Shown here: positions 1 through 64,000 of the stretch, piece by piece
Numbering within the stretch: the stretch's first letter is position 1
How the letters are laid out: each line of letters opens with the position of its first letter
Source of the DNA: an uncultured Planctomycetales bacterium
GTDB taxonomy: Bacteria; Planctomycetota; UBA1135
Direction of reading: 5' to 3'
DNA length: 64,000 nucleotides
NCBI GenBank assembly: GCA_964584805.1
Contig: CAZPAY010000009.1
Coordinates: 12,293-76,292 of the forward strand
The notes under the pieces: generated by a model
What the model was told of the DNA's origin: nothing
Databases searched by the model: none
Seen by the model: the letters and a program-made list of their open reading frames with translations, nothing else
Position numbers and translations under genes: made by a program

Positions 1-908
1 CTTCCGGCACTTTTCTTTTGCGCAATACAACCGACGAAAGGCTCGTTATCTCACGAATCGGCCCAACAAGTTGTTCTTGCAACCGATTTGAACTCGACTT
101 CCCATCCCGAAAAGGAAGCGCAGCCCACCGCACATTCGACCGAAGAGGTGCTGGCCTGACTCTTGCGCCAAATGAAGAGGTTCAGCTCACCATTTTCTTT
201 GATACCGCTCGTTTTCGCGAGCCAATTTCTTATCGAGTCGGTGGAATACCGGTGGTTTTTGAGGATCATCCCGCGATGACTCTTGAGTGGGCTTGCGATA
301 TCTACAACCCGTATTTACTGGAGCCGCGCAGCATTGACTTGCGAAATATTGGCGTGCGCGAGCGAGCAACTGGGCATGTTGGGCTGCGCAATCACGACGA
401 CACTCTTTTTGATGTCATCCTGCCCAGTGAAGTCGATGGCTGGGCGTTGCGCAAGGAAGCCATCCCAAATGAAGGCGGCTCAGCCTGGAATATTTATGTG
501 ACGGCTCCACCTGAGCTTCCACTTGGCCCCTTTCAACAGCATTTTTCACTGCTCACCGATTTACCTGAAGCCCCGCCCATTCAGTTTGAAGTCCGCGGCG
601 TTGTGGTCGCCGACCTGAGCCTGCACCCACAACGAGTCCTCTTGCGAGGCCCTCATGATTTGGCCGCGACTCATTTGCTCATCAACAAAAGTGTTCACTC
701 AATTGCCACACCAACAATCGATTCCAGTACGCTGCCCCCCGGCCTGTCCGCTGTAGTCGCTGTCTTAGAATCTGGTTTTCGCTGGGAGATTCGCCTTTCC
801 TATGATGGTGACCCAGCACCTGCCCAAAGCTCTGGTGAAGTGCGCATCTCAACCGCTCACCCTGAGCACACCACAATGATTCTCCCCTGGACCCTTCTCT
901 TGCCTTAG
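1..908 (+). CDS. DUF1573-like exported Ig-fold protein (5' end outside window)
   Basis: The frame is open from the window edge (ORF track 18..908). The segment FLLRNTTDERLVISRIGPTSCSC resembles the DUF1573 hallmark (N.G...L.I..V..SCxC). The family call is from motif memory only. Confidence 0.5.
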   Translation, partial: SGTFLLRNTTDERLVISRIGPTSCSCNRFELDFPSRKGSAAHRTFDRRGAGLTLAPNEEVQLTIFFDTARFREPISYRVGGIPVVFEDHPAMTLEWACDIYNPYLLEPRSIDLRNIGVRERATGHVGLRNHDDTLFDVILPSEVDGWALRKEAIPNEGGSAWNIYVTAPPELPLGPFQQHFSLLTDLPEAPPIQFEVRGVVVADLSLHPQRVLLRGPHDLAATHLLINKSVHSIATPTIDSSTLPPGLSAVVAVLESGFRWEIRLSYDGDPAPAQSSGEVRISTAHPEHTTMILPWTLLLP

Positions 909-910
909 CC

Positions 911-2557
911 GTGTTGCGCCGCACACTTTCTTTTTTTGCGCTTTCCTGCCTGTGTTGCTTGCCCAGCTGTGGCCAACCCGAGAAGGCGAAACCCAATGTT
1001 GTTTTAATCAGCATCGACTCTTTGCGACGAGACTTCCTAGGGGTTTACGGCAGGCAGGCGACTTTCACTCAAGAGCTAGAGCTCTCGCCCCACCTCGACG
1101 CACTCGCTGCTGAGAGCACTGTTTTTGACGATGCCTTCACCACAACGAGCTGGACCTTGCCTTCTCATATATCCCTTATGACGGGCCTGAGTGACCGCCA
1201 TCACGGTGTTGAAATTGATGATTATCGCCGCGACCCATTGCACGAGACTCTTGCAGAAGCATTCCAGCAAGCGGGCTACCAAACGGGCGGTTTCTTCAGC
1301 GGGCCTTACCTAGACCCAAAATATGGCTTCGGCGATGGCTTTGATCAATACGCCTCCGCCATGATGACACCCGAAGACCTGGCACGCCACATTCAATCTT
1401 GGATGTCAAGAAGCCAGCAGAAAGGCGATCCGCCACCGCCGGCAAGTTTTGCAAAAGACATGCGAGATCGGCTAAGTCATGTCGACATCACTTCTCCGCG
1501 CATCAATGAACTAGCGAGCCGATTCCTTAGTGAGGCGAGCGACAAGCCCTTCTTTTTGTTCTTGCATTATTTTGATGCACACTATGACCACATTCCCGAT
1601 GCAGCAGAGCCAGGCCTAGGCACAAAATTTGACCCCGGCTACAAAGGCCAGATGGGAGGCGAGAATTGGTATTTCAACCCTGCCGTACGCGACCTCAAGC
1701 CACCCTTCTCGCGCCGCATCTCTGATCGCGATTTAGACCATGTCAAAGCTCTTTACGAGGCTGAGATTCATTGGGTCGACCGGCACATTGGAATGATCCG
1801 TGCCCAACTAAAAGAGCAGGGCTTGGCCGACAACACCATCATTGCCGTCGTCGGTGATCATGGCGATGAATTTTTTGAACATGGCGCAATCGGCCACCGC
1901 TCGACTCTTTACTGTGAGTTGATGCGAATCCCGATGATTATCCATATCCCCGATGTTGCCGATTCTGGCGCTCGCGTGGCCTCAGTCAGCCGCATCTACG
2001 ACATTGCCCCTACTTTGCTTGATTATGCAGGAGTGCCGGCAATGGCACACACAGAAGGCGTCAGCCTGCGCCCCGAACTACAAGGGAAGCCCACGCAACA
2101 TGGCGCCCTGGGTCGCCTTTTCTTCGGCTCCCCTTCTGGCCCTAACATCCAAGATAGCTGGCGAAGCCATCGCTACACCGTGATTCGTGGATTTGGGATT
2201 GACGGCAAGAAATCGAGCTCCAATGGCCTAGTCGTTCGTCAAAAACGGGCAACGAATGATGGCGCCCTCCTGGTTTTTGATCGACTCAGCGACCCTCTCG
2301 AACAACGCCCCCTCGCCAAGTCCGACCCGCGCTACGTAGAGGCCGCACAGCTGTTCCGCAGAGATTTCCTCAAGAGCGAAGGGCTTGCGATGAAATTGCC
2401 GCATTCTCCGATTCCTCAACGATGGGCCCCCTCCAAGACGGCAGAAGAGCAGGCTACCCTCGACAGCTTGGGGTATACATCCAGTGATGACGACGCTGGA
2501 GAGGCACAACGCACTCCGCCCTTGCTGGCTTTCCCGGCGCCCAGCGCTGAGCACTAA
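911..2557 (+). CDS. Sulfatase-fold (alkaline phosphatase superfamily) lipoprotein with non-canonical T-x-P-S-H motif
   Basis: 548 aa with a lipoprotein-type signal (LSCLCCLPSCGQ). Fold motifs are NVVLISIDSLRRD, TTSWTLPSHISLMTG and VVGDHGDEFFEHG. The nucleophile position reads Thr (T-L-P-S-H) instead of C/S-x-P-x-R. Confidence 0.75.
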   Translation: MLRRTLSFFALSCLCCLPSCGQPEKAKPNVVLISIDSLRRDFLGVYGRQATFTQELELSPHLDALAAESTVFDDAFTTTSWTLPSHISLMTGLSDRHHGVEIDDYRRDPLHETLAEAFQQAGYQTGGFFSGPYLDPKYGFGDGFDQYASAMMTPEDLARHIQSWMSRSQQKGDPPPPASFAKDMRDRLSHVDITSPRINELASRFLSEASDKPFFLFLHYFDAHYDHIPDAAEPGLGTKFDPGYKGQMGGENWYFNPAVRDLKPPFSRRISDRDLDHVKALYEAEIHWVDRHIGMIRAQLKEQGLADNTIIAVVGDHGDEFFEHGAIGHRSTLYCELMRIPMIIHIPDVADSGARVASVSRIYDIAPTLLDYAGVPAMAHTEGVSLRPELQGKPTQHGALGRLFFGSPSGPNIQDSWRSHRYTVIRGFGIDGKKSSSNGLVVRQKRATNDGALLVFDRLSDPLEQRPLAKSDPRYVEAAQLFRRDFLKSEGLAMKLPHSPIPQRWAPSKTAEEQATLDSLGYTSSDDDAGEAQRTPPLLAFPAPSAEH

Positions 2558-3747
2558 AGTTTAGGCACAAGGTAGGCGAAACGCCGTTTGCCGGCCTGGA
2601 CAAGCCTGCGCTCGTCTTCCGCTGCAATGATGACCTTATAGCGCGGGTCTTCGATGACTTCGCCGTCAATTCGCAAACCACGCCCCTCGATCAAACGCCG
2701 CGCTTCACTGGTCGACTGCGTGAGCCCCAACTCTTTAATGACCCAAGTTAAGGCTTGCTCGCCAACGGCAACTTCACGCTCGGGGATGTCGTCTGGGATT
2801 TCTTTCTTACGAAAGCGTCGAACGAATTCGCCTGCGGCCGCTTGCGCTTGCTCTGCGCCGTGCAACCAAGCCGCCACTTCAAACGCCAATCGGCCTTTTG
2901 CGCCGCGTGGATCGGCTTGAACCCATCCTTGAACATCTGTGCCGGATTCATTCGTGAGTAGGCGAAACCAATCACTCATGCCCTCATCAGAAAGGCTCAT
3001 CACTTTTCCGTAGACTTCGATAGCATCGGCACTAAGCGGCACATGATTGCCATAGGTCTTCGACATCTTGCGACCGTCGGTGCCCATCAAGAGATGAGTC
3101 GTAAGTAGCACTTGTGGGCGCTGCCCTTCCCGCTCTTGAAGTTGCCTGCCCTGATGCAAATTAAACAGTTGGTCATTCCCGCCGATTTCGACATCTGCAT
3201 TTAGCTCAACGGAATCCCAGCCTTGCATCATGGGGTACATCATTTCATGCAAATGAACCGGCAGATTTTGATCAATACGCTTACGGAAATCATCGCGCTC
3301 CAACATGCGCGCAGCAGTGCCTCGCGCAGCCAACTGCAAGGCATCAAAAAAATCCATCTTGCCGAACCACTCGGAATTGCGGCGTATCTCTGCCTTGCCA
3401 GGACTCAAATCCAGAATTTGACCAATCTGCTCAAGATAAGTTTCCGCGTTATGCTCGACCTCTTCAGCCGTCAAAGGAGGCCGCTGGTCATTGCGCCCTG
3501 TCGGATCGCCCAATCGGGCCGTGCCGTCGCCGAGCAACAAAATCGGCAAGTGCCCATGATCTTGAAAAAGTTTCAGCACTCGAATAGGGACAGCGTGCCC
3601 AACATGCACATGTGGGAAGGTGGGGTCAATCCCAAACTTCACGCGCAATGGCTTGCCCTTCTTTTCGGAGGCCGCCAACAACTTGGTTAACTCTTCACGC
3701 GAAACGATCGCAGAACAAAAACGGTCTAATTGGTCGAGGAGTGTCAT
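2554..3747 (-). CDS. tyrS: Tyrosine--tRNA ligase
   Basis: 397 aa with a HIGH motif (HVGHAVP), a KMSKS motif (KMSKT) and a C-terminal S4-like domain. Its 3' end overlaps the convergent gene by 4 nt. Confidence 0.95.
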   Translation of the reverse strand: MTLLDQLDRFCSAIVSREELTKLLAASEKKGKPLRVKFGIDPTFPHVHVGHAVPIRVLKLFQDHGHLPILLLGDGTARLGDPTGRNDQRPPLTAEEVEHNAETYLEQIGQILDLSPGKAEIRRNSEWFGKMDFFDALQLAARGTAARMLERDDFRKRIDQNLPVHLHEMMYPMMQGWDSVELNADVEIGGNDQLFNLHQGRQLQEREGQRPQVLLTTHLLMGTDGRKMSKTYGNHVPLSADAIEVYGKVMSLSDEGMSDWFRLLTNESGTDVQGWVQADPRGAKGRLAFEVAAWLHGAEQAQAAAGEFVRRFRKKEIPDDIPEREVAVGEQALTWVIKELGLTQSTSEARRLIEGRGLRIDGEVIEDPRYKVIIAAEDERRLVQAGKRRFAYLVPKL

Positions 3748-3765
3748 GATTATGATTGGGGAAAC

Positions 3766-4788
3766 CTAGCGTGCCATTTTGACCTCTGCCCACCACCGCT
3801 TCCAGTCTCTTGGGTCAGAACCTATATCAAGACGAGTTAGCCACTGGAGAGCAGAAACCAATGTGGCCGTGCGACGCACACTAGGAGAGGTAGCAAGTCC
3901 GTCTGCCAAGAGAGTCAAACCCTCTTGGCGGTCTTCGCCTTCCAAAAGAGCGGTGGCTACCATCACATGGCGATCACCGCGCGGGTCAGACAATTGGACG
4001 AGCCGCCGCAGAGCTTCGAGCGGCTCCTCTCGGAGCTCCTGCCAGCCAGCAGGGAAGGCTAAAAAGGTTGTACCGTGAAAGTCAAAGCTCATCATGCTGA
4101 GTTCTTCTTCCCCAAGGACGGCACCATCGCAACGCAACCGTGCGTCGATGGAGAGCAACCACGCAGCGCCCTGCTCGCCCTTTACAGACAGCGGAATGCT
4201 AGTATCCAGTTGAAAAGCCTCCCCTGCGCCAAGACTCAAGTCTTGAAAAAGTCGAAACCATTGGTGCCGCCGGACAGAGTCGTGGCCACCAAAAGGAAGC
4301 CAGCGCTCGACCACCCAATCAATTTCAATGATGACCCCTTCAGTGGGGCTGATAAACGCCAAGTCTTGACCTGTTTGGTTTTGGATGTCGAGGTGGAGCG
4401 GAACGGAGTCGCCAAAAGTATGGGGCCCAGGTTCAGCGACCACGGCCGAATACTGACTCAGTTGTTCTTGCAAGAATTTGGCGCGAAGCAATTTTAAGTT
4501 GCGTTGGGCTTCGGCCATCAGCTGCTCTTCCGCAGTCGGGCCAGGCAATGGGTCAGGGGCTTCGGTCAAGAAAGCACCTGATGCAAACACTCGGCGCCCA
4601 TCTCGCCCCACAATGCCGGCAGTCGCAGTTGCAGGCGGATTAGGTACGCCAGGCTCTTCTTCAAGAAGCGCGGGTTCGTCTAGAGCTGAATTCTCTTCGG
4701 TAGAAGGCGCTTCCTCCAGCCATGCGGGCGTATGGGTTGAGGCGCAACCCGCAAAAGCCAAACAACAAAAATTAGTGCTCACCGACAT
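3766..4788 (-). CDS. Hypothetical lipoprotein
   Basis: The ORF track gives 3766..4833. I prefer the ATG at 4788, which yields MSVSTNFCCLAFAGC with a lipobox. No family was recognised. Confidence 0.55.
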   Translation of the reverse strand: MSVSTNFCCLAFAGCASTHTPAWLEEAPSTEENSALDEPALLEEEPGVPNPPATATAGIVGRDGRRVFASGAFLTEAPDPLPGPTAEEQLMAEAQRNLKLLRAKFLQEQLSQYSAVVAEPGPHTFGDSVPLHLDIQNQTGQDLAFISPTEGVIIEIDWVVERWLPFGGHDSVRRHQWFRLFQDLSLGAGEAFQLDTSIPLSVKGEQGAAWLLSIDARLRCDGAVLGEEELSMMSFDFHGTTFLAFPAGWQELREEPLEALRRLVQLSDPRGDRHVMVATALLEGEDRQEGLTLLADGLATSPSVRRTATLVSALQWLTRLDIGSDPRDWKRWWAEVKMAR

Positions 4789-4836
4789 CAATCGGTGAGC
4801 ACTAAAAAAACGGCGAAGGGCCGCTTGACGCATAAA

Positions 4837-6726
4837 TTATGCCTCAGGCTTTTCTTCTGGAACTTCCTCTGCAGGAACTTCCTCTGCAGGAGCTTCCTCG
4901 ATTACGGCTGCTTCCGTAACGACTGTAGCGCTTGCGACTTCTTCGGCTGGTGCTTCGACGGCAGATGCTTCGGCGGTTTCGCCATTTGCATCAGCCTCTT
5001 TGGCGGCAGCCTTAGCGGCCTTACGAGCGGCGCGCTTTTCTTTGGCCTCTTCATGCTTGGCGCGAACCTCATCGTTCTCTTCGTACTCCTGGTGGATGAA
5101 CGAAAGACCGATACGCTCTTCGCCGCAATCAACGCGGACAACGCGAACCTCAACCTTGAGACCCTTCAAGCAATTCTCTTCAGGCGACGCGGCCCACTCT
5201 TGTGGAAGTGTGGATGCGTGCATGAAGGCTTCCAGATCTTCTTCGAGGCTGACGAAACAACCTGCAGAGATGGCCTTGGAAATCGTACCTGAGAGCATGT
5301 CGCCCACGTGGTAGTTTGCTGGGATGTAATCTTCCCATGGGTTCTTGGTGAGTTGCTTCATGCCCAACGAGATGCGCTGCTTGTCGCGGTCGACACTCAG
5401 AACCACGCACTGAATCCGGTCGCCCTTGCGAACGATTTCGCTTGGGTGCTGAATCTTGCGTGTCCAGTGGAAGTCGGTGTTGTGCAACAAACCATCGATG
5501 CCATCTTCGATCTCGACGAAGGCACCATAAGATGCCAAGTTTTTGACCGTGGCTTCGATAACCGTACCTGGCGCGTAGGCGTCGGCGATGCGGTTCCAGG
5601 GGTTGCCCTCGACCTCGCGGATGGAGAGTGACATCTCATTCTTCTCAAGGTCAATGGCCTTAATGAAAACTTTGATGTCGTCACCGCGGGTGTAGTCACC
5701 CTCAGGGTTAGGATTCTTGACCGTCCAGGAAAGCTCACTCACGTGGGCCAAACCCTCAACGCCAGTCTCAAGCTCAACAAACAAGCCGTAAGGGACAATG
5801 TTTGTAATCTTGCCCACTGCGGTTGAGCCAACAGGGAAACGCTGATCGATGGCTTCCCAAGGGTCGCTGCTCAATTTTTTGAGCGAGAGTGCAACGCGAT
5901 TGCGCTCACGGTCAACACTCAAAACATAAACATCAAGGACATCGCCAATGCGAACCATTTCGCGTGGGTGCTTGATGCGGCCGTAAGACATGTCGGTGAC
6001 GTGGAGCAAGCCGTCTAGGCCGCCCAACTCAACAAACGCGCCAAAGTCGGCAATGTTTTTAACTTCGCCTTTGCGGATCTGGCCCTCTTCGATTTCGGAG
6101 AGCAAGGACTCGCGCTTTTCTTCGCGCTCTTCTTCGAGGAGCAGACGACGGGAAACCACGATGTTTTTACGCTCTTCGTCAATCTTGACGATTTGTGCGC
6201 GAATGGTAACGCCGATGAAATCAGCAGGCTCTGGCGTGCGACGGATGTCGATTTGCGAGGCAGGCATGAAGACCATGACGCCATCGATATCGATAAGAAT
6301 GCCACCCTTGATGAGTTTCTTAACCTCACCCTCGATAACATCACCTGGCTCGTATTTGCCGACGATGCCTTCCCAGGCGATTTGACGGTCTGCTTCACGC
6401 TTCGAGCAAACGGGCTGACCCGTGCCGCGGTCATCGCCGCGGTAGTAAACGTCGAAGGTGTCACCGACGGATGGAAGCTCGCCATCTTCGAACTCAGAGA
6501 GTACGAGTGGAGCTTCAGCCTTGCCGCCAATGTCGACAAGAACATGACCGTCTGCGATTTTAATTTCGAGGACGGTGGCTGGAACGATAGCTTCTGCTTC
6601 GACATTTCCTGTGTGGTCGCCAACGGCGTCCATGAGGTCAGTTTCTTGCGGGACCAATGCGGCGAGCTCGGCTTCGAGCGCGTCATCGGTCATATCGAAT
6701 TTACGGAGAAGGTCTTTTGAGACCAT
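4837..6726 (-). CDS. rpsA: 30S ribosomal protein S1
   Basis: 629 aa with six S1 OB-fold repeats (recurrent G.V..I..FGAFVE...G..GL.H.S pattern). It sits in the usual cmk-rpsA synteny and has an acidic/Ala-rich C-terminal tail. Confidence 0.95.
   Translation of the reverse strand: MVSKDLLRKFDMTDDALEAELAALVPQETDLMDAVGDHTGNVEAEAIVPATVLEIKIADGHVLVDIGGKAEAPLVLSEFEDGELPSVGDTFDVYYRGDDRGTGQPVCSKREADRQIAWEGIVGKYEPGDVIEGEVKKLIKGGILIDIDGVMVFMPASQIDIRRTPEPADFIGVTIRAQIVKIDEERKNIVVSRRLLLEEEREEKRESLLSEIEEGQIRKGEVKNIADFGAFVELGGLDGLLHVTDMSYGRIKHPREMVRIGDVLDVYVLSVDRERNRVALSLKKLSSDPWEAIDQRFPVGSTAVGKITNIVPYGLFVELETGVEGLAHVSELSWTVKNPNPEGDYTRGDDIKVFIKAIDLEKNEMSLSIREVEGNPWNRIADAYAPGTVIEATVKNLASYGAFVEIEDGIDGLLHNTDFHWTRKIQHPSEIVRKGDRIQCVVLSVDRDKQRISLGMKQLTKNPWEDYIPANYHVGDMLSGTISKAISAGCFVSLEEDLEAFMHASTLPQEWAASPEENCLKGLKVEVRVVRVDCGEERIGLSFIHQEYEENDEVRAKHEEAKEKRAARKAAKAAAKEADANGETAEASAVEAPAEEVASATVVTEAAVIEEAPAEEVPAEEVPEEKPEA
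4859..4899. repeat. Tandem 15-bp repeat (about 2.7 copies) inside the rpsA 3' end
   Basis: ggaacttcctctgca occurs twice, followed by ggagcttcctc. It encodes the EEVPAEEVPAEEAP-type tail. Confidence 0.8.
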
Positions 6727-6787
6727 GGTTAGAGTGGGTTATGGGTTGAAGTTTCGGGGAGAGAACCGGCCCGGTGGGCAGAACGGG

Positions 6788-7480
6788 TCAAGCGAGTGCT
6801 TGAACCCAATCCAAGAGGCGCCCGACTGCCTCTTCAGGGGTTGTGGATGAATTATCCAGGACACGGCTATCGGGGAGTACCCGAGGGGCCGCTTCCCCGC
6901 GACAGGCATCACGACGGTCTCGATCGGCGAGGGCGTCATGAACTTGCAGCAGGGTAATGCTCGAATGAACGGCGCGTTGTTGCTCGAAGCGGCGCTGGGC
7001 GCGCACTTCAAGAGACACATCAACGAAAACTTTTAGCACGGCATCAGGGAAGATAACCGAGCCGGCATCTCGACCATCTGCGACCACGCCCGAAATTTCG
7101 GAGCGCGTGCGCAAATCGCGCATGCGGAGAGTGAGTGCCTGACGCACCTCAGCATGATCGGCCACATTGGAAACCTCAGTATCAATCAGCGGGGAACGAA
7201 TCTCGTCGACTAAAGCACGACCGTCAACAAGGACGGTGCCGTCAGTCTGGCAAGTGATGTCAATTTGGGAGAGCGTTTTCAGGACGGCATCGGACTCGGT
7301 GGTCGATGCGCCCGCCTCAAGAGTGGCCCAAGTCAGCGCTCGGTACCAAGCGCCAGAATCAAGATAGGCCCATTGAAGAGCCACCGCTAAACGGCGGGCA
7401 AGAGTGCTTTTACCAGAGCCAGAGTGACCATCTAAGGCAACAGCTGGGCGCGGTAGGTTTTGACTCTCTTCCGATGTCAT
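6788..7480 (-). CDS. cmk: Cytidylate kinase
   Basis: Contains the P-loop LDGHSGSGKST and LDSGAWYRA. The start is trimmed to Met14 (cat at 7478..7480 on the + strand). Confidence 0.9.
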   Translation of the reverse strand: MTSEESQNLPRPAVALDGHSGSGKSTLARRLAVALQWAYLDSGAWYRALTWATLEAGASTTESDAVLKTLSQIDITCQTDGTVLVDGRALVDEIRSPLIDTEVSNVADHAEVRQALTLRMRDLRTRSEISGVVADGRDAGSVIFPDAVLKVFVDVSLEVRAQRRFEQQRAVHSSITLLQVHDALADRDRRDACRGEAAPRVLPDSRVLDNSSTTPEEAVGRLLDWVQALA

Positions 7481-7541
7481 GAGGACCGAGAATTTTAACG
7501 AATTTCCGCGTCCAGTCAAGCAAATGCCCGATTCCTGACCC

Positions 7542-8255
7542 CTAACGCTGCAAAAGAATCACGGGGTCATCGCCTGGCTGCCAAGCAGGAAGCACTTGCA
7601 AAAAACGTCCGCCGCTCAAAGTGCGAATTTCGGCTGCATGGAGATGCCCAACAATCGCCTTTTGAGCCCCTTTAACCGCCAGATTTGCCTCAACTGCTTC
7701 TGGCTGCAAAGCCCGCGCATCCATAGCCTTTTTCGGGACGGCATCTTTGCTCACTTTTCGCAAACGACCCGCCATTGATTTTTGCAGGAAAACAGGTAGT
7801 CGGCGTAAAACACCCGCCATCAAAGGGTTACGCAAAGCGCGCCGTAGTCTTTGATACGGTAAATCGGCGGTGCAGTATGCGTCGCCATGGCTCATCAAAA
7901 TCCTGCCCTCGCTGGAATCAAACAACATGAAGTCACAAACCTGCCAAAACGGGAAATCTGCAGTCTGAGCCAAAACATCGCGATTACCACGCACCAAGTA
8001 AATCGCAACAGATTGTGACGCTAATTGTTCAAAGGTGTCCGCCAAACCAGACCAAGCGGGTTGCCGCCACTGTTTCGGGCCCCAGTAAGCGTCAAAAAGG
8101 TCACCCAAAATAACCACGGCATCACCGGGTTGCGCATGTTGGCGAAGGGATTTCAAAAATGAGCTGAGCTCTTGCGGCGAATCTTGGCGCAAATGCAAAT
8201 CAGCCCACAACAAAATGCGGGGGGCAGAAAGATCAAGCTGGCTAGATTGAGTCAT
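7542..8255 (-). CDS. lpxH: UDP-2,3-diacylglucosamine diphosphatase
   Basis: The metallophosphoesterase motifs ADLHL, ILGDLFD, GNRD and SHGD align by eye with E. coli LpxH. The start is trimmed to MTQSS (8255). It overlaps the upstream gene end by 14 nt. Confidence 0.8.
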   Translation of the reverse strand: MTQSSQLDLSAPRILLWADLHLRQDSPQELSSFLKSLRQHAQPGDAVVILGDLFDAYWGPKQWRQPAWSGLADTFEQLASQSVAIYLVRGNRDVLAQTADFPFWQVCDFMLFDSSEGRILMSHGDAYCTADLPYQRLRRALRNPLMAGVLRRLPVFLQKSMAGRLRKVSKDAVPKKAMDARALQPEAVEANLAVKGAQKAIVGHLHAAEIRTLSGGRFLQVLPAWQPGDDPVILLQR

Positions 8256-9633
8256 CGCTCTCGTTCGCGGTGGAATCAGCCTTCTCTTGTGGCTCGTCGA
8301 GCCCCAATTCATTTATTTTCGACCAAAGTACTTTGCGAGAAATGCCCAGTAATTCTGCCGCCAAGCCACGGACACCTTCCGTTGCGGTGAGCGCATCACG
8401 AATCGCACGGCGCTCGGCAAGTCGCACTTGCTCGCGTATCGGCAAAACATCTTGTGGACGAATCCCACTCGAAGCGGAGACCCCGCCTGGCAAAAAATGT
8501 TCCTGGCGTAATCTGCGAATGCGCCCTGACAAAGCCAAAGCTCGGGTGGCACTATTTTCAAGCTCACGCGTGTTCCCTGGCCAATCGTATCGAGCGAGCC
8601 GCTCGAGTACTTCTGCGGAAATGGAGTAACGCCCCTCGGGATCAATACGCAAAAAGAAATCAGCCAGTAAAGCAGGAATATCTTGGCGGCGCTCGCGAAG
8701 AGGAGGAAGCCTAAGAGGTACAACAGCCAAACGGTGATACAGGTCTTCGCGAAATTGGCCCTCCTTGACGGCATCCGCCAAATCTACTTTGCTTGCTGCC
8801 AAAACGGTTGCATGGACAGGAATTGCACCATTGCCGCCCAAAGGAGTGACTTCGCGCTCCTGGATTACGCGCAGTAAGGAGGCTTGAGCTTGCGGAGAGA
8901 GGTCGTCGATGTCGTCGAGGAAAAGCGTGCCTCGACCAGCCTGAACAAAGAGGCCGTCATGGTCCTCGTCAGCGCCTGTGAACGCGCCTTTGCAGTAACC
9001 GAACAACTCCCCTTCAAGGAGGCTAGCAGGAATCGCTGCGCACGAAACGGGCATAAAGGCCATGTCGGATCGCTGGCTTGATCGATGAAGAGACCTTGCA
9101 GCGCGTTCTTTACCTGTGCCGCTTTCCCCAACGATGAGAACCGCCGCATTTGAATCGGCCGCTTGCTGCAAGCGCAATCGCACATCTTGAATGGCCCTGC
9201 TTTCACCCGTCATACGAAAGGGCTCGTCATCAGCAGCGACTTGAGCGCGGAGTATGCGCAATTCATTCACCATTGCTGCATTTTCTTGAACTCGCGCAAC
9301 GAGACTCAACAACGCCTCTTGAGGAAATGGTTTTTGCAGATAAGACACCGCACCACCCTTCATTGCAGAAACGGCTTGCTCGACGGTGGCGTAACCTGTC
9401 ATCACCAGCACCTCGGCAGGAGGATCTTGCTGCCGCGCCCGCTCAAGAATTTGGATGCCATCCGCGCCAGGAAGGCGGACATCGGTCACAACGAGCTCGC
9501 AAATATTTTCGGAAAGCCAAGCCAAAGCGGCCGCACCATCATGCAAGGTCGTGACAGCATGCCCCTCATCGAGCAGGGCATCTGCCAGAATGAGAGCAAG
9601 CGTGCGGTCATCTTCGACGAGGAGAATGTCCAT
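8242..9633 (-). CDS. Sigma-54-dependent response regulator (NtrC family bEBP)
   Basis: REC domain (MDILLVEDD, acceptor VVTDVRLPG). AAA+ domain with Walker A GESGTGKE, GAFTGA, and Walker B written FLDD. Fis-type HTH (AAELLGISRKVLWSKINELGL). The start is trimmed from 9702 to the ATG at 9633. Confidence 0.9.
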   Translation of the reverse strand: MDILLVEDDRTLALILADALLDEGHAVTTLHDGAAALAWLSENICELVVTDVRLPGADGIQILERARQQDPPAEVLVMTGYATVEQAVSAMKGGAVSYLQKPFPQEALLSLVARVQENAAMVNELRILRAQVAADDEPFRMTGESRAIQDVRLRLQQAADSNAAVLIVGESGTGKERAARSLHRSSQRSDMAFMPVSCAAIPASLLEGELFGYCKGAFTGADEDHDGLFVQAGRGTLFLDDIDDLSPQAQASLLRVIQEREVTPLGGNGAIPVHATVLAASKVDLADAVKEGQFREDLYHRLAVVPLRLPPLRERRQDIPALLADFFLRIDPEGRYSISAEVLERLARYDWPGNTRELENSATRALALSGRIRRLRQEHFLPGGVSASSGIRPQDVLPIREQVRLAERRAIRDALTATEGVRGLAAELLGISRKVLWSKINELGLDEPQEKADSTANESDDSI

Positions 9634-9681
9634 GAGAAGACATGGTATCCGCCCCGCTCGTGTGGGATACACTTGTATGTC

Positions 9682-11100
9682 ATGAGACTCGAGTTCAACC
9701 AAAGTCTACGAATGGAGCAAAAGCTCCTGCAATCGCCTCAAATGATTCAGGCGATGCAGGTGCTTCAGTTGACTTCACCTGAACTGCTTGAGAAAATCCA
9801 AGAAGAATTGCTCGACAACCCATTCTTAGAGGAAGAGGTAACTGAGACAGAAGCCGCTTCTGAGAGTGATTCTTCCGACACAAGCGATGACGAGCCCGAC
9901 ATGGAAAGTGTTGCCGAAATGGATCACATTTTGGAAAGCGGTATCGGAGGCACGAAACAAGTGTCCAGCGAATCGGATGGCTTTGACACGCTTGCACTCA
10001 TTTCCGCGGCACCGACTCATGCCGGCTTAGACACAATCCTGAGTGAGTTGCGAGTGGCCGACACAAGCGATGCCATTCTGCATGATGCAGAGGTGTTGCT
10101 GAGTTTGCTGGACCTCCGAGGTTTTCTACAAGGTGGTATCGCCGAAATCTCGGCAACTACTGGCCTCGCCGAAACCGAACTTCAAATGGCACTTGATGCC
10201 ATCCGGCAAGTCTCTCACCCAGCACTCGGCGCGGGCTGTATTCGAGAGGCCTATCTGCTTCAGATTGAGCGCCTTCCCGAACCTCACCCTCTCGCCGCGG
10301 CATTGGTTCGTGATGAATATGACAATTTGCTTGCGAATCGATTACCTCAAATCGCAACTTCGCTCGGCTGCGAGTTAGACGACATCCGTGAAGCTATCGA
10401 ATTGCTTGCTCAACTTGATTCGAGGCCACTTTCCGAATATGACGAAGAGCCGACATCGGTCATTTTGCCTGATATCTTGATTACAGAATCGACAGAGCAA
10501 GGAGAAAGTAAATATGTGATTAAGCTCCTTCGCGAGGGCGTGCCTGATGTGAAGTTCTTAAGTGAGAGTGCAGTGAAAGCTCTCGAACAAGCCAAAGGGG
10601 ATGACAAGCTTCATCGTTTTTTGATGAGTAAAGTAGAGCGAGCTCGGTGGTTTCTCGATGCCATTCAGCAACGGCGTAACACTTTGAGAAAAGTCGCCGA
10701 AGAGCTGGTCCGCCGACAGCGCGAATTTTTGGACTACGGCCCAGAGCATCTAAAACCACTCAGAATGCAAGAAATTGCCACAGCGGTAAACGTGCACCTC
10801 TCTACGGTTTCGCGAGCCATCCGTGGGAAATATGCGCAAACGCCTCAAGGCATTTTGCCACTTAAAGGGTTTTTCTCTGGCGGGCAAACCACCAGCCGTG
10901 GTGGCAATCGTTCGCGCGTTGCCATTCAAGAGCGCATCCGTGAAATTGTTGGCGCGGAAGATAGCAGCCACCCCTACAGCGATGAGGAAATCGTCCGCAT
11001 TTTGAAAGAACGCGATGGTGTGAAAGTTGCGCGCCGTACCGTTACGAAATACCGCAAGATGATGAATATTCCAGCCTCAACTTTGCGTCGCTCTTATTGA
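9682..11100 (+). CDS. rpoN: RNA polymerase sigma-54 factor
   Basis: Region I MEQKLLQSPQMIQAMQVLQL, an acidic region II, and a C-terminal RpoN box ARRTVTKYR. The ORF-track start at 9163 is antisense read-through of the neighbouring gene. The in-frame ATG at 9682 was chosen. Confidence 0.9.
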   Translation: MRLEFNQSLRMEQKLLQSPQMIQAMQVLQLTSPELLEKIQEELLDNPFLEEEVTETEAASESDSSDTSDDEPDMESVAEMDHILESGIGGTKQVSSESDGFDTLALISAAPTHAGLDTILSELRVADTSDAILHDAEVLLSLLDLRGFLQGGIAEISATTGLAETELQMALDAIRQVSHPALGAGCIREAYLLQIERLPEPHPLAAALVRDEYDNLLANRLPQIATSLGCELDDIREAIELLAQLDSRPLSEYDEEPTSVILPDILITESTEQGESKYVIKLLREGVPDVKFLSESAVKALEQAKGDDKLHRFLMSKVERARWFLDAIQQRRNTLRKVAEELVRRQREFLDYGPEHLKPLRMQEIATAVNVHLSTVSRAIRGKYAQTPQGILPLKGFFSGGQTTSRGGNRSRVAIQERIREIVGAEDSSHPYSDEEIVRILKERDGVKVARRTVTKYRKMMNIPASTLRRSY

Positions 11101-11128
11101 TTGGTTTTGCTAGAATTAAGGGCTAATC

Positions 11129-11710
11129 ATGGCCAACATTCGCGCAAATAAAGCCCGCAAGGGGAATATCATCATCATCGATGGTGAGCTTTTCATCGTG
11201 ACTTCCCACGAGTTCCGTAAGCCGGGCAAGGGCAGTTCCTTCAACCAAATTAAGCTGAAGCACCACACAACGGGCGCTCAGAAGGCCCTGCGCCTTTCCT
11301 CAGATGAGACACTGGAGCTGGCCTACCTCGACCGCCGCCAAGCGACTTACAGCTACAAGGAGGGCGAGAATTTTGTCTTTATGGATATTGAGAATTACGA
11401 GCAGTACTTTCTTACGCCCACTTTGGTCGACGAGGCAATGCCCTTCGTGCGCGAAAACCAACAAGTTGGCGTAACGCTTTACGAGGGTAGCCCACTCACC
11501 GTTGAATTGCCAACAACCGTCGTGCTCAAAATCACCGAGGCCGAGATTGGCGCCCGTGGAGACACCGTCACAAATGACAAAGTTAAGGCCGTTGCCGAAA
11601 CGGGGCTTGAATTAAAAGTACCGCCCTACATCACCACCGGTGAATATGTAAAGATTAGCACGGAAACGGGTGAATTCCAGGCCCGTGCTAAAGAAGAAGA
11701 TCAGGCTTAA
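11129..11710 (+). CDS. efp: Elongation factor P
   Basis: 193 aa with the KPGKGSSF loop carrying the conserved Lys. Length and pattern are typical of EF-P. Confidence 0.95.
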   Translation: MANIRANKARKGNIIIIDGELFIVTSHEFRKPGKGSSFNQIKLKHHTTGAQKALRLSSDETLELAYLDRRQATYSYKEGENFVFMDIENYEQYFLTPTLVDEAMPFVRENQQVGVTLYEGSPLTVELPTTVVLKITEAEIGARGDTVTNDKVKAVAETGLELKVPPYITTGEYVKISTETGEFQARAKEEDQA

Positions 11711-11714
11711 GGCC

Positions 11715-12569
11715 TTATCCTTTTTTTCGTCTCGCTTTTTTCGAAGCCTTTTTCTTCACAGGAGAAGGCTTCGCTTCCTTTGAGCCTTTCTTGGCTTTTT
11801 TCCTTGCCATGCGCTTGGGCGCATTGATGCGAGCTGCACGGCGCTTCGCGCGCGCCAGTTCTTTACGCCATTCCGGTCGAGCGTGAGAGCCCTCTTCGAG
11901 GGCCCGCTGGATAACCGTCGCCGCTTCAACGGGGTCGTCGGTCACATAGAAGAGATCTAAGTCATCTGCCGAGACGGTACCTTCGGAAACCATCGAGCGC
12001 TTAATCCAACGCACGAGCCCACCCCAGTATTCTTTGCCCATCAAAACGATGGGAAAGTTTTCCATCTTATTGGTTTGAATAAGCGTGAGTGCCTCAAAAA
12101 ACTCGTCCATTGTGCCGAAACCACCCGGAAGGACAACATAGCCCAATGCATACTTTGCGAAACAAACCTTACGCGCAAAGAAGTAGCGGAAGTTCATTTC
12201 CAAATCCTGGTATGGATTGGGGTCTTGCTCCATGGGGAGGTCAATGTTCAGGCCAACCGAGAGGCCTTGACCATCTTTAGCGCCATGATTGGCGGCCTGC
12301 ATTGCACCTGGGCCACCCCCGGTAATCACGGTGTAACCGCGCTTTGCGACCTCTTCGGCCGTGCGACGCCCCATTTCATACCATGGGTGTTTTTCAGGAG
12401 TGCGTGCCGAGCCAAAAATCGAAATAGCGGGGCCAATGTCTTTGAGCGCATCGAAACCTTCAACGAACTCACCGAGAATTTTCAATGCCATCCAGGCATC
12501 ACCTTTGTCTTTTGCGCGCAGTTCTTGCAACGCAGCTGCTTGTCTTAATTTACTTTTTACCATTCCCAT
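11715..12569 (-). CDS. LOG-family (TIGR00730-type) nucleotide phosphoribohydrolase with Lys/Arg-rich C-terminal tail
   Basis: Contains the GGGPGAM and PGGFGTMDEFFE (PGGxGTxxE) motifs. The last 46 aa contain 23 K/R. Confidence 0.85.
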   Translation of the reverse strand: MGMVKSKLRQAAALQELRAKDKGDAWMALKILGEFVEGFDALKDIGPAISIFGSARTPEKHPWYEMGRRTAEEVAKRGYTVITGGGPGAMQAANHGAKDGQGLSVGLNIDLPMEQDPNPYQDLEMNFRYFFARKVCFAKYALGYVVLPGGFGTMDEFFEALTLIQTNKMENFPIVLMGKEYWGGLVRWIKRSMVSEGTVSADDLDLFYVTDDPVEAATVIQRALEEGSHARPEWRKELARAKRRAARINAPKRMARKKAKKGSKEAKPSPVKKKASKKARRKKG

Positions 12570-12644
12570 AGGTTACTTCACTTAAGCAATAACCTCCAGA
12601 ATTCTCTTCTGATATCTCTTTGCTATTTCCGCTAAACTGAATCC

Positions 12645-13241
12645 ATGCAAGCGCAAACTTCGCACCCCCGCCCCACTGTCTTCCTAGACAGAGATGGCAC
12701 GATATTGCGTGAAATACCCTATCTGGCGAGAGCCTCTAAAGCAGAGTTGCTACCCGGCGTTGGCCAAGGCTTGGCGACACTTCAACAAGCTGGAATGCTC
12801 CTGATTGTTGTGTCAAATCAAAGCGGTGTCGCCCGCGGCCTTCTTGACGAAGGCCACCTTCTCTCCATTCAAGAAGCGACCCAACTTCAGCTCTCAGAAT
12901 ATGGGGTAAAAATCGATGCGTGGTACCATTGCCCGCACCACCAAAGCGTAGGCGTGGCCCCGCAAAGGCGGCGTTGCCACTGCCGCAAACCTAGAGGTGG
13001 CCTACTCAGCAAAGCCTCGGAAGATTTTCAGATTGACTGGGAGCGTTCCGTCGGGGTGGGTGATGACATTCGAGATTTACAAGCATTTGCTGCACACGAC
13101 TTGGCTACTGTTCTCGTCGCAACAGGCAAGGGCCGAGCCTCACAGCAAAAGCTTGCGGAAGACGGTAAAGAATCCGACCTCTTTTGCGCCCATATCGGCG
13201 AGGCGGCCCCTTGGATTTTGCGTCACGCAAAAACGGCCTGA
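12645..13241 (+). CDS. gmhB: D-glycero-D-manno-heptose 1,7-bisphosphate phosphatase
   Basis: Has the HAD motif FLDRDGT, VVSNQSG, the zinc-loop CPHH...CHCRKP, and GDD. Confidence 0.8.
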   Translation: MQAQTSHPRPTVFLDRDGTILREIPYLARASKAELLPGVGQGLATLQQAGMLLIVVSNQSGVARGLLDEGHLLSIQEATQLQLSEYGVKIDAWYHCPHHQSVGVAPQRRRCHCRKPRGGLLSKASEDFQIDWERSVGVGDDIRDLQAFAAHDLATVLVATGKGRASQQKLAEDGKESDLFCAHIGEAAPWILRHAKTA

Positions 13242-13284
13242 ACTCAGGCCAAATCGCTGATAGAATAAAGCCCACATAGGAGTT

Positions 13285-14250
13285 TTGTCTTTCTCTCCCA
13301 CACATCCCCTCGTGCGTGCTTTGCTACCCGCAGACCAGAGCTCTCTACTTGAGATTCTGTCCCTGCTCTCTCCAAAGCATCGTTTTGAGCTTTCTTCGCC
13401 CCGCCCCGCGCATTGGTTTCAATGGCTAAGCGAGAGTGATCTTGGTGGCTTTGTACTCGATACAGATACTGCATGCGATGAGACCTTAACTTCTCTTGAG
13501 GCAGCGCATGAATATCGGCCCAGCCTCCAGTCCCTCTTGCTCGTAGGCAAGCGCGGCTTAGTCGGCCACGAGAACTTGCTACTTCTGCCGGGTGTTTGCC
13601 TTTTGCCCAAGCCCTGGACACCCTCCGCCCTAAAGCGCTTCATGCAAGCGCAAACTGAGTCGAGTTCCGAGTTGCGTGCTGACGATTCACTTTTCCTAGC
13701 CAGCCTCGTGGAAGACCTCCGAGACTCTTTAAGTGCTTCCACCGGGTACTTGCAACTTTCACTCGATGTCAAGGAGGAGCAGCAAACCCGACTCCTACAA
13801 ACCGCTATTGAAGCCTCGCGTCGTCTAGACGAGCGACTCAATGCCTTGATGCTGGCCAGTGGCTCGCAAGGAGCTCACCCTACCGACATTGACTTATCCC
13901 AAGTATTCCCTGACTCCCTCAAGGAAAAAGTGACCGTATTTGCCGACCCCAAGGTTCTTGCAGCGACATCGCTTGTTGCTATCTCTTGGCTCGAACGATT
14001 CGGCACAGGAGGCAGCCCTGCCCTGGAATTGCATCAAACCGAATCAAGTGTCACCCTCAACTGGATGCTGCAGATCGGCGCACAGTTACCGGACAATCCG
14101 GTGACTCCACCACCCTTCCTGCGTATTCTTTTAGGCAAATTAGCCGAACGCGTCCCTGCTCAACTAAAACTTTCTTATGCCGCAGGTGTGATCCCAACAG
14201 CAGTTGCCCTGATTTGGAACCGATCGTTAAGCAACGCCGACGCGGACTAA
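13285..14250 (+). CDS. REC-like / degenerate histidine-kinase-like protein
   Basis: The N-terminal part follows the receiver pattern (FVLDTD, LPKPW). The middle segment LFLASLVEDLRDSLSASTGYLQL looks like a HisKA H-box with Glu in place of His. The C-terminal part lacks recognisable N, G1 and G2 boxes. Confidence 0.45.
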   Translation: MSFSPTHPLVRALLPADQSSLLEILSLLSPKHRFELSSPRPAHWFQWLSESDLGGFVLDTDTACDETLTSLEAAHEYRPSLQSLLLVGKRGLVGHENLLLLPGVCLLPKPWTPSALKRFMQAQTESSSELRADDSLFLASLVEDLRDSLSASTGYLQLSLDVKEEQQTRLLQTAIEASRRLDERLNALMLASGSQGAHPTDIDLSQVFPDSLKEKVTVFADPKVLAATSLVAISWLERFGTGGSPALELHQTESSVTLNWMLQIGAQLPDNPVTPPPFLRILLGKLAERVPAQLKLSYAAGVIPTAVALIWNRSLSNADAD

Positions 14251-14708
14251 TTGCCGAGCAAGACGCTGCGGTACAGAATGATGTGATAAACCAGCAACAA
14301 CTGGTACAACACTAATGCAATCATGACGCCCTTACGAGCAGAGGGGAAATTCTTAAGAATGCAAAACAAAATGGCGCCAAAGCCAACGCCCAGGCCCTTT
14401 CCGAGCAAAAAAGCCCAAGGCCCTAATCCAAGTAGCCAAAGAGCTACTGGGTTTGCCTCAGCCCCCCCACGCTGAAGATAAATCATAGTGAAGTGAGAAT
14501 CGAGGAGATTCAATGCAAGGAAAAACAGGAGCAAGGCCCACAATCGCGGGGAATATAGATCAACATAGCCTGGTGCACTTTCGCCATCTCTTCGACCATT
14601 GTCCGTGCGGCGCCCCCCAAAAAACGAATAACGAGAGATAAAAGGTGTGGGCTTTTGGCGACGGTCGATGCCGTCCCAAGTTGAGCCCTCTCTACGATTT
14701 TCAGTCAT
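14247..14708 (-). CDS. Small membrane protein with Arg-rich cytoplasmic N-terminus (DUF5658-like?)
   Basis: 153 aa. The N-terminus reads DGIDRRQKPTPF...GGRRTDNGRRD and is followed by 3-4 hydrophobic helices. The start lies 1 nt after the stop of the upstream glycosyl-phosphotransferase gene. Confidence 0.5.
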   Translation of the reverse strand: MTENRREGSTWDGIDRRQKPTPFISRYSFFGGRRTDNGRRDGESAPGYVDLYSPRLWALLLFFLALNLLDSHFTMIYLQRGGAEANPVALWLLGLGPWAFLLGKGLGVGFGAILFCILKNFPSARKGVMIALVLYQLLLVYHIILYRSVLLGN

Positions 14709-14709
14709 G

Positions 14710-16182
14710 CTAAAGAGTGGGTTGACGAATGCGCAAGAGCGTAAAAATCGTCAGGATGAAAATCGTAATGTCTAGAAAAATCGATTGATTTTCGACATAA
14801 TAAATGTCGTAATCAAAATTTTCATGAATGGGGTGAGCACGAGCATCTGACACTTGCCACAGGCCAGTTGCTCCGGGCTTGACACTTAAACGCTGGCGAC
14901 CGAGCTCGTTGTAAGCTTCAACAATAAAGGACTGCTCAGGGCGTGGACCAACGAGAGACATATCCCCCATCACTACATTCCAAAGTTGGGGAAGGTCGTC
15001 CAGCGAAGTATGCCTCATGAAGGCACCAAAGGGTGTAACGCGTGGATCTTTTTTGGATGTGGGCATGGGAGCGTCGCCGCACATATCAAGATACATGGAT
15101 CGAAACTTATACATCCTGAAGGGGCGGCCGCCTTTGCCAATGCGGTACTGCTGAAACAATGCGGGCCCCTTCGAGGTGATGCGCACCAACAGAGCCGTCA
15201 AAATCAAAAGCGGAGAAATCAACAGAAGCCCAGGAACCGTAATCACTAAATCCATGAAACGCTTCGCGAAGGAATAGAACACACGGGTGCGCCTCTTCTC
15301 GGGCGGTGTCAACAGAGGTAAGGAGTCGATGCTCTCTACCGTGTAAGACTTGGTGAAGAAATGGTAGAGCCGCGGGACGACTTGGTATTCAATCTCCAAA
15401 TCCTCAATTGCCTTGCAGAGCATGACCAGCTCGGCCTCTTCAAGTTGAGGTTTTGCGACAAAGACACGACGGATGTCGTTGGATGTAACAATTTGGTCTA
15501 ATTGGTCAATGCCACCTAAAACGGGGAAGCCGCGTACCTTCCGACCATGCATCTCTTCATCAGAATCTAAAAAACCAACAAAGTTGTAGCCCAAAGTTGG
15601 AAAGAGACGCAGCTTTTGCTCCAGTCGCAAAGCCATCGGCCCCGTACCAAAAATAGCGACCTTTGTATTTCCAAAATCTTTTGCATGCAAATAGCTCAAA
15701 AACTTGAACATGAGAGCTCGTTGAACGACCATCACCAAGAAAATGGAGCAAAAGAGGAGAATAAATAATGGCCGGGAATAGCTCTCGATGCTCTCCAATT
15801 CCAAGGCATGATGAATCGGCTCAAGGAAGCGATAAATGGCATGCTCTAGAGGCACGCTGTCTGCCGGCGCCGCTTTTAGGAGAAAAATAGAAGTTGCCGT
15901 AGCAACGAACGCAATAATTGTGGCTTTAAAAAGCGAACGATATTCTTCCACATTCAGAATGGATTTCTGCCAACGATAAAGACCTACAGACCAAAAAGAA
16001 CCGAGACACATCGCGACAATCACGACCATCAACTGTCGGTAAAGACCGAGGTACGCAATATTGGGCGCAATCAAGTCGAAGGCGACAAAACCAAGCCAGG
16101 CCGCCAGTAAAACGCTGAAGCCATCAAGCCAGACCTGCGCCACAATGTAGCAGGTGTCGAAGTTACGGCGAATCCATTTCAT
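14710..16182 (-). CDS. Polyprenyl glycosylphosphotransferase (WbaP/EpsB-type exopolysaccharide priming enzyme)
   Basis: 490 aa with N-terminal TM helices and a central Rossmann-like VAIFGTGPMA. The C-terminal bacterial sugar transferase domain reads KRFMDLV...RITSKGPALFQQYRIGKGGRPFRMYKFRSM...DDLPQLWNV..GDMSLVGPRP. Confidence 0.85.
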   Translation of the reverse strand: MKWIRRNFDTCYIVAQVWLDGFSVLLAAWLGFVAFDLIAPNIAYLGLYRQLMVVIVAMCLGSFWSVGLYRWQKSILNVEEYRSLFKATIIAFVATATSIFLLKAAPADSVPLEHAIYRFLEPIHHALELESIESYSRPLFILLFCSIFLVMVVQRALMFKFLSYLHAKDFGNTKVAIFGTGPMALRLEQKLRLFPTLGYNFVGFLDSDEEMHGRKVRGFPVLGGIDQLDQIVTSNDIRRVFVAKPQLEEAELVMLCKAIEDLEIEYQVVPRLYHFFTKSYTVESIDSLPLLTPPEKRRTRVFYSFAKRFMDLVITVPGLLLISPLLILTALLVRITSKGPALFQQYRIGKGGRPFRMYKFRSMYLDMCGDAPMPTSKKDPRVTPFGAFMRHTSLDDLPQLWNVVMGDMSLVGPRPEQSFIVEAYNELGRQRLSVKPGATGLWQVSDARAHPIHENFDYDIYYVENQSIFLDITIFILTIFTLLRIRQPTL

Positions 16183-16236
16183 GTCAGGGGTAGTGCGGCT
16201 ATTGGCCCGAATGAAGCCTACACCGCGCAGAAGCCA

Positions 16237-18654
16237 CTATCCACGCAGACTTCCTCCCAATCGCTCCGCTGCCTGCGTGACCTTTTTGATGAATTTCTGC
16301 TCATCTTTATCTGCAAGAGTGCGATCGGAGGCGCGCAACATGGCGCGGAAGGCAAGGCTGCGTTGCCCGGGCTCAAGAGTGCCCCCCTCAAATAAGTCAA
16401 AAAGCTCAAGTGAGTCAAGCAGTTTACCTCCGGCGCGGCGTACTTCGACCTCGACCTCGGAATAGGGAATATTCATCGGGAGAGCGAGCGCGACATCAAC
16501 TTTGATGCCTGGGAAGCGAGAAGGTGAGTGAAAGCTTGGCTTGGACGACTGCGAGGCCTTGTAGATCGCGTGCATGTCAAGCAAAGAAATCACGACCTCT
16601 GTGCCGTTAAAATCGAGCTCATCTGCCAAGGCAGGATGCAAGGCGGAAAAAGATCCAAAATCGCTCGCGTCTTTTCCGCGATGAGCGAGTGCAGACATTT
16701 GTAACCGCGGATGAGCCCAAGCCGAAGACTCTGTCGTGGGTTGAAAATGTGCGGTCAGGCCGGCCGAAGACAAAACATCGTCAACGAGAGTTCGGGTTTG
16801 AGCGAAAAGAGTTTGAAGCGGTGAGCCCTTTTCCTGAATTGGAGCCCAACCCAGAACGGCCAGCCAACGACGCTCGATGGGAGCACCACCCTCGGCAGAT
16901 GGCTCATAGCCTTTGGCGAACTCAAACAATTGCCCCGCCGGGCGTTCACGCAAATTGGCGTGGGCTTGATCAAGTAACGACGGGATTGGGTTGCGGCGCA
17001 CCAAACGCACACTGTCAGAAATTGGATTGTCTAAAACGACATAATCTGACAGCTCATGCCCCATACGCTTGACCCAAGCATCATCCAGGAACGAATAGCT
17101 CTGCGATTCAAAAGAATGGTGCACGCCAGCAAGACGCTGTGTCAATCGGTGCTCAAGACGGCGGCGGCCATCGCGGGTGGGCGCAACGAGCGGAGCTTCA
17201 AGAGGTGTAGGCTGAATTTGGTCGTAACCCTGAAGACGGCCAACCTCTTCAATCAAATCGACCTCAGTCGTAACATCTTTCGTGGCTCGCCAGGATGGGA
17301 CTTGCACCGCGAGAGTGCCGTCGGCAACCTGCACATCAAAGCCAAGGCGAGTCAAACTCTCAGAAACATCTTGCGGAGACAAATCCATGCCCAATAAACG
17401 CGCGGTGCGCTCGGGGCATAAAGTCATTCGAGTGTTCGGTGCAGAGGCAAGGCCAGCCCTAGCTGGTGAGCCGTGGAGCGTGGCGTCAGGGCGCGCATCG
17501 GCCAGCAAATAGGCAAAACGGCGCAAAGCCTGCTCGGCAAGACTTGGATCAAGCGACTTTTCAAAACGCATGCTCGCTTCGGAACGAAGGGCATGGCGCT
17601 GTGAAGTACGACGCGTGCGGACAGGGTGGAAAACGGCCGATTCGAGCAAGATTCGCGTAGTTGAATCACCGACCTCTGTGCTGGCCCCACCCATCACGCC
17701 AGCGAGGGCAACCGCCCCCTTGCTGTCAGCGATAACGAGATCGCGTGGATCGAGTTTGCGCTCTTCATCGTCTAGAGTGGTTAACAGCTCACCTTGCGAG
17801 GCTGCCCTGACCGTAATGGCTGGGCTGGCCAATTTCTCAAAATCAAAGGCATGCGTCGGCTGGCCGATCTCTTGAAGGACGTAATTCGTGAGGTCAACGA
17901 GATCATTAACCGGCCGTTGGCCCACAGCAATCAAGCGCTCTTGAATCTTGCTTGGTGCAGGCTTGGGGCCCGTTTTCAAATCAACGCCAAGGCCGAAGTA
18001 GGCAGGGCAGCCGTCTGCATCCGCCAACTCAATTGAGGCAGCGGTCATGCCACTTGGCCAGGCTTCGAGGACAGGCAATGGCTTCAGCTCACGATTCAAT
18101 ATGGCTGACAGCTCGCGCGCAAAACCGTAGTGGCCCCACAAATCTGGGCGATGCGTCAAAGACTTATTATCGAGATCAAGGACAAAGTCGCTCAAACCAA
18201 GGAAATCCACCAGACGGGTGCCGATCTCGGCATCATCTGGTAATTCCATGATGCCCGCGTGCTCGTCAGATAGCTCGAGCTCTCGCTCAGAACAAATCAT
18301 GCCGCACGAAGTCACACCGCGCAATTTGGCCTTTTTGATTTTAAAATCTCCAGGCAAACAGGCCTTAACCGGGGCGAATGCAATCTTGAGCCCTTTGCGG
18401 ACATTAGATGCCCCACAAACCACTTGCGCGGGTTCATCGGCGCCATACTCAACCGTAGTCACCGACAACTTATCGGCATCAGGATGTTGCTCACAAGAGA
18501 CAACATGCCCCACGACAACATCACCAATCGCTTCACCCACGGCTTCGATGCCTTCCACCTCGGCTGTATGCAAGGAAAGCAACTCAGCAATGCGCCCTGG
18601 AGTTTGATCGCTAATGTCGACAAAGTCGCCGACCCAATTTAATGAGATTTTCAT
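16237..18654 (-). CDS. pheT: Phenylalanine--tRNA ligase beta subunit
   Basis: 805 aa with an N-terminal tRNA-binding domain (MKISLNWV...), a B3/4 domain, B5, and a C-terminal anticodon-binding-like domain. It overlaps pheS by 4 nt. Confidence 0.95.
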   Translation of the reverse strand: MKISLNWVGDFVDISDQTPGRIAELLSLHTAEVEGIEAVGEAIGDVVVGHVVSCEQHPDADKLSVTTVEYGADEPAQVVCGASNVRKGLKIAFAPVKACLPGDFKIKKAKLRGVTSCGMICSERELELSDEHAGIMELPDDAEIGTRLVDFLGLSDFVLDLDNKSLTHRPDLWGHYGFARELSAILNRELKPLPVLEAWPSGMTAASIELADADGCPAYFGLGVDLKTGPKPAPSKIQERLIAVGQRPVNDLVDLTNYVLQEIGQPTHAFDFEKLASPAITVRAASQGELLTTLDDEERKLDPRDLVIADSKGAVALAGVMGGASTEVGDSTTRILLESAVFHPVRTRRTSQRHALRSEASMRFEKSLDPSLAEQALRRFAYLLADARPDATLHGSPARAGLASAPNTRMTLCPERTARLLGMDLSPQDVSESLTRLGFDVQVADGTLAVQVPSWRATKDVTTEVDLIEEVGRLQGYDQIQPTPLEAPLVAPTRDGRRRLEHRLTQRLAGVHHSFESQSYSFLDDAWVKRMGHELSDYVVLDNPISDSVRLVRRNPIPSLLDQAHANLRERPAGQLFEFAKGYEPSAEGGAPIERRWLAVLGWAPIQEKGSPLQTLFAQTRTLVDDVLSSAGLTAHFQPTTESSAWAHPRLQMSALAHRGKDASDFGSFSALHPALADELDFNGTEVVISLLDMHAIYKASQSSKPSFHSPSRFPGIKVDVALALPMNIPYSEVEVEVRRAGGKLLDSLELFDLFEGGTLEPGQRSLAFRAMLRASDRTLADKDEQKFIKKVTQAAERLGGSLRG

Positions 18655-19700
18655 GCGCGGAATTGCTCGAGGAAACGAAGGTCGCCGCTTAAAAGCCAGC
18701 GGATGTCATCAATGCCGTAGCGCAGCATGACCATGCGAGAAAGCCCAAGCCCAAAGGCATAACCGCTATAAACATCAGGGTCGATGTCGCACGCACGCAA
18801 AACATTGGGGTGGACCATTCCACCAGGCATCAGTTCAATCCATGTGGATTGCTTGCATACGCGGCAGCCGTCTTTACAGAATGGGCATCGGGCATCAAGC
18901 TCAAAGCCGGGCTCAACAAACGGAAAAAAACCTGGTCGCAGACGAGTCTCGACCTTCCGGCCAAAAACGCCCTCAAGCAGCGTATTCATGGCGTGCAACA
19001 AATGATGCACCCCAACACCCTTGTCGACAACGAGGCCTTCCATCTGATGAAAAGTGTGGTCGTGCGTGTTGTCAGGCGTCTCCTGGCGGAAGACACGACC
19101 TGGCGCGACAACCCGCAAGGGCGCGCCATGCTCGCGAAGGGCACGAATCTGGACACAGGAAGTATGCGTACGCATGCAGACACCTTTGCCTTGCCCACGG
19201 CCGTCACCCTCGGGTGTAACCCAAATTGTGTCATGCGACTCGCGCGCCGGATGATCGCTGGGGATATTAAGCGCGTCGAAATTATTATCTTCGAGCTCGA
19301 CCTCAGGGCCATCGGCAATCATGAAGCCCATCGACTGAAAAACATCTTCGAGCTCGCGTGCAATCTGCCCGATGGGGTGCAAACCTCCAGCAGGCGGCTT
19401 GGGCCCTGGCAAAGTGGCATCTAGGCCCTCGCCCGCCAAATCTGAAGCAAGCGCAGTGGCGTTTAAAGCCGCCCGCGCCTTTTCAATCTGGGCGGCAATC
19501 GCCTGTTTTACCTGATTGGCCGCTTGACCTGCTGCGGGACGATCTTCTTTCGGAAGCGTACCTAGGCTCTTAAGCAGATCAGTCAGGGCCCCTTTTCGCC
19601 CAAGAAGACGAACCTCGATTGCTCGAAGTTCGTCTTCAGAATTGGAGTCCTCGACGGCCGTTAAGCCCTCGTGGCGGAGTTCCTCGAGGCGCTCAAGCAT
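18651..19700 (-). CDS. pheS: Phenylalanine--tRNA ligase alpha subunit
   Basis: 349 aa with class II motifs (HPARESHDT, RTHTSCVQIR, GYAFGLGLSRMVMLRYGI). Confidence 0.95.
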   Translation of the reverse strand: MLERLEELRHEGLTAVEDSNSEDELRAIEVRLLGRKGALTDLLKSLGTLPKEDRPAAGQAANQVKQAIAAQIEKARAALNATALASDLAGEGLDATLPGPKPPAGGLHPIGQIARELEDVFQSMGFMIADGPEVELEDNNFDALNIPSDHPARESHDTIWVTPEGDGRGQGKGVCMRTHTSCVQIRALREHGAPLRVVAPGRVFRQETPDNTHDHTFHQMEGLVVDKGVGVHHLLHAMNTLLEGVFGRKVETRLRPGFFPFVEPGFELDARCPFCKDGCRVCKQSTWIELMPGGMVHPNVLRACDIDPDVYSGYAFGLGLSRMVMLRYGIDDIRWLLSGDLRFLEQFRA

Positions 19701-19706
19701 GGCGGA

Positions 19707-20066
19707 TTAAGCGGCCAGGGCCTCTTTTGCCTTTTCGGCAACAGCAGTAAACGCTGCTGGGTCATGGAAAGCCAACTCAGAAAGAGCACGGCGATCAATG
19801 TCGATGTTTGCCTGTTTCATACCGTGGATAAGACGGCTGTAAGATAAATCATTCATGCGGGCAGCGGCGTTAAGACGCTGAATCCAAAGACGACGAAAAG
19901 TACGCTTTTTATTCCGGCGGTCGCGATATGCGAAATTGCCAGCGCGCAACAAGGTCTCTTTGACCGTACGCAATAAGCGACGGCGACCCTGATGAAAACC
20001 CTTGGCGCGACGCATCAAGCGACGGCGGCGACGAAGGCGTGGGACTACATTGCGTGTACGTGACAT
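19707..20066 (-). CDS. rplT: 50S ribosomal protein L20
   Basis: 119 aa, basic, with the L20 pattern (RRAKGF.G....L.R.......A..YAYRDRR.KKR.FR.LWI.R.NAA). Confidence 0.95.
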   Translation of the reverse strand: MSRTRNVVPRLRRRRRLMRRAKGFHQGRRRLLRTVKETLLRAGNFAYRDRRNKKRTFRRLWIQRLNAAARMNDLSYSRLIHGMKQANIDIDRRALSELAFHDPAAFTAVAEKAKEALAA

Positions 20067-20069
20067 CGA

Positions 20070-20264
20070 TTAGGCCCCCATCATCTTGCGAAGGTTTTTA
20101 GCGATGCGACCGACAGCAACTGCCGATTGGCGCAGTTTGCGCCGACGCTTTGCGGATTTGCAAGTCATCCTGCAACCCGTCATCATGTGACGGCGAATGA
20201 CTTTGCCATTTTTGGTGAGTTTCATGCGGCCTGAAACGGCCTTTCTTGTTTTCTGCTTGGGCAC
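20070..20264 (-). CDS. rpmI: 50S ribosomal protein L35
   Basis: 64 aa starting MPKQKTRKAVSGRMKLTKNGKV, with a GTG start. It sits in the infC-rpmI-rplT synteny. Confidence 0.9.
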   Translation of the reverse strand: MPKQKTRKAVSGRMKLTKNGKVIRRHMMTGCRMTCKSAKRRRKLRQSAVAVGRIAKNLRKMMGA

Positions 20265-20366
20265 GGTATTACCTGTGTCTTAGGGCCAAGGGGAGAATGG
20301 TGAACCGCAGATTGTACCGCGGCTCAGTCTAGGGTCAATCCCAGAATGACGAGAATAATCGTAAGT

Positions 20367-21089
20367 TTATTCCTCGTCAGGAGTTTCGGTAGGCGGCTCA
20401 ACCCCGGGCGGCTCAGCCTCAACGGGTGACTCGATTACGGGCAAGCTCAAATCTTCAGGTCGTTCTACAACGGGCAAGGCTACTCCAGGGTCGACATCGA
20501 CCTTAGGCTCAGCTTTCTTTTTGCTCTGGATGAGTTTCATTTGCTGAGCGCTCAACGGACCAATCATCATGGTCATGCGCCGACCGGCCATCCGCGGCTC
20601 ACGCTCAACTTTAGCAATTTCAGACAAAGCCTCAACGACGCGCATCAACACATCACGCCCTCGGTCTTTGTAGGCCATTTCACGGCCGCGGAAGAGACAG
20701 GTAATCTGAACCTTGCTACCAGCGCTGAGAAACTCAGTTGCCTTGCGGATTTTGATATTAAGGTCATTAACATCAATCTTAGGGCGAACACGCACCTCTT
20801 TCATTGCAGCGGTCGTTTTCTTCTCTTTGGTCTTTTTGCGCTTTTTTTCTTCGTATTTGAATTTGCCGTAATCCAAAATACGACAAACGGGCGGATTGGA
20901 TTGTGGCGCGACCTCAACCAAGTCAAGCCCGGCCTCTTGAGCCATTTTCAGAGCCTTGGGGGTTGGCGTTGGGCCAATCTGAGTGCCTTCAGCGTCAATG
21001 AGGAATACTTCGCGGATACGAATCCGGCGGTTGACCCGATACTTTTCTTTTACGGGTGGTGCGTAGCGCTTGCGTCTGCGTGGAGGAAT
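20367..21089 (-). CDS. infC: Translation initiation factor IF-3 (ATT start)
   Basis: The ORF track begins at MAQEAGLDLVEV, which is mid-protein. The in-frame upstream sequence RVNRRIRIREVFLIDAEGTQIG matches the IF-3 N-domain. The frame is closed by the aspS TAG at 21102..21104. The only plausible start is ATT at 21089..21087. Confidence 0.85.
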   Translation of the reverse strand: MPPRRRKRYAPPVKEKYRVNRRIRIREVFLIDAEGTQIGPTPTPKALKMAQEAGLDLVEVAPQSNPPVCRILDYGKFKYEEKKRKKTKEKKTTAAMKEVRVRPKIDVNDLNIKIRKATEFLSAGSKVQITCLFRGREMAYKDRGRDVLMRVVEALSEIAKVEREPRMAGRRMTMMIGPLSAQQMKLIQSKKKAEPKVDVDPGVALPVVERPEDLSLPVIESPVEAEPPGVEPPTETPDEE

Positions 21090-21101
21090 GAGATTTACCT
21101 G

Positions 21102-22907
21102 CTAGTTTGTTTGAGTTTCGTCAGCCTCAGAATCAGCGACTGGCGCGAGGAGCAGTTGAAGCTCTTCGATTTGAGAAAGGTCGACATCAGATGGAGCACC
21201 CGTCAAAGGGCAGCCCCCCACTGAAGTCTTTGGAAATGCGATCACATCGCGAATGGTCTCAGCGTTAAACATTAACGCGTAAAGACGGTCAAGGCCGATG
21301 GCAAAGCCGGCGTGTGGTGGTGGCCCATACTTAAAAGCCTCAAGCAAGAATGCAAAACGGCGCTCGGCCTCTTCTGCATCAAGCCCAATTGCTGTAAAAA
21401 TGTCGCGCTGCAAATCAGCATCATGAATTCGAATCGAGCCTGAGCCCAACTCAACGCCATTGAGCACCAAGTCGTATGCGCGTGAGCGAATGCCTTCGCG
21501 GCCGCCCGATTTAAGCGCCTCGATGTCTTCTTCAACAGGGTAAGTAAACGGATGGTGCGCGGGCGTCCAGTCACCGTCATCGGTCTCTTCGAACAGCGGA
21601 AATTCCGTCACCCAAACCAAGCGGTCAGGGCCTTGCACCAAATCCATCAAATCGCCTGCACGACGACGGACGGCATCAAGGGCAACCATTGCACGCCGCG
21701 GACGGTCGGCAATCGTGACGAGTAAGTCGCCCTCAACCGCAGATGCTGCCGCTAAGAAGCCCTCACCCTCATCGCTCTTTAAGAAACGAGAAAGTGGGCC
21801 GGTCGGGCCGTCTGGGCCAACCTTGCACCAGGCTGCCCCACCGGCGCCAGCGTCTTTTGCCGCGGCCTCGATGGAATCAATCTGCTTGCGAGAAAGCGAT
21901 GCACCACCTGGCACGCGCACACCACGAACCCAACCACCCTTTTCGAGAACACTCTCAAAAATCGAAAAGCCAATCGTCAATGCAGGGGCTGCCAAATCGA
22001 CAACCTCAAGTGGGTTGCGCAAATCAGGTTTGTCGGTCGCAAAACGCGACACCGACTCAGCATATGGAATACGCTCAAAAGGCGTCTGCAAAGCCTCGCC
22101 CTGCATCTCTTGGTAAAGCCCAAACATCACGCGCTCAACGAGTGCGTAGACATCTTCTTCGTCGACGAAGGACATTTCCATATCCAACTGAGTGAACTCA
22201 GGCTGACGGTCGGCGCGCAAATCCTCATCGCGCATACAACGCGCAATTTGGAAATAGCGGTCCATCCCACCCACCATGCTCAACTGCTTAAACAACTGAG
22301 GCGACTGCGGCAAGGCATACCAACTATTGTGCTGCCGACGATTCGGCACCAAGTAATCGCGGGCGCCTTCAGGAGTCGACTTGGTCAACATCGGTGTCTC
22401 AACCTCAACAAACTGCTCAGCCATCAGCGTGCAGCGCAAAGAATGGTTCGCCCTAGAGCGCAACATCAATCGCTCAGCCACCGGCGCACGCCGCATGTCG
22501 AGATAGCGATACTTCATCCGCATCTCTTCCGGCACATCGAGATCATCGACAATCTCAAAGGGCAAACGCGCGGCTTTCGTCACCACGGTGACCTTTTCAG
22601 GCACGATCTCAATATCGCCAGAGTCGCGGCCTTGGGTACGAAACGCCTCGTCTCGCAGTCGCACCACACCCTCAACCTGCAAAACATATTCAGGGTGTAA
22701 GCGAGTCAGCGCCTGCCGAATTTCTTCGGTCGCACTCTCATCAGCCGTCAATTGGATGTCGCCATAGCGGTCACGCAGGTCGACAAAAGAAACCCCACCG
22801 TGGTCACGGCGATTGGAAACCCAACCGCATAGTGTTACATGCTCTCCTGCGTGCTCAGCACGCAGTTCGCCACAGGCATGGGTCCGCCAGGAGGCGGACA
22901 AACTCAT
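21102..22907 (-). CDS. aspS: Aspartate--tRNA ligase
   Basis: 601 aa bacterial-type AspRS with an N-terminal OB fold, class II motifs (FQIARCMRDEDLRADRQPEFTQLD, GLDRL) and an insertion domain. Confidence 0.95.
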   Translation of the reverse strand: MSLSASWRTHACGELRAEHAGEHVTLCGWVSNRRDHGGVSFVDLRDRYGDIQLTADESATEEIRQALTRLHPEYVLQVEGVVRLRDEAFRTQGRDSGDIEIVPEKVTVVTKAARLPFEIVDDLDVPEEMRMKYRYLDMRRAPVAERLMLRSRANHSLRCTLMAEQFVEVETPMLTKSTPEGARDYLVPNRRQHNSWYALPQSPQLFKQLSMVGGMDRYFQIARCMRDEDLRADRQPEFTQLDMEMSFVDEEDVYALVERVMFGLYQEMQGEALQTPFERIPYAESVSRFATDKPDLRNPLEVVDLAAPALTIGFSIFESVLEKGGWVRGVRVPGGASLSRKQIDSIEAAAKDAGAGGAAWCKVGPDGPTGPLSRFLKSDEGEGFLAAASAVEGDLLVTIADRPRRAMVALDAVRRRAGDLMDLVQGPDRLVWVTEFPLFEETDDGDWTPAHHPFTYPVEEDIEALKSGGREGIRSRAYDLVLNGVELGSGSIRIHDADLQRDIFTAIGLDAEEAERRFAFLLEAFKYGPPPHAGFAIGLDRLYALMFNAETIRDVIAFPKTSVGGCPLTGAPSDVDLSQIEELQLLLAPVADSEADETQTN

Positions 22908-23311
22908 TTCGAAGTAGTATTCATACGCATCAAGGAGCGACGCAAAGCCGCTTCGGCCCGCGTTGCATCAAGATCAGATTTGCGAGCACTCAGGCGCTCA
23001 CGGGCACGCTCGGAAGCCGCGCGTGCTCTATCCATATCAATCTCGCCAGGCTTTTCAGCAGAACGAGTCAAAATGGTCAGGACATTATCCCGCACCTCGG
23101 CAAAACCGTCGTGCACCAGATACGAAACCTCTTCGCCAGTAGTCATGCGGCCGACAATCAGCCCAGACTCGGTCAAAGAAAGCATCGTAGCGTGCCGCGG
23201 CAAAACACCGAAAGAGCCATCTTCGCCAGGGAAACGCACGCCATTTACTTCAGCCTCAAGGACCGTAGCAGAAGGCGTCACAATGCGCAGCGTAAGAGTG
23301 GAAGCAGTCAC
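22904..23311 (-). CDS. atpC: F1 ATP synthase epsilon subunit
   Basis: 135 aa, last gene of the atp string. Its TGA overlaps the aspS ATG (ATGA). Confidence 0.9.
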   Translation of the reverse strand: MTASTLTLRIVTPSATVLEAEVNGVRFPGEDGSFGVLPRHATMLSLTESGLIVGRMTTGEEVSYLVHDGFAEVRDNVLTILTRSAEKPGEIDMDRARAASERARERLSARKSDLDATRAEAALRRSLMRMNTTSK

Positions 23312-23323
23312 AGTTAACTCAGG

Positions 23324-25652
<2,329 letters not shown>

Positions 25653-25664
25653 AGCTCTAGGTTG

Positions 25665-27236
25665 TTAAGCGTTGAAGGTTTTGAGGAAAGTCTCGCAGGC
25701 GGCGGTGACTTCTTGAGCCATCTCGTCGGTCCACTTGACGCCCCAGTCATTGAGGGTTGCCATGAGCTCTGAGTGACTGTCACCCATGTACTCGACAAAA
25801 CCAGTCTCGAACTCGGTGACTTTGTCGAGCTCGACATCGTCAATCAAGCCAGCCGTACCCGCGAAGATTGCCACAATCTGTGCAGCGTTACTCATCGGGA
25901 CATACTGACCTTGCTTAAGGAGCTCGACCAAGCGAGCGCCGCGGCTAAGAGATTGTTGAGTCGCTTCATCAAGGTCGGAACCAAACTGAGCGAAAGCCTC
26001 AAGTTCACGGAACTGAGCCAAGTTGATGCGCAAGCCACCAGCCACTTTCTTCATGGCAGGAGTTTGAGCCGCACCACCCACACGCGATACCGAGATACCC
26101 ACGTTTACAGCAGGACGGATGCCAGAGTAGAACAAGTTAGCCTCAAGGAAAATCTGACCGTCAGTAATCGAAATTACGTTAGTCGGGATGTACGCTGAAA
26201 CGTCACCCTCTTGAGTCTCGACTACAGGAAGCGCAGTCAAAGAACCGCCACCTTTCTGGAAGCGAGGGTTTAGATCTGGAGCGTTAACGGACAACTTGGC
26301 CGAACGCTCGAGGAGGCGTGAGTGCAGATTAAAGATGTCGCCTGGGTAGGCCTCACGCCCTGGAGGGCGGCGCAACAACAACATCACCTGGCGATAGGCG
26401 TAAGCCTGCTTGGTAAGGTCATCGTAGGCAATCAGCACGTGGCGGCCCGCATCGCGGAAACGCTCAGCCATGGCCGTCGCCGAATAAGGTGACAAGAACT
26501 GCATCGACGCCTCGTGGTCAGCCGAAGCATTCACGATGATGGTGTAAGCCATTGCGCCAGCAGCCTCAAGCTTGAGGTGAACATCAACCACAGTCGACTG
26601 CTTTTGACCAATTGCGTTATAGACGCAAATGACTTGGTCGGGGTTACTGATATCGCCCCCACCAGTTGCCTTTTGGTTAATGATAGCGTCAACGATCAGA
26701 GCCGTCTTACCCGTCTGGCGGTCGCCAATAATCAACTCGCGCTGACCACGGCCAACAGGAATCATGGCGTCAAGTGACTTGATGCCGGTCATCATGGGCT
26801 CCGTGACAGGCTCGCGCTCAATCACCGAAGGAGCAGGTTGCTCAATGGGGCGAAGGTCGTCGTCGGTGGTGTCGATTGCGCCTTTGCCGTCGAGCGGGTT
26901 GCCAAGTGCATCGACCACGCGGCCGACCATCGCATCGCCAGTAGGCACAGAAATAATGCGGCCAGTGCTCTTCACGGTATCGCCTTCTTTTACAGAAGAC
27001 GCGTCGCCGAGAAGTACGCAGCCAACATTGTCTTCCTCGAGGTTGAGGGCCATGCCCATCACGCCATCGGGGAATTCAACGAGCTCAGACATCATGCACT
27101 CATCAAGGCCATACACGCGGGCGACACCGTCACCAACTTGCAGAACCTGACCGACTTTCTCGGTCGAGGCAGAGGACTCAAAGCCTTCGATTTCCTTTTT
27201 AAGGACTGAAGTAACTTCAGAGGGTTGCAGTTCCAT
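25665..27236 (-). CDS. atpA: F1 ATP synthase alpha subunit
   Basis: Walker A GDRQTGKT. The start is trimmed to ATG 27236 ([16 protein letters not shown] aligns with E. coli MQLNSTEISELIKQRI). Confidence 0.92.
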
Positions 27237-27256
27237 TTTTATGAATTTGTTATGGC

Positions 27257-27817
27257 TCAACCAGCGTTGAGCTCGACTTCCTGGAGACGCTTGCGTGCGG
27301 CATCAAGCCGAGCGCGAGCTGTGCCGTCGTAACGCGTGCCGGCAAGCGTGACGCGGACCCCACCGAGCAGAGAAGCATCTTGGCGAGTCTCAAGAGAGAC
27401 TTGCTTGCCTGTTGACGCAGAAAAGGAAGCCTCAAGAGCTTCTTTTGCACCCTCATCAAGAGGGAGTGCGGTTTCAAGCAGACCGCGCAAGCGGCCGAGA
27501 TGCTCATCGTGCAAGACGACGAAAGCGGCAGGGATTTGCGTGAGGACCGACAAACGATTGCGGCGCTCAAGCATGTTAAGTAGGTTGACGAAATGCCGAC
27601 CGGAATCTTTCATTGCTGCAAGCAGAGTCTCGCGCTTGCGAGCCTCACCGGCGCGTGGATCGAGCAGCCAAGCCGAAACTTGGTCATCTGCAACCACCGA
27701 TGCCAAAACATCGATATCTGCTGACGCCTGCTCAAGCTCACTCGCGTCATACGCAGCTTGAAAGAATGCCCGCGCATAGCGACGAGCAACAGCGGTGGTC
27801 AGGACGACGTCACCCAT
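27257..27817 (-). CDS. atpH: F1 ATP synthase delta (OSCP) subunit
   Basis: 186 aa with ARRYARAFF at the N-terminus. Its position between atpF and atpA fits. Confidence 0.85.
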
Positions 27818-27819
27818 GA

Positions 27820-28368
27820 TTAGGCACCAACCTCTTTCGAGAAGTCAGAAACCAAACGTTTTTGGTCTTCACCTGAAAACTCGCGAGTCATAACTTTCTC
27901 GGCAACTTCAATGCCAAGAGCCACAGCCTCACGACGAAGGGTTTCGCGCGCAGCCGTCAGGGTGCGATCGAGCTCTTCTTGGGCGCGTGCGCGCTCTCGC
28001 TCGGCTTCGGCCCGAGCTTCATTGCGCAGTTTTTCGCCTAACTCGGCGGCCTTAGCTTTTTCGGCTTTAACCATCTCGCGTGACTCGCGCATGGCATCTT
28101 CTGAATCGGCCTTTGCCGCTTGCATCAGACGCTCCGTGTCCTCACGGGCTGTTTCAGCAGCGCGTGCGGCATCGCGAGCCGCATTTTCGCGGTCTTCGAG
28201 TGCTTTAGTGATAGGACCGAAAACAACTTTCCACATGAGAGGAAGACTGACGAGAAAGATAAGAATTGTCCAGATGGTGGCCGATTGCCCAACATTGAAG
28301 AAATCCAAACCCCCTTCAGCCTCTTCACTTGGAAGGGCGAGTGCGGCTAAGTAAAGGAGTGGCATCAT
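27820..28368 (-). CDS. atpF: Fo ATP synthase b subunit
   Basis: 182 aa with one N-terminal TM helix followed by a long charged coiled coil. Confidence 0.85.
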   Translation of the reverse strand: MMPLLYLAALALPSEEAEGGLDFFNVGQSATIWTILIFLVSLPLMWKVVFGPITKALEDRENAARDAARAAETAREDTERLMQAAKADSEDAMRESREMVKAEKAKAAELGEKLRNEARAEAERERARAQEELDRTLTAARETLRREAVALGIEVAEKVMTREFSGEDQKRLVSDFSKEVGA

Positions 28369-28406
28369 GTGCGTCTCCGGTTATTTGAGGTTTGCGAGTC
28401 GGGTGT

Positions 28407-28431
28407 CGGCTCATCCACAAGGAATGAGCCG
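28407..28431 (-). other. Intercistronic hairpin between atpE and atpF
   Basis: cggctcat / atgagccg forms an 8-bp stem with a 9-nt loop. Confidence 0.4.
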
Positions 28432-28458
28432 GTCGCCCCGCGAGAGCAACTCAGACCA

Positions 28459-28710
28459 CTAAAGAGTGGCGAGAAGAGCAACAACAACTGCAAACAGTGT
28501 CGCGCCCTCAATGAGTGCGGAAAGGATCAGAGCGTTGCCTTTGATGTCACCGGCGGCTTCTGGTTGACGAGCGATAGCTTCGTTGCCAGCAGCACCGATT
28601 TTGCCAATGCCCATGCCAGCACCAATGATGGCGAGGCCAGCACCGACGGCGGCAGGAATGAGTGGAGCAGAGGCAGCGGCCTCAACGACAGGTTGTACGA
28701 TTTCGAGCAT
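28459..28710 (-). CDS. atpE: Fo ATP synthase c subunit
   Basis: 83 aa from ATG 28710. It has a glycine zipper GAGLAIIGAGMGIG, the loop ARQPE, and the carboxylate in LIEGATLF. Confidence 0.9.
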   Translation of the reverse strand: MLEIVQPVVEAAASAPLIPAAVGAGLAIIGAGMGIGKIGAAGNEAIARQPEAAGDIKGNALILSALIEGATLFAVVVALLATL

Positions 28711-28744
28711 CTTTCGAGTCTCAGATTTTGCGGGGTTGGGATCG

Positions 28745-29578
28745 TTAGTGATCCGGATGCAGGCTTGCGCCCACGAAGATGATGGACAGCAGGGTAAAGA
28801 TATACGCCTGCAAAAGGGCAACGAAGCCCTCAATGATCATGATGAAGACAGACATGCCAACCGAAGCTGGCGCGACTACCCAACCGGTGCCGGGCGAGCC
28901 GTAACCGAAGAAAAACATCAGGCCCATGAATGAAAGGAGCACAAGGTGCCCCCCTACCATGTTGGCCGTCAAACGAACCATCAAAGCGAAAGGCTTAACA
29001 CATAAGCCAATCAACTCGACAATAAACATCAACGGAATCAACCAGGCCGGAAGGCCATGGGGCAGCAGATTGACCCAGAACTTAATCGGGCCCTGCACGA
29101 TCATGCCGCCGAGCAGCATGACAAGAAAGGTCATCCCTGCCATCGCGGCGGGAACATAGACCGAAGCGGTGGCCGTCGCGCCGAACGGGACGAGACCAAA
29201 CATGTTCATAAAAAGAACAAAGAAAAAGAAGGACAAAAACAGTGGGGCTAATGCGCGCGCATGTTTCCGCTCGTGGATATTTGGCGCAACCATGTCTTCG
29301 ACAATGTAGTCAACGAAGCCCGCTGCGATTTTCGCGCGCTTGCCACCGGTACCATTGCGGACGGCGCGAGCCACGCCGGCAAAGCAAACGAAAATCAAGA
29401 ATACCGAAAGAGCCTGAAAAATCTGGATATTCCAGATAGGCAGACCAAAGAGCTCCATACCTGTTGCGTGAGGAATCACATGGGCAAACAGGGCGTCGAA
29501 AGGCTTAGCCGGATCCACAGCGTGGCCGCCGCCACCAGAGGTGGAAGCTGCTGCGAGGAGTGTCGGGAGAATGCTCAC
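28745..29578 (-). CDS. atpB: Fo ATP synthase a subunit
   Basis: Essential Arg context MVRLTANMVGGH. The ORF-track start 29794 overlaps atpI. I chose the GTG at 29578 (VSILPTLLAAAS), so the start is uncertain. Confidence 0.75.
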   Translation of the reverse strand: MSILPTLLAAASTSGGGGHAVDPAKPFDALFAHVIPHATGMELFGLPIWNIQIFQALSVFLIFVCFAGVARAVRNGTGGKRAKIAAGFVDYIVEDMVAPNIHERKHARALAPLFLSFFFFVLFMNMFGLVPFGATATASVYVPAAMAGMTFLVMLLGGMIVQGPIKFWVNLLPHGLPAWLIPLMFIVELIGLCVKPFALMVRLTANMVGGHLVLLSFMGLMFFFGYGSPGTGWVVAPASVGMSVFIMIIEGFVALLQAYIFTLLSIIFVGASLHPDH

Positions 29579-29598
29579 GAGAAAGTGAAGGTATGGGT

Positions 29599-29964
29599 TC
29601 AGTCTCGCGAAGAGCGAGAAGAAGTTTGACGCCAGAGAGCCGCCAAAGAGAGGGTTTCCCCCACGGTCATTGCCGCAAGGAAAGAGAACAGGAAAGCGGG
29701 GACATGGTAATTGCCAGTTTTTGCGCCAAAAACCGATGCCACAACTAAAACCCCTATTTTGGCCAGAAAACCACCCACGAGTACAGACAACCAAGCCTGC
29801 TGAGGTGCATCGGGCGCAAAAGCTCGCAAACGCCGGTAGTGCGTCAAGAGCTCAAGGGCCATGGCCGAAACCCACCCTGCTGACAAACCCGACCACCACA
29901 ACTCAGGCCAGAGAGGCCGTGTGAGCAAAGGAAGGAAGGTAAGTGCAAGGAGAAGGAGTTTCAT
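29599..29964 (-). CDS. atpI: ATP synthase protein I-like membrane protein
   Basis: 121 aa with four hydrophobic helices, located directly upstream of atpB. Confidence 0.55.
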   Translation of the reverse strand: MKLLLLALTFLPLLTRPLWPELWWSGLSAGWVSAMALELLTHYRRLRAFAPDAPQQAWLSVLVGGFLAKIGVLVVASVFGAKTGNYHVPAFLFSFLAAMTVGETLSLAALWRQTSSRSSRD

Positions 29965-30230
29965 GAATCGGTGTCAGAATCGCTTGGGGGCGAATCGAAC
30001 TGGAGCTTAAGTCGGTAAATACCGAGCGCCATTCCGAGGGTAACTCCGGCTACGAGGAAGACAGGGAAAGTGGTCAAAAGACCGAGCCAAAGGTCAATTT
30101 TGTAGCCAAGATAGCCAAAAAAGCCCATCGTGGCGGCAAATTGAACCCCGATACCCGAGTAGCGGACATAGTCAGCTGAAGGGCTCGAAAGCGTTTTCCG
30201 GGAAGAGTCGTCCTGTTGGGGGGAAGCCAT
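29961..30230 (-). CDS. AtpZ/AtpR-like small membrane protein (first gene of the atp string)
   Basis: 89 aa with two TM helices (YSGIGVQFAATMGFFGYLGYKID...FPVFLVAGVTLGMALGIY). It overlaps atpI by 4 nt. Confidence 0.55.
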   Translation of the reverse strand: MASPQQDDSSRKTLSSPSADYVRYSGIGVQFAATMGFFGYLGYKIDLWLGLLTTFPVFLVAGVTLGMALGIYRLKLQFDSPPSDSDTDS

Positions 30231-30402
30231 TTCCTATCGAATGAGGGAAAGAACGACACCACGGCCAGCACAAAGTAGAGCAGCAGTGGAATCGGGCGGA
30301 CATTCTAAACACTTTTCGCCTCTATTCAACCGTAACTCTGGCGATACCTTTCCCAAACCCGTATCCTTTCCATCTTCCCCAACCCCTACACCCCAAAAAA
30401 CC

Positions 30403-30855
30403 GTGGAAACAACACTCATTCTCTTCAAGCCAGACGCCCTGCATCGCGGGCTCGTCGGTCAAATCCTTGCTCGTTTCGAGAACAAGGGCCTCCAGATGGT
30501 CGGCATGCGCCTGATGCGCATGAGCCAAGAAACTGCCGCCCAGCATTATGCTGAGCATGTTGGCAAGCCTTTCTATGAAGGTCTCGTGGGTTTCATGACG
30601 GGCTCCCCCATCATTGCCATGGCTCTGCGCGGCCCTGATGCCGTCGGGGTTGCTCGGCGCATGATGGGCAAGACTTTTGGCATTGAAGCCGAAGCTGGCA
30701 CGGTGCGAGGTGACTTTGGCTGCTCGAAGTCGTACAACTTGCTTCACGGCTCTGATTCACCAGAAAGCGCTACTCGCGAGCTTGGCATTTTCTTCCCGGA
30801 CGGCCTCGAAGATTGGCAGCCCATCTCAACCCCTTGGGTTTGGGATAACGAGTAA
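30403..30855 (+). CDS. ndk: Nucleoside diphosphate kinase
   Basis: GTG at 30403 gives (M)ETTLILFKPDA. The active-site His lies in NLLHGSDS. The ORF-track start 30241 adds an implausible 54-aa extension. Confidence 0.9.
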   Translation: METTLILFKPDALHRGLVGQILARFENKGLQMVGMRLMRMSQETAAQHYAEHVGKPFYEGLVGFMTGSPIIAMALRGPDAVGVARRMMGKTFGIEAEAGTVRGDFGCSKSYNLLHGSDSPESATRELGIFFPDGLEDWQPISTPWVWDNE

Positions 30856-30879
30856 CCGACCAAGTCTCAACGACTTCAT

Positions 30880-30915
30880 GGGGGAAGCGCAGCCGCGCTT
30901 CCCCCATAATCTTTT
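30880..30915 (+). terminator. Rho-independent terminator after ndk
   Basis: Perfect 11-bp GC-rich stem gggggaagcgc / gcgcttccccc with the loop agcc, followed by ataatctttt. Confidence 0.6.
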
Positions 30916-30918
30916 AAG

Positions 30919-31926
30919 ATGACACCAATGCGACTCGCCTTCATCCTCTTGCCCGCCCTAACTTGCCTCACGCTTTTGCCAGCATGCGGTGGCCTAGAAG
31001 ACCAAGAACTACAGTTGCTCGATGCATACAAGAACCGTGCACAGATTTATTACGAGGCCAAGCGTTTTGAGGCAAGCCGGCAACAAGCGCTTCTTGGTCT
31101 TGACCTAGCACCAGACGACCCCGTGCTCAACCACACCCTCGGCAGGGCACTCCTTGAGATGCGGTCCTTGGGCAAAATTGTTGACGCTCGGCCCTTCCTC
31201 ATCAAAGCTTACGATTTAAAACCTGACTACCGTACAGCCTATTCTCTCGCAGAATTCCACCAGCGCTACGGAGTTTTCTTGCGCGACGAATCTATTGGCA
31301 TCCAACAGTCTCTTGAAGCCTACCCCGAATCTGATTCCGAGAAGCGAGTGAGCCTGGAAGAGCGATCGAGCAAGCAAGAAACGATTGCAAAAGAACACTG
31401 GGCGGAAGCACTGACCCTCCTTGATGTCGCTCTTACGGAAGCACCCGAATTCCTACTTGGCCTCCAAATGGCCGCAATGACCCATTCCCTGCTTGGTCAT
31501 GACGGTATCGCTCTTGAACAGCTGGACCGCATCCTTTCCATTCTTGCCGAATCCAAGACTTACAAAAATCGTCAACTAGCCACCAACACTTCTCTCAGCC
31601 TTGCCCAAGAGCAAAAAATTCGCGCTGACTTATTGGACGATATGGGACACGAAATTGGAGTTCGTTTTGCACGCGCGGCGATTTTTAAGAGTCGGAATGA
31701 TTTGAAAACAGAAGAGTTGGAATACAAGTTTATCCTTCAGCTTAACCCACGCAGCCCGGAAGCATTTTTCGGCCTAGGTATGTGTCTCTACGAACAAGGA
31801 AACTTACCCTCCGCAAAATCCAATCTTAAGTCTTTCATCAAACACTCTGAACTGGATTTAGAATCCCAATACACAAAGCAAGCCATGCGCATCATTATGG
31901 AGTCAAATGATGCCGCCACTCAGTAG
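30919..31926 (+). CDS. TPR-repeat lipoprotein
   Basis: Signal plus lipobox LTLLPACGG, followed by repeated TPR-like helices (AQIYYEAKRFEASRQQALLGLDLAPDDP and others). Confidence 0.7.
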   Translation: MTPMRLAFILLPALTCLTLLPACGGLEDQELQLLDAYKNRAQIYYEAKRFEASRQQALLGLDLAPDDPVLNHTLGRALLEMRSLGKIVDARPFLIKAYDLKPDYRTAYSLAEFHQRYGVFLRDESIGIQQSLEAYPESDSEKRVSLEERSSKQETIAKEHWAEALTLLDVALTEAPEFLLGLQMAAMTHSLLGHDGIALEQLDRILSILAESKTYKNRQLATNTSLSLAQEQKIRADLLDDMGHEIGVRFARAAIFKSRNDLKTEELEYKFILQLNPRSPEAFFGLGMCLYEQGNLPSAKSNLKSFIKHSELDLESQYTKQAMRIIMESNDAATQ

Positions 31927-31939
31927 CGATTGGACTTTC

Positions 31940-33010
31940 TTAGCGATTAAAATGAATCGCAAGCACGCGGACAAGCCCACCGCGCAAAACTCGAATTTGA
32001 GTGTGAGCAGGGGCGTCTTGAATCGTTTGCTGGATGTGCTGAAGGAGCGCCTCGCCCACTTGATCATGAGAATCTGCAACATCAGGCAAAAACTGATGCC
32101 CAGCCAAGCCAAGCAAAACATCGCCGGGCAAGACGCCAGCTTGGGCGGCAGGCAAACCAGGGTCGACTTCTTCAACGAGCAAAGTTGCTTGAGCACTTCC
32201 CTTGCTGTGGCGTAGCTGCATCAGCACCCCAAGCTGGCGGCGGCCAGGAAGCAAGTGACCGAGTTGATGCGGGAATGCATCAAGCAGACGGCCAATGGGG
32301 ACAGCAAAAGTAACCGATGCTGAAGATAAGAATAAACCGACTAAACGGCCGTGCCGATCAGCCAGCAAACCGCCCCCGTCCCCTGGATTGAGCTCATTTG
32401 TAACTTGAAGCAATCCCTCTCGCTTGCCCTTTTTGCGCTCAAAACCCGAAATAAAGCCCAAACCAAGGCTGCAGCCATAGCCAAAAGCATTACCGAGAGA
32501 AACGACGACATGCCCAACTCTCTGCTCCGATTCAGGCGACACCAAAGGGCCAGTTAGCCCAAGCTTGGGTGCTCGCAGAAGGAGGAAACCGTAGGTTTCG
32601 TCGTAACCCATGCGCTGAGCGGAAAAACTTTTGCCATCAAAGCGGATGACCTCGGCAGAAGTGAAACGCTTTTTTGCTGGGCCTGGTGCGAGCAAAAAAC
32701 CACTCTTGCCCATAACAACGCCAGAAACTAATACCGTTTGGGGCTTTACTCCTGGCCCAGCATTTACTGGCGGTGCAATTTGATAGCGAACTTGAACGAC
32801 CGCACGATGCAGCCCCTCGTAGAGCTTCACCAACTCGTCTTCCATAGCGCCAAGCGCACTAAAGCCAACCGTCATCACGAGCTCGCCGGGCAATTTCAGC
32901 TCAGCTTCGGGCTGAACCCAATCTGACTTGTCAGGAGTAACGGGCAGCAGGCCTTCCTGTGGAACGGCCGGCAAGAGCCATGCGGCCATGCAAAGCAAGA
33001 AGGCGCTCAT
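31940..33010 (-). CDS. Periplasmic HtrA/DegS-fold protein with PDZ domain, catalytic triad apparently lost
   Basis: Signal peptide present. Fold motifs are conserved (SLGNAFGYGCSLGLGFISG, VTFAVPIG), and a PDZ domain is present (DPGLPAAQAGVLPGDVLL). By-eye alignment to DegP puts Pro111 at the His position, Gly141 at the Asp position, and Gly212 (GDGGG instead of GNSGG) at the Ser position. Confidence 0.7.
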   Translation of the reverse strand: MSAFLLCMAAWLLPAVPQEGLLPVTPDKSDWVQPEAELKLPGELVMTVGFSALGAMEDELVKLYEGLHRAVVQVRYQIAPPVNAGPGVKPQTVLVSGVVMGKSGFLLAPGPAKKRFTSAEVIRFDGKSFSAQRMGYDETYGFLLLRAPKLGLTGPLVSPESEQRVGHVVVSLGNAFGYGCSLGLGFISGFERKKGKREGLLQVTNELNPGDGGGLLADRHGRLVGLFLSSASVTFAVPIGRLLDAFPHQLGHLLPGRRQLGVLMQLRHSKGSAQATLLVEEVDPGLPAAQAGVLPGDVLLGLAGHQFLPDVADSHDQVGEALLQHIQQTIQDAPAHTQIRVLRGGLVRVLAIHFNR

Positions 33011-33018
33011 CGGAAAAC

Positions 33019-33591
33019 CTAGAACCGCCGGCGGCGAACGGAAACGGGCACAGCCGCACCGGCTTCATTGCCTTGAACGGGCAAATCGCGGAGATAGGCG
33101 CCATTTTCAAGCAAGAAGCGCCGAAGCTCTGTATCTGGGACCTCGACCAAGGCCCCAGAAGGGCTCGCAACAATGGGCTCGATCTCTGCCGAAGGGCTTG
33201 CCTCCATTGCAGCAACAGGCTGGCCAATCGTGGCAGTCGGGTGGAGTGCTTGGGGCATACTAGGGATCAGCAAGTTCAAACCGACCGCAATGGCAAGCAT
33301 TGCAGCCACAGCTGGCAACCACGCCGAAAGGCGGTGGCGCCAAGGGCTCTCTAAAGAAGCGAGTGCATCTGCCGCATCAAGCCTAGGCTCAAGGTCGACC
33401 CAGATGCCACCAACAGCTGGCTCAAGCAAGGCCTGCATTTGCATCGCGTCGAAAGAAGTCTGGAAAGACTGGCTCTCGCTTGCACAACTCGCGCAATTTT
33501 GGAGGTGAGCCTCAACGGCCACAGCCTCGTCAAGGGAAAGATCGCCACCAATATGCAGTGGTAAAAGTTGAAGAGTTGCTTCGCAGGTCAT
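33019..33591 (-). CDS. Zinc-binding (zf-HC2) transmembrane anti-sigma factor
   Basis: H-x3-C-x2-C motif (HLQNCASC), one TM helix (LSAWLPAVAAMLAIAVGLNLLI), and a periplasmic tail ending RRRRF. It overlaps the sigma gene by 4 nt. Confidence 0.75.
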   Translation of the reverse strand: MTCEATLQLLPLHIGGDLSLDEAVAVEAHLQNCASCASESQSFQTSFDAMQMQALLEPAVGGIWVDLEPRLDAADALASLESPWRHRLSAWLPAVAAMLAIAVGLNLLIPSMPQALHPTATIGQPVAAMEASPSAEIEPIVASPSGALVEVPDTELRRFLLENGAYLRDLPVQGNEAGAAVPVSVRRRRF

Positions 33592-34328
33592 AGGGCTTCA
33601 CCACCTTCTTCCGTGCCAAGCTGGCGTTCCCAGTGCTCACGGAAAAGTTTACGGGCATGGTGCAGACGCCAGCGGACGGTGCCAGGCGTTGTGCCAACGG
33701 CATCGGCGATATCGCCACAGGACATGCCCTCGAGGTCGCGCATGGCTAAGACCTCACGGAAAGAATTAGGGAGGGCTTCCAAAATACGCCCCACTAATTG
33801 GCGACGCTCGCGCGCGCTTACTTGAGCGGCTGGCCCTGGTTCACTAGCCCCCCAATCTCCCACCAGCTCACCAGCGCCATGAGGCGTGCCCGGCTTAAGG
33901 CGACGCAGCGTGTCAACGCAATGATTGCGAAGAATGCGGAAATACCAAGTAGGGAACTTACGCTTGGGGTCGAATTTGTCCCGACTTGCGTAAACCTTGA
34001 GAAAAGACTCTTGGACGGCCTCGCGTGCAACCTCGGTGCGACGCAAAATGCCGCGAGCCGTATGGAGGGCCCGGATCTCGTAACGCTCAACGAGTAACCG
34101 GAAGGCATCGCGCTCACCTTGGCAGGTGAGAGCCATAAGCTCTTCGTCGGAAAGCGAGGCCCAACCGTGGTCGGCTGGCTCAACTTCAGCCAGAACGCCG
34201 TCGGCCAGAGAAGTCTTGGCTGCAGCGGATGAAACGAGTTTAAATGCGGAACTACCCATGGTGTCGCTCCTGTTTACGCGCGGGGACCTCGTCGAGTTAG
34301 AGGAATTTCCAGATTCCTTAAACATCAA
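33588..34328 (-). CDS. ECF-type RNA polymerase sigma factor
   Basis: Region 2 (FRLLVERY...VQESFLKVY...FPTWYFRILRNHCVD) and region 4 HTH (LPNSFREVLAMRDLEGMSCGDIADAVGTTPGTVRWRLHHAR). The N-terminal extension and start are uncertain (TTG 34328 or ATG 34325). Confidence 0.85.
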   Translation of the reverse strand: MMFKESGNSSNSTRSPRVNRSDTMGSSAFKLVSSAAAKTSLADGVLAEVEPADHGWASLSDEELMALTCQGERDAFRLLVERYEIRALHTARGILRRTEVAREAVQESFLKVYASRDKFDPKRKFPTWYFRILRNHCVDTLRRLKPGTPHGAGELVGDWGASEPGPAAQVSARERRQLVGRILEALPNSFREVLAMRDLEGMSCGDIADAVGTTPGTVRWRLHHARKLFREHWERQLGTEEGGEAL

Positions 34329-35443
34329 CCCTCGCCATGGATTTCGCTCGGAGACCCCACGCGGGAATCGGAGCTATCAAGCCTAGATTCGGGCGTGTCG
34401 TCGCGAGCGGGTGAAGTCTCGGTGCCCATGCGCGAGGCAGAATCAAGCGCTCGATGCTCGACAGAACTCTGCACCTCGGCGATATGGCGGAACTTACGGT
34501 ACCGTGCTTCCAGCAGTACATCCATAGGCACTTCAACGAGTTGGTCAAGCCAAGATTCAATCTTGTCTTTCACAATTTGCATCGCGTCTTTCGGGTGAGC
34601 ATGTGCACCCCCGATTGGCTCCGGGACGATTTCATCCACAATTCCAAAACCGAGCAAATCATCAGCAGTTAACTTAAGAGCATCTGCGGCCTTTTCTTTT
34701 CCGTCAGCAGAGTGCCACAAAATCGAAGCACAACCCTCAGGAGAAATAACGGAATACCATGAGTTGTCCATCATGGCGACCTTGTCGCCAATCGCGATGC
34801 CGAGCGCCCCACCCGAGCCGCCTTCGCCAATGACGAGACAAACGATGGGTACTTTAAGACCAAACATCTCGTGGATGTTTTCAGCAATGGCGCGAGCTTG
34901 GCCACGCTCTTCGGCTGCGACACCAGGGTATGCGCCTGGCGTGTTAATCAAACAAACAACCGGCAAGCCCATACGCTCGGCCAACTTCATTTTGCGCAAA
35001 GCCTTGCGATAGCCCTCGGGGTGGGCAGAACCAAAATTACACGCCAAGCGCTCTTTGGTGTCGCGACCCTTCCGCTGGCCAACCAACAAAACCTTATGCT
35101 CGCCAATCGTGGCCAAGCCCGTCGCCATCGCGGTGTCATCGCCAAAAACGCCGTCACCGTAAAGCTCGACCCAGTCATCACAGATTGTCGAGATGTAATC
35201 ACTTGTCAGCGGGCGATTCGGATGGCGCGCAACCTGCACACGATTCCATGATGACAACTCCGCATAAATCTCATTCGTCAAACGCTCAAGGCGCTCGCGA
35301 TAAAAAGTAAGCTCTTCGCTTAGGTCATGCGTGGTCTGGGCCGACAGCTCCTCCAACTCAATGAGACGGGTGCGGACATCCTCAATCGGCTGCTCAAACG
35401 GCAGAGCCGCAGGAGGGGAGATTATCGTTTTCTTTTTGGCCAT
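34325..35443 (-). CDS. accA: Acetyl-CoA carboxylase carboxyltransferase alpha subunit
   Basis: Contains FGSAHPEGYRKALRKMKLAERMGLPVVCLINTPGAYPG and GEGGSGGALGI. It carries a C-terminal extension of about 45 aa. Confidence 0.95.
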   Translation of the reverse strand: MAKKKTIISPPAALPFEQPIEDVRTRLIELEELSAQTTHDLSEELTFYRERLERLTNEIYAELSSWNRVQVARHPNRPLTSDYISTICDDWVELYGDGVFGDDTAMATGLATIGEHKVLLVGQRKGRDTKERLACNFGSAHPEGYRKALRKMKLAERMGLPVVCLINTPGAYPGVAAEERGQARAIAENIHEMFGLKVPIVCLVIGEGGSGGALGIAIGDKVAMMDNSWYSVISPEGCASILWHSADGKEKAADALKLTADDLLGFGIVDEIVPEPIGGAHAHPKDAMQIVKDKIESWLDQLVEVPMDVLLEARYRKFRHIAEVQSSVEHRALDSASRMGTETSPARDDTPESRLDSSDSRVGSPSEIHGEG

Positions 35444-35514
35444 GACAGGTGCGGGGCATGGAAGCCGTGCCCTCGTTCCACTAGGATACCCTCTAAACCC
35501 GGTCGGAGACCACC

Positions 35515-38421
35515 ATGGAAACCCAAATTGACGCCTGGCGCGTAGAACTTGAACTTCGGAAAGACCGTCCCGACCCTGTTGGCGACTCAGCGCTTTCCGC
35601 CCTGCAGGCCCGTGGGCTAACTATTCAAGCCCTCCGATCGGGGCGCGGATACCTGCTTCCGGCCAGCTTGCCCGAGGCGGAAGTCACTCTAGCAGCGACT
35701 CGTTTATTCGCAGATTCAGTCACCGAATCCGTACGGGTTATCCCCCCTGGGAAGACCTCCCAGTCGACTGGCGTTCAAGTCGTCGTCCGCCGGATGGCAG
35801 GTGTCGCTGACCCCGAGGCCGCTAGTGCCGAACGCTCTCTCCCACTCGTTGGGGTGCAATTGCCAGCTGGCACGCCGGTTGAGACTTACCGTTTCTTTCG
35901 CACAACAGATGACATTGACGGAAATGATTTTCTCAAAGCGTCAATGCGCGCTTTGGCCAATCCAGTGATTGAAGAGGTCTCATTGGCTGAATCATCCTTT
36001 GGCATCCACCCTAACCCAGGCACGCGCCGGGGCGAACGCGTTGAGATTGCCATCCGTGAATTGACGGGGGATGATTTACTCGCGATTTCAACGGGCATGA
36101 GCTTGGCTTTGACCATCGACGAGATGGAAGCCATTCGTGAATTCTATATTGAAGCCGGTCGTGAACCTACAGATGTTGAGCTCGAGACTTTGGCGCAAAC
36201 CTGGTCGGAACACTGCAAGCACAAAACATTAACTGGGCCGGTCCGGTTGCGGATTAGCAATGAGGCGGGCGAAGTCACCGAAGAGCGCACTTACAGCAAT
36301 TTGCTCAAAGAGACCGTTTTTGCTGCGACACAGCAACTTGATAAAGAGTGGTGCTGGTCAGTCTTCAAAGACAATGCCGGTGTGATTGAGCTGACCCCCA
36401 CTAACGGTGTGGCCATTAAGGTTGAGACGCATAATCACCCTTCGGCGCTCGATCCTTATGGTGGTGCCGGCACAGGCATTGGCGGCGTGATTCGTGATAT
36501 TTTGGGCACCGGCCTTGGCGCACGGCCCTTTGCGGCTACGGACGTTTTTTGCGTCGGGCTTGGCGGCGATGAGGCGGGCGAGCGTCCACCGGGCACCATG
36601 CACCCCGATCGCATTCTTGATGGCGTGATTGCAGGAGTGCGCGATTATGGAAATCGCATGGGCATCCCGACAGTTTGCGGCACGGTGATTCGCCACCCCG
36701 GCTACACGGCTAACCCACTTGTTTTTGCGGGTTGTATTGGTGAAATTCCTCGCGATTGCGTCGACAAAGAGACCATGCCCGGCGATCACATTGTGGCGAT
36801 TGGCGGGCGCACCGGCCGAGATGGCATCCATGGAGCGACTTTTTCATCTGAGGCACTTCACGAAGAAAGTGAAACGCTTGATGCGGCCAGTGTGCAAATT
36901 GGTGACCCGATTACTGAAAAGAAAGTTCTCGATGTGATGATGATTGCGCGAGACCAACGCCTTTATTCTGCCACGACCGATTGTGGCGCGGGCGGGTTTT
37001 CATCCGCCGTTGGCGAAATGGGCGAAGAATGCGGCGCCGATGTTGAATTGGCCGCGGCACCACTGAAATACCCTGGGCTTTCCTATTGGGAGATTTGGAT
37101 TTCCGAGGCGCAAGAGCGCATGGTTTTCTCCATCCCTCCAAAGCACCTCGATGCTTTCCAAGCCATTTGCGATGAGCATGAAGTCGAATGCTGCGTGCTC
37201 GGCAAATTCACCGACGACCACATGCTGCGCCTGACTTGGCACGGCGAAGAAGTCGCCAACATGCCGATGGAATTTCTGCATGGCGGTGTGCCACAACCAT
37301 TGCGCGAGGCTACCTGGGTGCGCCCTGATGCGCTTGAGACACCTTGGCCCCAACTTGATGGCGATGCGATTGGCGACTTACTGCTCAAAGTTTTGGGTCA
37401 CCCGCAAGTTGCCACCAAAGAGTGGGTTGTTCGTCAATACGACCACGAAGTCCAAGGTGGCACGGTCGTCAAGCCTTATCAAGGCGAGACGGGCCACGCT
37501 CCAGGTGATGGCACGGTGATTCAACCGACTCCCGCCCGCCCCGAGGGCGTTGCTCTTGGCTGTGGGATTGCACCCCGCCCATCCGAGCTTGACCCTTATG
37601 CCGGCACAGCTTGTGCAATTGACGAAGCCATGCGTAATGTCGTCGCGGCTGGCGGCAACCCCGACCGTTGTGCGATTCTCGACAACTTTTGCTGGGGTGA
37701 TTGCCGCAAGCCTGACCGATTCGGCAGTTTAGTTTTGGCCGCCGAGGCCTGCCTTGATGTCGCCCTCGCCTATGGCACTCCTTTTGTTTCAGGTAAAGAT
37801 TCGCTTAACAACGAATACCGCGTTGGCGACGAAGAGAAAGCGATTCCACCGACTCTGCTTTGTACAGCGATGGCCGTCGTAAAAGATTGCGCCAAGGCCA
37901 TGGATGTGCCTGCTCGACGCGCAGGCAACCGGCTGGCCTTAATCGGCAACACGACCCCAGATGGCGGTGGTTCCGTCGCGAGTGATTTATTGGGCCTAAC
38001 TCATTCAAATGTGCCTCACCCTGACCTTGAGCAAGCCCCAATGATTTTCCGCTCGATTTACGCCGCACGAAATGCCGGTGAATTGGCCGCATGCCATGAC
38101 CTTTCCGAAGGAGGGCTTGGTGTTGCCGCTGCAGAAATGCTCTTTGGCACGACAAGCCTAGGCATCGACCTCGACTTAGCTGCGGTTTCTTGTACCTCCA
38201 CAAATCATGCCGCAAGACTCTTCTCAGAAGGTCCGACTCGCTTCTTAGTTGAAGTCCCCAATGATCAGGCCACGGCCTTTGAAAAACGATTTGCGCACCT
38301 GCCTTTCCAATGGGTCGGCTCGGTTACAGATTCCGCCTCACTCCTCATTCGCTCAGGGGATTTGCCACTCGCCTCTTTCAACATCCCTACGCTTTTGCAA
38401 GCTAACGGTACTTCCGTATGA
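35515..38421 (+). CDS. purL: Phosphoribosylformylglycinamidine synthase subunit PurL with two N-terminal PurS-like modules
   Basis: 968 aa. The PurL core runs from about aa 200 (TDVELETLAQTWSEHCKHK, repeated ATP-grasp-like halves). aa 1-80 and 85-165 each match the PurS pattern (DPVGDSALSAL...LRSGRGYLL...LFADSVTESVRV and DPEAASAERSL...LANPVIEEVSL). Confidence 0.9.
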   Translation: METQIDAWRVELELRKDRPDPVGDSALSALQARGLTIQALRSGRGYLLPASLPEAEVTLAATRLFADSVTESVRVIPPGKTSQSTGVQVVVRRMAGVADPEAASAERSLPLVGVQLPAGTPVETYRFFRTTDDIDGNDFLKASMRALANPVIEEVSLAESSFGIHPNPGTRRGERVEIAIRELTGDDLLAISTGMSLALTIDEMEAIREFYIEAGREPTDVELETLAQTWSEHCKHKTLTGPVRLRISNEAGEVTEERTYSNLLKETVFAATQQLDKEWCWSVFKDNAGVIELTPTNGVAIKVETHNHPSALDPYGGAGTGIGGVIRDILGTGLGARPFAATDVFCVGLGGDEAGERPPGTMHPDRILDGVIAGVRDYGNRMGIPTVCGTVIRHPGYTANPLVFAGCIGEIPRDCVDKETMPGDHIVAIGGRTGRDGIHGATFSSEALHEESETLDAASVQIGDPITEKKVLDVMMIARDQRLYSATTDCGAGGFSSAVGEMGEECGADVELAAAPLKYPGLSYWEIWISEAQERMVFSIPPKHLDAFQAICDEHEVECCVLGKFTDDHMLRLTWHGEEVANMPMEFLHGGVPQPLREATWVRPDALETPWPQLDGDAIGDLLLKVLGHPQVATKEWVVRQYDHEVQGGTVVKPYQGETGHAPGDGTVIQPTPARPEGVALGCGIAPRPSELDPYAGTACAIDEAMRNVVAAGGNPDRCAILDNFCWGDCRKPDRFGSLVLAAEACLDVALAYGTPFVSGKDSLNNEYRVGDEEKAIPPTLLCTAMAVVKDCAKAMDVPARRAGNRLALIGNTTPDGGGSVASDLLGLTHSNVPHPDLEQAPMIFRSIYAARNAGELAACHDLSEGGLGVAAAEMLFGTTSLGIDLDLAAVSCTSTNHAARLFSEGPTRFLVEVPNDQATAFEKRFAHLPFQWVGSVTDSASLLIRSGDLPLASFNIPTLLQANGTSV

Positions 38422-39188
38422 AACCCCGCGTCCTCCAACTTTTCGCTGCCGGTGTGAACTGCGACCGCGAGCTCCGTTTTGCTTTTGAATCAGCCGGCGC
38501 GACGGTGACCGAAATGCACATTCGCGCTTTGATGAAAACGCCTACTGCTTTGCGCGACTTTGATGTCTTTGCAATCCCTGGTGGTTTCACTTACGGCGAC
38601 GACCTTGGCGCCGGGCGCATCTTGGCTCTTGAGGTTGAAAAATTCTTGGGCGCCGAACTTGCTGAGTTTCATGACCGCGGCGGCACCGTTTTCGGGCCAT
38701 GCAATGGCTTCCAAATCATGGTGAAGGCTGGCTTACTGCCGGCCTTGCCTGACATGAAAGTCTCGCTGACCTGGAACGACACGCACCATTTCGAATGCCG
38801 CTGGACTCGCCTCAAAGTTGAAGATTCCATCCAGCACATCTTGCCCGCTGGGATGATTTTGCCCGCACCAAGCGCTCACGCTGAAGGCAAACTTGTGCTT
38901 GGCAACCCTGAAGCTGACTTGGCCCGACTCGAGGCCGAAGGTTGCATAGCATTCCGCTACTGCGATGCTTCCGGCCAATCTACCGATGCATTCCCCGATT
39001 GCCCCAATGGCTCGATTGGTGCCATTGCAGGTTTAGTTTCCAAATCAGGTCGCATCCTTGGGCTCATGCCCCACCCCGAGCGCAATCTTTCGCGCCTACA
39101 CCTGCCTGATCGCGGAGCCGGCGCCTGGGGCGACGGCACCGAAGGGCTTCAATTTTTCCGCGGGCTTTTAGACCGCTACTTGGGCTGA
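38418..39188 (+). CDS. purQ: Phosphoribosylformylglycinamidine synthase glutaminase subunit
   Basis: 256 aa with catalytic Cys in GPCNGFQ and His in MPHPER. ATGA overlap with purL. Confidence 0.9.
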   Translation: MKPRVLQLFAAGVNCDRELRFAFESAGATVTEMHIRALMKTPTALRDFDVFAIPGGFTYGDDLGAGRILALEVEKFLGAELAEFHDRGGTVFGPCNGFQIMVKAGLLPALPDMKVSLTWNDTHHFECRWTRLKVEDSIQHILPAGMILPAPSAHAEGKLVLGNPEADLARLEAEGCIAFRYCDASGQSTDAFPDCPNGSIGAIAGLVSKSGRILGLMPHPERNLSRLHLPDRGAGAWGDGTEGLQFFRGLLDRYLG

Positions 39189-39220
39189 TACACTCACCCT
39201 ACCTCAAAGAGGATTCTGCC

Positions 39221-39613
39221 ATGCGCACCAAAACATTCTTACTCGCTTTTTCTTCCCTTTTCTTAGCCGCTTCATGCGGAGCCGTCATCATCGCTGGTGC
39301 AGGAGCAGCAGTCGGCCTCTGGGCTCAAGACGAATACGCGGATGACCGCGGTCAAATCCTACTCAAGCATTCTGCAGAGCATGTGTTTGCCATAGCTAAG
39401 ACAATCGCACAAGAGCAAGCCGAAGAAGAGCTTGAAGTCAAGGTTATGAAGGTCAGCTACAAGCGCGAGGGTGTCGACTACATCATCCAGGTTTTCTTGA
39501 TGCCGAAGACGCCTGATTACTGTGAGCTAAAAGTAGTCGCGCGCGAGCTCTATGTTCGCGGACGCGCTGACTTAGCGGAGTATGTCGCGAACGAAATTAC
39601 TGCACGTCTTTAG
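39221..39613 (+). CDS. Small lipoprotein, unknown function
   Basis: 130 aa with the lipobox FLAASCG. Confidence 0.6.
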   Translation: MRTKTFLLAFSSLFLAASCGAVIIAGAGAAVGLWAQDEYADDRGQILLKHSAEHVFAIAKTIAQEQAEEELEVKVMKVSYKREGVDYIIQVFLMPKTPDYCELKVVARELYVRGRADLAEYVANEITARL

Positions 39614-40043
39614 GGCGACAGTCACGGCAAAACCCTTCGAGAAGTAGAGCGTGATTGACGAGGCTAAAACCTAATCGATTCGCCTCTGCTTCTTGCAGTT
39701 GCTCAATCCCGTCACTGTGGAATTCGGCAATGATGCCACACTCGATGCAAAGGATGTGGTCATGATGCTCGTGACCTAATGAATGCTCAAACAAAGCGGC
39801 GCCCGACTTACCATCAAAGGATGTCAAGAAACGCCCCTCGACCATCAACTTGAGCGTGCGATAAACCGTAGCGCGAGAGGCGCGCGCATTTCTCATTCGT
39901 GCCCAATCAAACATCTGCTCTGCAGAAAAATGATCGTGTGTTTCCCAAGCAAGCTCAAGAATATCAAGGCGCTGACGAGTCACGCGAAGCTTGCGCTCTT
40001 GCAAGAAAAGTTCGAATCGACGGCGTGCGGCTTCTGGTTTCAT
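39597..40043 (-). CDS. Fur-family metalloregulator
   Basis: 148 aa with a winged helix (ATVYRTLKLMVEGRFL), HEHHDH, and CxxC pairs (CIECG, CRDC). ATGA overlap with upstream purD. Confidence 0.85.
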   Translation of the reverse strand: MKPEAARRRFELFLQERKLRVTRQRLDILELAWETHDHFSAEQMFDWARMRNARASRATVYRTLKLMVEGRFLTSFDGKSGAALFEHSLGHEHHDHILCIECGIIAEFHSDGIEQLQEAEANRLGFSLVNHALLLEGFCRDCRPKDVQ

Positions 40044-41335
40044 GTGGCGTGGTGGAAAGAGTCTGCAGCTGCGCGACCAATATCACGGCGAAGAGTTTTC
40101 CCTTCGAATTCAATTGCATCGCAGGCGGCGTAAGCTCGCTCACGAGCCTGCCCCATGTTTTCACCTAATGCCGTGACCGCTAAGACGCGACCGCCCGCCG
40201 TGAGCAATTGCCCCTCGGAATCGAGCGTTGTGCCTGCGTGAAAGACTTGCAGCGTCTCGTCTTGCTCAATCGCATCAACACCCTGAATCGGGATACTTGT
40301 CTCATAACTGGCCGGGTAGCCACCTGACGCCAAAACGACGCAACACGCGGCGCGTGAATCCCACTCGGGTGCCTCAAGCTCATCGAGATTCCCATTCGCA
40401 CAGGCGAGCAAATAAGGGACGAGGTCTGATTTGAAGCGCATCATCAAAACCTGGCACTCAGGGTCACCAAAGCGCACATTGTATTCCAGCACTTTGGGCC
40501 CAACGGCCGTCATCATGAGGCCGGCAAACAAAACGCCAGAAAAGCGGCGGCCTTCGTGATTCATGCCGTGAAGCGTTGGCAACATGACCTCGCGCTCAAT
40601 GGCCTCATCCATGCGGTCGGAAATCTTTGCATTGGGGCTAATCACGCCCATGCCACCCGTATTGGGACCTTTGCCGCCATCAAGTAAAGCCTTGTGGTCT
40701 TGGCATGTTTCGAGAGGCATGAAGGTTTTGCCATCGGTCAAACAAAAAGCACTCGTCTCATATCCGTTAATAAATTCTTCCACCAAAATGACATCGCCCG
40801 CATCGCCAAAGGCTTTGCGCTCGAGCATATTGCGTGCCGCATCTTTTGCGACCTCGGCACTCTCGGCGATTACCACACCCTTACCCGCGGCAAGGCCTGA
40901 GGCCTTAACCACGACGGGATAACGCAAATCACTCTCCAAATAACTGATTGCGGCGCTCACATTGCGAAACAAACGATGCCCACCTGTAGGAATGCGATGC
41001 CGTGACATGACCTCTTTACAGTACGCCTTGGAACCTTCCAACTCGGCGGCGGCCTTGGATGGCCCGAAGACCGCGACGCCCACCTCGCGTAAAGCGTCGG
41101 CGAGGCCGTCGACAAGGGGCACCTCTGGCCCAATGACTGCAAGGGTTATTCCATGCTCTTGAGCAAAAGCCGCCACGGCTGTTGAGTCAGAAACAGCAAG
41201 GTCGACATTCGTGCCGTGAAGCGCCGTGCCAGGGTTGCCAGGAGCAATCCACAATTGCTCGAGGAGAGGAGATTGGGCGATTTTCCAAGCAAGGGAATGC
41301 TCGCGGCCGCCGGAGCCAATGAGAAGGATGCGCAT
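40040..41335 (-). CDS. purD: Phosphoribosylamine--glycine ligase
   Basis: 431 aa starting [18 protein letters not shown], with an ATP-grasp core ([12 protein letters not shown]). Confidence 0.95.
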
Positions 41336-41349
41336 GGGGGGTTCAGTCG

Positions 41350-41368
41350 TAGACTATGACGCAGTCTA
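41350..41368. promoter_or_regulatory. 19-bp palindrome TAGACT-N7-AGTCTA in the purD/kinase divergent region
   Basis: Perfect 6-bp arms. It lies 15 nt from the purD ATG and 49 nt from the kinase ATG. No known operator consensus was matched. Confidence 0.3.
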
Positions 41369-41416
41369 AGCATCCCGTAGATTGATGGGAAGCCAAGACT
41401 GCCGCCCCCTACCTCC

Positions 41417-42544
41417 ATGCATCCACCTCGCGACCCTCAGCCATTCCATCTGCCCGACAGTGGCCAGCTTAATCCCAAGCTGCTTGCTCAGATGACCGAC
41501 ATGAGCCCCGACGCGATTTTGTTCATCGACACGCGTCACACCATCCGATATTGGAATCAGGGAGCCGAAGATTTGTTCGGCTATACCGCGGAAGAGGCAA
41601 ACGGTAGCTACTTTGACCTACTCGTCCCCCGCGATTTACTCAAGGCGGGCGAGCTCGACAACATTAAGGCTGCCACGGAAAAGACCGGCACAATCCATAA
41701 TTATGTCACGCAGCGCGTCACGCGCGACGGTCGCATCCTGACGGTTTCCCTTTCACGCACACGCATGCTCTCTTCGCAGGGCACAACGGTCGGATGGGGT
41801 GTCATCCTGCGTGACATTACCGATTGGGAAAGTTTGCACGCTGAGCTTGATGCCGCAAAACACTTAGGGCAAATTGGCGAGCTCGCTTCGCAAATTGCAC
41901 ATGAAGTCCGTAACCCGTTAGCCGGGATTCACGGCGCTTTGCAAATTTTGCGACGGCGCGCGGAATCGGGGTCGGAAGAAGACGAGATTTTTGCAGAAAT
42001 CGGTTCGGAAATTGGCCGGCTGGATCACCTCGTCACCGACCTTCTGCGCTTTGGCCGCCCCGCGAGTGCCCAAAAAAATCCAACCCAACTCGACGAATGG
42101 GTCGTCGACTGGATGGGGCAAATGGAGCGAGAGGCCACTCAACGCGATGTCTCTATGGTTTTCGAATCTGACCGTCCCACCCTGGTTGACCTCGATGGCA
42201 TGCTCTTGAGTCAAATATTGCGCAATCTGTTTGAAAATGCTCGCGAGGCAAAAGATGGTGCGCTCACGATTCACATGAAGTTAGATGTAAACGAGGGCAT
42301 GGCCAAGTTGACCTTTCAAGATGATGGCCCGGGAATCCCTAAAGAGATTCAGGAAAAGATTCTCGAACCATTCTTCACGACTAAAACCCGAGGCTCTGGG
42401 CTTGGGCTTGCCATCTGCCGACGGCATGTAGCCTCTCTGGGTGGCCACCTGCAAATCGTGCCTCCTCTCGACGACGGGCATGGCGCTTGCTTCGAATTGC
42501 GCCTTCCCCTCGCAGGGCCAGAAAAAACTAATCGCTTAGATTGA
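41417..42544 (+). CDS. Soluble PAS-domain sensor histidine kinase (NtrB-like)
   Basis: PAS domain (DAILFIDTRHTIRYWNQGAEDLFGY), H-box SQIAHEVRNPLAGI, N-box LRNLFENAREA, and G-boxes DDGPGIP and GSGLGLAI. No TM segment. Confidence 0.85.
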   Translation: MHPPRDPQPFHLPDSGQLNPKLLAQMTDMSPDAILFIDTRHTIRYWNQGAEDLFGYTAEEANGSYFDLLVPRDLLKAGELDNIKAATEKTGTIHNYVTQRVTRDGRILTVSLSRTRMLSSQGTTVGWGVILRDITDWESLHAELDAAKHLGQIGELASQIAHEVRNPLAGIHGALQILRRRAESGSEEDEIFAEIGSEIGRLDHLVTDLLRFGRPASAQKNPTQLDEWVVDWMGQMEREATQRDVSMVFESDRPTLVDLDGMLLSQILRNLFENAREAKDGALTIHMKLDVNEGMAKLTFQDDGPGIPKEIQEKILEPFFTTKTRGSGLGLAICRRHVASLGGHLQIVPPLDDGHGACFELRLPLAGPEKTNRLD

Positions 42545-43946
42545 ACTTTTCGATTCGATAACGAATCTGATCTCGGGTCAGGCCCAGCCATTTAGCAGCA
42601 CGCGTGCGATTACCATCGGCACGCTGAAGCGCATCTTCTACCCATGCCTTTTCTTGTCGGGTCAAATCGACTCCATCCGCAGGAAGCGACAAGAGCCCAT
42701 CTTCACACATGATTGCACTCGGCTCTGTCGAGGAAGGCGGGAAAGCTGTGGCGGCGCCCAAATCAGCAATCTCGGGTGGCAAATCCTCGAGCAAAATCTG
42801 TTGGCTGCCAGACAACAATACGGCACGCTCAATCGCGTTACGCAATTCTCGCACATTTCCAGGCCATGCATAAGCGTCAAGCGCAAGAAGGGCTTCCTCG
42901 GAAAAAGAATCAACTGAAACACCAAGCTCGCGCTGAAAACTGTCTAGAAAATGCTCGGCCAAAGGGCGAATATCTTCTAATCGATGACGCAAAGGAGGGA
43001 TTTCGATGGGTACGACTTTTAACCGAAAGAATAAATCTTGTCGGAAGTTGCCTGCCTCGACTTCCTTGGCGAGATCGCGGTGTGTTGCAGCCACGACACG
43101 TGCTTTTAAAGAAATTTCACGCGTGCCACCTACGCGTCGGAAGACGCGGTCTTCGAGTAGGGTTAGCAGTTTCGCTTGCATAGCAGGTGGCAAGTCACCG
43201 ATTTCGTCCAAGAACAGCGTGCCGCCAGCCGCCAACTCGGCGAGGCCAATTTTGGTTTCTTTTGCATCGGTGAATGCACCCTTTTCATGCCCGAACAATT
43301 CGGACTCGAGCAAAGTTTCAGTAATCGAAGTGCAAGAAACGGGGACGAATGGCATGTCATCACAGCCCGAAGATGAGGCGTGAAGAGTGCGCGCAGCCAA
43401 CCCCTTGCCTGTGCCACTCTCACCATTGAGCAAAACCGAACTTGCCCCGGCACGCCCCACCTTTTGCAGCAAGGTCAAAACCTTGCGACTGGCTGGCGAC
43501 TCTGCCACAGGCCAAGTAAAGCCCGCATCACGGCTCTGAAGCAGCTTGCCTTGGCGCAATCGTCGCTGCTCAAGAGCGCGACTCGATTTAAGCAAAAGGT
43601 CATCAAGTTCAAACGGCTTGGCCAAGTAATCAAAAGCCCCCGCTTGCATGGCCACGACGGCCCCTTGCAAGGAACCAAATGCCGTAATAATCAATACGGG
43701 CAACTGCGCGTCTTGAGCCTTAACCTCGGCAAGCAAATCCATGCCAGAGCCATCGGGTAATTTCAAATCGAGCACCAATAGGTCGGGCCAGTTTGAATCT
43801 AATTTTTCACGCGCCTCGGCAAGGTCAGCCGCTTCCTCGACAATAGCGCGCGCGCCTTCGAAAGCCGCACGCAGCGTCCAGCGAATCATCCGCTCGTCGT
43901 CAACGACGAGGATATTGGGTGCCGGTTCAGAAAAGCGAAAAGCCAC
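42528..43946 (-). CDS. Sigma-54-dependent response regulator (NtrC family bEBP)
   Basis: REC domain (ILVVDDE, LVLDLKLPDG), Walker A GESGTGKG, GAFTDA in place of GAFTGA, Walker B LFLDEIGDL, and HTH AAKWLGLTRDQIRYRIEKF. Its 3' end overlaps the convergent kinase gene by 17 nt. Confidence 0.9.
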   Translation of the reverse strand: MAFRFSEPAPNILVVDDERMIRWTLRAAFEGARAIVEEAADLAEAREKLDSNWPDLLVLDLKLPDGSGMDLLAEVKAQDAQLPVLIITAFGSLQGAVVAMQAGAFDYLAKPFELDDLLLKSSRALEQRRLRQGKLLQSRDAGFTWPVAESPASRKVLTLLQKVGRAGASSVLLNGESGTGKGLAARTLHASSSGCDDMPFVPVSCTSITETLLESELFGHEKGAFTDAKETKIGLAELAAGGTLFLDEIGDLPPAMQAKLLTLLEDRVFRRVGGTREISLKARVVAATHRDLAKEVEAGNFRQDLFFRLKVVPIEIPPLRHRLEDIRPLAEHFLDSFQRELGVSVDSFSEEALLALDAYAWPGNVRELRNAIERAVLLSGSQQILLEDLPPEIADLGAATAFPPSSTEPSAIMCEDGLLSLPADGVDLTRQEKAWVEDALQRADGNRTRAAKWLGLTRDQIRYRIEKFNLSD

Positions 43947-43965
43947 GCTTAGATTTTACGACATA

Positions 43966-46581
43966 TTAGTTGAGACTCTTGGAAACAATTTCCCAGACAT
44001 CTTTCGACAACCCGTCTGTATCACGGATGCGAACTAACTGCTTTTTCATTAACGATTGGCGGTTTTCATCAAACTGCTTCCAAGTGCTGAATGGAGCCAC
44101 GATACGCGAGGCAATTTGTGGGTTCAGTTTGTCGAGTGCGAGCACTTGATCTCCCAAGAAGGTGTAGCCCGCGCCATCAGCGGCGTGGAAACGCACTTGG
44201 TTCGCAGAGAAGGTGCGAAGAAGCGCGCGTACATTGTTTGGATTCTTCAATGTAAACGCTTCGTGAGTCAACAAAGCCTGAACCTGCTCAAGCGTGTCGG
44301 CGCAACTTGAGCCCGCTTGAACCGCGAGCCATTTGTTAACCACCAAGACATCATCTTTCCACTTGGCGTAGAAATGAGCCAGCGCATCCTTTCGAGCCTC
44401 GCCACCCAGCTCGACGAGGCAACCCAAAGCAGCCATCGAGTCAGTCATGTTGCTTGCGTTTGCAAATTGAGTCTGCGCCATCGCAAGTGCAGCGTCATCT
44501 TCGAGACTCGACAAGTAACCCATGCAAAGATTATGCATCCGGCGACGGGCAATCGAATCTGCATCAGGTGAGTAAGGGCCATCAAACTCGGTGGCGGTGT
44601 AAACCGAATTCAACTCAGTCTTGAAAGTCTCGGCGAGTTTACGCACCACCCACTTACGAGCTTCGTGCAAGGCATCCGGGTCAACGACATCCATCTCACC
44701 TGCCAAAGTCGCCTCATCAGGCAAACGCAAAGCATAAGCTTGCAAGGAGCGATCCATCCCTTCGGCCTGCAGAGTGCGCCCCCAAGCGGCAACAAAAGTT
44801 TCCGGCAGAGTTGGCTCCTCACCGTTTTGGACGGCACGCATCACATCAAATACAACGCGCTCACCCAATTTTTGGCCGGCCTCCCAGCGATTAAAACTAT
44901 CCGAATCATGCGCCATCAAGAAAGCCAATTCTTGACTCGACTGCTCAAAACGCAAGCGCACGGGTGCCGAGAAACCTCGCAGCAAACTCGCGACGGGCGC
45001 ATCGCTGAGGCCATCAAAAACAAACTCTTGCGAGGCTTCGGTCAGCTCACAAACGCGCGTGCCGACGAGGTCGTTACCGTCTGAATCCAACAAACCAATC
45101 GCGACTGGAATATGGAAAGGCTTCTTTGTTTCTTGCCCTGGTGTGGCATCGCAAGATTGGGTCAGCTTTACCGTGTAAGTGCCTGCATCGGCCGACCAAG
45201 TGGTCCTGGCCTCAACGGTCGGCGTGCCGGCTTGTGCATACCAATTTTCAAACAAAGTGAAATCGACATCATTTGCGTCGGCCATTGCAGCGCGGAAATC
45301 ATCGCAGGTCACTGCACCGCCATCGTGGCGCTCAAAATACAAATCCATGCCTTTCCGGAAGCCTTCCGCCCCCAGCAAAGTGTGATACATCCGGATGATT
45401 TCGGAGCCCTTGTTGTACACCGTCACGGTGTAAAAATTATTCATCTCGACATATGAATCGGGGCGAATGGAGTGAGCCATTGGGCCGCCATCTTGAGGGA
45501 ATTGCATCGCGCGTAAGATGCTCACATTTTCGATGCGATTCACTGCGGCTGACCCCATGTCAGACGAAAACTCTTGATCGCGGAATACCGTCAAACCCTC
45601 TTTTAGAGTCAGCTGAAACCAATCCTTGCAAGTCACACGGTTGCCAGTCCAGTTGTGGAAATATTCGTGGCCAATCACGCCCTCGATGCGCTCGTAATCC
45701 AAATCTGTCGCCGTATCCGGCCGCGCCAAAACGAGAGATGAATTGAAAACATTAAGCGACTTGTTTTCCATCGCCCCCATGTTGAAATCATGCACAACAA
45801 CGATGTTGTACAAATCCAAATCGTATTCGAGACCGTAAACATCCTCATCCCACTTCATGGATTTCTTCAAGGAAAGCATGGCATGATCGAGGCGGTCTTC
45901 TGAGCCGTGATTCGTCCAAATCCAAAGGTCAACATTGCGGCCGCTCATGGTTGTGAAAGTATCTTTTTGGTGCGCCAAATCACCGGCAACCAAAGCAAAG
46001 AGATAACTCGGCTTCACAAAGGGGTCTTCCCAAATGGCCCAGTGTCGCCCGCCATCTGCGTCGCCACTATCCTTTAAGTTTCCGTTAGAAAGTAAAACGG
46101 GGTAAGTCGCCTTATCAGCCTCAATACGCACGGAATAGCGCGCCATCACATCGGGGCGATCCAAAAAGGGAGTAATCGCGCGGAAGCCCTCGGCCTCGCA
46201 TTGAGTGCAGTAGTTTCCGCTCGACTGATACAAACCCTCGAGGCGCGTGTTTTCCTGCGGTTTGATATTCACCTCAGTCGTCAAAATAAAAGCATCATGA
46301 TTAATTCCTTGAATCACTAGCTCGCTGCCATCGTGCGCCCAAGTCGCGGCATCAAGCGGCTCATCATCGACCCAAACACCGACGACCTCCATATGCTCCG
46401 CCTTCAAGCGCATCGCCTTACCTACGGCGCAGGTGCCGCGGCGCATCGCCGAATCAGCCCGCACCACGGTCACCTCTTCATTCAACTGAAAATCAAGTTG
46501 AACCGTATCAACAAAAAAGGGAGGCTCTTGGTAATCCTTGCGGAATTTCTCAATGGGCTGCGCGGGTGCGGATGTCGTCAT
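43966..46581 (-). CDS. pepN: Aminopeptidase N
   Basis: 871 aa with GAMENKSLN and the zinc motif HEYFHNWTGNRVT...E. Confidence 0.95.
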   Translation of the reverse strand: MTTSAPAQPIEKFRKDYQEPPFFVDTVQLDFQLNEEVTVVRADSAMRRGTCAVGKAMRLKAEHMEVVGVWVDDEPLDAATWAHDGSELVIQGINHDAFILTTEVNIKPQENTRLEGLYQSSGNYCTQCEAEGFRAITPFLDRPDVMARYSVRIEADKATYPVLLSNGNLKDSGDADGGRHWAIWEDPFVKPSYLFALVAGDLAHQKDTFTTMSGRNVDLWIWTNHGSEDRLDHAMLSLKKSMKWDEDVYGLEYDLDLYNIVVVHDFNMGAMENKSLNVFNSSLVLARPDTATDLDYERIEGVIGHEYFHNWTGNRVTCKDWFQLTLKEGLTVFRDQEFSSDMGSAAVNRIENVSILRAMQFPQDGGPMAHSIRPDSYVEMNNFYTVTVYNKGSEIIRMYHTLLGAEGFRKGMDLYFERHDGGAVTCDDFRAAMADANDVDFTLFENWYAQAGTPTVEARTTWSADAGTYTVKLTQSCDATPGQETKKPFHIPVAIGLLDSDGNDLVGTRVCELTEASQEFVFDGLSDAPVASLLRGFSAPVRLRFEQSSQELAFLMAHDSDSFNRWEAGQKLGERVVFDVMRAVQNGEEPTLPETFVAAWGRTLQAEGMDRSLQAYALRLPDEATLAGEMDVVDPDALHEARKWVVRKLAETFKTELNSVYTATEFDGPYSPDADSIARRRMHNLCMGYLSSLEDDAALAMAQTQFANASNMTDSMAALGCLVELGGEARKDALAHFYAKWKDDVLVVNKWLAVQAGSSCADTLEQVQALLTHEAFTLKNPNNVRALLRTFSANQVRFHAADGAGYTFLGDQVLALDKLNPQIASRIVAPFSTWKQFDENRQSLMKKQLVRIRDTDGLSKDVWEIVSKSLN

Positions 46582-46631
46582 GACGTGATTCTAACTCCCC
46601 CAGCCCACGACTCATGGGCTAGAATGGGAGA

Positions 46632-48257
46632 ATGCGAACTCCTAGCACTCTTGCGCTTGCGGGCATCTTCTGCCTCGTGCCAACCGCGCCATCCCTGGCC
46701 GCGCAAGACCTTCTTTGGTCCACCGAAGGCGAAAGCACCTACGAAAATGTAGGCAAGGCCTTGGCCGCACTTGAAGATTTTGATGGCGATGGCGTCCGTG
46801 ATTTGATTCTTGGCGCTCCGGGGGCAAAAAATGCAACCGGTCAAACCGTCGGGCAGGCTCGAATTGTCTCGGGAGCTACCGGACAGATTCTCCACACCCT
46901 TGAGGGCAGCCAAGCCTACGCATCTTTCGGCAGCGTGATTTCCTCAGGAGTCGATTGCAACGGCGACGGATGGCCCGATTTTGCAATCTCCGCGACTGGC
47001 TACGACACGGCTTCAACAGCCAATGCTGGGCAAGTCACGCTCTATTCGGGGCGTACGCTGCAAGTCATCCGAACTTGGGAAGGCGGCTCATCCAACACCG
47101 AATTCGGCTCGGCGCTTGCGCTCATTGACGACATCAACGGCGACGGGCTGGGCGATATCCTTTGTGGCGCACACAAGGGTGCGACTTACGGGGGCAACCT
47201 GAATGGCCTTCTCTTTGCTTGGTCTGGCGCAGACGGCTCGACCATCCATCAACTTGAGGGCAAAACCGTCGGCGATCATTTCGGTTGGGCGATTGCCGCC
47301 CTCGGCGACACCAACGGCGACGGCCGGCCTGAATTTGTCGTCGGCGCGCCCTACGCTAACCCAGCAGGCGAGGCTTATCTCATCAATGGCGCAACAGGCG
47401 CCACCCTTCATACGATTTATGGTGCTCAAAATGATGACCGTTGGGGTCGCTCTGTTTGCGCCGCGCCAGACCTTGATGGCGATAATCGCCCAGACTTCAT
47501 CGTTGCCTCTCCGGAAGTGACGATTCATTCAATGGACGACACGGGCCAATTTCAGATTTACTCTTCTGCTACGGGGGCTGCCCTGCTTCAAGTAGATGGT
47601 GAAATCCCTGGTGGTTTTTTTGCAGACACTCTTGCGCTCACCGGAGTTGATAATGATTTCAACGGTGATTTTTTCCCTGACCTTCTCATCGGGATGCCTC
47701 GGCGCGACCCCAATTCCCTGGCCGATGCAGGCACCGTGCAACTTTGGTCACTGAATCCACCTGAACTCTTGCATAGCTTTCACGGCAATGAAAGCGGTGA
47801 GCTGCTCGGGGCATCGGCATGCACTGTCCCTGCAGCAACGGGCTCTCTCTATTCCAAGTTTTGGCTCGGGGCGCCTGGTGCGACCAGCTCTTCCATGCGC
47901 CAAGCAGGCCGCTCAGATTTCTGGCGAATCACACTTCCGCCATTCTTGATGAGTTCGCCGCTAAGCGCTGGCACCCTCGCCAGTTTCGACCTATTCCGTC
48001 TTCTGCCGCAATCAGAAGCCACGATTCTCGCTTCATTCAAGGGCAATGGCCCCACACCGACGCCGTATGGATGGATTGATTTGAGCCCACCCTTTCAAAT
48101 ATTGCCCCCCCAAGTTTCCACGGTTAACGGCCAAATGAGCCTGTCCGTGTACTTGCCACCAAGCCTGCAAGGTAGGCCTGTTTGGCTTCAAGGAGCCAAC
48201 CGATGGCCTAGTGGCGAAATCCTTTTCAGCAACCCTCTCGCAAAAGCCATCCAGTAG
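46632..48257 (+). CDS. Secreted FG-GAP (integrin-alpha-like) repeat protein
   Basis: Signal peptide plus six Ca-binding-type repeats ([88 protein letters not shown]). Confidence 0.8.
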
Positions 48258-48278
48258 GCCGTAGAATTCCGAACCAAC

Positions 48279-48355
48279 GCGCCCGTAGCTCAGCTGGATA
48301 GAGCACCGGACTTCTAATCCGACGGTCGAGGGTTCGAATCCTTCCGGGCGCGCCA
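48279..48355 (+). tRNA. tRNA-Arg (anticodon TCT)
   Basis: Cloverleaf read by eye. The acceptor gcgcccg/cgggcgc pairs, the anticodon loop is cTTCTAa, the T-loop is ggttcgaatcc, and CCA is encoded. Confidence 0.9.
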
Positions 48356-48375
48356 TCTTGGTGTATGCTTGAGAG

Positions 48376-50448
48376 GTGGCCTCCCTCCTTCCCTTCCTAA
48401 CCCTGCTCCTTGCCCAATACCCTGCTCCAACGGGGCATGCCGGCTATACCGAAGCAGGTGATTTCATTTTCCTCACCGATGAGGTGATGCAAATCGAGGT
48501 CACGATGGCTCCTTCCGACCTTGACTGGCTCTTGGCCAACAAAGACACGCGCGTCTACAAGTCATGCACCGTGCGCCTTTTGAATTCGGTAATGGACGAG
48601 ACCATTCTTGATGTTGGCATCCGTCCTCGCGGTAATAGCGCACGCGACGCCAAGAAAAATCCGTGGAAGTTTTCTTTTAATGAATTCGTTCCTGGCCGCG
48701 AAATCCATGGTTTGCAAAAAATGAATCTGGGTGGCGATGCGCCTGACCCAAGTTTGGCGCGCTCGACGGTTGGTTTTTATCTGCAACGCTCGATGGGAGT
48801 GCCTGCGCCTCGAAATCATTACGCATGGATCACCATCAATGATGGGTTGCTTGTTGACGGCTTGTATATTCATGCCGAGCAAATCGACGACGAATTTGTT
48901 GATGCGTGGTTTGGCAATGAAGACGGGGTGCTCTACAAATGCCGCCACAAAGATGTTGCCGCCAACTTGACTTGGAAATCCCCTGGCACGCCCGCCACTT
49001 ACGCGGCTCTCGAAGCTTATGAGGAAGAGCTACAAGGTGGGGATTACGCTCCGCTGGCTGACTTCATTGAGTTCTTGAAATTTTCCGATGATGCTACTTT
49101 TGCGGCAGAAATTCACCAGCATTTCAATATTGACGGCTTCCTTCGGGCGCAGGCTGTTGACATGGTTACGGGCCAATGGGATGGCTACTGGATTGGCGGC
49201 AACAATTACGATTTGTACCTCAACACCAAGACAAACCGCTTTGAATACATCCCTTGGGATTTAGACCACGCTTTTGGCTTAGATTATTGGATTTTCCCTT
49301 TCTTGTTTGGCACTAATTTCGCGCGCCGCGCTTATGACGGTTGGGGTGCGCATGGTTTTGGCGCACCCGCAATTTTGCTTACCCGGCTACTTGACATTCC
49401 ACAATACGAAGCGAAGCTGCAGCAATATTCGCGAGATTTGGTGACGGGGCCTTTTCACCCCTCCCGCCTTGGCCCATTCCTCGATCACCTTGAGTCGCTG
49501 ACGACTCCCCTCGCATTCACAGGTTCTTTTTCTGGCTCATCCATGGACAACGGGTGGACGAATACCAAAAACCAAGAGGCCTACTATTTCCCAGATAAGT
49601 ACAAAAGTCTTCAGAATCCAGACACTTGGGGTATGCACCCGTTTATTAAAGAGCGCACAGATTATGTGCTCTCGCACTTCCCTGTGCCGGCTTCCCCACC
49701 CGCGTTACGCATCAATGAGTTGGTCGCGAAAAACACGAGCATCCTTGCCGACGAAACAGGCACCTACGAAGACTATGTCGAGCTCTTCAACAACTCCGAC
49801 ACAACATTCGACGCAAGTGGCTACACGCTCACAGATGAGCCTGGCCTATCCGCAGGTTGGGAAATCCCAATGGGCACCACAATTGCCCCTTACACCACAC
49901 TCTTGATTTGGTGTGACAATGACGGTGCCGATGGGCCTCTTCATGCAAATTTCAAGCTGAGCGCGTCGGGTGACGGCGTTTACCTTTTCGCACCGAATGC
50001 GGCTGGATGTTTCCTCGTTGACTCCATGCTTTTTGATGCCCTCGGCGATGACCTCGCGATGGCGCGCTACCCCGATGGCGGCTCCTTCTCACAAATAGGT
50101 GTTGCACCGACACCTTTGGCCAGCAATGTACCAGCGGGTTTCTTACTTGCGCCCCTCGGAAATTGCGAGTCGCCGATGCAAATAGCCGTGACCGGTGCCA
50201 CGCCCCACGGCCTCATTGCCATCGTGGCGGGGATGAACACGGGCTCCTTCACCATTCCCGCAGGCCTTGCTTGCGCGGGCACCCCACTTGGCCTTGACGC
50301 GAGCGCCTTCCTCGCAGCCACCGGCGCGGCTGACGGCTCTGGCACACTACTCTTGCCGGCGACCCCTCCGGATTCGGCTTGCGGGGTGGTGCAACTCCAG
50401 GCCCTTGAGCTGGGCTCTTGCGCAACGACCCCCACAACGGGGCTTTAA
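48376..50448 (+). CDS. CotH-family (atypical kinase fold) secreted protein with lamin-tail-like domain
   Basis: CotH motifs [10 protein letters not shown] and [29 protein letters not shown]-like segment [10 protein letters not shown]...[21 protein letters not shown]. The GTG start lies 20 nt after tRNA-Arg. Confidence 0.75.
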
Positions 50449-50517
50449 CTCAGCTTTAAGGGAAATTCGACTTTCCCTCAGGGCGGGATTCCGCTAAACT
50501 TCTCGCCCGAACTGGTT

Positions 50518-50595
50518 GGTGGACATAGCTCAGTTGGTTAGAGCACCAGATTGTGGTTCTGGGGGTCGGGGGTTCAAATCCCCTTGTCCACCCCA
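50518..50595 (+). tRNA. tRNA-His (anticodon GTG) with encoded G-1
   Basis: Acceptor gtggaca/tgtccac pairs. An extra 5' G lies opposite the discriminator C. The anticodon loop is tTGTGg, and CCA is encoded. Confidence 0.9.
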
Positions 50596-50604
50596 TTCGG
50601 GTTC

Positions 50605-50689
50605 GCGAGAGTGGCGGAATTGGCAGACGCGCTAGATTTAGGATCTAGTATCGAAAGATGTGGGGGTTCAAGTCCCCCCTCTCGCACCA
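50605..50689 (+). tRNA. tRNA-Leu (anticodon TAG)
   Basis: Acceptor gcgagag/ctctcgc pairs. The anticodon loop is tTTAGg, the variable arm is long, and CCA is encoded. Confidence 0.9.
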
Positions 50690-50699
50690 CCCACCCAAC

Positions 50700-51725
50700 A
50701 TGGCTGACTTCTCTTCCAGATACGAGCGCCAAGAGCGGTTGCCCCAAATGGGCGCCGAGGGGCAAGATCGCTTGAAAACAGCGCATGTCATTGTGATAGG
50801 CCTGGGCGCGCTTGGCTCGGTTGAGGCCGATTTGCTTGCCCGCGCTGGCGTGGGTCGTCTCACGCTAGTTGACCGCGATGTCGTTGAGGCGGGCAATCTA
50901 CAGCGCCAAACGCTCTACACCGAGGCAGACGCGGCTGAATCACGCCCCAAAGCTGAGGCCGCGTTGGAGCGACTGCAGGCCGTCAACGGTCAAATTAAAA
51001 TCATCGCGCACGCCGTAGATTTGACCGCTCGCAATTTGAGTGAGCTTTGCGCGGGCGCGGATGTCGTCCTTGATGGCACCGATAATTTCCAAACGCGCTA
51101 TTTACTTAATGACTGGGCTGTCTCTGAGCATGTGCCACTTGTTTACGCTGGCGTGGTCGGCACCTACGGCATGTCGGGCGCGATTTTGCCTGGCCGTGCT
51201 TGTTTACGCTGCACTTGGCCTGAGCCACCTGAAGCGGCTCAAGCACCCACTTGCTCATCTGCAGGTGTGCTGGGGCCGGCGGTTTCGGTGATTGCTGGGC
51301 TTGCCGTGGCGGAAGTTGTCAAAATATTGCTCGGAGATTTTGATGCCATTGCTCCCGGATATGTTTACGCCGACTTGTGGCGCAATCAATATCGCACCCT
51401 TAAAACAGCCACCGATCCCGATTGCCCCTGTTGCGGCGACCAGCAATATCCTTGGCTGCGCGGAGAGCGTGGGTCATTAGGTGCAAAAGCGGTCTGCGGT
51501 GGCAACGCTGTCCAAGTACCCGCAGGCACTTCTTCCATTGACCTTTCCATTCTTGCGAATAAAATGAGTAAAAGCGTTACGCACCTCCAGCTCGGCTCTT
51601 GCCACCTGCGTTTTTGGCACCGCAACTGTGAAGTTACGATTTTTGCCGATGGGCATGCGCTCATCCGGCACACCGAAGATTTAGCTCTAGCCCGAGCAAT
51701 TCTTTCGGAAACCACCGGCCTTTAA
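50700..51725 (+). CDS. ThiF/MoeB-family E1-like adenylyltransferase
   Basis: Rossmann motif IGLGALGS, plus NLQRQ and two CxxC pairs (CLRC, CPCC). The start is trimmed to ATG 50700 because the ORF-track start lies inside tRNA-Leu. Confidence 0.85.
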   Translation: MADFSSRYERQERLPQMGAEGQDRLKTAHVIVIGLGALGSVEADLLARAGVGRLTLVDRDVVEAGNLQRQTLYTEADAAESRPKAEAALERLQAVNGQIKIIAHAVDLTARNLSELCAGADVVLDGTDNFQTRYLLNDWAVSEHVPLVYAGVVGTYGMSGAILPGRACLRCTWPEPPEAAQAPTCSSAGVLGPAVSVIAGLAVAEVVKILLGDFDAIAPGYVYADLWRNQYRTLKTATDPDCPCCGDQQYPWLRGERGSLGAKAVCGGNAVQVPAGTSSIDLSILANKMSKSVTHLQLGSCHLRFWHRNCEVTIFADGHALIRHTEDLALARAILSETTGL

Positions 51726-51732
51726 CAAACAA

Positions 51733-53715
51733 ATGCGCGCCTTGCGCGTACTCCCAATCATGGTAACCTCCAGGCTCCTCCAGGCCAATACGACCTCGCA
51801 ATGGCCCTCTCAGTGGGGCTTACGATGCGGTCTCGCCCTTGCTTCTCTCGAGATCGGCATCGCCATCACGAGTGTTTTTCCAAGTTTAAGCACATTGCCT
51901 CAAAGGGTTCTCTTTTTCCTAGGTCCCCTTTTCGTATATGCCCTCTTTGGTTTATTGCTTGACTTTGGCATTGCCAAATTGCCTGTACCCCGAAAGGGTT
52001 CTCGGCTTCTGCCAATACTTGTTGTTTTGGTTTTTGCATACCGATCGGTATCAAAAACATGGATTCTGCTTCAAACTCCGCTTCAGTTTGGCTTAGCCGC
52101 TTTAAGCCTTTTCTTTGCGATATTCCTACTGAAACGAGGCTGGCCGTCTCGACCGCATATCCAACTCCGTATTCAGCGTGTGGCCATAGGGGTCTGCCTC
52201 ATTGGCTTCCTTTTCCTCGTCGCATTCTTGGCCACCGACCGCTCCATTGAACAGCGCACACCTCATGGGCAACTACTCGATTCACCCAATGTAGTGGTCA
52301 TTACGCTTGATACTCTGAGAGCCGATGTTTTGCCTCTTTATGGAGGAAAAGGCCTCGAGACGCCGCACCTTGACCAGTTGGCGAGTCAGTCCATCGTCTT
52401 TGATGACATGTGCGCTGTTAGCCCCATCACCGGCCCCTCGCATGCAAGCATTTTGACAGGAGTGATGCCTCCGACTCACGCCCTGCGCTCTAATGGCCCA
52501 TTCAGTCTCGATCCAGGCGTAGTGACGCTTGCTGAAACTCTTTCCCGGGCAGGCTATGCCACCGGAGCCGTCATTTCGGCTTATCCAGTGCGAGGAGAAA
52601 TTGGCTTTAACCGAGGTTTCGATGTCTTTGACGACCGGTTGCCGCAAGACAACTACCAGCGCCTGATGGCCCTTGGGCCAGCCTCTTTTCAGTGGTTGCG
52701 CCCTCTTGTTTTCTTGCGCAAATTGACCGGTCGGCCAGTCATTTCGGGCGACCTTCTCTTGGACCGCACACAAGATTTCCTTAACCGCAAAAAGGGTTCT
52801 TTTTTCCTCTGGGCTCATTTCTTTGATGCCCATGACCCTCATGTCGCGCATGGTCAATGGAAAAAGCGGGCACATCAATTAGCGGATTCCGCGTGGCCCA
52901 CAGCAGTCGGCAATGACTTCTCAAAAGAGTCGTTATTGCAGTACCGAGGCCAAGTAATGGAGGTCGATAACCAAGTCGGTCGTTTGCTGGCACAAATTAA
53001 AGTTGAGGATCCTGACCTCAGCAATACCGTCATCTTTTTGCTTTCTGATCACGGTCAGTGCTTTGGCGAGGGTGGTTTTGAAGTCACTCATAAGCCTAGC
53101 CTGCAAGAGGCTACCCAGCACATACCTGGCATGCTCTATACGCCTGCGGTAAAGACTGCACGGCGTACAAGTTTCCCAGTCAATCAAATTGATGTCATGC
53201 CAACTCTTTGCGCGCTCACAGGGTTAGCGATACCCGAAAATGTCCAAGGGGTTGATCTGACACCAATTGCACACAATAAAGTACAAACAGTGCCCCGCGC
53301 CTTATTCCACGATGGCTTCTACATGGAGGCTTACCAAGCGAGTTTGCGAGGCAAAGACATACAAGCCCGAATCAGAATTGCGCGCGCAGCTCAAACAAAT
53401 AAGGACTCAGACCATATCTTTCTCGAGAAAAATCAAGAATGGCTTGGTGACAGTGACATGCGTAAGCAAGCGGTGCGCGGGCAAGATTGGAAATACATTC
53501 GTGTATTTAATGGCGAATCTTTCCTCTATGACTTGTCTATCGTCAATCCCGAGGGGCACCGCGAGACTCACAACTTAGTGACCGAACGCCCAGAAATCAG
53601 ACAAAAGCAAATCCAAAAGCTTGATCGCCTGATTGAAAGCATGCCAACGGGGTTAATGAATACGAACGACATGACTCCCATTGAGCAACAGCTCCTGGAT
53701 GAATTGGGCTACTAG
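51733..53715 (+). CDS. Membrane-anchored sulfatase-fold protein with T-x-P-S-H motif
   Basis: 660 aa with about 5 N-terminal TM helices, then NVVVITLDTLRAD, SPITGPSHASILTG and LLSDHGQCFGEGG. It is a paralogue of 911..2557. Confidence 0.8.
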   Translation: MRALRVLPIMVTSRLLQANTTSQWPSQWGLRCGLALASLEIGIAITSVFPSLSTLPQRVLFFLGPLFVYALFGLLLDFGIAKLPVPRKGSRLLPILVVLVFAYRSVSKTWILLQTPLQFGLAALSLFFAIFLLKRGWPSRPHIQLRIQRVAIGVCLIGFLFLVAFLATDRSIEQRTPHGQLLDSPNVVVITLDTLRADVLPLYGGKGLETPHLDQLASQSIVFDDMCAVSPITGPSHASILTGVMPPTHALRSNGPFSLDPGVVTLAETLSRAGYATGAVISAYPVRGEIGFNRGFDVFDDRLPQDNYQRLMALGPASFQWLRPLVFLRKLTGRPVISGDLLLDRTQDFLNRKKGSFFLWAHFFDAHDPHVAHGQWKKRAHQLADSAWPTAVGNDFSKESLLQYRGQVMEVDNQVGRLLAQIKVEDPDLSNTVIFLLSDHGQCFGEGGFEVTHKPSLQEATQHIPGMLYTPAVKTARRTSFPVNQIDVMPTLCALTGLAIPENVQGVDLTPIAHNKVQTVPRALFHDGFYMEAYQASLRGKDIQARIRIARAAQTNKDSDHIFLEKNQEWLGDSDMRKQAVRGQDWKYIRVFNGESFLYDLSIVNPEGHRETHNLVTERPEIRQKQIQKLDRLIESMPTGLMNTNDMTPIEQQLLDELGY

Positions 53716-53760
53716 GTTTGAAATAGCGGCACGGCTCCAAGGAGCACTTATCCTATAGCC

Positions 53761-54900
53761 ATGGACACGCTCAACTGGAACCGTGCCGCCACCTGTGCCC
53801 ATCCGGCTCCAGGTGTTGAGGCGGCAATGATTCAAGGTCTGCATGCACCCGATTCAGGGCGCGGCAGCAACAATGAATCGACAAGTGAGAGACTGCATGC
53901 CATCCGCCAATGTGCCGGGCGCTTGTTTGGCTTTGCCGCGACCGAGCGCATTGTTTTCACATCGGGCGCAACTTATGGGCTGAATATCGCGATTCATGGT
54001 GGCATCAAAGCAGGTGAGCGCGTGCTGACGACGGCTTATGAGCACAATGCGGTTTTGCGACCGGTCGTGCGCGAGGGCGAAGACAACGATTGCTCGATTG
54101 AGATTTTGCCCTTTGATGATTTTGGCGTGCTTGATTTGGCGGCTTTGGCGGTCGAGCTCGAAAAGGGGGCCGATTGGTTGGTTATGGGCGTGGCGAGCAA
54201 TTTGATGGGCACGATACAGCCGTTTGAGCAAGCCGTCGCGATGGCCAAGGCGGCCGGCACCCAAGTGATTTTGGATTTGGCGCAAGGCGGCGGTTACTTT
54301 CCGATTGACCTTGACACACTCGGCGTGAGTTATGCCTCCATCGCTGGACACAAGGGTTTGCACGGCCCGCGCGGCGTGGGCTTATTGTTTGTCGCGCGTG
54401 ATTGCGAGCCGACCGCGCTCGTGCAGGGCGGCACGGGCCTGGATGGTTTAAATTTGGGTATGTGCACCGAATGGCCGCAGCGGCTTGAGGTCGGCACTCC
54501 GAACTACCCCGGCATTTTTGGTTTGGGCGCAGCGCTCGACCACCTTGAGGCGCACCCCGTTGACTTAGACGGCCCCCGCCGCCGCATGGCTCTCCTCGAA
54601 ACTCTGCTTCGTGCAGATGCCGACTTCGAGGTCTTTCCAAGCGAGCCCGTTTCTTGGGGTAAACGCCTGCCCATTTTGGCGGTGCAATCCAAAAGCGTGG
54701 CCTCTGCATTGATGGCCAGTTGGATTTCCCAAACTGGCCTTGAAGTACGCTCTGGCGATATGTGCGCTGCAAAAGCCACCCCGCAGTTAGGCGTGCCAGA
54801 AGGCGTCCTGCGGCTGTCTCCACCGCTCGATGCGACCGATGCTGACTTTGAGCGCGTGTATCAATTGCTTATTCAAGCGCGAGATAGTTTGAGTGACTAA
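53761..54900 (+). CDS. Class V aminotransferase-fold, cysteine desulfurase-like protein
   Basis: PLP-lysine context SIAGHKGLHGPRGVG and a group II-like Cys loop VRSGDMCAAKATPQLGV. Confidence 0.75.
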   Translation: MDTLNWNRAATCAHPAPGVEAAMIQGLHAPDSGRGSNNESTSERLHAIRQCAGRLFGFAATERIVFTSGATYGLNIAIHGGIKAGERVLTTAYEHNAVLRPVVREGEDNDCSIEILPFDDFGVLDLAALAVELEKGADWLVMGVASNLMGTIQPFEQAVAMAKAAGTQVILDLAQGGGYFPIDLDTLGVSYASIAGHKGLHGPRGVGLLFVARDCEPTALVQGGTGLDGLNLGMCTEWPQRLEVGTPNYPGIFGLGAALDHLEAHPVDLDGPRRRMALLETLLRADADFEVFPSEPVSWGKRLPILAVQSKSVASALMASWISQTGLEVRSGDMCAAKATPQLGVPEGVLRLSPPLDATDADFERVYQLLIQARDSLSD

Positions 54901-55519
54901 TCCAGTCAAACACCCACCCGTTCACGCGATTTTACTTGCGGCGGGCCAAGGCAAACGACTGGGCTACCCCAAGGCACTCTTGCGTTGGCAAGGCCACTGG
55001 ATGCTTCCTCGATTGGTGCGAGCTTTGCGTGCAGGTGGTGCAAGTTCCGTAACGGTGGTTACACGAGCCGAATTGGAAAGTGAATTTTCCGCGCGCGAGC
55101 CACTTGGCGATTGCCATATTGTTTTCAACCCTGACCCTGAGCGCGGCCGCACCAGCAGCATTCAATGTGCCGCGGTCGATTTGCCGCCGAAAGAGAGTTT
55201 GCTTATTCACCCTTGCGACATTCCTTTGCTTTCCGCCGACGCAGTAACCACGCTTTTGCTGGCCTGGGCAAAGGAAGAGAATCGCGAGCAATTGTTTGCG
55301 CGACTGGTTACTCCAGCTGGCAAAGGCGGACATCCGCTCATCGTTGGTGCAAAACATGTCGAGGCACTGCTTGCACTCGACGCCGACGCACCTTTGCGCG
55401 ACCTCATGCACGCGCACAATCATTGCCGGCTGGATGTCATCCGCCGCAGTGATCCGGGGCCGTTTCTCGATGTGAACACACCTGAGCAGCTGGCTTTTAT
55501 GGAAAGTTTACTGAGCTAG
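54893..55519 (+). CDS. MobA/MocA-like molybdenum cofactor nucleotidyltransferase
   Basis: 208 aa with ILLAAGQGKRLGYPKALL (the AAG.S.R.G..K pattern). It overlaps the upstream gene by 8 nt. Confidence 0.7.
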   Translation: MTNPVKHPPVHAILLAAGQGKRLGYPKALLRWQGHWMLPRLVRALRAGGASSVTVVTRAELESEFSAREPLGDCHIVFNPDPERGRTSSIQCAAVDLPPKESLLIHPCDIPLLSADAVTTLLLAWAKEENREQLFARLVTPAGKGGHPLIVGAKHVEALLALDADAPLRDLMHAHNHCRLDVIRRSDPGPFLDVNTPEQLAFMESLLS

Positions 55520-56503
55520 TGCGGCCACGATGGCGCGTTTGAGCAGCACGCCCGCCATGCGTTTGCGGTAAGTCGGCGACATCGAAGTATTTTTCATCGG
55601 GCGCACTTCCTTACGGATGGCATCACTTAGCGTTTCAAAGCGATGGGGCCACGATGGGTCATTCGCGTCTGCGGGTGCACCTACGAGTTGCTCGGCGATG
55701 GATTCGTGCAAAAGTGGAACCGGCGCATAGGCTGTCGTCGCGACACGGGCCTCAGCAATCAAATTGTTTTCGATCCGTAGTGAAACGGCGACACCGCCCT
55801 CAGGAAAGTCGATGGTTTCACGCAGGCGCAGTTTTTGGTATGCCGATTGCCAATCGCGCGAAGCAGACGGCAAGATGACGCGGGTCAAAATTTCGGTGAC
55901 CGCCTTGTCGCGGAAACGGCGGATGCCATCTTCTCGGTAAACCTCACACATCGGCACGATGCGTGAGCCGTTATCGCCCACCCACTCAATGGATGCGCCC
56001 AAAACTAAAAGCATCGGCGCCATATCACCAGAATAAGCGGCCACGCAAATGTCACCTGGCTTGGGGACAACCCGACATGTGTCGGCTTCGGCTTTTAAGC
56101 ATGAGCCATGCGCTTCGCGCCAATTCTCCGTTTGGTTAAAGTGCCAGCAACGCGTGTCTAAGAGGAGGTTACCGCCCAATGTCGCCGTGCGACGAATCAG
56201 CGGTGAGGCCACCATCTTGGCCGTTTCTACGAGCGCGGGGAATTGTTTCGCCAACTCGGCATCTTGCGTAATGGCGTGCAAAGTGCGACCAGCGGCCAAA
56301 CTTCCTGGGCCGCCATCTTGCAATTCAGCGATGTGCTTTAAGGAAAGCAAATGGGGTTGCACATTGAGGCCCCACTTGTAATTGCAAAGCAAGTCTGTGC
56401 CGCCGCCAAGCCAATCGAAACCATCCGCAGCACATTGTTGCGCCAGCGAAACCGCTTTTGCGAGATTCGATGGGCGGTGCAACTTTAAATCAGCGATACG
56501 CAT
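55508..56503 (-). CDS. Xanthine dehydrogenase family FAD-binding (medium) subunit
   Basis: 331 aa with the FAD-binding LGGGTDLL motif and CoxM/XdhB-like length. TAATG junction with the large-subunit gene. Confidence 0.85.
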   Translation of the reverse strand: MRIADLKLHRPSNLAKAVSLAQQCAADGFDWLGGGTDLLCNYKWGLNVQPHLLSLKHIAELQDGGPGSLAAGRTLHAITQDAELAKQFPALVETAKMVASPLIRRTATLGGNLLLDTRCWHFNQTENWREAHGSCLKAEADTCRVVPKPGDICVAAYSGDMAPMLLVLGASIEWVGDNGSRIVPMCEVYREDGIRRFRDKAVTEILTRVILPSASRDWQSAYQKLRLRETIDFPEGGVAVSLRIENNLIAEARVATTAYAPVPLLHESIAEQLVGAPADANDPSWPHRFETLSDAIRKEVRPMKNTSMSPTYRKRMAGVLLKRAIVAALAQ

Positions 56504-58830
56504 TAATTTGCCTCCTGGGCGGCAGCCTCTGCTTCGGCTTTTGCCTTGCGGTCGAGCGCGGCCAAAACCCGCTCAGGGGTCATCGGCACCTCATGGATGC
56601 GCACACCAACGGCGTCATAAATCGCATTGGCAATCGCGGGAATAATGGGAGCAAGAGAGCCTTCTCCACATTCTTTGGCACCGAGCGGCCCCTCGGGGTC
56701 ATTGGATTCGACGACGATAATGTCCATTTCAGGAGTCTCAAGCGGTGACGGAATTTTGTAATCCAGGAAGGAGCCGTTAATCAGTTGGCCACCAGAATAT
56801 TTCATCTCTTCGGTCAAAGCTTGACCGATGCCCATATGCACCGAGCCCTCAAGTTGGCCCTCGACGGCAGTCAAGTTCAGGGCCTTGCCGCAATCATGCG
56901 CCGCCCAAACATTTTCAACACGGACGAAACCCGTCTCGGTGTCGACATCAACCTGAGCGACGAAAGCTTGATAGCTGTAACTTGGAGATAGGCCCGCGCC
57001 CGCACCCTTAAAGGTGCCACCCAATTTAGGCGCGTGGTAAACGCCTTTGGCGATTAACGCGCCATTGAATGCCAATGCCTCATCCAGTGCAGCCATGAAA
57101 TCAATACGCACCGTAGCGTCATCGTCGTGGATGTAGGTCTCACCCTCGCCTTTGCGGAAACCCGCCGCAGGCAAGCCAGTCATGCGCCCGCAAGCGCGCT
57201 GTAATTTGCGAAAAATCGCCTCACCTGCGCGCAGGGCGGCATTGCCCGCCATGAAGGTCACGCGGCTGGAATACGAACCCAAGTCAATCGGTGCAGTATC
57301 GGTATCACGCGCTAAAACGCGGCAGCGGCCCATATCAATACCAATCGCTTCGGCAACGCATTGCGCCAAAACCGTATCGGAACCTTGCCCAATATCGGCG
57401 GCCATCGAGTGAATCGTGACACCACCGTCCATGTCAATTTTTAGGTGCACGGTCGACATCGGCGTGCGCGTACGATGAATCGGAAGCGCAGAGCCCGAGA
57501 TAAAAAAGCCGCACCCCAGGCCAATGCCCTTGCCCGTAGGCAACTTACCGTGTTTGGAGTCCCAGTCAGAGGCACGGCGAGCCTTTTCGAGACACTCGGT
57601 AAAGCCATTGCTGGTAATACGGAATTGATTGAGAGTCGTCGTGTTTGACGGCAGAGCGTTTTGCATGCGAAAATCAAACGGGTCGAGCCCCAATTCAAGG
57701 GCGGCCTCATCAATCAAAGTCTCGAGCGCAAAACGCGCATTAACCGCACCATGCCCCCGCATCGCACCGGACGCCGGTTTATTGGTGTAGAGGCGGCGAC
57801 CGGCGTAACGGAATGCTTCCATGCGATAGGGACCTTGAGTCAGCACGCCGTTGTAATAAGTTGTGACCACGCCAAATGAGCCCCAAGCGCCCCCATCAAT
57901 TTCAGCGTCGGCATCAATCGCACTCAGAGTGCCTTCTTTACTGACGGCGACAGACAATTTGAATTCGGTAGGGTGCCGGCCGTGATTATTCAAAAAGACC
58001 TCATCGCGATCAAACATCAATCGCACGGGGCGGCCGCACTTACGCGCCAGCAAGGACGCCACCATCTCATGTGGGAATGGGTCAGACTTGCCGCCAAAAC
58101 CACCACCCACCAAAGGCTTATAAACACGGATGCGATGCATCGGCTCTTCGAGGACCTTCGCCAAAGCCATGTGCAAGTAATGCGGCACCTGCGTCGCCGA
58201 ATAGAGGCTCAATCGCCCGTTGGGCTCGGGGACGGCCACGCAGCCAATCGGCTCTGTGAAACCATGATTGACACCATGAAAAACAAACTCGGCTTTTTTG
58301 ATGACTTCCGCATCGGAAAAAGCAGAGTCAACTTCGCCGAACTCTTGCTCGACGACTTTATGGATATTGGTGCCGCCCACGGTCACCTCATGGAGAGGTG
58401 TATCTGTTTTTTCTAGCGCTGCTTTGGGGCGCAAAACGGGCTTGAGCACTTTGTACTCGACTTTGACCAAGGAGGCCGCCTTGCGCGCGCTCACCTCGTC
58501 TTCGCAAACCACCGCCGCAATGACAGCACCAGAATAAAGTGCATAGGGCGCGGGCAGTGCAGTCTCATCTTGAGAAATGGGCAAGACGCCAAATTTACGC
58601 GCCGTGCCTGGCTCGCCTGGAGCCAAACTACAAACAAAGCCCGGCACTTTTTCGGCCTCTGAAAAATCGACCGAAAGGATTTCAGCAAACGGATGAATCG
58701 AGCGTACGCAACGCGCGTGAACCATACCCTGGAAATGAAAATCCTCGATGAATTGACCGCGACCGGAAACCTTTTCGGCGGCATCGACAAGCGGTAAGCG
58801 CGAACCAACGGTGGAGGTACGCGGGCTCAT
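56503..58830 (-). CDS. Xanthine dehydrogenase family molybdopterin-binding (large) subunit
   Basis: 775 aa with an a/b-hammerhead N-terminus, VGGGFGGKSDP, SGAMRGHG, and a C-terminal GAKECGEGSLAP.IPAIANAIYDAVG. Confidence 0.9.
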   Translation of the reverse strand: MSPRTSTVGSRLPLVDAAEKVSGRGQFIEDFHFQGMVHARCVRSIHPFAEILSVDFSEAEKVPGFVCSLAPGEPGTARKFGVLPISQDETALPAPYALYSGAVIAAVVCEDEVSARKAASLVKVEYKVLKPVLRPKAALEKTDTPLHEVTVGGTNIHKVVEQEFGEVDSAFSDAEVIKKAEFVFHGVNHGFTEPIGCVAVPEPNGRLSLYSATQVPHYLHMALAKVLEEPMHRIRVYKPLVGGGFGGKSDPFPHEMVASLLARKCGRPVRLMFDRDEVFLNNHGRHPTEFKLSVAVSKEGTLSAIDADAEIDGGAWGSFGVVTTYYNGVLTQGPYRMEAFRYAGRRLYTNKPASGAMRGHGAVNARFALETLIDEAALELGLDPFDFRMQNALPSNTTTLNQFRITSNGFTECLEKARRASDWDSKHGKLPTGKGIGLGCGFFISGSALPIHRTRTPMSTVHLKIDMDGGVTIHSMAADIGQGSDTVLAQCVAEAIGIDMGRCRVLARDTDTAPIDLGSYSSRVTFMAGNAALRAGEAIFRKLQRACGRMTGLPAAGFRKGEGETYIHDDDATVRIDFMAALDEALAFNGALIAKGVYHAPKLGGTFKGAGAGLSPSYSYQAFVAQVDVDTETGFVRVENVWAAHDCGKALNLTAVEGQLEGSVHMGIGQALTEEMKYSGGQLINGSFLDYKIPSPLETPEMDIIVVESNDPEGPLGAKECGEGSLAPIIPAIANAIYDAVGVRIHEVPMTPERVLAALDRKAKAEAEAAAQEAN

Positions 58831-59345
58831 GATTGCCCCCCCACGGCTGAGGCATAACCACGGAAAGCTCGGTGCTCTTCAGCGCATCTCTCGACCGCAT
58901 CAAGAATTTTTGCAAAACCCGTGCAACGGCAGAGATTGCCTGAAAGTTCTTGCCGCAATTCATCCCGCGTGGGCTGAGGGTTGTCGCGCAAAATCACATC
59001 AGCCGTAAGCAAAAAACCAGGCGAGCAAAAGCCACATTGCGAAGCACCTGCATCCGCAAAAGTTTCTTGCAGAGGTGCGAAGCGATCGCCATCGGGCAGA
59101 CCTTCAAGCGACAGGATTTCTTGACCCTCGACCTCAGCTGCCAAAGTCAAGCACGACAAGACGGGCTCGCCCTCAAGCTGCACCACGCAACAACCGCAAG
59201 TGCCTAAATCGCACCCTCGCTTGGTCGCGGTCAAGCCTAACTGCTCGCGCAAAACATCAAGCAGAGTATCGGCATCGCGTACTAGCACGGTATGCGTGTG
59301 GCCATTAACCGTAAGGCGTAGGGTGGTGGAGGTGTTTTCAGACAT
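58827..59345 (-). CDS. Xanthine dehydrogenase family [2Fe-2S] (small) subunit
   Basis: Cys clusters CDLGTCGCC, CGFCSPG and CRCTG. The start is ATG 59345 (or TTG 59354). Confidence 0.9.
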   Translation of the reverse strand: MSENTSTTLRLTVNGHTHTVLVRDADTLLDVLREQLGLTATKRGCDLGTCGCCVVQLEGEPVLSCLTLAAEVEGQEILSLEGLPDGDRFAPLQETFADAGASQCGFCSPGFLLTADVILRDNPQPTRDELRQELSGNLCRCTGFAKILDAVERCAEEHRAFRGYASAVGGQS

Positions 59346-59362
59346 GGGTCGCAAGACCCATT

Positions 59363-60823
59363 TTAGGGCAAATCCCAGTGATATAAACCCGAGAAAAGGA
59401 ACTCGGCTATATCTTCATAAAGTGCACTCTGCCGTGAGTGATCGCGCGTTTCTGGAGTGAGAGAATCAATTGGCGTCGTTAACCTTAAAACCTGGCCCAT
59501 GGCATCTGTATTGCCGAGCAACATATTGCCAACCCACACAGGCGCAGTGTGGTCGAGAAAACCAGAACCGCCGGCTCCCAAGTCGCGCGACCATCGTCGA
59601 AGCCAAGCCTGGCGAGCCTCTTCGGTCATCTGCGATGGCCTACGAAAAAGCCATACGGGATAAAGCTTCATATTTTGCTCGTAGGAGCCGCGCTTGAAAG
59701 CTTCTTCGAAAAAGACATCATCTGCCGCATCGGAGGTCAAAGCCAAGACTAAGAACGCCGGCCAGTGCGTTTCGAAAGGCCGCTCAGTTGCGAGGAGGGC
59801 GCGAGCAAGACCGAGTCGCTGATAAGCCAAAGAAACCGCGGGTGCCCGACTATGGAGAGCGAGTCGCAGCAATCCGCCCACCTCGGGTAAGGCGAGTGTC
59901 TTGTCCGCAGGGAGTGGCAAATGGAGACCTAAATCTCCTGCGAGACCCCAGAGCCAACCAAGGGGCTGGGGCTGGCGAATTTTCTTAGACAGTGCGTTAA
60001 AAGCTACCGCTTGATTTTCTGGCTGAAACTCACGGAGTGCAAACAACCGTGAAGTCAATTCACCAGAAAAGGAGCGCTTTTCGAGCTTACTCCATGCGCG
60101 AGCTGGCTCACGAAAGGCCCCCATGAGCCATGCATCAGGCAACAAGCCCGAAAGAGTTTGATAGTGAGCCTTGCTGACTGGAGCGGAGCTCGACAAGAAA
60201 GAGCCCAAAACCTGAGCCGAAAGGCCACTTGGCGATTCACTGGCCAAGGGTGGCAGACCCTGTAACTGAGCAAGCATCGATAACAAAGCAAGCTCTTGTG
60301 GCGATGAGTGCTTGGCTAAAAAAAGAGCCGAGTCAACGGTTGGCATTTGGCCAGCGCGAGCAAGAAAACCAGCCAATAAACAGGAACGCTCAAAGGATGA
60401 GCGCGCAAATGCCTTGTCGCGATCAAGATTACGGCCTGCATCTGGATGAAAGGCTCCATAAAGCAAAAGAGCGTAAGCTCGTAATTCATCCGGTTTCCGG
60501 CCTTTCTTGACACGCTCAAGAAGGACTTCGAATGAGGCCGGAGTCCCGAGAAGGGCTGAAGCCAACAGGAGGGCGCGTTGTCGGACGGGCGCGCCTTTCT
60601 TCATTTCTTTTAGGAGCCAGCCTTCAAGCTCTACACCCTGTGCAGCAATCGTTTCAGCGGCAAGTCGACGAGCTGATGTGCTGCGATCGTTGAGCGCTCT
60701 CTGCACCTCGGGTACAGGGGATTGGGGCAACAAAGCCAAGAGCGGTAATGCAAGGGCAAAGAAAATCATGCTTAAGAAAGGGGACACTATCAGCATAGCG
60801 CCCCCACAACAAAGCCCCACCAA
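59363..60823 (-). CDS. Hypothetical helical-repeat (HEAT-like) protein with N-terminal signal/anchor
   Basis: 486 aa with a hydrophobic N-terminus. HEAT-like segments include ALNDRSTSARRLAAETIAAQG. The start is TTG 60823 or ATG 60796. Confidence 0.5.
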   Translation of the reverse strand: MVGLCCGGAMLIVSPFLSMIFFALALPLLALLPQSPVPEVQRALNDRSTSARRLAAETIAAQGVELEGWLLKEMKKGAPVRQRALLLASALLGTPASFEVLLERVKKGRKPDELRAYALLLYGAFHPDAGRNLDRDKAFARSSFERSCLLAGFLARAGQMPTVDSALFLAKHSSPQELALLSMLAQLQGLPPLASESPSGLSAQVLGSFLSSSAPVSKAHYQTLSGLLPDAWLMGAFREPARAWSKLEKRSFSGELTSRLFALREFQPENQAVAFNALSKKIRQPQPLGWLWGLAGDLGLHLPLPADKTLALPEVGGLLRLALHSRAPAVSLAYQRLGLARALLATERPFETHWPAFLVLALTSDAADDVFFEEAFKRGSYEQNMKLYPVWLFRRPSQMTEEARQAWLRRWSRDLGAGGSGFLDHTAPVWVGNMLLGNTDAMGQVLRLTTPIDSLTPETRDHSRQSALYEDIAEFLFSGLYHWDLP

Positions 60824-62035
60824 CTATTCCACTCGGACTCCAACGGGAGCCGTAAGCCGCCCCGTCTCAAAATCGAGGCTTTGAACGAACACATAAACCC
60901 CTGGTGGATAGAGTGCACCGATTGGAAGCATCCAAGAAAAGGAAGCCGAGCCACCGCCGTCGGCAAGCGTTGGGTGAAGGTGCAAAGGTCGAACCGTATG
61001 CGGAGCCAAGTCTGGCATGAGATAAATAGCCCCAATACCGCCGTATTGACCCACGGCCGTGGCTCTGCCAATTTGTAAACCATTGAAGCCCATGACCATC
61101 CCCCCCGGGGTGGCATTCCGCACACGGATTTGCACCGGATAACCGGGTTTGACAGAGGGCGAGCCCATCGAAGTTACGGGAGTCGGCTCCAGGGAAAAGG
61201 GAATGCGCGCAATGGCATCAATTTCGGCCGATTGCAAAAAGCCCCATTCAGCTTCCGCTACAAGCAATTGCCCCAACTCTGAGAACACTGCGCTATCTTT
61301 TGACGAAGGTGACTGCACCGTAAAGAGCATTCGCTTCTGCGCATCTAGGGTCAAACCTGTTACATCACCAATGGATTGCGTGAGGCCAGTCGCCGCATCC
61401 ACCATCGCCTGAATCTCATTTTCACGCCAAAGCACACGGCAAGTGCCAGTAGAAAAGGTATATGCCAAAACATCACCGTCAAGGATGTCGGCCAAAAGAG
61501 TACCCTTGAGCGTATCGCGCACGGAAAACCACAACTCATCTGGCGTGGGCCACGCAAGAGCGTCGATGTCGATGTAACCCGTAGTGGGCTGCAGAACGGA
61601 ATACAGCGTTGCTTCAGAAAGCAAGACATCCACGCCGGGGCCGGTAGTGCTTAAAGCGAGAATATCGCCGTCAATCAGACCGAATTCGCTGCGTTCGACA
61701 GAAAAAGCCAGTCGATGAGCTACTGGGTGAGAGGCCCGTTGCGGAATAAAGCAAAGGGCATCTAAGCCGGGCAGGCCGTCAAGGAAGCCGTCCTGATCTC
61801 GATCGCCAGCTAAAGTGCGCCATGCCTCTTGGGATAGAAGCACTTGCGCCGCATCACTTGATGCCGGCAGATGCAATACCGCCGAATCCGTCGAAACGGG
61901 ATCGCGCGGCAATCTGCAGTCTTGTGTCGTTGAACCAAGAAAGTCGTAGCTGACAGCAGCAGCGGTCGAACCTTGTGGGGGCGAAATGGTCTGAGCCAGA
62001 GTCGCCACGAGAAGTAGGGGTAGTAGTGCAATCAT
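60824..62035 (-). CDS. Hypothetical secreted protein
   Basis: 403 aa with the signal peptide MIALLPLLLVATLAQT. It has recurrent D-G-D-[IV]-L-A motifs and a beta-rich C-terminal module. No family was recognised. Confidence 0.5.
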   Translation of the reverse strand: MIALLPLLLVATLAQTISPPQGSTAAAVSYDFLGSTTQDCRLPRDPVSTDSAVLHLPASSDAAQVLLSQEAWRTLAGDRDQDGFLDGLPGLDALCFIPQRASHPVAHRLAFSVERSEFGLIDGDILALSTTGPGVDVLLSEATLYSVLQPTTGYIDIDALAWPTPDELWFSVRDTLKGTLLADILDGDVLAYTFSTGTCRVLWRENEIQAMVDAATGLTQSIGDVTGLTLDAQKRMLFTVQSPSSKDSAVFSELGQLLVAEAEWGFLQSAEIDAIARIPFSLEPTPVTSMGSPSVKPGYPVQIRVRNATPGGMVMGFNGLQIGRATAVGQYGGIGAIYLMPDLAPHTVRPLHLHPTLADGGGSASFSWMLPIGALYPPGVYVFVQSLDFETGRLTAPVGVRVE

Positions 62036-62157
62036 GCGGATGTTTCTCCGCTATGTAGACGGGTTCGCGCGTGAAGCGTGACAGTGGTAAATATTCCCCA
62101 CTCCTTGCGTGAAATACCCCAAGTATTCTGGCTGAAACAATTTGGATTAAAGATATC

Positions 62158-62177
62158 TGCAACCAATATCGGTCGCA
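62158..62177. promoter_or_regulatory. Imperfect dyad TGCAACC-N6-GGTCGCA, candidate enhancer (UAS)
   Basis: 6 of 7 positions are symmetric. The centre lies about 72 bp upstream of the -24 GG. Confidence 0.3.
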
Positions 62178-62237
62178 AACGCTTTTGGGCAAACGGGTTA
62201 AAGGTTTCAAGAAATAAAATCACCCTTTTTACAACTT

Positions 62238-62253
62238 TGGCACAAAACTCGCA
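62238..62253 (+). promoter_or_regulatory. Candidate sigma-54 (-24/-12) promoter
   Basis: TGGCACaaaacTCGCA has GG and GC spaced as in TGGCAC-N5-TTGC, with 2 mismatches to YTGGCACGrNNNTTGCW. It lies 38 nt upstream of the sigma factor ATG. Confidence 0.55.
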
Positions 62254-62290
62254 ATAGGTCAGTGGTTCGAAACATCGAAACCCCACCACC

Positions 62291-63490
62291 ATGACCAAAA
62301 CCCCCACCTTCGTCAAAGACGCGTTCACTCAAGGCCAGTTTTCTTGGGAACTCATTTCCCGCGCTTTCCGCACCGAAAAACGATTCGAAGCCGTCCACCC
62401 CGTGATGCGCGAGGTTTTGGTCGGTACCGATTTGCCTTTCTTGCCAGAAGTGCTTTCTCCTGATTTCCTTGAGCGCGATGAGTGCTCCAAGGCGCAAATC
62501 GCAGGGGATCCCCTGAGCATCTACTGGGCTGACCTGCGCCGCATCCGTCCGACGAGCCGCGAGGAAGAATTCATCCTCAACCGCGCGATTCACCTTTTGC
62601 GTGATTCTCTGCTCGACATCGTTGGTCACACGACGACTCCACTGACTGTGGCGATGCTGGAAGAGCACCTTTCACCATACTCCAATGTTTTGGAAGAAGC
62701 CCGTGAGCGCCCTATCGATGCCTACGCGACTTTAGAGGAAGAGATTCGATTGCGTCTCCAGCGGCGCTTGCGTGAGCTGCATGATGTGCAAAGCGCACTG
62801 ATTGACCGCAATTTGCATATCGTCCCGACAACTGCCCGCAAGTATCGCCATGTCGGCGTGCCATGGGAAGACCTGATTCAAGAAGGCAACACTTCTTTGC
62901 TGCGTGCTGTTGAGCGTTACAACCGAGAAGAGGGGGTGCGGTTTGCGAGCTATGCATCTTGGTGGGTGCAACAAGGTATTTTGAAGGCGCTCAGTTTTCA
63001 AAGCCGCACTGTGCGTCTGCCCGTTTACTTGGCGCAAGCCCTACACCGGGTACGCGATGTCATGACAAACGCAGAAGATACTTTGACCGTTGAGCAGATT
63101 GCAGAAAAGACGAATCTCACACCAGATCGCGTCGAGCGTGCACAAAAGGCTGACCGGCAATGCTTGTCACTAAATCGCACCCCCGCCAACGATGACGAAG
63201 AGTCTGGCTTTGCCGACCTGTTACCTGACCTACGCGACATCCCGTTACCAGACTGCCCCACTTCTGCTGAATTGCGGGCCAAGCTTGAGCAATTGCTTGA
63301 CCGTTTGCCTGCCCGCGAAGCACTTGTTTTGCGTTTGCGATTCGGTTTCGAAGATGGCACGCCAAAAACTCTTGAGGAAGTTCGCATCCGCCTTGGTGTT
63401 TCCCGCGAGCGCGTCCGTCAACTGCAGGCGCAAAGCCTGCGTCGCTTGGCACGCCCGGCGCCGAAAAAAGAGCTTCATAAGTTTGTTTAA
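62291..63490 (+). CDS. Alternative sigma-70-family sigma factor (group 2/3-like)
   Basis: Region 2 DLIQEGNTSLLRAVERYNREEGVRFASYASWWVQQGI, region 3, and region 4.2 TLEEVRIRLGVSRERVRQLQAQSLRRL. At 399 aa it diverges from the primary-sigma 2.4 consensus. Confidence 0.85.
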   Translation: MTKTPTFVKDAFTQGQFSWELISRAFRTEKRFEAVHPVMREVLVGTDLPFLPEVLSPDFLERDECSKAQIAGDPLSIYWADLRRIRPTSREEEFILNRAIHLLRDSLLDIVGHTTTPLTVAMLEEHLSPYSNVLEEARERPIDAYATLEEEIRLRLQRRLRELHDVQSALIDRNLHIVPTTARKYRHVGVPWEDLIQEGNTSLLRAVERYNREEGVRFASYASWWVQQGILKALSFQSRTVRLPVYLAQALHRVRDVMTNAEDTLTVEQIAEKTNLTPDRVERAQKADRQCLSLNRTPANDDEESGFADLLPDLRDIPLPDCPTSAELRAKLEQLLDRLPAREALVLRLRFGFEDGTPKTLEEVRIRLGVSRERVRQLQAQSLRRLARPAPKKELHKFV

Positions 63491-63538
63491 CCGTAGCGGC
63501 GTATAGGGCCGCACCCTTTCGGGTGGTGCGCCACTCAG

Positions 63539-63573
63539 GCGGCGAGCAAGGTAAAATCTACCATGCTCGCCGC
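63539..63573 (+). other. 10-bp perfect hairpin overlapping the next start codon
   Basis: gcggcgagca (63539..63548) pairs with tgctcgccgc (63564..63573). The 15-nt loop contains aagg and the A of the ATG. Confidence 0.5.
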
Positions 63574-64000
63574 TCTCGCTTTTTCGGCTGTCCTTCTGTT
63601 ACCCAACACCCTGTTTGCGCAGGCTGCGTCTTTTTTACCCGCCGCAGACGAAGTCCTTTTAACGGCCGAGCCGCCAGTCCCTTCTTACCTAGATGCACTG
63701 CGCAAAACGGCCGCTACAGGAAGTATCCCTAAAGAGGTAATCGCGGAATTGAGGCCCACGAACAAAGCACAAACCGAAGCGCTACGGTTTTTGCTTCAAG
63801 TCGGCAACACAGCGGAAGTCAGGTTGGTTGCGATATTGGCTGCGAATAGCGCCGTTGACGCGCCACTAACGCTTGAGTTATTGCGGGTGGGCGTTTCGCT
63901 GCAAGACGAAGCCGCTGCTTTGGCGTGTTTGTTGTCTCCGCTGGGTGCGCCCGCCGTGAGTTTGCCGAGCTTGGCTTATCTAGCACAAGATGCAGGGGCT
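63563..64000 (+). CDS. Hypothetical secreted helical-repeat protein (3' end outside window)
   Basis: Not in the ORF track, and open to the window edge. My translation gives MLAALAFSAVLLLPNTLFAQAAS (a signal peptide), followed by 146 stop-free codons with HEAT-like segments. Confidence 0.5.
   Translation, partial: MLAALAFSAVLLLPNTLFAQAASFLPAADEVLLTAEPPVPSYLDALRKTAATGSIPKEVIAELRPTNKAQTEALRFLLQVGNTAEVRLVAILAANSAVDAPLTLELLRVGVSLQDEAAALACLLSPLGAPAVSLPSLAYLAQDAGA

What the first reader, a model, noticed from the sequence alone, without database searches (positions are those of the whole stretch)
31940..33591. ECF sigma / zinc anti-sigma operon ends in an HtrA-fold PDZ protein with no catalytic triad
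The third gene (8-nt spacer) encodes a signal-peptide protein with clear HtrA/DegS fold motifs and a PDZ domain. By-eye alignment to DegP gives LLAPGPAK for VVTNNHVV (His to Pro). It gives YGFLLL for SDIALI (Asp to Gly) and PGDGGGLL for RGNSGGAL (Ser to Gly). DegS-type proteases normally start anti-sigma cleavage after their PDZ domain binds C-terminal peptides. An inactive copy hard-wired to an anti-sigma gene suggests a sensor, adaptor or protector role instead. The anti-sigma periplasmic tail ends in ...RRRRF-COOH, a possible PDZ ligand.
Basis: partly seen in the sequence, partly recalled or inferred. Interest (0 to 1): 0.7.

Follow-up and report, generated by a model that had tools for sequence, protein, structure and literature searches.

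The report
Dead HtrA protease guarding an anti-sigma factor
A planctomycete stress-signalling operon encodes a sigma factor, its membrane inhibitor, and a protease look-alike that has lost all three catalytic residues but keeps an intact peptide-binding domain. The inhibitor always ends in the kind of residue that domain binds, which suggests a new way to control envelope-stress signalling.

Summary
On the minus strand lie an ECF sigma gene (33588-34259), a zf-HC2 single-pass anti-sigma gene (33019-33591, overlapping the sigma gene by ATGA) and, 8 nt later, a 356-aa HtrA-fold protein with one PDZ domain (31940-33010).

Rigorous alignment puts Pro111, Gly141 and Gly212 at the DegP His105, Asp135 and Ser210 positions. 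This is not decay:
- All 33 clusters (50% identity) of the family lack His and Ser, while 'NPGDGGG' and the PDZ carboxylate-binding loop are conserved.
- dN/dS is about 0.06.
- The order accA, sigma, anti-sigma, pseudo-HtrA is kept in every Planctomycetota locus examined, behind a conserved ECF-type promoter motif (CYAAC-N17-CGTA).

The new result is the anti-sigma C-terminus. The terminal residue is F, Y or W in 18 of 22 distinct linked anti-sigmas, and L or M in the other four. It is aromatic in 0 of 23 unrelated zf-HC2 anti-sigmas.

More distant loci carry the same sigma, anti-sigma(...F/Y), pseudo-HtrA trio followed by an active HtrA.

Best reading, inferred rather than shown: the dead HtrA sits in the 'RseB slot'. 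It binds the OMP-like anti-sigma tail through its PDZ domain and gates proteolysis of the anti-sigma factor. I rate this a new variant of the DegS/RseA/RseB paradigm.

The parts
34275..34300 (-). ECF-type promoter-like motif CTAAC-N17-CGTA, 15 nt upstream of the sigma ATG. It lies in the 65-nt accA-sigma spacer.
   Evidence: The motif CYAAC-N17-CGTA occurs exactly once per ~12-kb locus, always at this position, in 12 loci. There are 2 matches in the 64-kb window against 0.28 expected. AAC/CGT is the classic ECF -35/-10 signature (established knowledge). Function is inferred.
33588..34259 (-). ECF (group 4) sigma factor, 223 aa. It has a ~55-aa N-terminal extension and a conserved acidic C-terminal tail.
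   Evidence: Pfam Sigma70_r2 and r4_2; TIGR02937 scores 87 bits against a 42.9 cut-off. The conserved start 'MG' comes from the orthologue alignment. Identity to orthologues is 55-89%.
33019..33591 (-). Class I (zf-HC2) single-pass anti-sigma factor, 190 aa. Its start overlaps the sigma stop by 4 nt (ATGA).
   Evidence: Pfam zf-HC2 3e-09. The overlap was read in the sequence. Orthologues sit upstream of every pseudo-HtrA.
33484..33507 (-). H29-x3-C33-x2-C36 zinc-binding motif of the anti-sigma domain.
   Evidence: H29, C33 and C36 are invariant in 22 distinct orthologues.
33262..33330 (-). Predicted transmembrane helix of the anti-sigma factor (residues ~88-110).
   Evidence: This is the Kyte-Doolittle 19-residue maximum (2.15), at the same position in all orthologues. 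No dedicated topology predictor was run.
33109..33150 (-). Conserved periplasmic motif LVEVPDTELRRFLL (consensus L-x-x-V-P-x-x-E-L-x-x-F-L). It is a candidate docking or cleavage segment.
   Evidence: This is the only conserved block in the otherwise divergent periplasmic region. Its role is inferred.
33022..33024 (-). Codon of the C-terminal Phe190 of the anti-sigma factor, the proposed PDZ ligand residue.
   Evidence: The terminal residue is F, Y or W in 18 of 22 distinct linked anti-sigmas and L or M in 4 of 22. It is aromatic in 0 of 23 unrelated zf-HC2 anti-sigmas. The background for long ORFs in these loci is 8%.
31940..33010 (-). Pseudo-HtrA, 356 aa. Layout: N-terminal hydrophobic helix, ~40-aa disordered linker, trypsin-like domain (~71-238), one PDZ domain (~256-353).
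   Evidence: Pfam and NCBIfam; PDB sequence search; AlphaFold2 model with pLDDT 85.7 and Foldseek hits to DegP, AlgW, DegS and MucD at about 1e-22; dN/dS ~0.06 against the 77%-identical orthologue.
32963..33010 (-). Short hydrophobic N-terminus (MSAFLLCMAAWLLPAV), a probable atypical signal peptide or membrane anchor.
   Evidence: A hydrophobic N-terminus is present in nearly all family members and is canonical (MKRLL...AFA) in L014 and P0082. It is modelled as helix 2-12. Not tested with a signal-peptide predictor.
32678..32680 (-). Pro111 at the catalytic His position (DegP His105).
   Evidence: 0 of 33 family clusters have His here.
32588..32590 (-). Gly141 at the catalytic Asp position (DegP Asp135).
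   Evidence: 29 of 33 clusters have Gly and none has Asp. One MAG orthologue, L009, does have Asp.
32375..32380 (-). Asp211-Gly212 of the invariant 'NPGDGGG' loop. Gly212 replaces the catalytic Ser (DegP Ser210); Asp211 replaces the Asn of GNSGG.
   Evidence: Ser position is G in 28 of 33 clusters and never S; D211 is present in 33 of 33.
32225..32242 (-). PDZ carboxylate-binding loop R257-R-Q-L-G-V262. It aligns with DegP PDZ1 R262-G-E-L-G-I.
   Evidence: Alignment to DegP. Across 33 clusters: R257 in 24, L260 in 28, G261 in 33.

Best explanation
This is an autoregulated three-gene envelope-signalling operon.

The ECF sigma factor is held at the inner membrane by a zinc-binding single-pass anti-sigma factor. 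That anti-sigma has a short, mostly disordered periplasmic tail that ends in an aromatic residue, like the C-terminus of an unassembled outer-membrane protein.

The third product is an exported HtrA/DegS-fold protein. It cannot hydrolyse peptide bonds by the serine-protease mechanism, because it has no His, Asp or Ser. It does keep a ligand-competent PDZ domain.

I propose that this pseudo-HtrA occupies the functional slot that RseB holds in E. coli. It would capture the anti-sigma C-terminus in its PDZ groove, with the conserved VPxxELxxFL segment possibly lying on the dead protease domain. That would hide the tail from the PDZ-bearing proteases (a DegS-type site-1 protease, RseP, or Prc/Ctp) that would otherwise start regulated proteolysis.

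When proteins with exposed hydrophobic C-termini accumulate in the envelope, they would compete for the PDZ domain. The tail would be released, the anti-sigma factor degraded and the sigma factor freed. Sigma then transcribes its own operon, which replenishes both the anti-sigma factor and the guard and so gives negative feedback.

Shown: gene identities, loss of the triad, conservation of the linkage, conservation of the terminal residue and of the PDZ loop, and the conserved promoter motif.

Inferred: export, tail-PDZ binding, the protective sign of the effect, and the competing signal.
For: - Triad loss holds across the family (0 His and 0 Ser in 33 clusters), with invariant NPGDGGG. The gene is under purifying selection.
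- The fold is HtrA plus PDZ.
- The PDZ carboxylate-binding loop is conserved and aligns with DegP R262-GELGI.
- The anti-sigma terminal residue is aromatic in 18 of 22 and hydrophobic in 22 of 22 linked sequences, although the preceding residues diverge freely. Unrelated zf-HC2 anti-sigmas are aromatic in 0 of 23.
- The closest non-aromatic relative, P0212, has no HtrA-like neighbour. P0207 ends in ...VRF and does have one.
- The genes are tightly coupled: a 4-nt overlap, then an 8-nt spacer. The order is conserved in all loci.
- A conserved AAC-N17-CGTA motif lies upstream of sigma, which implies co-expression with negative regulators as in rpoE-rseABC.
- Other lineages place a DegS-like active HtrA immediately after the pseudo-HtrA. 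This ties the pseudo-enzyme to the site-1 proteolysis step.
- The DegS-PDZ/OMP-tail and RseB-guard paradigms are established (PMC8103513, PMC10202637, PMC8545111).
Against: - There is no direct evidence of binding.
- The N-terminal export signal is atypical, being short with no basic n-region, so periplasmic location is not secure.
- Only the last residue of the tail is conserved. There is no Y-x-F-type consensus at positions -1 and -2.
- Where the pseudo and active HtrA genes overlap, a hetero-oligomeric adaptor role fits as well as a guard role.
- No active HtrA or RseP gene lies in this 64-kb window. The proteases being guarded against are therefore assumed.
- The terminal-residue statistic ignores shared ancestry among the sequences.
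- The contexts of most 'unrelated' control anti-sigmas were not examined.
Confidence: 0.4

Rival explanations
1. Adaptor or activator subunit. The pseudo-HtrA forms mixed oligomers with an active DegS-type HtrA, or otherwise recruits it. Its PDZ domain tethers the anti-sigma tail, or it activates the partner allosterically. It would then promote site-1 cleavage rather than prevent it.
For: In several distant loci the pseudo-HtrA gene is followed directly by an intact HtrA gene. In L033 the two overlap by 4 nt, and the pattern recurs in L038, L040 and L041. HtrA proteins oligomerise through their protease domains (established knowledge). There is a precedent: the pseudoprotease MamO activates MamE-dependent proteolysis (PMC4794232).
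Against: In the window's own clade no active HtrA lies in the operon or the 64-kb window. Placing a positive regulator inside a positively autoregulated sigma operon would favour runaway activation. Constitutive tethering alone does not explain how the system responds to a signal.
Confidence: 0.25
2. Regulon effector only. The protein is a protease-dead, DegP-like holdase chaperone for envelope or outer-membrane proteins. It is co-transcribed with its sigma factor, as mucD is with algU or htrA with M. tuberculosis sigE. It would have no direct contact with the anti-sigma factor.
For: The HtrA fold and PDZ domain are retained. DegP keeps chaperone activity without its catalytic Ser, and HtrA genes are known members of ECF operons and regulons (established knowledge; PMC8103513). 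The gene is co-transcribed from an ECF-type promoter.
Against: This does not explain why anti-sigma factors encoded next to pseudo-HtrAs, and only those, end in an aromatic or hydrophobic residue. It also does not explain why the pseudo-HtrA always sits immediately after the anti-sigma gene, including in loci that carry an active HtrA as well.
Confidence: 0.2
3. Cryptic enzyme. The protein still catalyses hydrolysis, or another reaction, using non-canonical residues such as the invariant Asp211 or the near-invariant Ser230 and Glu57.
For: Asp211 is invariant (33 of 33) and sits next to the former nucleophile position. The NPGDGGG loop is more strictly conserved than a mere scaffold would require.
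Against: No conserved His, Cys or Lys candidate lies at the triad positions. The His position is occupied by P, I, V, F, L or K and the Asp position by G. No known S1-fold peptidase works without a Ser or Cys nucleophile at this position (established knowledge).
Confidence: 0.05
4. Decaying pseudogene, or a sequencing or assembly artefact of a normal htrA gene.
For: All three catalytic residues are missing.
Against: The reading frame is intact, and the same substitutions occur in 33 sequence clusters and more than 20 independent contigs. dN/dS is about 0.06. Family-specific motifs are invariant.
Confidence: 0.01

Closest known systems
E. coli sigmaE / RseA / RseB / DegS (with RseP) envelope-stress pathway
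   Same: Both have an ECF sigma factor plus a single-pass anti-sigma factor in one autoregulated operon. In both, a periplasmic third gene product is encoded right after the anti-sigma gene (the 'RseB slot'). Both involve an HtrA-fold protein with one PDZ domain, and in both hydrophobic or aromatic C-termini are the currency of signalling (PMC8103513, PMC10202637).
   Different: - The HtrA-fold protein here has no catalytic triad and is operon-encoded, whereas DegS is active and encoded elsewhere.
- There is no RseB homologue.
- The anti-sigma domain is zf-HC2, not RseA_N.
- The aromatic C-terminus belongs to the anti-sigma factor itself, not to OMPs.
- NCBIfam DegS scores 64 bits against a cut-off of 423.
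P. aeruginosa AlgU / MucA / MucB / AlgW with MucE and MucD
   Same: An HtrA-family gene (mucD) sits in the ECF operon. A dedicated envelope protein (MucE) has an aromatic C-terminus that binds the PDZ domain of an HtrA protease to control anti-sigma cleavage (PMC8545111, PMC10202637).
   Different: MucD and AlgW are active proteases. The aromatic-tail signal is carried by a separate protein, not by the anti-sigma factor. MucB (RseB-like) is the guard.
MamO / MamE of magnetotactic bacteria
   Same: MamO is a trypsin/HtrA-fold pseudoprotease with a degenerate active site. It was repurposed for a non-catalytic role and acts together with an active HtrA paralogue encoded nearby (PMC4794232). The distant loci L033, L038 and L040 show the same pseudo/active pairing.
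   Different: The process is unrelated (biomineralisation, metal binding through a di-His motif). There is no sigma/anti-sigma link, and the loss of the triad was independent. The NCBIfam MamE model gives only 29 bits.
M. tuberculosis sigE-rseA-htrA(-tatB) and Xanthomonas rpoE-rseA-mucD operons (recalled from memory, not checked here)
   Same: The gene order ECF sigma, anti-sigma, HtrA is the same.
   Different: Those HtrAs retain the catalytic triad and are regarded as proteases or quality-control effectors.

Membership tests
HtrA / DegP / DegS serine endopeptidases (MEROPS S1C) | Chymotrypsin-like two-barrel protease fold | tested here: met
   Pfam Trypsin_2 1.4e-11. phmmer to DegP, AlgW, DegQ and DegS structures at 1e-15 to 1e-9. 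Foldseek of the pLDDT-85.7 model against PDB gives DegP 2.5e-22.
HtrA / DegP / DegS serine endopeptidases (MEROPS S1C) | At least one C-terminal PDZ domain | tested here: met
   PDZ_6 1.1e-05, below Pfam's gathering score (25.5 against 27 bits), plus PDZ and PDZ_2 hits. It aligns over DegP PDZ1 including the R-x-x-L-G-I loop. It is modelled as a PDZ fold.
HtrA / DegP / DegS serine endopeptidases (MEROPS S1C) | Catalytic triad His-Asp-Ser | tested here: not met
   Pro111, Gly141 and Gly212 occupy the three positions. Across 33 family clusters there is no His and no Ser.
HtrA / DegP / DegS serine endopeptidases (MEROPS S1C) | Score above the curated cut-off of a named equivalog (DegS, DegP/Do, DegQ, HhoA) | tested here: not met
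   DegS 63.9 against 422.95 bits; Do family 61.2 against 416.2; all others are also far below their cut-offs.
ECF (group 4) sigma-70 factors | Sigma-2 and sigma-4 regions only, and a score above the family cut-off | tested here: met
   Sigma70_r2 and Sigma70_r4_2. TIGR02937 scores 87 bits against 42.9. No named equivalog is reached; the best is PRK11922 at 119 against 204.
ECF (group 4) sigma-70 factors | Autoregulated promoter with an AAC (-35) / CGT (-10) signature | tested here: inconclusive
   A conserved CYAAC-N17-CGTA motif lies upstream of sigma in 12 loci. There are no transcript data, and the motif sits only 15 nt from the ATG.
Class I anti-sigma factors (zf-HC2 anti-sigma domain) | N-terminal H-x3-C-x2-C motif, encoded next to and co-oriented with an ECF sigma gene | tested here: met
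   zf-HC2 3.1e-09 against a cut-off of 22.2 bits. H29, C33 and C36 are invariant. The gene overlaps the sigma gene by 4 nt.
Class I anti-sigma factors (zf-HC2 anti-sigma domain) | Single transmembrane helix with an extracytoplasmic C-terminal part | tested here: inconclusive
   There is one hydrophobic maximum at residues ~88-110 in all orthologues. No topology predictor or experiment was available.
RseB / MucB periplasmic anti-sigma guards | Homology to the RseB/MucB fold | tested here: not met
   The third gene product matches only HtrA-type families in Pfam, NCBIfam and PDB. The resemblance is positional and functional (inferred), not family membership.
RseB / MucB periplasmic anti-sigma guards | Binds the periplasmic domain of the anti-sigma factor and blocks site-1 cleavage | not testable with these tools
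   The only support is indirect: co-conservation of the tail residue and the PDZ loop.
MamO-type pseudoproteases | Homology to MamO/MamE and a surface di-His metal site | tested here: not met
   NCBIfam MamE gives 29.4 bits against a cut-off of 800. No conserved His is found in the family.

The most novel reading that the evidence does not exclude
This may be a previously unrecognised, recurrent signalling module: ECF sigma, an anti-sigma factor with an OMP-mimicking aromatic C-terminus, a 'decoy' DegS-like pseudoprotease, and sometimes an active DegS-like protease.

In this reading the dead HtrA is the actual stress sensor. Its PDZ domain holds the anti-sigma tail until exposed C-termini of unassembled envelope proteins displace it. 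The freed tail then itself serves as the activating PDZ ligand for the site-1 (or site-2) protease.

Sensing would therefore work by competitive displacement at a pseudoenzyme, rather than by allosteric activation of an enzyme.
Probability: 0.3. Interest if true: 0.8.

Novelty: new variant of a known kind. Interest (0 to 1): 0.66.

Why it matters
Regulated proteolysis of anti-sigma factors (DegS/RseA/RseB) is the textbook model for how bacteria sense damage to the cell envelope.

Here the protease fold has been kept but its chemistry deleted, in a lineage-wide and strongly conserved way. The anti-sigma factor has also acquired the very feature, an aromatic C-terminus, that normally marks the stress signal.

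If the proposed tail-PDZ contact is real, it shows a second solution to the 'guard the anti-sigma factor' problem, built from a pseudoenzyme instead of RseB. It would also give a clean natural system for separating PDZ-mediated sensing from catalysis in HtrA proteins.

The same trio recurs in other contexts next to active HtrAs. That points to a broader, unannotated class of ECF regulators. These genes are currently labelled 'S1C serine protease' or 'hypothetical' in databases.

Tried and rejected
1. Complex prediction. I built 12 orthologous pseudo-HtrA + linker + anti-sigma-tail chimeras to test tail-PDZ docking with AlphaFold2.
2. A single-sequence homologue search with the anti-sigma factor found only itself. 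A profile of 22 orthologues was needed.
3. Literature searches found no description of a triad-less HtrA linked to an ECF/anti-sigma pair. Neither term of the pair appears for HtrA, trypsin or PDZ in the main text of the ECF reclassification paper, and its supplements are not held. Two planctomycete ECF papers are not held. I therefore could not assign an ECF group number.
4. The second promoter-motif match in the window (24469-24494, +) lies antisense inside atpD, so I dismissed it as chance.
5. The convergent TPR lipoprotein was considered as a fourth component (BamD-like?). It gives only generic TPR matches. It is syntenic only in the accA-linked clade, along with ndk and the atp operon, and is absent from the other pseudo-HtrA contexts. 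I rejected it as part of the module.
6. A lipoprotein reading of the pseudo-HtrA N-terminus (Cys7) was rejected because the Cys is not conserved.
7. The sigma-70 promoter and terminator scan gave nothing above the shuffled expectation.
8. The pseudogene or artefact reading was rejected on conservation and dN/dS.
Full report
**What is in the sequence.** Three co-oriented genes lie on the minus strand downstream of accA (34325-35443).
- An ECF sigma factor. The ORF is 33588-34328 from a TTG, but the ATG at 34259 matches the conserved 'MG' start of the orthologues.
- An anti-sigma factor at 33019-33591.
- A 356-aa protein at 31940-33010.

The sigma stop and the anti-sigma start overlap as ATGA.

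Pfam and NCBIfam identify the three products.
- Sigma: Sigma70_r2 and r4_2, with TIGR02937 at 87 bits against a cut-off of 42.9.
- Anti-sigma: zf-HC2 at 3e-09.
- Third protein: Trypsin_2 (1.4e-11) plus PDZ. Its best named models are DegS and Do/DegP, but at about 60 bits against cut-offs above 400.

The surrounding genes are housekeeping. On one side are purL and purQ; on the other are a convergent TPR lipoprotein, ndk and the atp operon. Further out lie purD, aminoacyl-tRNA synthetases and similar genes.

**The catalytic triad is gone.** The phmmer alignment to E. coli DegP structures (E = 1e-15) gives three pairings.
- G-F-L-L-A-P-G-P pairs with G-Y-V-V-T-N-N-H, so His105 becomes Pro111.
- D-E-T-Y-G-F-L-L pairs with D-P-R-S-D-I-A-L, so Asp135 becomes Gly141.
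- N-P-G-D-G-G-G-L-L pairs with N-R-G-N-S-G-G-A-L, so Ser210 becomes Gly212.

MAFFT and hmmalign alignments with active HtrAs give the same columns.

I built an AlphaFold2 model from 33 family sequences. Its first row is P0001, which differs from the window protein only at residue 33. Mean pLDDT is 85.7. The model shows an N-terminal helix (residues 2-12), a disordered linker (13-51), a two-barrel protease-like domain and a PDZ domain. Foldseek places it with DegP, DegQ, AlgW, Deg1, DegS and MucD at E of 1e-22 to 1e-19.

**The pseudoenzyme is conserved, not decaying.** A word-indexed search of 5.8 billion proteins found only four close relatives, then a gap down to ordinary HtrAs. An exhaustive profile search found about 30 more clusters at 50% identity, scoring 210-570 bits, before ordinary HtrAs begin.

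Counts across these 33 clusters:
- The His position is never His (P, I, V, F, L, K and others).
- The Asp position is Gly in 29.
- The Ser position is Gly in 28 and never Ser.
- Asp211, which replaces the Asn of GNSGG, is invariant.
- The PDZ carboxylate-binding loop is retained: R257 in 24 of 33, L260 in 28 of 33 and G261 in 33 of 33. It aligns with DegP R262-GELGI.

Against the 77%-identical orthologue, dN/dS is about 0.06. This is similar to the sigma gene at 0.05, but dS is saturated, so the value is rough.

**The linkage is conserved.** The same order recurs in every locus recovered for this family: purL | accA, sigma, anti-sigma, pseudo-HtrA | TPR, ndk | atp. All genome-derived loci come from Planctomycetota MAGs.
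- It holds in the contigs carrying P0002, P0003 and P0004.
- It holds in ten GTDB species genomes.
- It holds in the most distant family member, P0082.
- It holds in several metagenome contigs.
- The anti-sigma to pseudo-HtrA spacers are mostly 5-70 nt.

About 15 nt upstream of every sigma start lies the motif CYAAC-N17-CGTA (N16 in two loci).
- It occurs once per ~12-kb locus, always at that position.
- It occurs twice in the 64-kb window against 0.28 expected. The second copy is antisense inside atpD and probably chance.

AAC/CGT is the hallmark of ECF-dependent promoters. I therefore infer positive autoregulation of a three-gene transcript. This is not shown.

**The anti-sigma C-terminus.** The anti-sigma factor has the invariant H29-x3-C33-x2-C36 motif and one hydrophobic helix at about residues 88-110. 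Its periplasmic region is about 80 residues long and diverges freely, apart from one motif (L-x-x-V-P-x-x-E-L-x-x-F-L) and the very last residue.

Among 22 distinct anti-sigma factors encoded directly upstream of a pseudo-HtrA, the terminal residue is F in 12, Y in 5, W in 1, L in 3 and M in 1.

Two more upstream proteins, in L037 and L040, end in F and Y. Further family members found by profile search end in F in 8 cases and L in 1.

Two controls:
- Only 8% of 104 long ORFs from the same loci end in an aromatic residue.
- Of the 23 unrelated zf-HC2 anti-sigma factors returned by the same profile search, none ends in an aromatic residue and only one in a hydrophobic one. Fisher p is 4e-9, not corrected for phylogeny.

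Two spot checks of genomic context agree with the pattern.
- P0212, the closest relative without an aromatic end, is followed by a TPR-like protein, not an HtrA.
- P0207 ends in ...VRF and is followed by a pseudo-HtrA and an active HtrA.

**A wider module.** The profile search also pulled in other HtrA paralogues with degenerate triads ('PGD[A/T/S]GG', no His). Those I could place in context show the same arrangement in unrelated neighbourhoods.
- L033, L034, L035, L031 and L041: two secreted PDZ-only proteins, sigma, anti-sigma (...IRF or ...IHF), pseudo-HtrA, then an active HtrA overlapping it by 4 nt.
- L038: sulfatase | sigma, anti-sigma (...KYDF), a two-PDZ pseudo-HtrA, then a membrane-anchored active HtrA.
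- L040: a membrane protein (...GEPY), pseudo-HtrA, then an active HtrA.
- L030 is similar.

The pairing of a dead HtrA with an anti-sigma factor ending in a hydrophobic residue is therefore recurrent, and it is often physically joined to a DegS-like enzyme. In the window's clade no active HtrA lies in the operon or the window.

**Mechanism.** The best-supported reading is that the pseudo-HtrA is a non-catalytic regulator of anti-sigma proteolysis. It would recognise the anti-sigma C-terminus through its PDZ domain.

I commit to the guard or decoy version, with confidence about 0.4. In this version the protein occupies the slot that RseB and MucB hold in proteobacteria (PMC10202637). It hides an OMP-like tail from PDZ-bearing proteases and is displaced by exposed C-termini of unassembled envelope proteins. 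Because it is co-expressed from the autoregulated promoter, it resets the system.

The main rival, at about 0.25, is an adaptor or activator role in a mixed complex with an active HtrA. The overlapping pseudo/active gene pairs favour this, as does the MamO/MamE precedent (PMC4794232). An effector-only chaperone role (about 0.2) does not explain the tail conservation. Cryptic catalysis and pseudogene decay are unlikely.

None of these readings has been tested physically.

**Caveats.**
- Export of the pseudo-HtrA rests on a short hydrophobic N-terminus without a basic n-region. Some orthologues have canonical signal peptides.
- Topology, binding, lack of activity and the sign of regulation are all inferred.
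- The sequences are not phylogenetically independent.
- The ECF group number could not be assigned.

**Comparison and novelty.**
- The parts belong to known superfamilies (ECF sigma, class I anti-sigma, HtrA fold), and ECF, anti-sigma, HtrA operons are known.
- The third protein fails the defining test for an HtrA peptidase, which is the triad, and falls below every equivalog cut-off. It is not an RseB homologue either.
- I found no description of a triad-less HtrA linked to an anti-sigma factor, or of anti-sigma factors with conserved aromatic C-termini.
- I rate it a new variant of a known kind, of above-average interest.

Noticed in passing
window 33588-34259 (-); orthologues in L001-L015: The ECF sigma factor has a ~55-residue N-terminal extension before region 2, with a conserved start motif (MG-x-x-A-[FL]-[KR]-L-[VI]). 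It also has a strongly conserved acidic C-terminal tail (L-G-x-E-E-G-x-x-E-L). N-terminally extended ECFs have been noted in Planctomycetes (PMC8103513). The function here is unknown.
   Followed up: partly
L033 882-1646 and 1660-2532; L041 2302-3069 and 3082-4032: In the distant sigma, anti-sigma, pseudo-HtrA, active-HtrA loci, two secreted PDZ-only proteins (one and two PDZ domains) are encoded immediately upstream of the sigma gene. That gives up to five PDZ domains per module.
   Followed up: no
proteins P0091, P0092, P0099, P0105, P0106, P0108, P0114, P0120: Another set of 450-545-aa two-PDZ HtrA-like proteins keeps the Ser ('PGDSGG') but lacks the His, and usually the Asp as well. The one context retrieved (P0105, L039) was too short to show neighbours.
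   Followed up: partly
proteins P0076 (1293 aa), P0171 (1646 aa), P0084, P0133: Very long proteins match the pseudo-HtrA profile in 7-14 separate stretches, which suggests tandem arrays of HtrA-like or PDZ units.
   Followed up: no
window 31940-33010 (-), residues ~228-232 and ~305-322: Compared with most orthologues, the window protein and its 77%-identical relative lack the 20-40-residue insertion after 'LTSL' (the L2-loop region). They instead carry a ~15-residue insertion in the PDZ domain (FLPDVADSHDQVGEALL). That segment has low model confidence.
   Followed up: no
window 30919-31926 (+): A convergent TPR lipoprotein (lipobox LPAC-G) ends 13 nt from the pseudo-HtrA stop. The two genes overlap in L001. 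It is syntenic throughout the accA-linked clade but gives only generic TPR matches.
   Followed up: partly
window 24469-24494 (+): This is the second exact match to the promoter motif CYAAC-N17-CGTA. It lies antisense inside atpD (23324-24802, minus strand) and is probably chance.
   Followed up: yes
window 34260-34282 (-): An AGGAG sequence lies 7 nt before the sigma ATG, directly after the putative -10 CGTA. Purine-rich sequence occupies the same place in the orthologues. Either the leader is very short or the transcription start lies further upstream than the motif implies.
   Followed up: no
window 48279-48352, 50519-50592, 50605-50686 (+); 48376-50448 (+); 46632-48257 (+): Three tRNA genes flank a 690-aa CotH-kinase plus lamin-tail-domain protein. 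An FG-GAP repeat protein lies next to them.
   Followed up: no
window 32912-32914 (-), residue 33 of the pseudo-HtrA: The database protein P0001, reported as 100% identical, has Leu where the window encodes Gln at residue 33. The window is therefore a near-identical variant of the deposited contig. The AlphaFold models are of P0001.
   Followed up: no

Follow-up and report, generated by a model that had tools for sequence, protein, structure and literature searches.

In the window, i.e., the whole 64-kb stretch of DNA that was analysed, a gene encoding a 399-aa RpoD-like factor of the sigma-70 family (62291..63490, + strand) and a gene encoding a 403-aa protein (60824..62035, - strand) are oriented divergently and are separated by an intergenic region of 255 bp. 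The 403-aa protein has an N-terminus resembling a signal peptide, and no match was found for it in Pfam or NCBIfam; its synteny with the sigma gene is kept in most orthologous loci. On the - strand, the intergenic region contains a promoter-like element of the divergent gene, the ECF-like TGTCAC-N16-CGTCTA (62056..62083), and the arrangement TAGACG...GT[GTA]AC beside the divergent start codon recurs, as judged by eye, in most loci. In addition, the region harbors a sigma-54-type core promoter (62237..62253, + strand) oriented toward the sigma gene, and two palindromes further upstream.

The 399-aa protein matches the Pfam models for sigma-70 regions 2, 3 and 4 and carries an N-terminal part specific for its family. 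This part includes a region 1.2-like segment, DPLSIYWADLRRIRPTSREEEF, and the RpoD/SigA model TIGR02997 aligns from residue 73 onward. Region 4.2 is RpoD-like; region 2.3/2.4, where group 1 sigma factors carry the motif YATWWIRQAITRxI, has diverged and reads YASWWVQQGILKAL. Among the NCBIfam models the best matches are those of RpoD/SigA, and the protein stays under every equivalog cut-off (RpoD, RpoS, RpoH and FliA). The test for a primary sigma factor of the RpoD/SigA type failed, with 178-198 bits for the best RpoD models against cut-offs of 354-572, and so did the test for an RpoS equivalog (172 bits, cut-off 379); the FliA/WhiG model gave 76 bits, as compared to a cut-off of 190. Because all equivalog scores remain below their cut-offs and region 2.3/2.4 has diverged, it is reasonable to regard the protein as an RpoD-like alternative sigma factor. 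Thus, the designation as an alternative sigma-70-family factor given in the preliminary description stands with regard to the family, is to be narrowed to RpoD-like, and can reasonably retain the word "alternative".

The core promoter reads TGGCACaaaacTCGCA at 62238..62253 of the + strand, and with a further T at -27 (62237) the full 17-nt site is TTGGCACaaaacTCGCA, comprising T(-27), TGGCAC (-26 to -21), the stretch aaaac and TCGCA (-15 to -11). The GG (62239-40) and the GC (62251-52) are placed at the exact GG-N10-GC spacing, and when compared with the consensus YTGGCACGrNNNTTGCW the site deviates at two positions, with A in place of G at -20 and C in place of T at -14, so that 13 of the 15 specified positions agree. 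The window site itself carries the canonical GC at -13/-12, and the ATG (62291) follows after a gap of 37 nt. Reading the + strand therefore bore out the earlier claim of a -24/-12 promoter with exact spacing and two mismatches. Likewise, the site had been described as the only intergenic one with the correct spacing, and this proved right: the second copy of TGGCAC-N5-TNGC in the window (49308) is located within a gene for a CotH-domain protein and was rejected as another sigma-54 promoter on account of this intragenic position. A candidate at 12695 was discarded as well, as it lies within an ORF and has the spacing GG-N9-GC. Scans by mismatch, pattern and position weight matrix (PWM) yielded no other convincing sigma-54 promoter in the 64-kb window. 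An Rfam search of 61800..62500, which includes the leader of the sigma gene, did not match any RNA element.

Judged by single-window statistics, the core promoter is weak and not significant. The pattern TGGCAC-N5-TNGC occurs twice in the window, as compared to approximately 0.73 expected copies, and matches to the consensus with at most two mismatches are not enriched in the window (51 observed versus 46.8 expected). A ranking by PWM had been proposed in the preliminary description; run on the window with a matrix trained on the orthologous sites, it places the core promoter at rank 1 with 18.6 bits, a score that is also attained in 3 of 20 shuffles. Since the single-window statistic is weak, the case rests on conservation.

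The family of this sigma factor comprises approximately 40 full-length orthologues with 46-60% identity, plus one partial match at 92%, and all orthologues that have a source name stem from metagenome-assembled genomes of Planctomycetota. By combining a scan of GTDB genomes (with an N-terminal alignment of eight sequences as the query), a metagenome scan and individual protein look-ups, we collected 22 non-redundant loci including the window, with 46-84% protein identity; the loci from the metagenome scan were largely redundant, and little was gained from them. On the coding strand, within 230 nt upstream of the sigma gene, TGGCAC-N7-G is present in 20 of the 22 loci, as compared to 0.33 expected from shuffles, where the loci are homologous and the counts hence represent non-independent events. 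The two exceptions are locus L027 with CGGCAC and locus L021 with TGGCAG (CTGGCAG...GGCC). By this comparison the promoter claim gains considerably, as the -24/-12 element is both conserved and constrained in its position in front of this sigma family. A 17-nt PWM found one further match of at least 15 bits on both strands of the approximately 240 kb of collected sequence, and the intergenic DNA around the motif does not align between distant members of the family. The outgroup locus L026 (35% identical) does not contain the motif; it has TTGACA-N17-TAGGAT instead.

The consensus over the 22 loci is T-TGGCAC-G-NN-A-T-T-C-G-H-W. On the -24 side, T(-27) is found in 15, T(-26) in 21 and GGCA (-25 to -22) in all 22 sites, followed by C(-21) in 21 and G(-20) in 18 sites. 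In the middle of the element, A(-17) and T(-16) occur in 17 and 16 of the 22 sites, and on the -12 side T(-15) is present in 17, C(-14) in 16, G(-13) in all 22 and A or T(-11) in 21 sites. Position -12 is occupied by A in nine, by C in eight and by T in five sites, never by G. C(-12) is nearly invariant in textbook sigma-54 promoters, and its presence in just 8 of the 22 orthologous sites counts against a sigma-54 reading. The weakest site is that of L021, CTGGCAGgtggaAGGCC, with 0.5 bits by the PWM, and this is the sole locus with an adjoining gene for a bacterial enhancer-binding protein (bEBP). Comparable -12 elements are found among Salmonella sigma-54 sites, some of which were experimentally validated: the glnA site TGGCACAGATTTCGCT contains TCGC, and the hydN site TGGCACGATTCGTGTA has GT at -13/-12 (PMC3844500). 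The TCGC of the window is the form seen in Salmonella glnA, and the GT(-13/-12) of locus L010 is as in hydN. Our consideration that the unusual -12 element might be a novelty is weakened by these like variants (TCGC in glnA, GTGTA in hydN). Given its conservation in sequence and position, 62237..62253 likely represents a functional sigma-54 promoter.

The position of the element relative to the start codon is informative as well. With the T of TGGCAC at -26, the geometry of sigma-54 promoters places the predicted transcription start near 62264 on the + strand, in agreement with the preliminary description, and the mRNA would possess a 27-nt leader reaching to 62290, which is devoid of a Shine-Dalgarno sequence and ends with ...CCCCACCACC before the ATG. 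The ATG follows T(-26) at distances between 27 and 89 nt over the 22 loci (SD 19), and six loci, which stem from at least four sub-lineages, cluster at 27-30 nt. The minimum of 27 nt equals the limit for a start located 26 nt past T(-26), which fits an element that sets the start; such a 27-nt limit to the ATG would apply to a start-setting sigma-54 promoter, but not to an operator. Moreover, with T at -26, transcription in the six loci would begin at the A of the ATG or one base before, and leaderless mRNAs are therefore predicted for them. The two conserved blocks of the core element are separated by 5 nt, which corresponds to the -24/-12 geometry and does not fit any -35/-10 promoter. In line with this, criteria for sigma-70-like (-35/-10) promoters gave no match in this region of the window and none in all 22 upstream regions. 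We also considered TTGGCA as a -35 element for sigma-70, and rejected it, as no -10-like hexamer is found 16-18 nt downstream in any locus.

Further upstream lie the distal palindrome GGTAAATATTCCC (62086..62098), a candidate bEBP site, and the weaker proximal palindrome GTGAAATACCC (62109..62119); their centres are 22 bp apart, at distances of 145.5 and 123.5 bp from T(-26), respectively. Relative to the predicted start, they are located roughly 170 and 150 bp upstream. An inverted-repeat search likewise recovers the distal palindrome, as repeat I2 (62083-62102). Within the window, such palindromes are present at background level (8 observed versus 8.7 expected). Each of the 22 loci contains a pair of GGGAA-N1-4-TTCCC palindromes with a centre spacing of 22.0±0.9 bp, which precede the -24 element by approximately 138 and 116 bp. 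The distance between the distal centre and T(-26) amounts to 137.9±5.3 bp over the 22 loci, in contrast to the SD of 19 bp observed between promoter and ATG; 13 loci have the distal centre at 136-139 bp, and four loci, the window among them, at 145.5-147.5 bp, i.e., about one helical turn further. The stretch between palindromes and promoter is variable in sequence and held in length, and the length after the promoter drifts. A spacer whose length is held while its sequence changes is what looping that depends on the face of the helix predicts.

The same picture emerges from the alignment with L001 and L012, the closest relatives, which show 84% identity in the N-terminal 167 residues; in this alignment, the two palindromes and the block of the promoter are kept, and the DNA between them is conserved to a much lesser extent. 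The alignment contains four conserved blocks, namely the start region of the divergent gene, GTGACAGTGGTAAATATTCCCCAC, TTGCG.GAAA.ACCCCA, and the promoter. The promoter-proximal part of the spacer (CAAACG.GTTA...CAAGAAATA) is also kept in L001 and L012, and not in more distant loci. In the preliminary description, the dyad TGCAACC-N6-GGTCGCA (62158..62177), which is complementary at six of seven positions and centred approximately 72 bp from the -24 GG, had been put forward as the enhancer. We rejected this dyad: it is lost in both L001 and L012, no counterpart at a fixed position is found in the other loci, and the stretch that contains it is among the least conserved parts of the intergenic region in the comparison with these relatives. 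The A/T-rich tract that had been described between dyad and promoter is real, with a spacer A/T content above the locus average in 22 of 22 loci, but it reflects generic intergenic composition, and no conserved IHF-like motif was found among the spacers of the 22 loci.

With regard to the divergent gene, the palindromes are positioned at about -43 and -65 from its probable start. As they abut the divergent promoter-like element, they may serve both promoters, or the divergent one alone. They are, on the other hand, kept in L021 and L024, two loci with another gene in the divergent position. On balance, the fixed distance to the core promoter makes it somewhat probable that the palindromes are its enhancer.

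The window further encodes the components that such a promoter would require. The gene rpoN for sigma-54 (9682..11100, + strand; start codon checked) is full length, with the Pfam domains AID, CBD and DBD, and along its entire length its product can be aligned with sigma-54 chains of known structure from the PDB (E=7e-54). The RpoN box ARRTVTKYR is canonical, and the arginine of the HTH is conserved. Two genes encode bEBPs. The product of 42528..43946 (- strand) is an NtrC-family protein with REC, sigma-54 AAA+ and HTH_8 domains and a GAFTDA loop, as assigned by Pfam, and scores 404 bits against the NtrC equivalog model, for which the cut-off is 559. The second bEBP (8242..9633, - strand) likewise consists of REC, AAA+ and HTH_8, has a GAFTGA loop, is divergent from rpoN across 48 bp and represents an alternative candidate activator. 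That the window encodes rpoN and two bEBPs, as stated in the preliminary description, is hence confirmed by the Pfam domains. In addition, a PAS histidine kinase identified by Pfam (41417..42544, + strand) is convergent with the bEBP gene 42528..43946 and overlaps it, and is its probable sensor partner.

A connection between one of these regulators and the sigma gene is provided by L021. In this locus, the sigma orthologue is flanked on its divergent side by a gene for a bEBP with the domain order REC-AAA+-HTH_8, and the palindromes are located between the two genes. This bEBP shares 63% full-length identity with the product of 42528..43946, and 36% identity with that of 8242..9633. The orthologues of the former show 58-86% identity, with a nearly invariant C-terminal HTH. 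Orthologues of the bEBP and of the sigma factor are found on contigs that are listed at equal numbers of nucleotides (383,199; 252,614; 111,794; 304,535; 266,383; and 150,618 nt), and these orthologues probably share the contigs. The gene order pepN-bEBP-HK-purD is also present in L029 and L030. The adjacency in L021, the features of the orthologue group and the synteny single out 42528..43946, together with the PAS kinase, as the best candidate. This line of argument remains circumstantial, because the promoter of L021 is the weakest one, the palindrome is absent from the region before the bEBP gene in L029, and the palindromes are close to the divergent start; moreover, the assignment of the bEBP derives from one locus, L021. 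We therefore name 42528..43946 as the activator tentatively, as a suggestion that could well turn out otherwise. Two further ideas concerning this bEBP were discarded. The sequence GGAAACAATTTCCC (43981..43994), 35 nt before the bEBP gene, was considered as an autoregulatory site; it is located inside the conserved C-terminal coding sequence of pepN, and L029 has no palindrome there. For the GAFTDA loop, a special relationship with the unusual -12 element was considered, and dismissed as the same loop is present in 108 of 120 related bEBPs.

Taken together, these observations would fit a mechanism in which the sigma-54 promoter at 62237..62253 serves as the main promoter of 62291..63490, with a start near 62264. 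The sigma-54 holoenzyme would use this site, and an NtrC-family response regulator would bind the palindromes 62086..62098 and 62109..62119, which are two helical turns apart and approximately 150-170 bp upstream of the start, and would reach the closed complex by looping over the A/T-rich spacer. The likeliest activator would be the bEBP 42528..43946, with the neighbouring PAS histidine kinase as the sensor, resulting in a putative cascade from signal to kinase, bEBP, sigma-54 and, finally, the RpoD-like sigma factor. Binding of a bEBP to the palindromes is putative, and the choice between the two bEBPs is suggested by the neighbourhood in L021. We consider 62291..63490 a probable sigma-54/bEBP-driven gene for an alternative sigma factor, and the composite explanation, in which a bEBP-activated sigma-54 promoter with a two-palindrome enhancer drives the RpoD-like sigma gene, appears moderately likely as a whole. 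Of the interpretation proposed in the preliminary description, the promoter and the cascade are supported, and the dyad as the enhancer is not.

Several other explanations have to be weighed against this mechanism. The motif could have arisen by chance, with the dyad 62158..62177 being the relevant upstream site, as the expectation of approximately 0.73 copies of TGGCAC-N5-TNGC per window and the 3 of 20 shuffles reaching the PWM score would allow; however, a motif at the orthologous place in 20 of 22 loci where 0.33 are expected, and a dyad that is absent from the closest relatives, render this practically negligible, and the comparative data refute it as far as sequence analysis can show. 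It is also conceivable that TGGCAC-N5-TCG serves as an operator to which an ordinary transcription factor binds, or is recognised by a different sigma factor, and that the gene is read from an unrecognised, sigma-54-independent promoter. Promoters of planctomycetes are poorly characterised, C(-12) is not conserved, and TTGGCA is similar to a -35 hexamer. Nevertheless, we deem this reading quite improbable, given that a -10-like element 16-18 nt after TTGGCA is missing in every locus, that the second block at a distance of 5 nt reproduces the sigma-54 spacing with 13 of 15 consensus positions in agreement, and that the 27-nt minimum to the ATG suits an element that sets the start.

Even if the sigma-54 promoter is real, it could be one input among several, either as a minor conditional promoter, as for E. 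coli rpoH, or as a poised or repressive complex, with most of the expression originating elsewhere. Sigma-70 promoters indeed coexist with sigma-54 promoters and mask them at rpoH, glmY and glmZ of Salmonella and E. coli (PMC3844500). The absence of sigma-70-like promoters from the 22 upstream regions, and the six loci in which the motif is placed directly against the start codon and which therefore have no room for a downstream promoter, speak for a main rather than an accessory role and make a minor input unlikely. A further alternative concerns the palindromes, which might serve the divergent operon for a secreted protein via a regulator other than a bEBP; the enhancer of the sigma-54 promoter would then be located elsewhere, the activator could act independently of a specific site, as reported for Borrelia Rrp2, or it could be the product of 8242..9633. 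We regard this division of roles as rather unlikely, though it accounts for the palindromes abutting TGTCAC-N16-CGTCTA, for the bEBP gene of L029 without a preceding palindrome, and for the second bEBP adjoining rpoN. It is at variance with the distance between palindromes and promoter, which is conserved when the intervening sequence is not, and with the persistence of the palindromes in L021 and L024 despite a different divergent gene, which in L021 is the orthologous bEBP gene. The reading that we prefer thus remains a bEBP-activated sigma-54 promoter in front of the RpoD-like sigma gene.

A more far-reaching proposal would be that throughout the lineage an RpoD-like sigma factor is expressed solely from a sigma-54 promoter under the control of a two-component bEBP, that several members produce leaderless sigma-54-dependent mRNAs, and that the relaxed position -12 (A, C or T) reflects a lineage-specific tuning of the -12 'lock'; this we put forward as a speculation that is rather doubtful in its entirety. 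If true, the module would be the master switch of a major transcriptional programme, and no sigma-54-to-sigma cascade would have been described in Planctomycetota before it. The locus offers a testable conserved module, consisting of the core promoter, a putative two-site enhancer of fixed phase, a candidate pair of kinase and bEBP, and the RpoD-like sigma factor as the output, which would allow defining, for an uncultured marine lineage, an entry point of the sigma-54 regulon and the regulon of the new sigma family.

The proposed architecture can be compared with several known systems. The core TGGCAC-N5-TCGC is shared with glnA, and as at the NtrC-dependent glnAp2 promoter, tandem dyads lie over 100 bp upstream, in overlap with a second promoter region. 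The activator sites at glnAp2 are spaced by approximately 32 bp, in contrast to approximately 22 bp, i.e., two helical turns, at the locus described here; moreover, the GGGAA/TTCCC half-site is unrelated to the NtrC site, and the candidate bEBP falls under the NtrC equivalog cut-off (404 versus 559 bits). Control of a second sigma factor by sigma-54 together with a bEBP is likewise known from the flagellar hierarchies of Vibrio, Pseudomonas, Legionella and Campylobacter, in which sigma-54 and FlrA, FleQ or FlgR lead to the expression of fliA, encoding sigma-28. Unlike in these hierarchies, the target described here is not FliA-like, and there are no flagellar genes in the neighbourhood.

Further precedents are sigma-54 promoters directly in front of genes for sigma-70-family factors. 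One is the sigma-54 promoter P6 of rpoH in E. coli and Salmonella, TGGCACGGTTGTTGCT (Janaszak et al. 2007, cited in PMC3844500). There, several promoters are present, and the sigma-70 ones mask the effect of P6 (PMC3844500), whereas no sigma-70-like promoter was found in the 22 upstream regions studied here. Another is the sigma-54 promoter of rpoS in Borrelia burgdorferi, which is part of the Rrp2-RpoN-RpoS cascade (PMC1976401; Smith et al. 2007, cited in PMC3162934). Both systems comprise a -24/-12 promoter directly upstream of a sigma-70-family gene and a regulator of the REC-AAA+-HTH type, which in our case is a candidate, so that one alternative sigma factor governs, or in our case would govern, another. 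They differ in that the target here is RpoD-like and no orthologue of RpoS, belongs to another phylum, and is described from sequence alone. Rrp2 has been described to act without a defined upstream site, in contrast to the conserved two-site candidate enhancer of the planctomycete loci. A literature search for sigma-54 promoters in Planctomycetota found no specific paper, and sigma-54 regulation in this phylum appears undescribed. Hence, the locus would add a case to the known theme of cascades from sigma-54 to sigma-70-family factors rather than a new principle; what would be new as compared to the known cases is the family of the target, the phylum, the conserved two-site putative enhancer and the apparent absence of a companion promoter of the sigma-70 type.

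The gene order around the sigma gene (62291..63490, +) is conserved between the window, where it spans 56503..62035 (-) and 63563..64000 (+), and the related loci L018-L028. One flank encodes a xanthine-dehydrogenase-like molybdenum enzyme with a 2Fe-2S subunit, together with two signal-peptide-bearing proteins of ~475 and ~395 amino acids that lack a family match. Downstream of the sigma gene lies a gene for a protein of ~300 amino acids, likewise without family match, the window copy of which possesses a signal-peptide-like N-terminus. Moreover, we did not detect a Shine-Dalgarno sequence in the leaders of the sigma gene in the window (62275..62290) and in L001, L002, L005-L008, L011, L018, and L020; in these same leaders, C-rich CCACC or GCCACC repeats are located immediately 5′ of the AUG start codon.

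The locus L026 represents an outgroup, whose sigma protein is 35% identical. Here, the TGGCAC motif is absent upstream of the sigma gene (~1760..1800), and the same region contains a good sigma-70-type promoter, TTGACA-N17-TAGGAT. Thus, occurrence of the sigma-54 promoter seems to be restricted to the clade whose sigma proteins are at least 46% identical.

Further sigma-54-like matches were observed. In the window, a second one, TGGCACTAATTTCGCG (49308..49323, +), is intragenic, being located within a gene encoding a CotH/lamin-tail-domain protein (48376..50448). In addition, L009 contains a second GG-N10-GC match, TGGACGGCAATTCGCA (~3878..3893), ~70 nucleotides upstream of the main TGGCAC site, and at the equivalent place L017 harbors a comparable sequence without the GC, TGGACGGCAATTCGGG. 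This extra upstream match may represent a vestigial or duplicated promoter.

Inspection by eye also revealed a conserved element resembling an ECF-type -35/-10 promoter, TGT[CAT]AC-N16-CGTCT, ahead of the divergent gene for a 403-amino-acid protein (60824..62035, -). It is located on the minus strand at 62056..62083, separated by ~20 nucleotides from the Shine-Dalgarno sequence and ATG of this gene, and was read at the equivalent position in L001-L011, L018-L020, L023, L025, L027, and L028. The element might be the target of an ECF sigma factor or of the adjoining sigma factor itself.

The rpoN gene (9682..11100, +) and one gene for an enhancer-binding protein (bEBP; 8242..9633, -) are divergent neighbors with only 48 bp between them, both of which the mechanical ORF list renders too long. 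This bEBP contains the canonical GAFTGA loop. The second bEBP (42528..43946, -) carries GAFTDA in place of GAFTGA in the loop that contacts sigma-54, as do 108 of 120 related bEBPs from Planctomycetota (P0121-P0240); a further 11 of these have GSFTDA. The palindrome GGAAACAATTTCCC (43981..43994), 35 nucleotides ahead of its start, is probably coincidental, since it falls within the part of pepN that encodes the conserved C-terminus, and L029 has no counterpart. The gene for a PAS histidine kinase (41417..42544, +) and this bEBP gene converge with their 3′-ends overlapping by 17 nucleotides (42528..42544), an arrangement that recurs in L029 and L030, two loci with bEBP orthologues. As two-component pairs are normally co-transcribed, this convergent layout is unusual.
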